Both the position numbers and the translations under genes were made by a program. This document shows, one piece after another, positions 1 through 64,000 of a stretch of DNA of 64,000 bases. The first letter of the stretch is position 1. Each line of letters starts with the position of its first letter. The notes beneath the pieces were generated by a model that was given only the letters and a program-made list of their open reading frames with translations, did not search any database and was not told where the DNA came from. Source of the DNA: Isurus oxyrinchus (lineage: Eukaryota); contig JANJGN010000014.1 of assembly GCA_026770705.1 (NCBI GenBank), forward strand, positions 114,762,001 through 114,826,000, written 5' to 3'.

Positions 1-12300: not shown

Positions 12301-13368
12301 CCTGGCCTGGTGTCATACCATCAGCTTTCCAGAGTAAAAAGCCAAGTCTATCTAAAAGCCAAAAAAACATTGCTGTAAGCGACAGAGACACACTATCACT
12401 GAAGAGATGCTGAGAAGAAAGCTATGACCCCAAACAGCACTACTGCATGATTTAAAAAAAAACCCTTTGCATCGTGACATAGCTGTGAGGTATTCAAGAA
12501 GTAAAAGGGCTCTATTTGCCAATCTTTCGGGCAAGTGTTAATTAATACTGCATTGCTGATGCTGAAAATTTCTGGACATTTATGTAATATTTACTCCAGC
12601 AAACCTTTATTCTTTAATTGTGCTTTTCATTCATGTACTTGAATCTGCATCTGCTTGCAGCTATAATCAGTTATGAATCAGTTTGTTGGAGGTGGATTTT
12701 GATAGTGCCTACTGTCTGCATGGGGGGAGGAAGAAAACATCCCTGCTTTCAGTGCATCAAATAGATGGCACCACAGAACATACTCTCAACACTAGTTTGA
12801 ATTGCAGCTGTTTATCTTTTAGCTTTCCTTAAGATTAATTAATTGCAATTGCAACACTGAGAATCAGGGGAATACCTGCCAGAATTCTTATTAATACCTT
12901 TGCTAAAGAATCCTTGCACACCACACTGATTAATTCACAATAAAAAAAAGGAGAGACTGAAGCAATCTTTGCCTGAAAACAATTCATGGATGGCTGCCCA
13001 ATTAGTCCGCTAGCACTCTGATCCTCCTTTCAGACCCTGTGGCCCTTTGAGGACATGACAGGACTCGAGCGATAACCTGGCAACCTAGGTATAAACACAG
13101 CCAAGTGTGAGCTTTTGAAGCTGCAGCTTGGCTGCCATCAAGTCCGCAAGAAGAAAGTATTTAGGCACCATGTCATACAGTACAAAGGATAAAAACAGAT
13201 TCGACCGGAAATTCAATGTGGCACCACATATGGGATACATGAATGTGGTTACACAACAGGCCACATATTTTTGAACAGATAGTCTCCTGCATGTGAAACA
13301 GGGACATGTGTAACCATCGTAACTTCGCTATGAATCTGTATTTAATTTGGGTTGGGTGGTGGCAGGGA

Positions 13369-13507
13369 NNNNNNNNNNNNNNNNNNNNNNNNNNNNNNNN
13401 NNNNNNNNNNNNNNNNNNNNNNNNNNNNNNNNNNNNNNNNNNNNNNNNNNNNNNNNNNNNNNNNNNNNNNNNNNNNNNNNNNNNNNNNNNNNNNNNNNNN
13501 NNNNNNN
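13369..13507. other. Assembly gap (139 N)
   Basis: Run of N. Confidence 1.
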
Positions 13508-14360
13508 TTCTGCCTAAGGCTGCAAGTTTGTGACTTAAACCCATCTGTCACAAATCTTCTCTAGCTTCTGCTGCGAGCAGAGACCTGAATTTGCCACGAA
13601 GAACTACCCAGGAAAAGCGAGCCAAGTCAACCTATATAAAAGAAAAGAAACTTTTTAAGAACAAAGGAATTCCTTTTATATCTCCATGTCTTTGAAGTAC
13701 CCAAAAGTATGCAAAAAAAATCTGCATTTTACATGTTACACTTTTTCATCTATGCTGCTCTTTTACACATAAACATAGCTTAACGACGATGAAAAGACTG
13801 AAACTTAAATGCACACAAATGTTCGGAACCCAGTGGCATGGTTGCAAAATGCTGACTTCAACCTATCATGGTCACAGGTTCACCTACTAACTCAACCAGC
13901 TGAGTTTAGCTGGTCTGGCTCTGTCGCGCTTACAGTAAAGCAGCGGGACTCCCATCCTTCATGCACAGATTCAATAGACACCACAGTTTTGACTGGCTTT
14001 GCCTGAGCTGTTAGATACAATAGCCTAATGGTAATACTGTGCTTCAACTTAGGAAAGGTGAAAAAGAAAAACAAAGGGTATTACTCTGCACGGCAAAATT
14101 AATTCCTGCCGCTGGAAGGGAAATGGTATTGACAGCAGCTATATAAAAGCCCTCACTCAAAACCAGTGTATTTCTTAAGCTCAAGCAGCAGGATTTTTTA
14201 GGATTAAAATATAAAGCAAATGTAAACAATTGTGTGGAAACACAAAACTGCATTGCTCTAGTTAAGGGGAGGAGCTCAGGTTATAACCTTTGCTCATATT
14301 CATCCCTGCTTCTTCAAGAAGGCAACTTGCTCATTGTGCCCATGTCATGCACAACATCAG

Positions 14361-15017
14361 GGGCAGAGTTTTACTTTCCCTGGGCAGGCGGGCATGCGCC
14401 AGACCCGATTGGGCATAAAATTGTGCAAGATGGCATCAGGTGCTTGCGCACTCGTGTGATATTTTACTGGGCGGGCATGCGCAAAAGTCGGAAGTGCGCC
14501 CGCCGGAAATTAAATGGGAAATTGAGCCTTTTAACAGCGCAATTGTCTGCGATTTTTTTGTGGCCCATCCAACCATATGGTTGGTGGACAGGCGAATCAG
14601 CCAGGCAGCCTTTACATTTTTCATCAAATCTCATCCAAGGGCAGAATTAACTCTCCGTCATGAAATAAGATAAAAATAAATATCTGCGGACAGCATTTTA
14701 ATGAGGTATGCTTGCAGGTGTTTGATTGTGATTTGTGGACATTTTTTTTCCACCTTTATTTGATGATTTGCAGGTCTGCAGCTCCCTGAGGCAGCTGTCT
14801 GCCTTCAGAGGGCTCTCTTGCAGCGCTGTGCCCGCTGTGATGTCATTGCCCATCCTCTTCCCAACCCCACCCCCGCAGCGCTGAGCTTTTCAGCGCGCGT
14901 TTCACACTGGCTGTCTGTTAATTGGCCAGCCAGTGTGAAATCGCGGTTGGCAGTCTGTTTCCAGGCTGCTACTGGGTCCGCTGATCACACATATCCGCCA
15001 AGGGTAAAACTCAGGCC
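14361..15017. mobile_element. Non-autonomous Harbinger-type element (657 bp)
   Basis: TIRs GGGCAGAGTTTTAC / GTAAAACTCAGGCC and TSD CAG (14358-14360, 15018-15020). Shares the internal ctccctgaggcag motif with 60431-61119. Confidence 0.85.
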
Positions 15018-15440
15018 CAGGTTCAGGCTTGGTGCCTTGCTGTTGTTAATGAGTGAAACAAAGCTAAAGATGATTTTTACTGTGGATTGTTTCTCAGTGA
15101 CAAGTCTGCAGTGGAACAGCACAGCAGTGGCAATGGAGATTTCGTTGCATTCTCACCTGGAATCAGGACAGCACAGAATGGGAGGTTGTGGGAGAGATTT
15201 TTTTTTTTAAATCGGCCATCTTTTCTCAGTAGTGGGTGAGATAATCTGACAATCCTTTTACTCATGCTAAGGTTGTGCTAAACATTAGGGGACAGAACAG
15301 AATGCAGCCGCTTCCAGAATTAAGAGCACTCTGTGAATGTGATCTGTGGCAGTTTGTTTGTTAAAAAAAATGCACATGATATTCTAACAATGATGGCAAG
15401 AATTGACTCTCCCTGCTGCCTTTAACAATTCTGTTCAAGT

Positions 15441-15521
15441 GTCAGCCTTGGTTCAGTTGGTAAGCTTTTTGCCTCTGAGTCAAAAGGTTGTGGGTTTTAA
15501 TCAATGAAAATCCCACTCAAG
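15441..15521 (+). mobile_element. SacSINE1/DeuSINE-like SINE, tRNA-like head (piece 1 of 3)
   Basis: gtcagccttggttcagttggt...gcctctgagtcaaaaggttgtgggtt...tcccactc is the A/B-box head as I recall it for SacSINE1. Confidence 0.75.
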
Positions 15522-16773
15522 GGGCAGATTCGTCCCAGATTTAAGTGCGGTAGTGGGCGTGAAAAACAATATTTTACCCGCCATTGGGCCAGTGGGTTTT
15601 CATTCCATATTGCCCGTTTCCGGCCTCATTAATTATGCAGCCACAAGATCACCCCATCATGCTGGCGGGCAGCCTCTGAATCGCCCGCCTCACCATTACC
15701 TCACTCTGGGTGCCATATCTAAACTGCAGCTGCACATTCTCGATGCTTGCAGCCCAGGACTGCTCCAGTGAAGACATGGCCATGAAAGCCAAGAAGGGTT
15801 CAGTGACCCATCACTGGAATGCCTATTGGAGGCCTGACGTGAAGTCCTCCACCTCCGCTTTGGCCCCAGGAGGTCCAGCAATCTCACCACTCCGGCTTGG
15901 GAGGCGGTGGCAGTGGTGGTCAGTGCTAATGCTGCACAGAAGAGGTTGGTAATCCATTATAGAAAGAGGATGAATGATCTCATCCGTGCCTCCAGGGTAG
16001 GCAACCATCTCATCACTCTAAACTCACACACTCCCAAGCCCATCACACATTCACTAGCATCTCACTCAATGCCAGTGCAAGGGACATCACCGTTCACTCT
16101 CTCACACACAACCTCACATCTCCATCTGGCCTCATCTCCTCTGGAGGACTGCCTCCTCAGCCCTCACCATCTTGAGGCCACTTGCACAGATCAACATGTG
16201 CCCCCACATACACTCTGGGATACTCCCCTTCCCCAGTACAGCCCCTGCCCTGCAGCCTCTTCCCTTGCCTGAGGCCACTTCTCCCTCTTCCCCAAGCAAG
16301 CCCTAGCCCTGCAGTCATTTAAAAGTCGTTCCTGCCTTATGGCTGGTCTGGTAGGCAGACACCTGCTTGTGAGCCCCCCTAAAAGCGATGTGGCGCTGCC
16401 TGCGAAGCCTGATGTTGATGACCACGAGTGCTGTCTGAAGCAAGGTAGGCAAATAATCTTCAAAGTTCCGAGCGAAATGCAGCTCTTCAGATGCACATCG
16501 TTTATGTTCAGTTGTGAAACATGCTGGCATTCAATCATGCCAAGATGCCTGGATGATCCAGTGTGGGGGTATGATTCCAGCGAAAAGCGCTGAAGTATTG
16601 AAATTAGGTTCCCGACATGCGGCAGCAAGAAACACAGTCCACCACTGATGGGTGGAATGGGCGATCGCAAACTGACTTCACGATGGCTTAAACCAATTTT
16701 TTGGCTTCTCGACATTGTGTCTGCTCATTCCCACCATGACGTTCTCTGCCAACGGGACCAGAAAATTCCGCTA
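15522..16773 (+). mobile_element. Internally deleted Harbinger element with Myb/SANT exon 1 remnant
   Basis: Left TIR GGGCAGATTCGTCC and right TIR GAAAATTCCGCTA, with CAAG on both flanks. Encodes AWEAVAVVVSANAAQKRLVIHYRKRMNDLIRASR|gtaggc. Region 16600-16773 is homologous to the reverse complement of 43537-43710. Confidence 0.85.
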
Positions 16774-16965
16774 CAAGACTTGAACACAAAAATCAAGGCT
16801 GACGCTCCTGTGCAGTACTGAGGGAGTATCGCACTGTTGGAAGTGTCATCTTGTAGAGACATCAAACTAAGGCCCATCCAACTTATTAGCTGGACATTAA
16901 AGACTCGATGACACAATTTCAAATAAGAACAGTGAAGTTACACCAGTCCATTCCTCAGTCATTCC
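16774..16965 (+). mobile_element. SacSINE1-like SINE, central Deu domain (piece 2 of 3)
   Basis: gacttgaacacaaaaatcaaggctgacgctcctgtgcagtactgagggagt continues directly from the head at 15521 and is homologous to 21828-21990. Confidence 0.8.
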
Positions 16966-17562
16966 CAAAATCCCATGCCATCTTTCCATGCAATCCTGCC
17001 TTTTTACCTCCTCCCTTCTCACCATCCAGGGCCCCAAAACACTCCTTCTAAGTGAAGCCAAAATTTACATTTACTATATTTTTAAAATTTTGGTACATTG
17101 TATTTGTCTGATCATGATGTGGTCTCCTCTACATTGGGGAATCCAAACGCAGACTGTCTGGCCATTTTGCGGAAGACCTCCTTTCAGTCGGCAAGCATGA
17201 CCCTGAGCTTCCGGTCGCCTGTCATTTTAATTCTCCATCTTAGTCCCACTTTGACCTTTCTGTCTTCAGTCAGTTGAAGTGTTCCAATGAAGCATAAAGT
17301 TAACTCAAGAAACAGCACCTCATCTTTTGACTGGACACTTTACAGCCTACTGGACTCAACACTGAATTCAACAATTTTAGGTTGTAATCTCTGCACCATT
17401 TTGTTTCCTTTTTCTTTGCTGGTTTGGTTTCTCTCTGTTGTTTCCCTTTGTTAACCATTTGCTTTACTTTTGAATGGTAGCTATTTCATGATCCTGTCAT
17501 TCACATCTCCTCTAGGCACATATTTTGTTTCTTCACTTGTCCGATTAAAACTCTCTTTGGTT
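16965..17562 (+). mobile_element. Penelope-like element: GIY-YIG endonuclease remnant and start of 3' region
   Basis: Frameshifted CLFTSSLLTIQGPK...LVHCICL..CGLLYIGESKRRLSGHFAEDLLSVGKHDPELPVACHFNS...KKQHLIF.LDTLQPTGLNTEF. Confidence 0.85.
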
Positions 17563-20030
17563 TACATACGAACATGCATACAAACATGCAAATAAGGAGC
17601 AGGAGTAGACCACGGCCCCTCGAGCCTGATCATGGCTGATCTAATTTTAACCTCAACTCCACATTCCTGACTAGCCTTTATAAGCTTTCATTCCCTTGCT
17701 TATTAAGAATCTATCTATCTCTACCTTAAAAATATTCCATGAGTCTGCTTCCACCGCCTTTTGAGGAAGAGAGTTCCAAATACTCATTACCCTCAGAGAA
17801 AAAATTCTGCTCATCTCGGTCTTAAATGGGCAACCCCTTATTTTTAAACAGTGACCCCTAGTTCTAGATTCTCCCACAAGAGGAAACATTCTCTTTACAT
17901 GTCAAGACCTCTCAGGATCTAATATGGTTCAATCAAGTCGCCTCTTACTCTTCTAAACACCAGTGGATACAAGCCTAGCCTGTCCAACCTTTCCTCATAA
18001 GACAACCTGTCCATTCCATGTATTATCTAGTAAACCTTCCCCGAACTGCTTCCAGTGCAGTTACATCCTTCCTTAAATAAGCACACCAATACTGTACACT
18101 GTACACCAGATGTGGTCTCACCAATGCCCTATATAATTGAAGCATAACCTCCCTACTTTTGTATACAATTCCCTTCACAATAAACAATAACGTTCTATTA
18201 ACTTTAATAATTACTTACTGTACTTGCACACTAACTTTTGCAATTCATGCACTAAAACACCTAGATCCTTCTGCATCTCAGAGGTCTGTAATCTCTCACC
18301 ATTTAGATAATATGCTTCTTTTTGATTTTTCCTGGAAAAATGGACAATATCACATTTGACAGATCTTTGCCCACTCACTAAACCTACCTATATCCCTTCG
18401 TAGCCTCCTTATGCCCTCTTCACAATTTACTTTCCTACCTATCTTTGAGTCATCAGCAATTTAGCAACCAAACCTTCAGTCCCTTCATCCAAGTCATTTA
18501 TATAAATTGTAAAAAGTTGAGACCCCAGCACTGATCCCTGTAGCACACCACTCATCACATCCCGCCAATCAGAAACAGACCCTTTTATGCCCACTACAAG
18601 AACAGAAAATGCTGGAAAAATTCAGTAGGTCTGACAGCATCTGTGGGGCGAGAAGTAGATAATGTTTCAAGCCCATATGACCCTTCTTTAGAGGTCATAC
18701 GGACTCGAAACATTAACTCTGTTTCTCTCTCCACAGATGCTGTCAGACCTGAGTTTTTCCAGCATTTTCTGTTTTTGTTTCAGATTTCCAGCATCCGCAG
18801 TATTTTGCTTTTATCTTTTATGCCTACCCTCTGTTTCCTGTTAGTTTGACAATCTTCTATCCATGCCAAGATGTTACCCCCAACAACATGAGTTTTTATT
18901 TTTCCTTTGACGTGGCACTTTATCAAATGCCTTCTAGAAATCTAAGTACAGTACATCCAATGGTTCCCCTTTACCCACAGCATACATTACTTCTTCAAAG
19001 AGCTCCAATAAATTGGTTAAACATGATTTCTCTTTCACAAAACCATGTTGAGTTTGCTTGATTACCTTGAATTTTTTCAGGAGTCCTGCCATAATGTCTT
19101 TAATAATAGTATCTAGCATTTTCCCTATGAAAGATGTTAAGCTAACTGGCTTGTAGTTTCCTATTTTCAGTCTCTCCCTCCCTTTTTGAATAAAGGAGTT
19201 ACATGCGTTACTTTCCTTCCCTGAATCTTGGGAATTTTGGGAAATTAAAATTAACGCATCAACTATCTCCCTAGCCACTTCATTAAAGGCCCTAAAAGGA
19301 CCTTAGGTCCATCAGGACTCGGTAACTTGTCAGCCCGCAGCTCAGTACCACTTCCCTGGCGATTGTAATTTTCCTGAATTCCTCCCTCCCTTCCATTTCC
19401 AGATTTACAGCTATTTTTAGGATGTTACTTATATCCTCTATAGTGAAGACTAATGCAAAATACCTGTTCAATTCATCTGCCATCTCCTCATTTTCCATCA
19501 TTATTTCCCCAGACTCACTTTCTATAGGACAAACATTCACTTTAACTCTTTTCTTTTCAAATAGCTGTAGAAACTCTTACTGTGCCTTCATATTTCTTGC
19601 TAGCTTTCACTTGTGCTTTATTTTTTCCTTCCTTATCAATCTTTTAGCAATTCTTTGCTGTTCTGTCCAATCTTCTGACCTGCCACCCATCTTTGCGCAA
19701 TTATATGATTTTTCTTTAAGTTTGATACTATCTTTAGCTTTTTTATTTAACCACAAATGGTGGGTCATCCCTAGGAATTATCTTTCTTGTTGGAATATAT
19801 CTATTCCGTGTATCCTGAAAAATCCCCTTAAATGTCTTCCACCGCATCTCTATTGGCCTATCCTTTAACTTACTTTGCCAGTTCAATTTAGCTAGCTTTG
19901 TTTTCATGCCCTTATAATTGCCCTTATTTAAGACCCTCTCTTCTCTCCCGTAACCTGAATGTAAAACTCAATCATTTTATGATCGTCGCTATCTAAAGGT
20001 GCCTATGAGGTCATCAATTAATCCAATCTT
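17563..20030 (-). mobile_element. CR1 (HER1-like) LINE inserted in the Penelope element
   Basis: ORFs 17671-17889, 18934-19278 (GNYKPVSLTS...QHGFVKEKSCLTNLLELFE...YLDF) and 19292-19540. Confidence 0.9.
18597..18814. mobile_element. Palindromic Penelope-terminus insertion inside CR1
   Basis: Inverted arms centred at about 18690; imperfect TSD cttttatgcc(c/t)ac (from 18582 and from 18815); hammerhead-like remnants ggtcatacggactcGAAAcattaact. Confidence 0.85.
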
Positions 20031-20981
20031 GGCTTTTGCACCATGACCCATTTTGTCATTTAATCTCTCGTACCCTCCACCCTATCACAGACCTTCCCTT
20101 TTGTTCTTTTTCCCACCGTCCCTTCCCCGCTTAACACTTCTCAAAACCTAACACATTTCTAACTTTTCCCAGCTCTGATGAAAGGTCACAAAGGTGAAAT
20201 ACTGGCTGCAGGTTCACACCTGCCCCCCACCCCGGAAGCAGGCTGGCAGGTGGGGGTTGTCTAAAATTGGGTGCCATGGCAAGGGGGCACCATGCTCCTA
20301 TGCTCATTATTTGCAAGCCTTCACTGATATCTTACCAGTGGCGAGATTGACTCTGGTGGCCCGCCTGCTCATGGGCCATCTGAGGCCTTTAAATGACCAC
20401 CTCTTATTACCACTGGTGTTTTAGCAGAGGTTGGGGTGTGGGGTGGTGGGGAGACCACACAACATGGTAAGGTCCTCTTGTGGGTTTGGTGGGGGGAGTG
20501 GTTCCCTCCTGGTCAGGGACGCTATGCTCCACAGAGACACCCCATCCAATAATGTTGGTGCTCTGTCTTGTTACCCACGCCAACCGGGGGCCTGCCTTTT
20601 TGGCCCAGACTTACCTTGGTATCCTGCCTCCTCCATGACTCCGAGTTGGGAGTTTAGCTGCAGTCCCAGCAGTGGCCACTGCTCCCGGTGGCACTGCTGG
20701 GACTAGAGAACCGTCAGCCAGCTGCTCTTGGAGGCAGGACATTTTGCCGGTGGAAGGGTGGGGGGGGGGGGGGGGGGGGAGGGGGTGAATGACGGATTGA
20801 AGCCATGACCTCAGGCAATTAATAGCATGCCAACCATAAAATTTGGGCGTGGTTTCCCAACCCTGCGGAGGAGTGCTCTGCCATGACTTTTGAGCCAGGG
20901 CGGAGCTGCCGCCTTAGCAAAAAATTCCAGACAGCAACGCTGTTTCACTCACCACAGATGCTGCCAGACCTGCTGAGTATT
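20031..20981 (+). mobile_element. Penelope-like element 3' end/pLTR with hammerhead motif, split by a MITE
   Basis: agctCTGATGAaaggtcacaaaggtGAAA (20171-20199). After the MITE it resumes ctgtttcactcaccacagatgctgccagacctgctgagtatt. Confidence 0.75.
20203..20933. mobile_element. Old Harbinger-type non-autonomous element containing a ~20-G run (20760-20779)
   Basis: GC-rich block interrupting the Penelope terminus, with degenerate TIR-like ends (tggctgcaggtt / aaaattccagaca). Confidence 0.6.
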
Positions 20982-21165
20982 CACAAACAGATTATCTGGT
21001 CGTTGTCACATTGTTGTTTTTGGGAGCTGGCTTTGTGCAAATTGACTTTTGCATTTCTTACATTAAAACATGGACTACACTTCAAGAACACTTCATTGGC
21101 TGTAAAATGCTATAGGATATCTGATGATCATGAAAGGCACTATAGAAATGCAAGTCTTTTATTAT
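20982..21165 (+). mobile_element. SacSINE1-like SINE 3' part (piece 3 of 3)
   Basis: aaacagattatctggtc...gactacacttcaag...ttcattggctgtaaaatgc...gaaaggcactatagaaatgcaagtctttt. Confidence 0.85.
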
Positions 21166-21229
21166 ATTTCATGGTCATTGCATTTCTGCCTAAGTCTACC
21201 TCCGTGATACTACTATCCCTTCATTTTAC

Positions 21230-21825
21230 TCATACATTGCAGGCACTCCATTACGTCATACTCTGCAAGCTCCATCAGTTATCCATTCCCCAGGCAAATG
21301 ACTTTAAGATTCTTGTCTTTGCTTTAAATCCTGCCATGGCCTCACTTACCTCACCAAAACGATCTTTTCCTACTTGGCATGTTCATGTGTACCCTCTGCA
21401 TCTGCACCACTGCACTGCTCCTTCTTTCCTGTCCCTTGTATAGCAACAACTTGCATTTATATGGTGTCTTTAAGGTAGGGGTTGAAGGAAATGGAGGCAC
21501 ACATGAGGCTTGGATGATAATGAACAAAGAATATTTTGGGTAGGGGTAGGAACCATGGTGGAGGATTGTAGGAGTGGAGGATCCTATATATTACAACAGC
21601 TTGTATTTCTATAATACTGTTCATTTGCAAAACACAACAAATAGAATGCTGAGCAGGAGGAGAAAAGGGTAAAATAGAGATGGTAAAAAGGGTGAATGCA
21701 AAGGCACAGGTGAAGAGGGTCGTTTGAGGAGTTTTTAAGTTAGGAGATAGGTGGCAAAGTGAAGGAAACTGGGAGTTCCAGAAGTGGAGTAGGTAAGATC
21801 TAGAATACCATTTGTGTTTAAAAAA
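21230..21825. mobile_element. Highly decayed L2-like fragments (+ strand then - strand)
   Basis: tttaagattcttgtctttgctttaaatcctgccatggcctc on +, and an L2-type terminus aacttgcatttatatggtgtcttt on -. Confidence 0.4.
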
Positions 21826-21827
21826 AT

Positions 21828-22170
21828 ACTGACAGTCCAGTGCAGTACTGATGGATTTCTGCACTGTTGGAGGTGCTGTCTATCAGATGAGACATTAAAT
21901 TGAGACTCCATCTGCCTGTTTGAGTGGATGTAAAAGATCCTACAGTATTATTTCAAAGAAGAGTAGGGGAGTTATCCCCAGACACCTGACCAACATTTAT
22001 TCTTCAATCAATATCAACAAAATAAAACTACCTGGTCAGTTTGTGGCAGTTTGCTGTGTGCATTACAACAGTGACTACACATCAAAAGTACTTCTTTGGC
22101 TATAAAAATGCTTTGAAATGTCTAGTGGCCCAGAAAAATGCTATATAAATGCAAGTATTTCATTTTTTCT
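21828..22170 (+). mobile_element. SacSINE1-like SINE (5'-truncated)
   Basis: Deu domain ccagtgcagtactga...gcactgttggaggtgctgtc..cagatgagacattaaa and tail gctatataaatgcaagt. Confidence 0.85.
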
Positions 22171-23099
22171 TTTTATATACTTCTTCAAAGGCCTTTATCA
22201 GCTGTTAGCATTTTCATCATGACAGTAATCTCAGGACAACAACATTCTAAAATTTAGAAGCCCATTTGGCTACATGTTCACCCATATGGAAGACATGGGG
22301 TTCAGAGCAAAAGTTGAAGCATAATTCTGCTATCGCAGTAATTAAACTTAAGCTGAACTAGTTCATGTGTTTACCATGTGGAGTTCATTACTGTGCTCAG
22401 AAGTATTGCCAAGGAGAGCAGCATGACTCAATAGTCTCTGGATATAAAAAGGTTACATGAGCTACCAAATTTGATAAGTAGATAGTCCAAATCGCTACCA
22501 ATGGAGAATTTGTTTTGATTAATTTTGTAACATTTCACATGCCTTTTACCTTGTAAGTGCGGATGAACAAAATTTATCTTAAATCACTGCTGCAAGAGAT
22601 CAGAAAAATCAATTGAACAATGCTGTCAATTCAGAAATTCACTCCTTTCAATAGACAGGATTGTGCAGAAGATTAGCACACTGCTCTTTTCAAATGTGCC
22701 CACTCACAGCCTCCGTCCCTGACCCCACTGATGTTTCTGGGGTCAGAGGGAGGAGTCATGAGTAGCAGGCCTTTGGATCTAAATCTAGCCCAAATGAGAG
22801 GGTGAAAAGTTTGCATTTTCTCCTGGATGTAGGCCTTAAACTCAACACAGTTCCTAGTTGACAGACTTGAGCACAAAACGTGACACAATCTGGCCATAAT
22901 TGACACTTAGTTGGTTTTGAGACAGGGTGACAAAAAAATAGGACAAGTGTCCCATGGTCAATATTTACATTTGTTATTTAGACTGAAATCTGCTTTCTCA
23001 AAAAAAAACTCCATTTCAGGCACTGCACACCTTACTTCCAGTCACATTCATCTCATATCATCACACTGAGAACTCAGAGAGCAAATCCTAACTTGTATG

Positions 23100-23790
23100 A
23101 TTTAATAACTGACCATCAGCATCCTTCCATCTACAAAAGATGATGGACGTGCAGCAAGCAATCCATTTCAGATGGGGTGTCTTATGATGGCTGAAGGGGG
23201 CCAATCCTCGAGAGGCAGGTTCTGCCTCAAGTGCTGCACATGAAGCTTCCAAGTGTCCTTGTGGGTTGTTTTCCATGTTGGCGCCTATTGTCAAGCTACT
23301 GGTCATCCTGCTGGCACATGCCAGCCCCCACAGGAGGTGTTGCCATTTTCCTCTGTCATCAGCGAGTGACTCCCTGGTGCAAGAAGTGACATTTGGGGCC
23401 TTCATGTCGCACTTGCAAACATCCCTGAAGCAGAGCTTTGGGTGTCCCAATGGTCGACTGGCTCTGGCTACCTCTCCATCCTTTGGTATGCGACTGTCTT
23501 CCATCCTGCGGATGTGCCCAAGCTAACGAGGCCACCTCTGTTTGATGAGTATTAACGCACGAGGGAGCTCTGCCTTCGAAGCGACTGCTGCATTTGTGAT
23601 TTTATCCTGCCAGGACATACCGATAATGTGCCACAGACATGAGGATGGAAAATTCTTGATATCTGCGAGTCGTCCATGTTTCACAGTCATGAAACAAGGT
23701 GCTGAGAACACAGTCCTTATTAACCATCAGCTTGGTCCTAGGAGTCAGCTTGATGTTATTTCATGATCATGTCGCGAGTGCGACAAAAGC
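23100..23790 (-). mobile_element. RTE-clade LINE 3' fragment
   Basis: ORFs 23523-23711 (CLWHIIGMSWQDKITNAAV) and 23088-23504 (MEDSRIPKD..GE...RPLGHPKLCFRDVCKCDMK...ADDRGKW) are typical RTE C-terminal sequence. Confidence 0.85.
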
Positions 23791-23809
23791 TACAGTGGAC
23801 TGGTGAGGA

Positions 23810-24306
23810 AATGCAGGGGGACACCTGAATCTAAGTCCGGGCACCAGACGCTCAGACTGGAGAGGGTAGGGAAAGCCTAGGGAGGTCACCTAGACCCCTG
23901 GATCAGGGGAGAGGCCAGTTGGAGGGAGGTCTGGAGGCCACCAGGCCTTAAGGGGAGGGGGGGGGTGCCTGACTTCAAAAGGGAGCTTGCGATGGAGGCA
24001 TACCCGCCCTCCCCGTCACTTCTCGCTCAGAATCTAACTCCATTGATTTTTTTTGGCTTCCCCCAAGCAACTTCAATCCTCCTGCCAGCCTAAAAATGGA
24101 AGCTGGATGGGAAACAGCCGAATTAACCGAATTAAGGGCCTCAATTGGGACAAGGGCGAGCTTCCCATCTGAAGTCTTGCCCGCCCCAGCATAAAAACGC
24201 TGTGTGATCAGGGCGGGAAGGAGTCTGGGGAGAATCCCGTCCCTTCAATTTCATGCTCTCCGCTCCGCCTAAGGATGCATTGGTGGGGAAGCGTAAAATC
24301 CTGGCC
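23810..24306. mobile_element. One-ended Harbinger-type non-autonomous element
   Basis: Right TIR GTAAAATCCTGGCC (24293-24306) is identical to the TIR of the 5656 MITE; the left end was not found. Confidence 0.65.
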
Positions 24307-24399
24307 AATATATCCTAAAATCAACAAGGGGGCAAGCCATATTAGATTTAGCAATGAATAATGAGTTAACGGCCTAACGGCGAATAACATTTATCCAAT

Positions 24400-24620
24400 A
24401 GCAAAATATGATCAAGTTCAATGTAGTGCTTGAAAGGAAAAAAATCAAATCAGCTACTATGATTCTAGATTTAGGCAGGGCTGACTTCAGTGCAATGAAA
24501 TAGAGACAGTTTACAGATTGGACAATATGTTAATGGATAAAAAACACAAAAGATCAATGGGAGGTGACCAAAAAATAATGTAACGCTTGACAGAATCAGT
24601 TTCTATCCCTAAGAGCCCTA
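24400..24620 (+). mobile_element. Decayed CR1 internal fragment
   Basis: aatatgatcaagttcaat...attctagatttaggcagggctgacttc resembles the post-endonuclease CR1 segment at 45745-45900. Confidence 0.45.
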
Positions 24621-25075
24621 ATTGCAATGATGATTAATGATGGATGTGCGGGCTGTCGAATTTGAGAGCCTGGGGTAGGTGCTGCTGCTGACTCTGTGGG
24701 AGCCAGGGGGATGCATACAACCCAGGATGTGGGACAAACTTCTCAACTGATGGCTCAACAATGCTTAGTCTAGGTTCTTGCAGGGCCACCCAGCTCCTGA
24801 CCTCATTACAGCCTTGGCTCAAACATGGATAAAAGAGCTGAACTCAAGAGGTGAGGGGGATTGCCCTTGACACCAACATTTGACCGAGTGAGGAATCAAG
24901 AAGCCCTAGTAAAACTGGAGTCAATGTGAATCAGGGGGGAAACTCTCCACTGGTTGGAGTCATTTTGGGCACAAAGGAAGATGGCTGTGGTTGTTGGAAT
25001 TCAATCATCTCATTCCCAGGACATCACAGCAGGAGCTCCTCAGGCGAGTGTCTTCGGCACAATCATGTTCAGCTT

Positions 25076-27315
25076 TTTAAAAAATTCATTCATGAGATGT
25101 GGGCATCGCTGGCTAGGCCAGCATTTATTGCACATCACTAATTGCTCTTGAGAAGGTGGTGGTAAGCTGCCTTCTTGAATCCCTGCAGTCCATGTGGTGT
25201 AGGTACACCACAGTGCTGTTACGGAGGGAGTCCCAGGATTTTGACACAACGGCAGTGAAGGAACGGCAATATATTTCAAACTCAGGATTGTGAGTGGCTT
25301 AGAGGGGAACTTCCAGATGGTGGTGTTCCCATGTGTCTGCTACTCTTGTCCTTCTAGATGGTATTAGTTGTGGGTTTGGAAGGTGCTGTCTAAGGAGGCT
25401 TGGTGAATTCCAGTGCATCTTGCAGATGGTACACACTGCTGCCACTGTGCATTGGTAATGGAGGGAGTGAATGTTTGTGAATGGGGTGCCAATCAAGTGG
25501 GCTGCTTTGTCCTGGATGGTGTCAAGCTTCTTACTGTTGTTGGAGCTGCATTCATCCAGGCAAGTGGAGAGTATCCCATCACACTCCTGACCTGTGCCTT
25601 GTAGTAGTGGACAGGTTTTGGGGAATCAGGAGGTGAGTTATTCACCACAGGATTCTTAGCCTCTGACTGCTCTTGTAGCCACAATATTGTAGCCACAGTC
25701 AACATGCTCCTGGCTTGAGCATTGTAGATGGTGGACAGAATTTGGGGAGTCAGGAGGTGAGTTATTTGCCACAGAATTTCCAAACTCTAAACCTGATCTT
25801 GTAATCACAATATTTATATGGCTAGTCCAGTTCAGTTTCTGGTCAATGGTAATCCCCAGGATGTTGATAGTAAGGGATCCAGCAATGGTAATGCCATTGA
25901 AAGTCAAGAAACAATGGTGAGATTCTCTCCTGTTGGTCATTGCCTGGCACTTGTGTGGCAATTTTCCATGTTGCCGGGTAGATCCCAGTGTTGTAGCTGT
26001 ACTCGAACAGCTTGGCTTAGGGGCGCAGCAAGTTCTGGAGCATGTCTTCAGTACCACTACCTGAATATTGTCAGGGCCCATAACCTTTGCAGTATCCAGT
26101 GCCTTCAGCTGTTACTTAATAGCACATGGAGGGAATCAAATTGGCTGAAGACTGGCATCTGTGTTGCTGGGGACTCCCAGAGGAGGACGATATGGATCAT
26201 CCACTCAGCACTTCTTGCTGAAGATTGTTGCAAACGCTTCAGCCTTTTCTTTTGCACTGATGTGCTGGGCTCCCCCATCATTGACAATGGGGATTTTTAT
26301 GGAGCCACCTCCTCCAGTGAATTGTTTGATTGTCCACCACCGTTCATGACTGGATGTGGCAGGACTGCAGATCTTAATCTGATATGCTGGTTGTGTAATC
26401 GCTTAGTTCTGTCTATTGCTTGCTGCTTATGCTGTTTGGCACGCAAGTGGTTCTGTGTTGCAGCTTCACCAGGTTGACACCTCATTTTTAGGTATGCCTG
26501 GTACTGCTCCTGGAATGCCCTCCTGCACTTTTCATTGAACCCAAGTTGATCCCTGGCTTGGTGGCAATGGTAGAGTGGGGGATATACCGTGCCATGACGT
26601 TACAGATTGTGGTTGAGTACAATTCTGCTGCTGATGGCCCACCGCACTTCATGGTTGCTCAGTACTGAGTTGCTAGATCTGGTTGAAATCTATCCCATTT
26701 AGCACAGTGGTAGTGCCACACAACATGATGGAGGGTATCCTCAATGTGAAGATGGGACTGTGCGGTGGTCACTTCTACTGATACTGCCAAGGACAGTTGC
26801 ATCTGTGGCAGGCACACTGGTGAGGATGTTTCTCCCTCTTGTTGGTTCCCTTACCACTGACCACAGACTCAATTTTGCAGTAATGTCCTTAAGGACTCAG
26901 TCAGCTCGGTCTGTCGTGATGCTATAGAGCCACTCTTGGTGGTGGACATTGATGTCCCCCACCCAGAGTACAGTCTGCGCCCTTGCCAGCCTCAGTGCTT
27001 CCTCCAAGTGGTGTTCAACATGGAGGAGGACTGATTCATCAGCTGAGGAATAGTACGTGGTGCCATGAGACTACATGGAATTCGGAGTTGATATAGAGGA
27101 TTCCCAAGGTAACTCCCTCCCAACTATATACTACTGTGCCACCACCTCTGCTGTGAGGGTAATGGTAGTGTATGGGGCATTATCTGTGAGGTATGAGTTC
27201 ACGAGTATGACTATGTCAGGCTATGACTAGTCTGTGAGCCCCCCAGATGTTTGTAAGGAGGACATTGCAGGGCTGAGTTTGTTGTTTTCAGTGCCTGGGT
27301 TGATGCCAGGTGGTA
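25076..27315 (-). mobile_element. LINE family B, antisense, with internal deletion of the RT core
   Basis: 3' tail at 25076. ORF 25656-26081 fuses MGPDNIQVVVLKTC directly to KCQAMT...ILGITIDQKLNWTSHIN. Endonuclease remnants extend to about 27300. Confidence 0.85.
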
Positions 27316-27319
27316 CATT

Positions 27320-27640
27320 TTTAAAAATTCGTTCATGGGATGTGGGTGTTGCCGGCCAGGCTAGTATTTATTACCCATCCCTAGTTACCCTAGTTCAGAG
27401 GGCAATTAAGAGTCAACCACATTGCTGTGGGTCTGGTGTCACATGGCAGATTTCCTTCCCTAAAGAACATTAGTGAACCAAATGGGTTTTTATAACAATC
27501 GACAATGGTTTCATGGTCATCATTAGATTTTTAATTCCAGATTTGTATTGAATTCAATAGCAGGCTTTGAACCTGGGTCCCCAAAGCATTACCCTGGGTC
27601 TCTGGATTACTAGTGCAGCAACTTTACCACTATGTCATTA
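27320..27640 (-). mobile_element. tRNA-SINE (family B partner)
   Basis: Reverse complement of 3151-3460. Confidence 0.85.
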
Positions 27641-27659
27641 CCATTGCTTATTGACTTGT

Positions 27660-27933
27660 TTTTAGTGGGTTGATACAACTGACTGGTATGCTAGGCCATA
27701 TGGAGACATTCACATTGCTGTGGGTCTGGAGTGAGACCCAGATCAGGTAAGGGTGGCAGATTCCCTTCCCTAAAGGGCATTAGTGAACCAGATGGATTTT
27801 TAAGACAATCAACGTGGTTTCATGGTTATGATCAGACTTTTAATTCCAGGTTTTTATCTGCCGTGGTGGGATTCAAACATGGGTCTCTGGATTATTAGTC
27901 CAGTGACAATGCCACTACGCCACCACCTCTCCC
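27660..27933 (-). mobile_element. tRNA-SINE (family B partner)
   Basis: Head gggagaggtggtggcgtagtggcattgtcactggactaataatccagagaccc on the minus strand. Confidence 0.85.
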
Positions 27934-28924
27934 TGATGCTTCATGACCTTCCCTCCATCATAAGGTCAGAAAGTGGGGATGTTCACTGATGATTGCACAA
28001 TGTTCAGCACCATTCTTGACTCAAATACTGAAGCAGTACGTGAACATATGCAGCAAGATGTGGACAGCATTCAGGTTTGGACTGATAAGTGACAAGTAAC
28101 ATTCACGCCACACAATTGCCAGGCAATGACCATCTCCAACAACAGCGAATCCAACCATCTCCCTTTGACATTCAATAGCATTACTACAATATCCCCCACA
28201 TCAACATTCTGGGGTTACCATTGACCAGAAACTGAAGTGGACTAACCATATAAATACTGTGGCAACAAGAGCAGATCAGAAACTGGGAATTCTGCAGGGG
28301 GTAGCTCACCTCCTGACTCCCCAAACCTTGTCCAACATCTACAAGGCACAAGTCAGGAGTGTGATAGAATACTCTCCACTTACCTACTTATCTGGATGAG
28401 TGCAGCTCCAACAACACTCAAGAAGCTTGACACCATCCAGGTAAAAGCAGCTCACTTGATTGGCACCTCATCCACCACCTTAAGCACCTAATCCCCCCAT
28501 CACTGATGCACATTGGCTGCAGTGTGTACCATCTACAAGTAGCAACTCACCAAGTCTCCTTAAACAGCACCTTCCCAATCTGCGACCTCTACCACCTAGA
28601 AGGATGAGGTCAGCAGATGCATGGAAACACCAACACCTGCAAGTTCTCTCCAAGCCACACACCATCTGACTTGGAATTATATCGCTGTTCCTTCACTGTC
28701 TCTGGGTCAAGATCTTGGAGCTCCCTCTCTAACAGCACTGTGGGTGTACCTACACTGCATGGACTGCCGTGGCTCAGGAAGGCGGCTCACTACCATCTTC
28801 TCAAGGGCAATGAGGGACAGGCAACAAAAATGTCAGTCTAGCCAGCAGTGCCCACATCCTGTGAAAGAGTGAAAAAAGAACGGCACAATCCCGGAAAATC
28901 CAGGACGGTTGGTCAGCCAGGTGA

Positions 28925-29872
28925 TTACTGGTATCCTGCAAGGATGTATTGGATGTCACTGTATCTATTAATTACTTAGATGATAGGATAGAAACCCGCA
29001 TTCCCAAAGTTTGCTGATGACACAAAAATAGGTGGTATTATAAGCAGTGTAGATTGGAAGTGTAACATTACAAAGAGGTGTTGATAAAGTGAATGGGTAA
29101 AACTGTGGCAAATAGATTTCAATGTAGGCAAATGTGAGGTTATCCACTTTGGATCTAAGAAGGATAGAATAGAGTAGTTTCTAAATGGTGAAAAATTAGA
29201 AACAGTGGAGGTCCAAAGAAACTTTGGGGTCCAGATACATAGATGATTAACATGTCATGAACAGGGACAGAAAGTAATCGAAAGGCTAATGCTGACCTTA
29301 CATCTAGAGGACTAGAATATAAGGGCATAGAAGTTATGCTACAGCTATTTAAAAGTCCTTGTTACTGGAGAGCTGTGAGCAGTTCCAGACACCACACCTT
29401 AAGAACGACATGCTGGCCTTGGAGGAAGTACAGCGCAGATTTCCCAGGGTTAAATTATGAGGAGACATTACACAAACTAGGGTCTTATGCCTTAGAATTC
29501 AGCAGGTCAAAGGGAGTTTTGATTGAAGTTTCCAAGATATAAAGGGGAACAGATACGATAGATTAGGAGAAACTATTTCTGTTAGTTGAACAGTCTAGGA
29601 CTAGAGGGCATAGTCAAGAGTAAGAGCCAGCCTTTTTAGAAGTGAAATTAGATAGCACTTCTACATGCAAAGTGTGGTAGAAATTTGTAACTTTTCCACA
29701 AATGATAATGGATGCAAAATCAATTGTTACTTTTAAATCTGAGTGCGATAAGATTGTCAACCAAAGGGATATGGGGCAAAGATGGTTATATGGAGCTAGG
29801 CCAGAGAGCAATAATGATCTCATTTAAGGATAGAATAGGTTTGAGAGGATAAATTATCTATTCCTGTTCCTG
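28925..29872 (+). mobile_element. Old CR1 3' fragment
   Basis: KFADDTKIGG, WQIDFNVGKCEVIHFG and NYEETLHKLG; ends ttcctgttcctgtg. Confidence 0.85.
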
Positions 29873-30644
29873 TGCAAGTTAAGTCCAGTGCAAATCAAGT
29901 ACCCGTGATCTTTGCCTTGATTTAAAAAAAATCTTTCTGGAAGCAGCGCACCCACAAAACTGGGCACTCCCAGATTGAATAATCAGCATAGTGAATTTCT
30001 GTTAATTACGCATGTCTGTGGCCCTTTGATGAGGCTTATAAAATTAAGGGTATTTTTTGAAAATGGTATACGGGCACTAGTAGATAACTTCTAAAAGCTT
30101 TGAAACATTCACAAAATGAACATACTAAGAAACTGGCTACTGTACAAGAATTAAAAAGTTCTGGAGAGTTTTTCAAAGTTATTTTCAGTTATTTAAAATT
30201 GGGTTGCTCCCAGGTGAACTAGACACTTATTAAAAATGCTTTTTGATGATAGATCCATTTTTAGCTGTGTTAATAAAACTTCACCAGGTTACCATGCTTA
30301 AATATATCAATAAATATCAAGAAAAAAAAACATGCTTCAAAATGTTGGTTAATGGAAGATTTTACATTTATGAAGTTGAGCAGAAACCAGCAAACCATAA
30401 CTTTATTTCAGAAAACTAGTGCAAATCTGAGCACAATTTATGCCCAGATGCAACAAACTAGAAATTCTATCCCCATGCCTTCTATTTGCTGTGAAATGAA
30501 CTACCTAATCCTTTGCAAATTCCATATTGAATCCATTACAAGTCAGGCAATTCAAGGGTGAACTTTTTGCATTGTTAATTTTGTTTTTTAGCTCTAATTA
30601 ATAGATTATTATTTAAAAATGACTATTCAGAACAACATGTATAT

Positions 30645-31520
30645 TTTATGATGATCCGGTTAGGGACCAGTAACTTTTGTTGTAAAGTAGACGAAATTTG
30701 AATTCTCAGGTATTTACTAAGAGAATAAAGCTACAAGATTCCATGGTTTTAAACAGAGAAGAAATTTTACTCTACAAGAGTCAACAAAGCAGTCAAGACT
30801 ATTATCTTATACAGTAACGTCCAGAATTAATATGAGTTTAACATGAATTAATAGGCAAACCATGGTCAAACACAACACAAACTTCACATTAAATGGCAGA
30901 CACTACCAAGACAGACTGCACAAATTTTATCATCAACCCACCCAACCTTCAGTGATCACTGTGACTCACAAAAAACCTACAAAATTCTGTCTTCTTCAAG
31001 AGGAATTTCAGCTCCTCTCCTTCAAAGAGCTTGTCTAATTCCCAGCTGACAGCAGTTCTGCCAGCCGAGTTCCATAAGTACAGTCCTCATGAAAAGGAAC
31101 ACTATCCCAAATCTTTCTCAGACCTGCTTCTAGATCCAGCCTTCTTTGCCTTCTTTTCCAGCTCAGTTGACCTACTTCTGAGACTGCATCCCACTGTGTT
31201 GACCAGGCCGCAGTCCAGCGCCTAAATACAGCCAGCTCCTCAGCAATGCTGTTGCCAACAGCCACTGTTCATCTTCCAACTCTCTGGTAGACAACCGCTC
31301 TTAGGCTGCTCTGAGCCCTAGCATCCCAGCTGAGCTGCTACCAACAACTACCCTTTGGACTGATCTATTTCCTGTTAAATCTTACAATAGGTAAACCTCT
31401 GTTCTGAGGAAAGGTACATTCTGTGCCTCCAGTCAACCAAAGGTCACTCCCACAGGTACTCAATTATAATTGCTCCACACCAAAAACAGATAGAAACTCA
31501 AAAATAAAGACTCCCTTACA
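30645..31520. mobile_element. Probable solo LTR
   Basis: Non-coding ~875-bp block ending ...cccttACA, with ATAT on both flanks (30641-30644, 31521-31524). The left TG terminus is degenerate. Confidence 0.45.
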
Positions 31521-31528
31521 ATATACAA

Positions 31529-31554
<26 letters not shown>
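31529..31554. repeat. (AT)n microsatellite
   Basis: atatatat run. Confidence 0.95.
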
Positions 31555-31559
<5 letters not shown>

Positions 31560-31720
31560 AAGGTTTAGATACTTAATAGATACATTGCTATATATTTAAT
31601 CAGGGTTTATTGCTAAGGTCAAACATGATACATCTTAGCACATGGGATTGCAGGGAATGTGTAATATAAAAAATAAACTGAAGGCCAATCACAACTGGAA
31701 ATGAAAACGGGTCTATTATT

Positions 31721-31973
31721 AAGATAAAAGCAAAATACTGTGGATGCTGGAAATCTGAAATAAAAACTGAAAATGCTGGAAAATTGCAGCAGGCCTGACA
31801 GCAGCTGTGGATAGAGAAATAGAGTTAAAATTTCGAGTCCATATGACCCTTCTTTAGTTATATTTAGAAATATTAACTCTGTTTCTCTCTACAGATGCTG
31901 TCAACTTTGTTTCTCTCTCCTCAGATGCTGTTAGACCTGCTGAGTTTTTCCAGCATATTCTGTTGTTATTACA
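31721..31973. mobile_element. Palindromic Penelope-terminus insertion (older)
   Basis: Inverted arms around about 31860 and TSD ggtct(a/g)ttatt (31710-31720, 31974-31984). Confidence 0.85.
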
Positions 31974-32170
31974 GGTCTGTTATTTCCTGCCTGGTAAAGT
32001 TTTGGAGCTTGTTTTATAGAGCACCACATTTTCCTTTCCTTGGAGTGCTCCATCACAGGCACTGTACAAAATCAATTTGCTATGTTCTAGGACAGTATGG
32101 ATACCATCATTTTTATCTGTGTAGTTTCCACTGATGTCTAATATATGGAATGAGGACCTACTTCCCAATG

Positions 32171-33700
32171 TAAGACCATAAGACAAAGGAGCAGAAATTA
32201 GGCCATTCGGCCCATCGAGTCTGCTCCGCCATTCAATCACGCCTGATAAGTTTCTCAACCCCATTCTCCCGTCTTCGCCCCGTATCCTTTGATCCCCTTA
32301 CCAATCAAGACCCTATCTATCTCGGTCTTAAATACACTCAATGACCTGGCCTCCACAGACTTCTGTGGCAATGAATTCCATAGATTCACCACTCTCTGGC
32401 TAAAGAAGTTTCTCCTCATCTCTTTTCTAAAAGGTCTTCCCTTTACTCTGAGGCTGTGCGCTTGGGTCCTAGTCTCTCCTACTAATGGAAACATCTTCCC
32501 CACGTCCACTCTGTCCAGGCCTTTCAGTATTCTCTAAGATCCCCCCTCATCCTTCTAAATTCCATCAAGTATAAACCCAGAGTCCTCAAACGTTCCTCAT
32601 ATGTTAAGCCTTTCATTCCTGGGATCATTCTTGTGAACCTCCTCTGGACCCTCTCCAGGGCCAGCATATCCTTCCTGAGATACGGGGCCCAAAATTGCTC
32701 ACAATATTCTAAATGTGGTCTGACCAGAGCCTTATAAAACCTCAGCAGCACATCCCTGCTTTTATATTCTACTCCTCTCGAAATAAATGCCAACATTGCA
32801 TTTGCCTTCCTAACTACCGACTCACCTGCAAGTTAACCTGAAGAGAATCCTGGACTAGGACTCCCAAGTCCCTTTGCACTCCAGATTTCTGAATTCTCTC
32901 CCCATTTAGAAAATAGTCTATGCCTCTATTCTTCCTACCAAAGTGCATGACCACACACTTCCCCACATTGTATTCCATCTGCCACTTCTTTGCCCATTCT
33001 CTTAACCTGTCCAAATCCTTCTGCAGCCTCCCCACCTCCTCAATACTACCTGTCCCTCCACCTAGCTTTGTATCATCTGCAAGCTTAGCCAGGATGCCCT
33101 CAGTTCCTTCATCTAGATCATTAATGTATAAAGTGAAAAGTTGTGGTCCCAACACTGACCCTTGCAGAACTCCATTAGTTACCAGCCGCCATCCTGAGAA
33201 GGACCCCCTTATCCCCAATCTCTGCCTCCTGCCAGACAGCCAATCTTCTATCCATGCTAGTACCTTATCTCTAACACCATGGGCTCTTATCCTACTGAGC
33301 AGCCTCCTGTGCGGCACCTTGTTAAAGGCCTTCTGGAAGTCCAAGTAAATAACATCCATTGTCTCTCCTTTGTCTAACCTACTCATTACCTCCTCAAAGA
33401 ATTCTAACAGACTTGTCAGGCATGACCTCCCCTTGATGAAACCATGCTGACTTTGCCCTATTTTACCATGCACTTCCAAGTATTCTGAAATCTCATCCTT
33501 AATAATGGACTCTAAATCTTACCAATGACCGAGGTCAGGCTAATTAGCCTATAATTTCCCGTCTTTTGCTTCACTCCCTTCTTAAACAGGGGGGTTACAT
33601 TTGCGATTTTCCAGTCCTCTGGGACCCTCCTTGACTCCAGTGATTCCTGAAAGATTACCACTAACGCCTCCACTATCTCTTCAGCTATCTCCTTCAGAAC
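32171..33700 (-). mobile_element. Young CR1 (HER1-like) LINE, 5'-truncated RT pseudogene
   Basis: ORF 32814-33479 contains QHGF, YLDFQKAFNKV, QGSVLGPQLF and ADDT motifs; C-terminal ORFs run to 32255; 3' repeat (tcttatgg)n. Confidence 0.95.
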
Positions 33701-34069
33701 AGTTCATCCAACAATCTGAATGACATTTATGGAGGCAAACTGGGGCTTAGTTCACACAATAAAGAATTCTCACCTTGCTGTGCTTGAATTAGAAAAATGT
33801 TTATGCTTAAATCATAAATTTACTGTCTAGTCCTCCTCACACTATTTTGCCATTCTTTCTCGATGAATTCCTTATTTTCAGGTAATTAATATTAACAAAA
33901 ATGAAAATAGAGGCTCCTCAGGATTGATACTTCAGAGATTACATTTTTAAATGAAGAATTAGACTTTGGTCCAGAAGTCTGGATAAGTCAGAACCTTTGA
34001 AGATATGATTACAAGTTTTTGCTCTTCCCTTCCCATCAGAAACATGCTTGTAAGTATTTGTATGTGTGA

Positions 34070-34304
34070 AACAAAAACAGAATTACCTGGAAAAACTCAG
34101 CAGGTCAGGCAGCATCGGCGAAGAAGAAAAGAGTTGATGTTTCGAGTCCTCATGACCCATGAGGTCATGAGGACTCGAAACATCAACTCTTTTCTGCTCC
34201 GCCGATGCTGCCAGACCTGCTGAGTTTTTCCAGGTAATTCTGTTTTTGTTTTGGATTTCCAGCATCTGCGGGTTTTTTTTTTGTTTTTTTTTTTTGTTTT
34301 TATC
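34070..34304. mobile_element. Young palindromic Penelope-terminus insertion
   Basis: Arms 34069-34157 and 34163-34251, a T-rich tail, and a perfect 13-bp TSD tttgtatgtgtga (34057-34069, 34305-34317). Confidence 0.92.
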
Positions 34305-35237
34305 TTTGTATGTGTGATCCATTTTCATTCATTGTTCAAAGTTAATTAGGCTAAATCAGACTAGATTGGAAGTTTAGTCAAACCTCAGCTGGCAACTATT
34401 GGGATTGGCCCAATGGTTTAGAAGGATAAACTCACGCCACGAATGTAACATAAGCAAATTAAAAATCTAATATCAGATATGTACGGTCAACAATACACCT
34501 GACTGCAAAACAATATAAAAGTGCAAAATCAAAGGTCTGAAACGATAGTTTTTTATTTGGATGCTGAACCTGCTGAACATTAGCTGGCAGCCATGACTGA
34601 ATGCTGTACTGTGCAATGGTAATATCGTTCAGGAAGGTCACGCAGTAATCCAAACCTGAGCAGCTTCGGCAGTTTTGTGCTTTCTTATTAAGTAAGGAAC
34701 TTTTTTTAATAAGGAACTTTTCAATGGTAGTTTAAGATATGGAAGATCAACCTGGAACAATGATTAAAAGCAGCTGGGAGAGAGATATACTAAGTGTGAA
34801 ATAATGTGCACATAAATCCTATGTCCCAGATGAAGAAGTTGAGGAGCTGATCCATGGCCTCTGTGGCCATGCTGCTCCTGTGCTCAGTTTGACAGGTGCT
34901 TTGTTATCCCACCATGTATTCCTCTTCCTCGGTTGTGATCACTTGCCCTGCCTCACCAAACTTAGTAGTATTCTTTAAAATATTTGTTTGGGCTGGCGCC
35001 TGCATTGAGTGGCTTGGTAGAATTTTGGGTACAATAATACATTGTTTGGATAGCTGCATAGTATGGATTCAATATTCTGGGCTTTGGGATATGTCTGTAA
35101 AAAAATAGCACAAGGTAAGCATACCGACAGTGCTATGTATATAAACTTTCTTAAATCTGCTGAAAATGAAAGTCATTGCTCCACAAACCATTGTCATCTA
35201 CCAACTTTATCATTCACCACCCCACTGTCCACATCCC

Positions 35238-35292
35238 TGCCCCCCCCTCCCACCGCCCCCACCCCCCAACTACCCCCCCTCCCCCACCCACC
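35238..35292. repeat. C-run low-complexity tract (potential G-quadruplex on the minus strand)
   Basis: Multiple C4-C8 runs. Confidence 0.8.
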
Positions 35293-35433
35293 CAGAACCT
35301 TTATTATCTCCTATCCTATAACATTCATAATGGGCTGCTTGTAACAAGTAATGGGTTTTATTTGTGTGCCACTTGTTTTCTAGAACAGAACCATCTGTTC
35401 AATGTTGTCTTCTTCTGCATTGTTCGAGGCTTA

Positions 35434-35562
35434 GGCCGGGATTTTCCAGCCCTGTTGTGGATGGGACCTGCTGTGGGTGAGGCGGCGCCCCAGCCAGAAG
35501 TCCATTGACTTGCGGTGGGACCAGAAGATCCCAGCGGCGGGCGGGTGTGGAAAATCCTGCCC
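35434..35562. mobile_element. 129-bp Harbinger-type MITE (same family as 5656)
   Basis: TIRs GGCCGGGATTTTCCA / TGGAAAATCCTGCCC, TSD TTA, and shared internal cggtgggacc. Confidence 0.9.
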
Positions 35563-35855
35563 TTAATCTTGCAGCAAGAAGCTAAAACTGGCATATGGCA
35601 TATAACATTTCTACGTCTAGCGACACAAAACATAAATCACCTTGCTGGCTGAAGATGGAAAAGCAGTGTGAGTGTCTTATGCGAGGTAACCATCTTTCTT
35701 ATTCTGCCTTCTTTTGCCTGTTTGGATAGTTCAGAAATAATCTTATTGCCCCTGCTTTTTTCTATATGTACAGTAAGGTATTAGTGAAAAAAAAACAAAA
35801 ACAGAATTACCTGGAAAAACTCAGCAGGTCTGGCAGCATCGGCGGAGAAGAAAAG

Positions 35856-35894
35856 AGTTGACGTTTCGAGTCCTCATGACCCTTCGACAGAACT
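35856..35894 (-). ncRNA. Mirror copy of the hammerhead-like motif
   Basis: Exact reverse complement of 35941-35979. Confidence 0.65.
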
Positions 35895-35940
35895 TGATTT
35901 CGAGTCCAAGAAAAAGTCCTTTTTCTTGGACTTGAAATCA

Positions 35941-35979
35941 AGTTCTGTCGAAGGGTCATGAGGACTCGAAACGTCAACT
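35941..35979 (+). ncRNA. Minimal type I hammerhead ribozyme-like motif (variant core CUGUCGA)
   Basis: Stem I agtt/aact, core CTGTCGA, stem II gggtc-atgag-gactc, GAAA, palindromic stem III ACGT, and predicted GUC cleavage after 35975. Confidence 0.65.
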
Positions 35980-36145
35980 CTTTTCTTCTCCGCCGATGCT
36001 GCCAGACCTGCTGAGTTTTTCCAGGTAATTCTGTTTTTGTTTTGGATTTCCAGCATCCGCAGTTTTTTTTGTTTTTATCAAGGTTATTAGTGAAATCTGG
36101 GGTAAAAATACTCACCAAAACTTTTTAAGTAAATATAGTTGACAC

Positions 36146-39100
36146 ACGAACATACAATGTAGGAGCCGGAGCAAGCTATTCGGTCTCTCGAGTCTGCTCC
36201 ATCATTTGATAAGATAATGGCTGATCTGATTGTGGGCTCAATTCTACTTTCCTCTCTACCTCCTATAACCATTGACTGCCCTGTTAATCAAGAATCTATC
36301 TAACTCAGCCTTAAAATTATTCAACAACGAAGCCTCTACTGGGGAAGAGGATTCCACACACTAACAAACCTCTTGAGAAAAAAATTCTCATCTTAATCTT
36401 AAATGGGAGACGCCTCATTCCTAAACTATGTCCCCTTGTTCTAGTATCTCTTGTAAGGGAAAACATCGTCTCAGCATCCACTTTGTCAAGTCCCCTCAGG
36501 ATTTTATGTTTCAATAAGATCACCTCCCATTCTTCTAAACTCCAATGGATACAGGCCCAACCTGTACAACATTTCCTCATAGGATAACTTCTTTATCCCA
36601 GGAATCAGTCATGTGAACCTTCTCTGAACTGCTTCTAAGTAAGTAAGGTGACCAAAACTGTACACGTACTTCAGGTGCGGTCTCAACAATGCCCTGTACA
36701 ACTGTAACAAAACTTCCCTACTTTTATACTTTATTCCCCTTGCAATAAACAACACTATTCCATTTGCCTTCCTAATCACTTGCTGTACCTGCATACCAAC
36801 TTTTTGTGATTCATGTACCAGGACATCCAGATCCTTCTGTACTGCAGAGCACTACAATCTCTCTCCATTTAAATAATATATTGTTTTTGTATTCTTCCTG
36901 CAAAAGTGGCCACGTTCACATTTTTGCACATTATACATCATCTGCCAATTTTTTTCCCATTCACTTAGCCTATCTGTATCCCTTTGCAGACTCCCTATTT
37001 CCTCTTCATAACCTACTGTCCTACCTATTTTTGTGCCATTAGCAAATTTAGCAAGCAAACATTCCATGCCTTCATCCAAGTCATTGATATAGATTGTAAA
37101 TAGTTGAGACTTCAGCACTGTTCCCTGTGGCACCCCACTACTTACAGCTTGCCAATCTGAAACTAACTCATTTATCCCTTCTCTCTGCTTTCTGTTAACT
37201 AGCCAATCCTCTCCATGCTAAAAGATAACCCCTACACCATGAGCTCTTATTTTGTATAGTAACCTTGATGTGGCACTTTATCAAATGCCATTTGGAAATC
37301 CAAGTACACCACATCTACAGGTTCCCCTTTAAGAATGTTGCATGGTACACCCTCAAAGAACTCTAATAAATTAGTCCAACACGATTTCTCTCTCACAACA
37401 TCATGTCAACTCTGCCTGATTGCATTAAGATTTTCTAAGTGCCCTGCTATAACCCCCTTAATAATAGATTTGAGCTTTTCCCCCATGCCAGATGTGAGGT
37501 TAACTGGTCTGTAGTTTCCAGCTTCCTATCTCCCTCCTTTCCTGAATAGAAGAGTTACACTCGCTATTTTCTAATGGGATGGGGCCTTTCCAGAATCTAG
37601 GGAATTTTAGAAAATTACAATCAAAGATTCTACTAGTTTTGCAGCCACTTCTTTTAAGACCCTAGGATGCAGCACATCAGGTCCTGGAGGCTTGTCAGAA
37701 TTTAGTTCTGATAGCTTTTTCAGTACCTTTTCCCTAGCAATTGTGACTGTTTTGGGTTTCTCCCTCCCTTTCATTTCTTGATTCACAATTATTTCTTGGA
37801 TATTATTTGTGTCTTCTACGGTGAAGACAGACAAAATATCTGTTCAATGCTTTTGCCATTTCTTTATTTCCCATTAATAATTTCTCATTTTCACCCTCTA
37901 AAGGACAATTCTTCCTTTAATTACTCTTTTCCTTCTTAAATATTTGTGGAAAGTATCTGTTTATACATTTCTAACTAGCTTTTTCTCATATTCTAATTTC
38001 TCCCTCCATTTTTTTTGAGTCAGTCTTTGCTGGTTTTTAAATTCTGTCCAATCTTCAGACCTACCATTAACCTTTGCAAAATTCTACGCTTTTTCTTTCA
38101 ATTTGATGCTATCTTTAACTTCCTTGGCTAGCCATTGATCATTCATTCTTCTCCTACAGTCTTACTTTCTCACTCAAAGGTCTTAACTTGGCAGTGTTAT
38201 GAAATACCTCCTTAAATGTCTGCCACTGCATCCCTACTGTCCTATTCTTTAACCTAATTTCCCACTTCACTTTAGCCAGCTCTGTCTTCATACCCTTGTA
38301 ATTATCTTTAATTTTAAAACACTAGTCTTAGACTCACTTCTCACCCTCAAACGGAATGGGAAATTCAATCATGTTATAATCACTGCTACCTAGAGACTCC
38401 TTCACCATGAGATTTTTAATTAACCTTGTCTCATTGTACATTATACAGATTCAGAATAGCCTGATCTCTGGTTGGTTCTAGAATGTGCTGCTCTAAGAAA
38501 CTGTCCCGAAAACTCTATGAACTCATCTTCCAGGCAACCTTTGCCAATCTGATTCATTCAATCTACATGTAGATTTAAATCACCCATGCTTATTGCAATA
38601 TCTTTTTTACAAGCCCCCGTTATTTATTCCAGTATACTCCATCCTGCAGTGCATTACCGTTAGGGGACCTACAAACTGCTCCCACAAGTGACTTCTTACC
38701 TTTACTATTTCTTATCTCTGCCCATACTGATTCCACATCTTGGGCTGAATAATATGGGGCCACGGATTGCACGTGCCCCTGGAAACCATGTCAGTGGAGC
38801 TGACATGCCTCATGCCAACCTGCTCTGCAGCCATAAAGCGCTGTGGGGTATACTAATGGGGGCCAAGTGGGACTTCTCCAGCAGCACCAGGAAGGCATTA
38901 GTAGCTGGTGTCAGGACTGCTGAAGAAGAAAGGGCCCCAAAGCCTTGGCTCCCCAGAGCAGGTAAGTCCAGGCTCTTGGATGAGGAGGATTTGGCTAAGT
39001 TAGGGAGGGGACAGTGGCAGAAGGGGGGTGGGGTTAAGGGAAGAGGCGGGTAGGAAGGTGGGTAGCTTATACTAAGTGGGCTGCTTCGTGATCAGCAAAA

Positions 39101-39555
39101 GACAATCCTTGAAGAGCGACCCCCTCCCTTCTTTACTGCCCTTCAAGCATTAAGGTAAAAAAATCGGGCTTCCAGCTCCTACCCTGCTGCACACGCCAAA
39201 AGTTTTGTGGTGTGGACAGTGTATTATCAGGGTAAATTGGCTGGATAACAAGCCTGATTGACCTTTAATTCTTCATTTAAATATGGATGGCGGGCTGCCG
39301 ATTTTGGCACCTGATTGCCCCCCATTTTATGGGGGTAAGCTCGGGGATGGGTGGGAAAGTGGTGCGATCAGTGCCCACCCCATTTCACATGTCTACCCCC
39401 ACGGGAGACATGCCCACTGGTGGCATGTAAAATTCAGCTGCCTGACTTTTAGAACTAAGGTCATCTCTCCCTACTGCATTCATGTCAATAACAGAGCTAC
39501 CCCACCATCTTTTTCCAACTGCCTGTCCTTCCAAAATGTCATAACGGATGGAATA
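36146..39555 (-). mobile_element. CR1 LINE (endonuclease to 3' end), decayed, with MITE insertion
   Basis: ORFs 36317-36580, 36609-36794, 36852-37133 (PQGTVL..LFTIYINDLDE...KFANGT) and 37607-37834 (PGPDVLHPRVLKE). Confidence 0.9.
38742..39440. mobile_element. Harbinger-type non-autonomous element inside CR1
   Basis: GC-rich block with ends gggctgaataatatg / catgtaaaattcagctg; CR1 sequence resumes on both sides. Confidence 0.7.
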
Positions 39556-42500
39556 TGGTAAATAAGGTTGGGGAGTTCCAGGCGCAGGTTGCCATGTGGA
39601 AATATGATGTTGTAGCAATAACAGAGACCTGGTTCCAAGAAGAGCAGAACTGGGTATTAAATATTCCCGGGTACAAGGTGTTGAGAAGAGATAGGAGAGG
39701 AAGGAAAGGTGAAGGGGTGCCGGTATTAGTTAAGGAGAACACTGCAGTGCTGGAAAAATAGGATATCCCAGAGGGTTCAAACTCAGAATCAATATGGCTA
39801 GAGCTAAGGAACAAAAAGGGTGCAATTACATTGCTCGGCGTAGTCTATAGATTGCCAAACAATGATAAGGGTGTAGAAGAACAAATCTGCAGGGAAATTA
39901 CAGAGAGATGCAAGCACTGTAGAGTAGTTATAATGGGGTACTTTAATTACTCGAATGTAGACTGGGACAGCAGTAGTGTAAAGGGCGGAGAGGGGCAAAA
40001 GTTCCTAGAGTATGTTCAGAATTTTCTACGGCAATACGTGTCCAATCCAACAAGAAAAGGTGCACATTTGGACCTGGTTCTTGAAAATGATGTAGGCCAA
40101 ATAAATCAAGTGTCAGTGGGGAAACATTTAGGAGACAGTGATCATCGTATTGTACATTTCAGGATAGTGATAGAAAAGGACGATCTAGAGAAAGAATAAT
40201 TAACTGGGTAAGAGCCGACTTTGATGGGGCAAGATCGGAGCTGGGCCAGATGGACTGGAAGGAAAGATTGGCAGGAAAAACTGTAGCTGAACAATGGACT
40301 ACCTTAAAAAAAATTGGTATGTGCAGTCAAGGTATATTCTATTGAAAGGGAAAGGTAGAGCAAACAAATCCAGAGCTCCTTGGATGAAAAAGGTGATTGA
40401 AATTAAGATAAAAAAGAAAAAGTGTGCTTATGACAGGTATCAGGCAGAAAATACAATTGAGAACTAAGAGGAATACAGAAGGTTCAGAGGGGAGGTGAAA
40501 AAGCATACTAGAAAAGCAAAGATGGATTATGAGAAAAGACTGGCAGCCAACATAAAGGGGAATCTCAAAGTCTTCTATAGACACATAAAAAGTAAAAGGG
40601 TAGTAAAAGGAGGAGTAGGGCCGATTAGGGACTTAAAAGGGAATTTACACATGGACGAAGGGGCTTGGCTGAGGTACTAAGTAAATACTTTGCATCTGTC
40701 TTTACCAAGGAGGTAGATACTACCCAGGCCATTGTGACAGACAAGGAAACTCTGTCACTAGAAGGATTCAAAATTGACAAGGAGGAAGTGTTGAATAGAC
40801 CGTCGGTACTTAAAGTTGACAAGGTACCGGGACCGAATGAGATGCATCCAAGCACATTGAAGGAAGTGAGAGTAGAAATTGCAGGGGCACTGGCTTTAAT
40901 CTTTCAGTCTTCCCTAGATTCAGGGGTGGTGCCAAATGACTGGAGAATTGCAAACATTAAGCCCTTGTTCAAAAAAAGCTGTAAGGATAAGTCCAGCAAT
41001 TACAGGCCAGTCAGTTTAACTTCAGTGTTGGGCAAGATTCTAGAAAAAATTATACAGGATAGAATTAGTAGTCAAATGGAAAAATATGGGTTGATAAGGA
41101 AGAGACAGCATGGGGATTTCTAAAGGGGAAATCGTGTTTAACTAACTTGCTGGAGTTTTTTGAAGAGGTAACAGAAAAGGTTGTTGAGGGTAATGCTGTT
41201 GATGTGGTGTACATGGTCTTTCAAAAGGCATTTTACACAGTGCCACACAACAGACTTGTGAGAAAAATTATTGCTTATGGAATAAAAAGGACAGTAGCAA
41301 CGTGGATACAAACTTGGCTGAACAATAGGAAGCAGAGAGTAACGGTCAACGGATATTTTTCGGGCTGGAGAAAATTTTGTAGTGGAGTTCCCCAGGAGTC
41401 ATGTCATGAAGAGATATTAATGTCTATAATGTTATTGGAAATTATTTTTAAATTGGAACTGTAGTAGGATGTGTGTCTATTGGATTAGAGCCAGCTAGTC
41501 TGGGTGCTTTGATGTATAGTAGTTTGAGGTGTTAATTGGATAAACCTAAGGAGGAGAAGGTAAAGTGTAAATTGGCATTTGTTGAATAAACCATTCAAAA
41601 ATATGGGTAAAATCTTGCACCCGGCTGGGAGATGCCAAGCAATGTGTTTATATTACTAATAAAATTGGTGGAATTAAAGAATTATTGTTAGGAGAGATAC
41701 AATTTTTTAAAAACCTAGTAATGCAATGGAAAATTTACATTCAAAGGAGACGCCAGGCATAAACAGAAAGGAGTTTGTGTGTGTAAATCAGAGGATATTT
41801 AAGATATTGCCAGCCTGTAAGCCTACAACTGTGCTTGCAAAGGAACCACGTTGAAAGGAATGTCATATTGAATTCGTAAGGTTAAATGTGCTTTCCCTGG
41901 TGTCTATTTAAAGTCTATGAGTTACTGTTGCCTTGGTGAAGATTTACCTGGGAGTGATTAATTTGGAGATTTGTTTAAAAGTTATTATGGTAGTATGTTG
42001 TAGACATGTGTATGTGTTTAATTTGTTGTTAGACTAATAAATGTTTAATTTAGTTTTATATAAGAATCTTTCAAGGCTCGGTAGTCTCATTCTTGAATTC
42101 AGAGCTGCATTTCAAACATACCAATTGAAAATAAAGGTTATGACAGTTGTTCACGTTTCCTTCTGGGATTTAAACAAATCAGCATTTACCAACAGCTGTG
42201 TCATAACAGGTCGGTGTTGGGACCCTTGTTTTTCCTGTTATATATTAATGATCTAGATCTTGGTGTGCAGGGGACAATTTCAAAGTTTGCGGATGATACA
42301 AAGCTTGGGAGTGTTGTGAACTACGAGGATGACAGTGTGGAACTTCAAGAGGACGTAGACAAGTTAGTGGAGTGGGCAGATAGGTGGCAGATGAAGGTCA
42401 ATGCAGAGAAATGTGAGGTGATGCATTTTGGTAGGAAGAACATGGATAGATGCCTCAGTTGGAATATTGTGTACAGTTCTGGGTGCCACATTGTAGGGAG

Positions 42501-43007
42501 CACGTGAACACACTAGAGAGGGTGCAGAAGAGTTTTACAAGAGTAGTTCCAGGGATGAGCAACGTTAGCTATGAAGATTGATTGGAGAGATTGGGATCGT
42601 TCTCCTTGGAGAGGAGAATGCTAAAAGGATATTTGATACAGATGTTCAAAATCATGAGGGGGCTGGACTGAGTAGATAGGGAGAAGCTTTTCCTGCTCAT
42701 AAAACGATCATGAACGGGAGGGCACGGACTTAAAGTTATTTGCAACAGTAGCAAATATGACATGAGAAAATCTTTTTCACACAACAAGTGGTTCGGGTCT
42801 GGAATGCACAGCCTGGAAGTGTAGTGGAGGCAGGTTCAATCAAGGCATTCAAGAGGGCATTAGATGATTATTTGAATGGAAACATTGTGCAAAGGTACGA
42901 GGAAAAGGCAGGGCAATGACATGAAGTCATAATGTTCATTTGGAGAGCCGGTGCAGACATGATGGGCTGAGTGGCCTCCTTCTGTGCTGTTAAAATTCTG
43001 AATTCTG
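39556..43007 (+). mobile_element. CR1 LINE, near-complete ORF2 pseudogene, with solo LTR insertion
   Basis: APE motifs DVVAITETW, GVVYRLPN and LGDSDH; RT motifs NYRPVSLTS, SGVPQ..LGP and KFADDTKL; 3' end aattctgaattctgt. Confidence 0.95.
41402..42208 (+). mobile_element. Solo LTR (807 bp)
   Basis: TGTCATGA...TCATAACA termini, AATAAA at about 42035, and an imperfect 5-bp TSD agtca/ggtcg. It splits the CR1 motif GVPQ|GSVLGP. Confidence 0.85.
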
Positions 43008-44628
43008 TCATGTACCCTTGAATGTTCAAGTCCCAGCCTTGGTCAACTTGCAGTCATATCTCTGTCATGGCTATCAAGTCATGCATATTTATTTTTATTT
43101 ATTTCTATTTGAGCTGTCAATTCTACCTTTTGATATCTGAATCTAGCTATTGCATAGTTATTTCTCACCATGTAAAATATTTGGCACTTATAATGTTAAG
43201 TAATTGGCAATCACTCCTAGATATCAGTATGGCAGTTGACATTAACCCCCACCTTACCTTACTTTAAATTGCATTGTTCTTTTGCACATTCTTCTAAATT
43301 CGCCCTTTCCTACCTGTTTCCTCCCTTAAACCCACCCCCTTTCCCCTGCTGCCCTCTTCCTAACTTACCCAAACGCTCCTGGTTTAAAAGGCATTATCTC
43401 CAATGTGACTGCCTCTTATGCCTGTTATGTGCTGGATACCTTTTTAACGAGCAAAAGGCATTTTCCATTCCTTTTGTGTCTTCTTTATTCATCAATTGTC
43501 CAATGTGTACGCTCCATAGCTGGAATGATACATTTTGGGCGGAATCGTCTGAGCCTGCTGGCGTGAGCCAACAATATGGTGAGAAGGCCAAAAATCGGTT
43601 TCATGACGCCTTGAAACCAGTTTGCAATCGTTCGCTCAGTCCGTCGATGGCAGGCAGCGTTTCCCACCATCAGATGTCAGAAACCTCATTATAATACAAC
43701 AGCGTATCATTATAAGGCTAGTCCGCTGGATTCATCCCCAGCCCACTGGATCGTCTGTCCACGCCAATGTGTTTCACAACAGCATACATAATGCATGCAC
43801 TTGGTGGGCTGCACTTTGCGGGGAACTCAGAGGTGGAGTGCACAGTAATGTTGAGGAGTGCTCGAGAGGGATGCCTGCTGGACTTCAAGGATGAGGTGTG
43901 TTGGGGCGGGGATGCAATGTGGTTGAGGTGACTTGGGGGGTGGGGGGCCAAAGATTGCCCTGCGGTTGAAGGTAATGGACAAGCACATGCGGGGTGGGAG
44001 GGCACGGGTGAGGGAAGTGGCCATGCATTAGGGACACCTTGTACAAAGTGGCCATTCCCCTGTAGCTGAGGCAGTTCAGGTGCAGCAACATTGATACGAT
44101 TGGAGTCAAGCCTCTAGCTTATCTGCCCACTCAAGCAACACAGATGCATCGAAGTGCCACCAAGTGCTACAAAGCTTTTTACCCCTTTGGGCACAGGCTG
44201 CAAGCTAATGAACGTTTTAGCGCACTGCAGAACAGTTGGATGACTGAGCATGTTTAGCAATCTCCTTGCTAAAACTGGCCATGGGGCAATAACTGGTGGA
44301 GGTGCTCACAGCCCCTTGCACTGTCATCATCCCGGTTTGGACAAGTCTCCCGCATGGTTCAAGCTAACAGTCCAGCTTTGCAGCGCGGGTTAGGAGAATG
44401 CCTGTGCCTGAGCTGAGAGCAACGGGCAAAGCTGCCACCAATTGGTCAGGTGGAGTGGGGTGGAAGAAGGTGGGATTTCGGGCAGCCATACAGCGCACTA
44501 ATCTCGAGCCATCCAGCACTCATTGGGAAGGGTTAAGGGACCTTCAGACTTAACCAAGAGAGGTTCTTAGTACACCCTTGCTTATCCACACCTCTCTTTT
44601 TCACCCTGCAGGAGTAGTACATCAGGAT

Positions 44629-45465
44629 CATAGAGCCTGATGAACTAGCTGTATGCCTCTTGGCATACAGAGAGCAAAAACAACAGAGAAGAGAGAGACT
44701 GAGGCACCTGGCTGCGCAGAGGAAGGAGCAGCTCTCTCTGGAAGAAGGAGCGGTTGGGGCTCCTGCAATGCTGCCAAAGAGCCACAGCAAGCCATTACTG
44801 GTCGGTGTCTAGCTAGACCCAGGATCGATAGTTGCTGCCTTTCATTCCTGAAGATGACCAAGAACCAGTGTCACTGAAGACTGCACACGTCTAGGGAACT
44901 GGTGGATCTGCCAGCCACTGCAGGATTTGGCGCTATGCGGACATAGAGGGCATCCACTGCCTGTGGCCATGAAAGTGACAGTGGCACTCAATTTCTACGC
45001 CAGTGGCTCCTTTCAGGGCTCCACAGGTGACCTCTGTGGGATGCCACAAGTCTCCACCCACAACTGCATCTGTGAGGTCACAGATGCCACCTTTGTGAGG
45101 ACACACAAATTTGTGCATTTCACCCAGGACCAGGAGAGCCAGGATGCAAGGACAATTGGATTTGACCAGACCTTGGATTTCCCACAGTTCAGGGTGCCAT
45201 CAACTGCAGTCACGTGGCGCTCAAATCTCCGTTGCAACAGGCAGTCAACTATGTCAACTGCAAGAGCTTTCATTTGCTGAATATGCAACCTCCACAAACA
45301 CAGCCTGCAGGTCTGTGCACGGTTTCCAGGGAGTGTGCATGACTCCTCCATTCTCAGTTGGTCACAGATCCCTGATGTCTTCCAGGGTGCACAGAGGCTG
45401 CAGGGATGGCTCCTCAGGGACAAGGGCTACCCATAGAGGGGGTTGTACATAGACCCCCAAACTGT
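44629..45465 (+). pseudogene. HARBI1-like DDE transposase, frameshifted and 3'-truncated
   Basis: KVTVALNFYASGSFQGSTGDLCG, GFPTVQGAINCSHVALK, YVNCKSFH, RFPGSVHDS and WLLRDKGYP; preceded by acceptor ctctttttcaccctgcag (about 44610). Confidence 0.9.
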
Positions 45466-45469
45466 AGTG

Positions 45470-45990
45470 GTGATGTTGAGAATGGCATTAAACAGGAAAT
45501 CAGAGACGCATGAAATAAAGGAACATCTGTAATTATGGGTGACTTTAATATGCATATAGAGTGGGCAAATCAATTAGTAACAATACCGCAGAGGAGGAAT
45601 TCCTGGAGTGTATACGGGATGTTTTTCTGGACCAACACATTGAGGAACCAATGAGAGAACAGGCCATCCTCGACGGGGTATTGTGTAATGAGAAAGGAAT
45701 AATTGGCAATCTAGTTGTGCGAAGTCCCTTGGGGATGAGCGACCATAATATGATAGAATTCTTCATCAAGATGGAGGGTGATGTAGTTGATTTTGAGACT
45801 AGGGTCCTGAATCTTAATAAAGGAAACTACAATGGTGTGAGGCGTGAGTTGGCTATGATGGATTGGGAAACGTTACTTAAAGGGATGACAGTGGATAGGC
45901 AATGACAAACATTCAAAGAGCGCATGGGTGAACTGCAACAATTGCTTATTTCTGTTTGGCGCAAAAGTAGGAAAGGTGGCCAAACCATGG
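45470..45990 (+). mobile_element. Internal CR1 fragment within the Harbinger element
   Basis: ORF 45561-45905: EEEFLECIRD.FLDQHIEEP...LGMSDHNMIEF. Confidence 0.85.
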
Positions 45991-46310
45991 GTGAGTGAGA
46001 GCCCTGTGGATGTGTGATAGGTTTGTGAGTGTGTGAGTTGAGAGTGATGAGAAGAGTGACTTACCCTGGTGGAATGATGGAGAACATTGATTCTCTCGTG
46101 CCACTGGGTGGCTGTCCTCTTTTGCAGGGTGTTGGCGCTGATCACCGCTGCCACCACCTCCAAAGCCGGACTAGTGACGTTGCTGCCCATCCTGCAGCCA
46201 GAGCGGGGGTAGAGGCCATCCCGGCGAGCCTCCACTGCGTCCGCAAGGCACTCAAGGGACATGTCATTGAATCTGCAGGCTGCAGTTTTCTTGCCTTTCA
46301 GGGCCATGTC
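45990..46310 (-). pseudogene. Harbinger Myb/SANT gene exon 1 and start of intron
   Basis: MALKGKKTAACRFNDMSLECLADAVEARRDGLYPRSG...ALEVVAAVISANTLQKRTATQWHERINVLHHSTR followed by a perfect donor AGG|GTAAGT (about 46064). Confidence 0.88.
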
Positions 46311-49300
46311 TTCTTTGCAGCAGCTGTGGGCTGGAAGCACTGAGAGGTATGCATGCAGCTGCACTTTAAATATGGCACCTGGCATGATGAAGCGAGATGA
46401 TGGCATGGCGGGCGAACCAGAGTCCCAGGAATGCATAATTAGTGCAGCAGATTTGGTATGATATGACGTGAAAAGCCCCCAGTGTGGCCAGTGGGTAAAA
46501 TGTTGCTTTCTCTGCACGCTACTGCACTTTGTGCAAATCTGGGACGATTACGCCCTTTGTCTTTATTTGTAAAATACATCTAATAATGCTAATAGGAGAT
46601 TCACAATTATTATTGCAGACTTTTCTTCCTGACTAGCTGTCAATTGTGCATTATTTGCCGCCTCTCTGATCTCCAAGAAAGTGCATGGATCTGTGTATTC
46701 TTGCAAATAAGCATTATTAAATAAATAATGAGGAGAAAAAATACTCTCAACACAATCAATGCACTATAGGTAAATTAAACACTTTTTGGAAAAGGGAGTC
46801 AGTGCTTAGTTTTTATTATACATCCCAAGAGAGCCCCATTTAAGACAATGCAATACCTTTTCTTGGGTATCCAAAGGGAGTGCCAAAATTGCATCTGCGG
46901 TATTGTGAATAATGGTGAAAAAATGCCAATCATTGCTCCAACAATCTCTCCCACAAGTAAGTTTGATCATGATGAACAATTCTAGTACCAAATTACTGAG
47001 GTAGAATATCAGTAACTTTCTAAAAGTTTGGGAATCACAATTAAGCAATGAACTTAGTATGTAGAATGTGCATACTGTAAGGCCTCTTTAAGGTAATATT
47101 TTAAGCTAACTTCAATTTTTTTGATTAAAAAGAATGCCAAAAAGCCAGCACAGTTTCTTAAGAATGTGTGTATGTTTTGTGGGAAATAAAACAAAACCCC
47201 TGCAAATTATCCCAGCTCGGTCAAAGTGGAAGACAAAGTCATGGGTTAGCATCCACATAGTGGAATTTATGTTTCACTACTGAAGTGTAGGGAAAGAATA
47301 CTGGTCAACAATTTCTTGGAATTTTGATCCATATTAATAGCACATCAACACTGTGTACCATTATTCCAGTGTAGAGGTTCCAACAAATAAAAGCGTGAGT
47401 TATGCAATTATTTATGCTGCGCCATAAGTTCGTGGAATGTCTGTGCCACTCTAATAATTCCATTGCCAAAACCAAGAAAAGTTCATCATCATACCTCCAT
47501 TCACTATTGCAGTTAATGATGATTGTGATTTTCCTGGATTGACTAACTCAGAACATTCACAACATACTGTCCATTCTAAACAGAATCTCAGCTGGCATCA
47601 CAAAGTGGTTCTGGCAGCAATAACGAATCTTTTACTTTCTTTTGTAGTGAGTTGGTCAAAAGACCTCTCCGATAAGCCTATTTAAGACTCCAAACAGGAA
47701 AGGAAAGACAGCTCCATGTGTTCAAATATACTGAATTATACATCTTGGCATGGATGTTCGAATGGAATGGAACTGGATAAATAACAGGTATAATTGAATT
47801 CTAATCAATTCATACTCAAGTCGAAATGCTGGCATTGATCAAGGGCAGAATAGTCATTTAGCAAAATGAACATCAATAATGTTCTTCAATTGGCCTCAAA
47901 GAATGATGCTTCTATTAAGTTGATCTAAAACAAATAGAACTGGTCTTTTTGTTATGTAGGACATTTCTTGGTCATTTCAAAACCTAGTATTCAAAGTCTA
48001 GTGCAAGAAAGCCCATTTTTTTCTCACTAAAAGTGTCTTCCTTTCTTTCATAGACCACATATTTTATAAAAGGATCAATGTAATAGAAATAACCATCAGT
48101 AGCCACTGAGAATGCCCATCTAATGACATTAGTACCCAGAACAGCACTTTTGAACCGGGTGTGGATATCTGAATGATAAGCTCAGTAACAACATTAAGAC
48201 AACTGTTGCAATTGCTTGATAAATGTGGATGGGCATCAGAAATATGTCAAACTAATTGATGGTTTCTGGAAAGCGACTTTTATTAAAGCGCATGAAATGT
48301 CACATTGAAACTCTAATGCTAGAAATTATCTCAAGAATTATTGCTTTTCAATTCTCCCAATCAATGATATCAAGAACTTGTGGAGAATTGGTATAAAAAG
48401 AGTGTTTAAAGGACAGCATTTTATTTCCCAATATTATTTGCCTCTTCTTTCAATTCAGAATAATATATTATGATGTTTGAATGACATCCATGTGATATCC
48501 AGAGTTCACACGTCACTATCATCTTTATTAACCTTCCATTTGCATCACAGTCTATTATCCTGAAAAAAAGTCAATAATTAACTCATACACAACCAATCAC
48601 AAATAATAAAAATAAGTTGAAGGCAGTATTTCATGATTCATAATGTTTTGAGATACACTTGATTGAACTGCTACCTTGTAATGGGCTACCAGCCATCTAT
48701 TAGCCAATATGCTATATATGAAGGAAAGACATAACCTAGTGAAAGACAGCCCAATATTTCTCACTAAAACTTTCTTCCTGTCTTTCAAATGGACCACAAA
48801 TATTATTTCCCAGTAGAACTCCCTTGTCAGTGTCCTAATCTTGTCAAGATTTGCTCTTCCTGTCACATGATTCTAAGTCATAAAGGCCATAAGGTTGAAT
48901 TTAGAAACAAGTGCCTATGGTAATGGCAGATCTGAGGTCCAAAAAAAAATGCTTTGAATTAGTAAATTAATAGAGGAATGCATCAAATATAGAATAAAAA
49001 TAGCTAGAAATGTGTTCAGGAGTGTGATGCATCATAAAATTTGGAGTTCATAAACTACTTGAATTTTATTCACACATTTTAAGGTATCATCAGCTTAGTA
49101 ATAAATACCAAGCAATCTGTTTATTCACTACATATTTCTGAAAAAAAAGATTAATCTTGAAGCAGTTAGTTTCTTTTCTGTATCATAATTTACCAAGCAT
49201 CCAACTCAAATCTTATAGCTGTGTAAATGGCAAAATATAAAATGATACAATACGGGTCTTGATTTCTTTCCGTGTAGCCCAACCAATTATATTTTCAATC

Positions 49301-50620
49301 ATGGGTAGCCAAGGAAAAGATGTCTTCAAAACTTTCTACCTGATCATCAAAATCACCAGATCAACCAACATGAATTTTCTCAACCGAGAGCATATATTTG
49401 GTGTTTATGACAGGAAACCAATTTCTAAAAGCTGATCCAAACCTCTCAACATGTAGTCTATCTTGATATCAATGCAACGCTCTGTTGAAGCATTTCTTGC
49501 ATCACATTTCAGCATTATACTTTTGTGTCATACTTTTTGGAACAATGCAGACTCATGGAAATCTACCCAAGTATAACATTCAACAAATAAAATTGCTCAA
49601 GACCGTTTTTAAAATCCAGTCACCATTTTTTTTTTCTCTTTAACCTTTCTGAATGTCCAAAATAAAATGCGTAACAAAATGAGGACAAAACAAAATTGAA
49701 TTTAAAATCTACAGAATCTCTAACAACTCAAAAACTTGAAATTGATATTGATTTCCAGAGCTATCATTCACTCTGTTGGTTTCATTTACATAGGGCATCT
49801 GAACGTGTAGAAAAAATTCAACCAAGCATTAGTGGAATTCTAGTATACTTCTTCATGGTGTAAAAGGTTACAGAGAGCCTTTCTGAATTAGCTGAAAACA
49901 AACCGCAGAATTAAGTTTAAGATTTAAATGTTATCGACGGTTCAATATTTACCTCAAAAGGACAGAAATTTATGACACTGAGCTATGATATGTGTTGCAA
50001 ACCATCCACCTCCCCCACTCCACCCCTCCTCAACTCCATCACCACAGATTGTTGCTGGCTTTTCCTTCTCTAGCCAACATACTTTTGATGGGGGCGGGGG
50101 GTGATGGGGGGCTGGTGGGGAGAAGGGGGAAGGTGGGAAGACATGCAAGGCTTGCATATCAAGCACATAGTCCCAGCATCTGCACATTATTGCAACTTAC
50201 AACTTAGAAACCATGGATGGCATTCCTTGTAGCAGCCTTCTCTTTCTCTCCATTTCAACCCTTCAATTAGATATCCAAGATCCTGGTCTTGGCTGAGTCA
50301 ACCAGTGGAGCCTTGGTTGTGGCTGAGTCATCCAGTGGAACCTTGCTTCCAGTCTTCAGAATGATTTTGTTCTTTTAACATCACTACCATCTCGTCTGAT
50401 CTTACTACACCCATAGAAATATCCCTTTCTTCAATGTCAAGCTCCAATTTGTGATGGCAATCTTGCCAGATGATCCTTGCCGTGAAGGTGTGCCAGGGTT
50501 GTAGCAGGGTCATAGCACAGTGGAGGATATAACCTGCCAGAATACTACCTAGGGAGGTAGATACTAACCAACATGATCCTCATCTACTTCTTTTCCAAAA
50601 ATAATTACAGATATCTGGGA

Positions 50621-50807
50621 GCATATTTATCCCTCAATCAACATCACAAAAACAAATTGTCCATTGCTTTTTTGCGAGTTTGCTGTGTGCAAATTGGTTG
50701 CCCCATTTTCTGCATTACAATAGTTTCAACACTTCAGAAGCAGTTGATTGACTTAAAGCACTTTAAGATGTCATGAAACGCTCCATATGAATGCAAGTCT
50801 TTTTTTT
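50621..50807 (+). mobile_element. SacSINE1-like SINE 3' half
   Basis: atatttatccctcaatcaacatcac...gctgtgtgcaaattgg...aatgcaagtctttt. Confidence 0.8.
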
Positions 50808-52627
50808 AATAGAATGTTGAAAGATTCCAAGCATGTACAAAGGCTACCATTAACATATGTTTTGTTAATAGTTAGAAAATGGAAATAGTTTAATTAATCA
50901 CAGTTATCATAGTCAGGTATCCAAGGACACTGCTGGAGCAAAAATCTCTGCTTCCCCCACTCTACAATCATACTACCCCCAATGCCGAATGTACAACTCC
51001 TAGTTACTCACTTTTCCTATTGCTCACTCTTCACACTGCTCATTCACCACTTCAGTTACCCGCTGGCTCCATTACGCATCTTCAACCATTCAGGACCTCC
51101 ATATTCAACACATCCCTAAATGTTCACCACCCCATGCCTCTGCTCCAAATATTCGATATCCCATTACTAATCTTTGCCACTAACGCTTTCTACCACCTTT
51201 GACTGTCCTTCACTATTCCTGTATCTTGAGCCTTATTCCTTCAGTACATAATAGAACCCCCAAATCTTCATTATTTTCTATCCCCAACTACTTATTACTC
51301 CCTTCATCTATTCACTTCACCAAACCTCTTACTTAATCTAACCTGCCTCCCAAATACTTACTCAGCACTCCTCTCATGAATTTATCTTTTCATTTATCAT
51401 GAAGATTGCTGCAGAAGATATCCCTTCTTATAGAATACCCATCTCTTTTCACTGCTCATGAGTAATGCCACAGGGAATGAACTAGTATATATATATATGT
51501 ATGTCTGTGTGTATATATATATAAAAAAATGTATTTTCGTTTTTCATGTTTCCTGTGTCATAACGCAAGTATCTCACACTTATTATGAACCTAATTGGTT
51601 TAAATTTCACATTCATGCATCAGCAACAAATAGATGGAGATACAAAGAACATATGAATCTGAAGTGAGGAAAATACATGGATAAAGTTCCAAGTGAGGAC
51701 AGCTGAGAAAAATGAATCATTCTTGAATAATAAATAATCAAGCATGAACATTAATCAAATTCCACCAATAAAGTACAGCAGAAAGCAAGATCATGAAACT
51801 GTCCCATGTATTATTTTAAATTATTTTTGTTGCCATCTTGATTTTCCCACAAAGGAAATAAGGTTCCAAATATAATATTTTCTTATAAAACTTAATTATA
51901 CAAGCATTTCCTGAATTTGAAATGCCTGTAAAATCTTTTTCATTGGCGGCCTTCGTCTATGTGAGAAGTTATGAGTCTGTAGTTTTTGGGTGCATAAAAT
52001 TCAAGCCAGCTGGTTACAGTTCCCAGGCTGTACAACTTCTAGGGATATTTCTGATGGACAGTAAGACTATCCATTTGGGGAGAGACTGGGCATGCTGTTC
52101 GCTAACCCTGTCTCCCACCAATCTGGCTTAGTAATGGAAAATCACTAAAAATGAAACTGCAAAAACAATTTTCCCTGAAAGAATTGTAGGTTTCTGTATT
52201 CAAAGTGTTATTTACAGCGCATTTCATGTGAGGTAAATTAAAATTCAAACAATGCCAACATTTCAAAAGTGGAATCCTTATATTCTGTAACAAATCCTTT
52301 CCTTAGATGCAGTCCTTTCATTAATGCTTATATATAAAATGAGTATTCATGTTAACAAGTAATGGGCCTTCAAATAAAAGCCTTAAATTTAAAATGTTTT
52401 TATCAAAAGGTTCCCCTTAAACACAGTAAAGAGCAATTTCAACCTTGTGTGCCCAGCAAAAACTGCAAGCAGTTTAACATAGTTAAAATTGAATGTGGGA
52501 CTCACCCACTGATCATACAGGTTGCGATTTTGTTCTGCTTTTCTGAGCAGGCAAAGACACCTGCCAGAAATTGTTGAGGTCCTTCTGTAAGTATGCAGGT
52601 TGGACTCTATTGACTTCATTGAAACCT

Positions 52628-52980
52628 GACTGCCATTTTAACCAAGGTCCTGGGCAGGGAAGTAATTGTGGTTTTTCTGACAGGAAGAGGATATGGGGCC
52701 AGAGGAGGCCCAAGTAGATAAGCCGCTTAATTTCTTTTCACTTTTCTTGTGGGGTGAGGGTAGTTCAGGCCTCCGCTGACCCACGCCCACCTTGTGATCG
52801 ATTTCATGTGTCAGGGACTATTTCTTCAGTCTATGGCACTGGTCTCCTGCTCCCTGACACTGCACTCCTCCCAATGGCAAACTGATGAGGCCCAGAAGTT
52901 AAAATGTCCCAAGCCTCAAGCTTGCCAGCCTCCTTGGCCTGCCTACTCACCTCCCAATCCCCACCCGAGTTAAAATTGAA
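52628..52980. mobile_element. Possible old Harbinger-type MITE
   Basis: GC-richer block bounded by ccattttaac ... gttaaaattg. Confidence 0.4.
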
Positions 52981-55099
52981 ACTTATTGCTGCAGAGTTGT
53001 TTGGTAACAAAGGAAACATGCAAATATTAAGATCGATCCAAAGTCTGACATATTTTATATTCTCATTGCTATGGAAAGTTTAAACAATGGAGAATAAAGT
53101 CCTGATTTTCCAAAGTTTTGCTGGTAACTCACTGGGGAAGATAGAGACTTTGGCTTGACCTTTTACCAGCCATGAAGGTGAAGGGCCCTTGAAGATCTGA
53201 GCTGATTTTAGATGTGTTTCAAATTTTGAGTTTCGGCAGTTTCTGCAGAAATTGACATTTAACCACAAAGTGAAATCTTAAATACAAGATGGAACTCAAA
53301 GACAACTTCCACTGCGTGTAGCTTCTTTGACTGAAGCAACCATTCCTGGTCCATATTGTGGTCACAGCACAAAATACCTGGCTCAGAGGTAAAGAGCTGC
53401 TCCTCATACAGATATAGAAATGAATTTATGCATGCATGGTATGTGAGCTGGACATTATTTATTTATCTGCTTGCAGTTGGGAAGGACAATACTATTTATT
53501 TTCTAGGGACCAATTTAAAAAGTACCTTACTTGTATTTGGGAAGATCCCTTGTCAACTTCTTTCCCACTTCCTCCACTATCATGTCCACACCTCCTCCCC
53601 CATCCCCTTTCTAACAGCAAAGCTAATGATGACGCCTTGGGGGATCTGTTCCTTTTGTAAATGTGTCATCCACAGTGCTGAGATGAAGGATAACATTAAA
53701 CAGCATGAACTGAGTTGCATTCTACAATAAGCCCAATCATGCATTGGACCAAACAATGAGTATCATAGGACTATATCATTACTGAAATAAGATTTCTGTT
53801 GTACCTTTGGGAATCTTGCATGGGGCATGTAAAGAAACAGACCTAGTCAAGCATCTTTTCAACAGATATTCAATGAGATAATAAGACCTTGGCTTTAGTT
53901 TCCTGGCACAAACTTGAGTACCAATTTTGTTGGTCTGTGGTGCTAAAATGAAATAAAATGAGAGGGAAGAGAAAAAAATCAAATAAGATACAAAGCAAAC
54001 TTCTCAATGTATTTTCTGGCACCTTGTCATTGTGCTTAGTGCTGCTGTGAAAATAGAATTAGATTCTATGCAGGCCAACTTTGATTGAATGATTAAAATC
54101 TTGGGGTAATTAACAGGAATATGTAAGCAATTATGTATCTGAAGAGGGAGGGAGAGAAAATCACGAAAGGGGAAAAAGCAAGATGGTGAGGAAAAGACAA
54201 AGTTCAGCTTTTACTGAGTTTTAAGTATTGCCAAAAGGGCTATAAAGGTCATGCAGGATGTATTATTGCATGCACAGGTTACTTAAACTCCAAGGGACAA
54301 CACTTTAACGTTTCTATCTAGCAAATGTCAGTCAGTATTTATTTTACCCTTTGGCTACAGTTTAAGTATCAGTCCTTTAATAACATTTCACACTATCCAG
54401 TGTTTCAAAGACCAACAATACACAAATTTGACCATTTTGGAGATTGACAGTGTTAAAATATTGACCAATTTATAAATAATAATGCTCAAACCCCAAGGAT
54501 ATCATTACATCATCAAATTCACTAACTTTAATGCCAAGGTAAAAAAACTTTAGCTCCTACAAGCAGGGAATTATAGTTGATAATTCTTTTATTCTTGCCC
54601 TTTGGCTTCAAACACTTATCAGAACTTCAACTTCAGTAAATACTTTGATGGCAATATACATTGAGAGTCTTTTCTGTTAATACTAAGGAATGGAATATTT
54701 TTCTACTTTTGTGAGTTAGCAAGAAGTACTCTCTTGACAGATACACCATGGTAAAGTTCCCAATCAAACTGAGCAGAAGCCCTACTGCAACATTGTGACA
54801 TTGCCATTTCCTCCACTATCTTTACCATCTCTCTGATCAAGATTGACAATTTAATAACCAGTAGCGCTGAAGACTGGGCAATCAGATGCCCTGTATGAAT
54901 CTACTGTGGACTGTATTTAGAATGGTCATGCCTATTTTACTTGTTCATTTGTTAATAACTTGCATTCATATAGTGCCATTAACATTGTAAATATCCAAAG
55001 GCACTTACTTAAATTGTAAGAAATCCAAAAACTTAAAAGATAGAGCACTACTGTAAAATGTGAGCATCTTTACTAGGATCACAAAAACTAATGGTCACT

Positions 55100-55431
55100 T
55101 AGAAAAAAAGAAACTGTATTTAAATCGTGCCTTTTTCAGAGCCAATTGTCCAAATTACTTTTGAGGTGTAGTCACTGTCATTTTGGAGGCAAACGTGGCA
55201 GCCAATTTGTGTACAATAAAGCTCACAAACAGTGAAATGACTAGATAATCTGCTTTTAGAGATGCTAACTGAGGAAATGGAACTCTTCAAATAATATCAT
55301 TGGTTCCTTTATGTCCACCTAAATGGGGCAGGAGGATCCTTGGCTTAACATCTCATCTGAAAGACAGCAGCTCCAACGATGCAGCACTCTTGGACTGAAG
55401 TGTCAGCCTAGATTGTGTACTACATTCCTTG
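55100..55431 (-). mobile_element. SacSINE1-like SINE body; head apparently displaced to 58615-58670
   Basis: Reverse complement of the Deu domain and tail: ttttgaggtgtagtcactgt...ggcagccaatttg...aacatctcatctgaaagacagc...gtgtcagcctagatt. Confidence 0.8.
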
Positions 55432-55439
55432 TGGGGCGG

Positions 55440-58400
55440 GGTGGAGAATGGAAGTGTCAGAGTGAGGAATTGTGGGTGTTGGTGTATGCGGAGTTGAGGA
55501 GGGGTTATAGAAGCAAAAATTGTGGGCATTTTGGGAACTCAGCGGGAACCTGATGACATCCGTATTTAACTGTTGTGCATTTCTAAGCACCCAGGAAAAT
55601 GTTATGAAACCAGCCGATCTGAGATATAAAATTGCAAGAAGTAAATCGATTCCACCTTTAACCCTGGATTCTGGCCTTAACTGATAGTGCATGGGTTTCC
55701 TGGGCAGTGTGAAATTCAGCGGGTTAACAAGGCGAGAGCACATCTGTGAATGATGGGGTTAACTAACTGAGAGGCTGAAAAACCCTTAAATATCAAACTA
55801 TGATAGCTGTTTCTTTACCTATGTGAAAGATCTTTTCTCAAAGAAGTTGTTCCAAGAGTGTGCTTTCACTGCTTTGGGGGTGATTTCCAAGACTTTGGAG
55901 GTCATTTCTTCTATATTGGACTTTTCTGGCTTCGATGTCAACATCCCAGTCACCCTTTGCAGCAGCATGGAGGCTGTTTATGCAGCTTTATCTTGGGCCT
56001 TTGGTGAGGAACAGGGGGAGCAGCATTGTTAATACCAGCAGCAGCAATGGCAGTTGCTTTCTCCTCAGCTATCTGCCACTCCACTGGACTAAGGGGGTGA
56101 GCACAGTGCTCCAGCTCGCAAGAGGTGATATCATCAACACATGGTATTAGAGACAGAGGATTAGGTTTCTGGACATAGCTGAGAATGAGTGCCTCAGGAA
56201 GTTCAGACTTTGGTCACTGCTGACATCTTCAGCCTCTGAGAACAATACCTCCTTCTGAGTGGACCAGCTGGGCATATATTACCAGTGCCAAGTTCGCCAT
56301 TTTGCCTCCAGCCCCTTCCAGGAATTTGTTAATGAAATTTGCAGGATATTGCAATCTCCTGTGAACAGGTGCATTCCTCAGGTGAACTAATGCCATGTTT
56401 GCCAGAGTCGACAATTATGTCCACTCTGCTACTGATGACGTCTGCCAGAATGAGAGGGCCGCCTGATATGCTACTCTGGCTGAATTATAGGGAGTCACAG
56501 GTTGCACCCATGCGGCAATCAAACCGCCCTTAGATCAACCTGCAGGACTCGCCAATTGATAAGGATTCAAATCCATTAATGTTCAGGTGGCATGTAACCA
56601 CCAGGAAATTATCATGCACATCTATACAAGATACCCAGAAAGTTGCCATGATGCTCACATTCTGCACCAGGCAAGTCTACTACAGATCTTCGCACTTCCA
56701 AGCAGAGAGAGCGGATGTTTCTTTGGAAACAAGGTCTACACTCGAAGGATGTAATTGATTACATCTATGAGGATTCCCACTATTGATGCACAGGAAAGGT
56801 ACAACTGAAGCCACATGAGCACAAGAGTGATCACTGAGCAAATTATTAGGTTGCTGAAGATGAGATTCAGGATAGATATGGGGGTTAAGTATGCAGCAGC
56901 AAGGGTGTCATGAATGATAGTGGTCTGCTGCACCTTGTATAACTTAGTATAGTAAATTGGAGTTGCAGGAGAAGGAAGGTAACAACCAATCTGCATCTTT
57001 AGAAAAGGACAAGGAGGAGGAAGAGAAGAGACAACAGGAGGAGGAGAAGCCTGATCTTGCCGAAGTCTCTACAGCTGCTCAACAAACTGCCAGCATGTCC
57101 AGGACAGATTGATGAAAGCATGATTCAGCCAACCTGAGATTATGCAGCCATAACGAGGCTGTACCCACTGAACACCGAGTCCCAAGCCACCCTACACAAA
57201 ACATTCCCATACTCAATCATCCTGCCATTTCAGTAACATATAAGCTCACTTTCCACTCATGCCATATTATTTACTTCAAGGCTGATGGACACTTGACAGG
57301 TGAAAGGTTTAATTGAAAATGAATGGAAGTTTGATAAAGTTTATGGTACATAAATATTGACAGTAAAAGTGACAATCTAACAACCATGTGATTTCCCTTG
57401 TGAAATGACAGTCTTTATCTTCCTTTTCCTATTACTCCTACATGGTGCAAGCCAGAGCTAGAGGCAGACTGCTGGTTCCCCAGCTACTGTTCAGATGACA
57501 CCCTCTAGGATTTGGGGCTCGTTTAAGACTCAGCCATTGGGGTAGGGGTTAGCATGTGGGGCTCTAACTGAGGGTGGAAGGGGCAAGGAGGGAGCATTGG
57601 GAGCACCATGAACTGATTCCCAATTTCCATATGCCCTTTTGTCATTTTCCCACCTGCGCTTTCTATTATACAAGAGTCAATGAATACTTTGCTGCGCTTC
57701 CGTGAGGTGTTGAATGGACATGGTAAAGGTTTAGCCCACACTATTTAAGCTGGCAGATGTAGTATGCAGGCCAGCATGAAGCCCGTGAGCTTCCATGTCT
57801 GTTGTTCCATGCAGGAGGCCATCTTTTCTATGAAGGCAGGCACCAGTGTAAAGGCCCGAGGCATCATGGTACTTATGTTAGAGACAGACTCCTCCAATCT
57901 CTCTCCAATGGTGTACAGGACCTCTGACAGAGCCTCACACACTTTCTGCTATTGCTCCAGAATTGCCCCATTATTGATGGTCTCTGAGCCCAGCATCTGC
58001 ATCCAGCTGAACAAAGCTTGGAGGGTCTTGTACCCTCCGATGGGTATTATTCCAATGCTGTCTCTCTCTCCAACACCTATGCCTGTTTTCTTGTGGTGTG
58101 TGGCTCACTGTGTGACAACCTAACTACCAGTCCTGGAGGCCCCTCTGAGGTGTGGTTCTGAGCTGGTGCACATTAGCTTAGAGCATTTTCTGAGGAGTCT
58201 TTGTCCTTTTACACTAGCTCCAATATTACACTATTTCTCAGCTGGCCCTAATAGCCCATTGCCTGATCTCCAGGGATGCCTCCAAGAGGGTGAGTGTGGG
58301 GAGGAGGGGGATGGTGTTGGCACCCTTCCCATATTGAGACTCTATCAGTATGATGTTGACTCTCTCCTGACAACTGTAAAAATAATCCATTATTGTGCCA

Positions 58401-58614
58401 GGGTCGCTTTAAATCCCAGGGCTTGAACACTCAGGTGCGAGTCAGCATTACGTCCACACACTTGCTCTGATTGGTTGAGAAACCTTGACGTGGGATATTA
58501 ATGCCATGCTCGAGTTGAAGAGCCACAGCAAAATCTGCTCCATTACCTTTCAGGTTTCCAACCCGCTACCAGCCTCCTCTGCTGTGGGCGGATTCGGTTG
58601 TTAAAATTCGGCCT
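55440..58614. mobile_element. Second, older Harbinger family element (~3.2 kb)
   Basis: Transposase remnant on +, second gene remnant on - (ORF 57745-57942, coiled-coil-like), and right TIR gttaaaattcggcct. The left end is uncertain (55432-55470). Confidence 0.8.
55960..57125 (+). pseudogene. HARBI1-like transposase, heavily decayed but nearly full length
   Basis: RQRIRFLDIAENECLRKFRL, GCTHAAIKPP, GFKSINVQVAC, RYPESCHDAHIL, ERYN.SHMSTRVITEQIIRLLKMRF, IVVCCTLYNL and an acidic tail. Confidence 0.85.
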
Positions 58615-59199
58615 CTGCTGTAGAGCTTGAACCTACTAATCCAGGGGAAAGGCTACTACCAGATCAGGTTGCCTTCGTTGTTGCGGCACTCAGATTACAG
58701 GAACTTTCTGTTCAGTTGAGGCTATGGTGGTCAGGGAACCACCTTCGAATCAAAGGCACTACTTTGCGCTTGGTTTTAGACCTGGTGTTAGTTTCCCCAA
58801 AAACTAATTTCCATTTCATTGCAAGAATTATGAATTTTTAAAAATACCATGTGTGCCAAATTGACTTTCGGCATGTCAGCAACAATTTGCTTTACACATC
58901 ACAGGGAATACATTGGGCAGCATATGATTGTAAGTCTGGTCAAGTGATATTGTTTTTCTCATCTATGTTTGTTTACCTTTTAATTTTTTTTATTCACTAT
59001 CACCTGCTGAAAAACAATTTGAATACACATTGGAAATCTGCATTCAGCAGGATAGGGCTTAAAGAGTTAATAATTTGAAGTATTTCCTAATTCTTATCAG
59101 GTTTCTGTGATTGGGCAAATTTGGAAACTTGACAGTACAAATAAATGACAAAATTTCTAGGTGGAATTTTAGGAGATATGTCTAGCCCATAGCCATTAC

Positions 59200-59615
59200 T
59201 AATAGAGTGTTTGCAACAGATCAGTTTATTTTCTTTTCCTCACGCATTCCCTATCACTCCTTTCCTAAAGCTCATGTGGCCATTCTTCAAGTGTGAATCT
59301 AGACAGTGAGTTTCCCACAATATAAAATAGGTTCCACTGTTATTTACAGTGACATCAGAGGCAAACAGAACATAGCACACTAAACATCTGAGTCATGGCC
59401 CAGCAGTGTGATCCTTTGCAAACTTTTGTTTCAAATTTTTTGAGGTTTTGTGCTGCTAGCTAATGTTCACTAAGGTTTGCGTTAAAACTGCCTGAACTGA
59501 AATTACATAGGAACTATTTAGAGGGACTTTCATCCCATCAATCTGGGTTTGATTCAAATCCATGACCCAGAGATGAAAGTACAGTATGCTTTCCCACTGC
59601 ACCACCCAATCCCCA
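59200..59615 (-). mobile_element. Possible ancient tRNA-SINE remnant
   Basis: Minus-strand head gggtggtgcagtggga...tgggtcatggatttgaatc with A/B-box-like motifs. Confidence 0.4.
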
Positions 59616-60430
59616 TATCATTAACCTCTAGTCACTCACTGCTTGAAAGTGTTTCCAGGCCATAATAACTACACAGTGACATTCTTGTTAATCACATTTA
59701 CGTTTCACTGCCAGAATTTAACATTCCCTAAAATGGCCTATAGATAAAGAGAGGGGGCACCTATTCTTGGAAACGTTGTAAGAGACAATTGACCTCTCAT
59801 TCATTCAGGGAAGTAACAACTGCAAAAATGTAAGAGCACACATTATTGAATTAGAAAAGGTTCAAATACTGGATGCATTTGGAGAGTTGGCAACAGTTTC
59901 CCTTTAAAGCTCAGACCTAACCAGAAGAATGTGCAGTATGCAGTGTGCAGGAATGATGAGGAACAGAAGAACTGTGCACTCAGCATTCTGAAGTATTATG
60001 AGCTGGCATCTGAACCATTGCCAAGTTAATAGACATTGAAAGATAATGACTTTGAAATTGTGTGTTAAATTGAGTTTTTGTTTTGCACATTTTTGACCTA
60101 ATTGACAAGGTTTACCATTTTGCAGAGTTAAATTAATGGGATTCTTTTTATGTTAAAGTTTCATTCAAATAGCTACTAAAATTACAGCGATGTAAACTGG
60201 TCCAGTAAAAAGCTATTAATGAATTAATGCTACCGTACGTTGTTTTAGCTAATAAAATACGAAATGATATTCAGAAAAGCACTGCAGCTTAAGTTTCCAG
60301 CTGCCTTGGCATTTCAGGTTACGGTTTCACTTTTGCCAAGAAGCACATGCTTCCCATTGGGAATCCAGTTGGATTTTGGAATTGTTTTATGTTACTCTAT
60401 TATATCTTATAAATACAGTAAAAACTCAGA

Positions 60431-61119
60431 GGGCAGGATTTCCCGGTCGGCGGTGGGGGCAGGACCCGCATGCGGACACGTAAAGTGACGCGGGATGATG
60501 TCAGGCGGAATTCCCAACGTCACCCCGCGTCATTTCAACTTTCAGGTCAGCGGGGGCGCTCTGAATCAGCTGTGTGCTCGCCGACCTGTCAATGGCCAGT
60601 TAAGGCCATTTAAAAACTAATTGCACTAGTTAAAGGACCTGCCCGTCCAACCTTAAGGTTGTTGGGCAGGCCGGGAGCCCTGGCGGCCTTCAGAAAAAAC
60701 ATGAAACCTCATCCACTGAGAGGAAGAGGTTTCATGTAGGTTTTCAAAAATTTTGTAAAAGTTTAGTTAAAAGTGATGGACATGTTCCAACTCATGTGAC
60801 AGTGTCACATGAGGGCACATGTCAGGGAAATTTTATTTTTCTATATTTAACATATTTGAATTTGGTGCTGATCTCCCTGAGGCAGCACTTAGCCTCAGGA
60901 AGATGAGTGCGCTCTTTTGCATGCATGCACGAAAGAGCGCACTCTCAGCTTAGGGAATTCCCCCCCCCCCTGCCTACACAGGGAGCACATAGCACTTCCT
61001 GGCAGACATCACGCTGAGCGGGCCTTAATTGGCCCACCCACGTAAAATGGCAGCTGGAGGCGCACCTGCACATGCCCGATACTGAACCTCCCCGCCGACA
61101 GGGGGAGAAAGTTCTGCCC
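60431..61119. mobile_element. Non-autonomous Harbinger-type element (689 bp)
   Basis: TIRs GGGCAGGATTTC / GAAAGTTCTGCCC, subterminal gtcggcgg/ccgccgac, and flanks aga/aaa. Confidence 0.85.
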
Positions 61120-61130
61120 AAAGAATTCAG

Positions 61131-61500
61131 GGGAGACGGTGGTTTTTAGTGGTAATGTCACTGGACCAGTAAGCCATAGGCCCTGGCTGATGGTTTGCCA
61201 CGGCAGCTGCTGGAATTTAAATTCAATTAATAACATTTGAAATTGAAAGCTAGTCTCAGTTATAGTGACCATAAACTAACGATTGTTGTAAAACCCCTTT
61301 GGTTCACTAATATTCTTTAGGTAAGGAAATCTGCCATCCTTATCTGGTCTGACATACATGTGATACCAGATCCACAGTAATGTGTTTGGCTCTTAGCTTC
61401 CCTCTGAAATGGCCTAGCAAACCACTCAGTTCAAGGGCAGTTGGGCATAGGTAACATATGCTGGCCTTGTCAGTGACACCCACATCCCATGAAAGAATTA
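61131..61500 (+). mobile_element. tRNA-SINE (family B partner)
   Basis: Homologous to 3151-3460, with a complete LINE-B-derived tail. Confidence 0.85.
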
Positions 61501-61993
61501 AGTTTTTAAAATTCCATACGATTCTTCAGAATAATGGAAGCAATGTATGCTTACAGTTGTAACAACACACAAACAATTCTGATACTGTAAATTGACAGTA
61601 TCCTTATTATCCTTATGCATATAACTTTCAGGCATAACTTACGTAATCCTTGAAAGGTATCTACAAGCCCTACATGCTATCCTATTGCATGCAAGTATCC
61701 TTTTATACAAACATTAGTTGATTGCATTTAAAAATATTTCACTACACATTTTTACCCTGATTATATTCATCAAAATAATTCTGATAGAACTCTTCCATTT
61801 CTAAAGTATTGCAGAAATCTAAAGGCTCTGCATATCATCATATGAATATGTCCATCTACCATCTGAACGAAGGTTCGCTCTTTAATTTGTTCATTCCTTG
61901 TTTAACCTGCTGTATACCTTTATTTTTGGAGGTAAATATATATTTTTTGGAAAGTATACATCACTGATGCTGAAATTTTATTTTGCTCTGATT

Positions 61994-62191
61994 ATTTTTA
62001 TTCTTTCATGGGATGTGGGCATCGCTGACGAAGCCAGCATTTGTTGCCCATCCCTAGTTGCCCTTGAACTGAGAGGCTTGCCACACCATTTCAGAGGACA
62101 GTTAAGAGTCAACCATATTGCTGTGGGTCTGGAGTCATATGTAAGCCAGACCAGATAAGGATGGCAGATTTCCCTCCTAAAGGACATTAAT
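61994..62191 (-). mobile_element. tRNA-SINE 3' half (family B partner)
   Basis: Reverse complement of about 61300-61500. Confidence 0.85.
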
Positions 62192-62351
62192 GCATTTGCT
62201 GTGCAATATGCAAGATTTCTACAGGGTCTACTTAGAATTTTGGTATTGACTGTGCCTTTAATTGGTAATGGCCATAGATTATTTTCAAGAACAAATCATT
62301 ATTGGCATTGAAATTTGAAAAAAAATGTTTTTTCTGAATTTTACAGACACA

Positions 62352-62466
62352 CAACGTTCCCTGTAAGCTGTACAACAACACAAAAGTCCCAAACAGGCCA
62401 TGCACAAGTTGGTCCTTTTAAGATATCACCTGTGCACTATTGCACAAAAAACTTAAAGGGACCATG
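62352..62466. mobile_element. Possible small old MITE
   Basis: caacgttccctgtaagct ... aacttaaagggaccatg inverted termini; no clean TSD. Confidence 0.35.
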
Positions 62467-64000
62467 CACATAAATAAATCACCCACGCGCTTCAAAAAAA
62501 AGGGGGAATAAACTAGAGGGATACCCCTCAAATTTCTTGCCATTTGCCATTGGGTCTGACATGGTAAGTTATTTTTACTAAGCCTAACTTTCAAATATGG
62601 CAAGACAATTGACCCATTTAAAAGTTCACCTGCTATCTGTTTTGCTTCCCTAATAAGTTTGGCTTAGTCTTAGATTAGCTAAACATCTGAAAGGAGATGG
62701 GTGTGTTCACAACCATTTAAAAAAAACCCTTGAAATTGTTTAATGGATTTGAGAACCAACAATAGGAACAAATTGGGTTTTCATTTCATACACCATGCAA
62801 GTTCAAACCATTCTAAGCACAGCAGTGCCTCAACATTTGTTGTCGTTAATGTGGAACCAGCCAATTCCTGTTCATGCAGCACTAGAAGTGTTGGTTTTCC
62901 TGTTCATCCTAATCTAAATAAACAGAAAGCGTAGTGTCTAAACCCTCCTTCTTTTCAAGTTTTGAACTGGTTTAATTTTTTGAATTAACTTAGCAATGTG
63001 AAATAAACACAATTTTTTTTGAATAGTGGCAGTTTTTGATAGTGTAAATGTTTGGCTCAGTTCTAATTTATGCGACTACAAAATAAAGAAGGACCAACTC
63101 AGATGTTCATTGCTTGGTAATTCAGCCTGTAATGTAATGGGCAGCACCTTGTAAATGCAACTTTTGAAAAACAAATGGTTGTCTAGGTTTTTTTTCTGTT
63201 AATTAAATAAACTACCTGTATAATACTCCTTCTTGCAAGATCTGGTCTTTTGCAGAAATTCTGAAGCCTTTTAAACAGCTGTTCAGGTGTAGAGTAGAGA
63301 TACACATCTGTAAGTATATCAGATGGAAGTTTTTGTGAAACAAGCCTGAGAGAATGTATGTAAACATTAAGTCATTTTACTAATTAGCACTACATACTGT
63401 TCAGCTTTCTATGGGAATCTGAAGCAAACAAACAGAACATAGCTCTGGTATTAGGTACAGTAAGATGGATGTTATGGAAGGAGAGTGTACATATAATGCA
63501 ATTTGCAGTGCTAACCCCTTGGTGAGAATCCATACTCCTGCTAGAAAATAAAGCTTTGTTTTATAGGTCAAACTCTAGCTTCAAAAGATACTATAGGTTC
63601 AATCAGTATTTCAAATTGCAATCCTTCATTTGTTCTCGTGTTACCTCTCAATTTACATAGAATTCTACCACTGTGCCATACCTTGTGAAGGTTCTGTCAA
63701 AACCAGGGTTGGGCAATTTCCTGGAATTGTTCTCACTCAGCCACATACAGCAACGTAATGCTGGTGGAACAGGAGCAGCTCCAATAAATTTTACGGCCCA
63801 TGTCTCCAAAAAGCAAAACAGAGGTCTCTGCACTGTGTGTACTGGGCAGGCCTTAGTAAGGTGACATCTTCAAAACAGACATCAACTCACTGGTGCCTCA
63901 AAATGCCAAGCAAAAAAGTAGCTTGGGAATAAAGATTCTGGCTTGGAGTTTGGCCATAGTTTGCTGTTGTGCCTCTGAATTCATGCTGGCATCAAACTAG

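Follow-up and report, generated by a model that had tools for sequence, protein, structure and literature searches.

The window (the whole 64,000-nucleotide stretch of Isurus oxyrinchus contig JANJGN010000014.1 that was analysed) holds four short head-to-head palindromes, E1 to E4, which are probably one-off 5′-truncated insertions of a GIY-YIG Penelope-like retrotransposon (PLE), likely twin-primed. This favors the branch of the preliminary description that took them for extreme truncation products. The alternative offered there, a retrozyme-like self-propagating family, does not stand, given diverse junctions, a tail on either side and several source lineages.

Results

Four short palindromes and their target-site duplications

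Positions within the elements are numbered from C3 of the hammerhead core (position 0), which places the tail at about +98 to +134 and the predicted cleavage at +30/+31. All four elements are real, with head-to-head arms and target-site duplications (TSDs) of 11–15 bp throughout; E1, E2, E3 and E4 measure 220, 252, 236 and 288 bp, respectively. Two head-to-head copies had been described per element; the ∼37-nt tail is limited to one arm in each element, making the arms asymmetric. The features are as follows.

811..911, + strand: solo (non-inverted) older pLTR end, +33 to +133, absent from the preliminary description
18582..18594, + strand: E1 left TSD, 13 bp, 1 mismatch with the right copy
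18596..18693, − strand: E1 tail-less arm, pLTR +97 to −2, older subfamily, decayed core
18694..18815, + strand: E1 tailed arm, pLTR +10 to +134, start within stem II
18815..18827, + strand: E1 right TSD, 13 bp, 1 mismatch
20936..20981, + strand: short pLTR-like fragment, +31 to +76
31707..31720, + strand: E2 left TSD, 14 bp, 2 mismatches
31723..31857, − strand: E2 tailed arm, pLTR +134 to 0, older subfamily; tail at left, element on the − strand
31867..31974, + strand: E2 tail-less arm, about +23 to +102, with a short internal tandem duplication (31867–31903)
31971..31984, + strand: E2 right TSD, 14 bp, 2 mismatches
34057..34069, + strand: E3 left TSD, 13 bp, exact
34069..34158, − strand: E3 tail-less arm, pLTR +97 to +8, young subfamily, lacking the CUG core
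34159..34162, no strand: E3 junction insert, 4 nt, same letters as the arm's own loop sequence
34163..34304, + strand: E3 tailed arm, pLTR +9 to +134, T-rich tail expanded
34305..34317, + strand: E3 right TSD, 13 bp, exact
35779..35789, + strand: E4 left TSD, 11-bp exact core (15 bp if 2 mismatches are allowed)
35792..35917, − strand: E4 tail-less arm, pLTR +98 to −27
35856..35894, − strand: E4 minimal type I hammerhead motif of the antisense arm, U at core position 6
35919..36079, + strand: E4 tailed arm, pLTR −26 to +134
35941..35979, + strand: E4 minimal type I hammerhead motif (descriptor of PMC4209133, in excerpt), predicted cut after 35975
36043..36079, + strand: E4 tail, about 37 nt, single arm
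36085..36095, + strand: E4 right TSD, 11-bp exact core

Two age classes, as had been proposed, could be confirmed by identity to the young reference (94–99% for E3 and E4, 76–83% for E1 and E2). Folding energies of the four elements lie between −91 and −241 kcal/mol, compared with −47 to −69 for shuffled sequences. The 4-nt insert of E3 is likely a templated (snap-back) insertion, judging from its letters. MITEs and fold-back DNA transposons have symmetric terminal inverted repeats, a short fixed TSD and a transposase parent; such an origin was rejected on the one-sided tail, the TSD of 13–16 bp and the reverse transcriptase (RT)-element parent.

The parent Penelope-like element

The proposed Penelope origin was upheld: the arms represent the pLTR at the 3′ terminus of a high-copy RT plus GIY-YIG PLE, and the same terminus ends long copies bearing the RT and GIY-YIG ORF. 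That ORF is single and places the GIY-YIG domain at the C terminus, after RT, as in EN+ PLEs; profile matches were obtained to RVT_1 (E = 6.8e-8) and GIY-YIG (E = 3.7e-4, amino acids 755–790 of 851), the latter at 21.2 bits, just below the curated cut-off of 22.6. The translations contain two cysteines between the VYC and YIG motifs (CCHH, as defined in PMC8557442, excerpt) and a CX4CxxC linker between RT and endonuclease (EN). A CX2-5CxxC linker in this place is described for Neptune and also Nematis (PMC8557442, excerpt), and on these motifs the parent may be labeled Neptune/Nematis-type. The PLE layout is present, with a partial-tandem pLTR, an optional inverted copy, a 30–40-nt tail and a pLTR hammerhead; copies L058, L062 and L064 show the arrangement pLTR-ORF-pLTR. 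No protein relatives were found among viral contigs.

The hammerhead motif

A hammerhead had been described in each element; complete motifs are found in E4, not in E1–E3. The E4 + strand motif comprises a 4-bp stem I, the core CUGUCGA, an extra A, a 5-bp stem II and GAAAC, with helix III replaced by a palindromic ACGU. Both E3 arms lack the CUG core, and E1 and E2 each retain a decayed core in one arm and none in the other. An Rfam scan of the elements returned no hammerhead family, only hairpin-driven miRNA matches below gathering scores; the call rests on the minimal descriptor of PMC4209133 (excerpt). Free folding of the motif gave no significant z-score and failed to recover the complete hammerhead fold; a minimal motif dependent on dimerization would be expected to behave in this way. 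This minimal layout occurs in young and older copies, with older cores CUGAAGA or CUGAUGA and a young core carrying U6, which was seen in 194 of 203 descriptor-matching motifs from a set of loci enriched for the young family. The young core thereby deviates from the C3 U4 G5 A6 N7 G8 A9 of active hammerheads. Changes at core position 6 reduce activity (A6C data; PMC3088659, PMC7151607); no published activity data for A6U were found.

Abundance and size continuum

Exact matches to the tail number 52,260, and 8,034 palindromes have their breakpoint at the hot spot described below. Among 99 tail-anchored copies, all taken from the initial 5.8 Mb of a single chromosome (with L104 misplaced among them), 29 are short palindromes and 24 short solos, the remainder being longer, up to full length. 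The first 40 similarity matches were skewed to long copies and were kept out of all rates. Two solos have about 70 and 250 nt of unrelated filler between TSD and element. Four elements per 64 kb had been floated as a typical density, but a genome sample of 40 arbitrarily placed stretches held 7 short palindromes in 400 kb, which makes the window about 3.6-fold denser (P = 0.027 for at least 4 in the window). The genome total of such hairpins is estimated at 35,000–180,000.

Evidence for the proposed priming from both target ends

In the proposed mechanism, the target would be cut with a stagger of about 14 bp and each of its strands would prime a short cDNA on the terminal part of the element's RNA; the host would then likely repair the site by joining the two copies head to head. 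By analogy with the anole Poseidon element, we consider it probable that one RNA is primed twice, once at either end of the tail, and that end joining with microhomology or templated insertion follows. The outer ends are fixed, at +134 and about +97 (the tail-less arm starts at +92 to +104 in 36 of 49), and the modal TSD is 14 bp. TSDs are present in 41 of 44 inverted copies; among solos the count is 16 of 38, among mismatched controls 12 of 150, and 25 of 31 young inverted copies have an exact TSD of 13–16 bp.

The arms also bear on a fold-back route, in which a single cDNA (or an antisense template; Arkhipova 2013) would form a hairpin and copy itself, the second end being cut at the tail boundary. 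The ends of the arms agree within 3 nt in 14 of 44 pairs, some 6 of the 50 junctions listed look perfectly palindromic by eye, as self-priming predicts, and junction palindromes were interpreted in this way in PMC3846280 (excerpt). Private non-CpG variants are common to both arms in 5 cases against 0.06 expected (30 elements), and off-hot-spot pairs with ends within 6 nt number 8 of 22 against 0.4 expected, a count that includes L155, later re-called into the hot spot. The shared variants and the 6-nt agreement would point to one template; both are also compatible with fold-back or later gene conversion. However, of 30 pairs with unequal arms, 21 have a tail-less arm that exceeds its tailed partner (P = 0.04), in 9 cases by >30 nt; this argues for two cDNAs, since fold-back from the tailed strand cannot, without later deletion, make the tail-less arm longer. 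Junctions are moreover mostly asymmetric, with microhomology or inserts, TSD retention follows the inverted layout, and none of the 99 copies carries the stem I snap-back product, in which −4 would be joined to +35. Fold-back is accordingly judged improbable.

A breakpoint hot spot at the hammerhead 5′ edge

The axis position is non-random relative to the hammerhead, as had been suspected. Breakpoints set by the ribozyme structure had been envisaged too, and this holds only in part: the pile sits along the 5′ boundary of the motif (−8 to +10), neither at the cleavage site nor on the 3′ side of the fold. It reaches 15–50 times background, with a per-nucleotide stop rate of 0.018–0.027 in tailed arms, 0.055 in tail-less arms (0 to −10) and about 0.001 beyond −100. 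The hot spot survives subfamily-aware references and is seen in the young subfamily, in which core A6 is replaced by U, as well as in older ones (15 of 24, and 50 of 88 in a further count). The subfamilies diverge immediately upstream of −4, so that part of the single-base peak there reflects a reference boundary. A fixed-length processivity limit was ruled out because arms starting 37 nt apart share an identical stop coordinate.

Run-off would, on an evenly balanced judgment, halt both copies where the RNA template has its 5′ end, at the hammerhead 5′ edge. An RNA with that 5′ end, primed at its first tail, would yield a strong-stop-like by-product. A by-eye tally of solo junctions for a cap-derived G at the stop gave 7/28 and 3/20 (P = 1.0 and 0.22), so that a transcription start site there is not established by these counts; the Drosophila virilis start site is not at helix I but ∼120 nt upstream of it (PMC2377424, PMC4209133, both in excerpt).

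Twin priming could also end differently, with synthesis blocked by a hammerhead region to which protein is bound or by a YAG at −5 to −3 that resembles a 3′ splice site; this version, which we regard as less probable, departs from run-off at the last step only, and the two overlap. The stop coincides with the onset of hammerhead conservation, AG stands at −4/−3 behind a pyrimidine-rich tract in all listed subfamilies, helix I marks the end of the D. virilis intron (PMC4209133, excerpt), and the missing cap-G signal fits as well. Against a block, the stop rate is low at +21 to +90, the 3′ side of the fold that reverse transcriptase meets first, and on a second pass over the same sequence in long copies stops fall to 5 of 35 (3 of 32 when jump tandems are left out) from 35 of 85. 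In the jump tandems L181, L188, L237, L258 and L231, two ends fall at one place. No GT-AG joint ending at the stop was found in RNA contigs, and splice capture was rejected when no common upstream exon was found among 15 copies inspected.

That ribozyme self-cleavage cuts the template and so fixes the breakpoints is very improbable. In older, canonical-core subfamilies a weak excess of arm ends is seen at +27 to +35 (15/122 raw, against 1/161 young arms at risk), which becomes 9/116 after by-eye removal of 6 alignment artefacts; a palindromic hexamer of the older family at +28 to +33 accounts for 3 of the 9. The main pile, however, lies 25–35 nt upstream of the cut site, the young family carries U6 at a position where change lowers activity, and cleavage is dispensable in vitro (PMC11167929, excerpt). 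Ribozyme cleavage is likely not involved.

Junction diversity and the self-propagating family

Shared central junctions had been proposed as the mark of a palindromic retrozyme-like non-autonomous family, copied as a unit, but 28 junction classes were counted among 29 unbiased short palindromes. The E3 and E4 junctions have 6 and 3 exact copies genome-wide, respectively, set against 8,034 hot-spot palindromes. Some junctions do recur (the commonest is 8 of the first 50 listed), and E4 and L032 are near-identical with differing TSDs. The recurrent junctions nevertheless have the tail on either side and multiple source lineages: for the commonest, tail side is split 6:5 (n = 11) and source lineages are crossed, and the lineage markers 42C+65A and 17A reappear on different junctions. 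Tandem units are lacking, the intact motif is absent from E1–E3, and the stubs stop at the tail, without the downstream leader retained by tandem short units. A family based on the leader-to-hot-spot jump was likewise rejected, with only 2 exact copies genome-wide. The family reading is already largely refuted, and we give it hardly any weight. Without the stretch downstream of the tail, which the Poseidon element needs, the truncated stubs are likely to be dead ends.

Discussion

How PLEs make inverted repeats and tails is called undefined in PMC8557442 (excerpt). The copies described here constitute a large natural data set on both processes; they favor priming from both target ends, with a sharp stop at the hammerhead 5′ edge that is independent of the canonical ribozyme core. 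Both features are open to test in the existing in vitro system. Tentatively, the short palindromes may be strong-stop products: a dimeric RT-endonuclease would use the first tail of an RNA that begins at the hammerhead edge to prime both target ends, so that tens of thousands of junctions would map this RNA terminus; occasional jump-backs on the same RNA would give head-to-tail hammerhead dimers, the birth of non-LTR retrozymes, and a 50,000-copy subfamily would have gone through all these steps with a core-mutated ribozyme. In Logan contigs of possibly-RNA runs, 17–56% of words are present; related termini and one opposite-strand joint were seen in them, whereas starts, ends, editing and splicing were not. 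The 35,000–180,000 estimated hairpins could possibly supply RNA editing or small-RNA pathways.

The layout is already published, and the four elements are its shortest size class. As in Adineta vaga Pen2a and D. virilis Penelope (PMC3846280, PMC8557442, PMC2377424, all in excerpt), a head-to-head inverted, 5′-truncated pLTR is flanked by a TSD, with a one-sided tail of 30–40 nt, a single RT ORF with C-terminal GIY-YIG and a pLTR hammerhead. Unlike those elements, both halves here are only 90–160 nt, with just pLTR left, and tens of thousands of copies have breakpoints that pile at one site. In the literature covered (titles and abstract openings, with subscription journals, Repbase, Dfam and supplements outside its scope), neither PLE twin priming nor a breakpoint hot spot was found.

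For Anolis carolinensis Poseidon in vitro, cutting and extension take place on both strands, the tail is bounded by two internal start sites, RNA downstream of the start sites is required and the hammerhead is dispensable; the available part of PMC11167929 makes no link from these properties to inverted insertions, the word 'inverted' occurring there only for a blocking group. The shark element differs in having a linker zinc finger and a long ORF that begins downstream of the tail. Schistosoma opposite-strand hammerhead pairs, 100–700 bp apart and attributed to truncated PLEs (PMC4209133, excerpt), share the minimal architecture, but the young shark family has CUGUCGA as its core (A6 to U), and breakpoint mapping is absent from the available part of that account. 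Non-LTR retrozymes (bioRxiv 10.64898/2026.07.22.740005, excerpt) are likewise pLTR-derived, non-coding and provided with a type I hammerhead; they are head-to-tail tandems with a motif per unit, whereas the window elements are single head-to-head pairs. Retrozyme-like tandems do occur elsewhere in this genome (L179, L181, L188 and L232). The proposed twin priming resembles that of LINE-1, in which a second RT is primed on the other target end, the TSD is kept and two cDNAs are end-joined (PMC11702581, excerpt). The second LINE-1 primer anneals internally, which gives an inversion without duplication; in the shark elements the two proposed starts are both close to one end, separated by ∼37 nt, and the outcome is an inverted duplication.

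Palindromic insertions in the window

Arms, target-site duplications (TSDs) and coordinates of the four palindromic elements (E1–E4) of the preliminary description were re-derived in the window, and all four exist as described. Positions within the arms, which derive from the pLTR of a Penelope-like element (PLE), are numbered from C3 of the hammerhead core (zero), with the tail spanning roughly +98..+134 and cleavage predicted at +30/+31.

PLE-derived features of the window
18596–18815: E1; TSD 13 bp, 1 mismatch; inner arm ends −2/+10; perfect stack 29 bp
31723–31974, minus strand: E2; TSD 14 bp, 2 mismatches; inner arm ends 0/about +23; perfect stack 16 bp
34069–34304: E3; TSD 13 bp, 0 mismatches; inner arm ends +8/+9; perfect stack 38 bp
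35792–36079: E4; TSD 11 bp, exact; inner arm ends −27/−26; perfect stack 124 bp
811–911: solo pLTR end
20936–20981: pLTR fragment

The tail is always confined to one arm. A hammerhead motif had been ascribed to each element; this holds for E4, which carries complete motifs, and not for E1–E3, which have none complete. E1 (18686–18693) and E2 (31850–31857) share an identical non-canonical core reading, A replacing G5, and possibly represent another subfamily whose ribozyme has decayed. Positions 35928–35945, just 5′ of the hammerhead, are able to base-pair with stem I on its 5′ strand; by this pairing read-through RNA may keep the motif misfolded, as RNA starting near −4 would not. LINE-type reverse-transcriptase fragments (RVT_1) lie at 32814–33518 (minus strand), between E2 and E3, and at 40629–41123 (plus strand). 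Two 188-nt arms (61314–61501 and 61997–62184; 81% complementarity, spacing 495 nt) look like opposite-orientation copies of another dispersed repeat, distinct from the E1–E4 family.

The E4 arm shows a 99% match to the 3′ terminus of long copies at other sites in the 4.98-Gb genome, and full-length pLTR-ORF-pLTR copies are present. Judged by sequence, the parent would be a Neptune/Nematis-type element under the criteria of PMC8557442. Exact genome matches number 52,260 for the 32-nt tail pattern, 2,659 for the older-subfamily (E1/E2) tail and 2,908 for tail plus ORF leader. Flanks of four other loci (L118, L231, L389 and L115) hold further PLE families with a common terminus but a different stem II.

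The preliminary description had considered what would follow if four elements in 64 kb were typical. Forty arbitrarily placed 10-kb stretches contained 7 short palindromes, 2 of them of the young (E3/E4) subfamily, which extrapolates to ~87,000 genome-wide (35,000–180,000); the window is ~3.6-fold denser than this sample (P = 0.027).

Arm ends at the hammerhead edge

Breakpoints were mapped in 99 of the first 100 tail matches listed, picked blind to upstream sequence and confined to the first 5.8 Mb of one contig; 29 of them were short palindromes and 24 short solos (non-inverted truncated copies). Of the 80 tailed arms at risk, 30 have their end within +10..−10 (0.018–0.027 per nt), the rate elsewhere being ~0.002 per nt at +21..+90 and 0.001 beyond −100. 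Tail-less arms end within 0..−10 in 17 of 37 cases (0.055 per nt), and the stop coordinate is identical for both kinds of arm despite starts 37 nt apart. The pile persists within −8..0 under 132 subfamily-aware references (L104 shifts out, L155 shifts in); the exact −4 peak is partly a boundary effect, because subfamilies diverge just upstream. Older subfamilies pile similarly (15/24 ends in +20..−10 in one count, 50/88 in +10..−10 in another).

Axes placed at random relative to the hammerhead, the outcome named beforehand as contrary to the preliminary description, were not found, the pile lying at the hammerhead edge. The proposal that the ribozyme sets the breakpoints survives in part: ends cluster at the 5′ edge of stem I and not at the cut site, near which a single young arm out of 161 terminates. 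Older families show a weak excess near +31 (15/122 raw, 9/116 after removal of 6 artefacts), with a palindromic hexamer at the same place as a confounder. In layout the motif agrees with the minimal type I hammerhead described in PMC4209133 (short stem I, extra base before stem II, palindromic helix III remnant). Cores are canonical in 21/26 older copies; the young family has U at core position 6 in 194/203 motifs in the loci analysed. The A6C substitution reduces hammerhead activity in Mg (PMC3088659 and PMC7151607).

Of 67 loci with tail and ORF leader, 48 extend at least 500 nt. On this second crossing, the upstream pLTR ends in +20..−10 in 5 of 35 at risk, versus 35/85 on the first pass (P = 0.005); with three jump tandems removed, the second-pass figure is 3/32 (P = 0.0008). 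A purely structural stall would be expected on both passes. Most of the remaining 19 loci are short tandems, the leader having jumped back into the pLTR, and in several short or medium tandems both passes end alike (−4/−3, −7/−7, −4/−5, −3/−4 and −23/−21). Together with the depletion, these twin ends suggest that cDNA primed at the first tail might run off a defined RNA 5′ end near the hammerhead edge, a reading on which our confidence is evenly divided. An excess of cap-derived G at the stop was absent among junctions tallied by eye (7/28 and 3/20). We take the sequence at −5..−3 to be initiator-like and also 3′ splice-site-like.

Jump-back points recur at ~nt 140 (L181, L189, L252, L179 and L264) and ~nt 955–964 (L170, L237 and L258) of the unit 3′ of the tail, which suggests additional sites of RT entry, or RNA 3′ termini. 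Four loci (L179:1102–1878, oriented; L176; L232; L193) contain head-to-tail short units of pLTR, tail and 100–270 nt of ORF leader, with one deletion junction, different at each locus, repeated or in both arms; from this organisation they are classed as retrozyme-like non-autonomous units. Solos L098 and L302 carry ~70 and 250 nt, respectively, of unrelated filler between upstream TSD and element.

Origin of the palindromes

Sorting the 29 short palindromes by junction gives 28 classes. Exact hot-spot palindromes number 8,034 genome-wide, with 6 exact copies of the E3 junction and 3 of the E4 junction. A self-propagating family, as the preliminary description had entertained, would account for recurrence, and some junctions do recur (34 classes by eye among the first 50 hot-spot palindromes listed, the commonest in 8). 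Junctions and lineages were scored in 78 hot-spot palindromes, including 20 additionally fetched loci, a set enriched for recurrent types. Here the commonest junction (n = 11) has its tail on one side in 6 copies and on the opposite side in 5, a mixture that a one-tailed unit copied as such could not produce, and the 42C+65A and 17A lineages each occur with three junction types. The junctions are therefore very probably made anew at the hot spot, the de novo outcome of the mapping that had been proposed, and the self-propagating family is not upheld.

TSDs were detected in 41/44 inverted copies, 16/38 solos and 12/150 mismatched controls, with an exact length of 13–16 bp, most often 14, in 25/31 young inverted copies. 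The start of the tail-less arm falls at +92..+104 in 36/49, and older-family copies have a 10-nt motif that recurs before both start points. The short palindromes probably originate by twin priming, whereby both target ends would prime short cDNAs on element RNA at sites bounding the tail. One template for both arms is pointed to by 5 private variants in common (0.06 expected; 31 discordant) and by off-hot-spot pairs ending within 6 nt (8/22 versus 0.4 expected). These similarities are also compatible with fold-back or conversion. In 21 pairs the tail-less arm exceeds the tailed one in length, against 9 in which it is shorter and 14 with about equal arms; this counts against fold-back from the tailed strand. 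Junctions show microhomologies and short self-templated inserts (e.g. E3), presumably reflecting theta-type end joining.

Comparison with known systems

No publication pointing to PLE twin priming or a hammerhead-edge hot spot was found in the literature covered, which was partial. Inverted pLTRs with tail and TSD are already published (PMC3846280, PMC8557442 and PMC2377424), and opposite-strand minimal hammerhead pairs were earlier ascribed to truncated PLEs (PMC4209133). E1–E4 are an ordinary, real insertion class that carries a useful mechanistic signal. Retrozymes have been proposed as PLE derivatives (bioRxiv 10.64898/2026.07.22.740005), but E1–E4 fall outside the retrozyme definition of that source. 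The anole Poseidon protein cuts and extends both strands in vitro, with two start sites bounding the tail, a requirement for downstream RNA and no need of ribozyme cleavage (PMC11167929); the TSDs and starts of the short palindromes match this two-strand, two-start priming. L1 twin priming likewise keeps the TSD intact (PMC11702581), as in these insertions.
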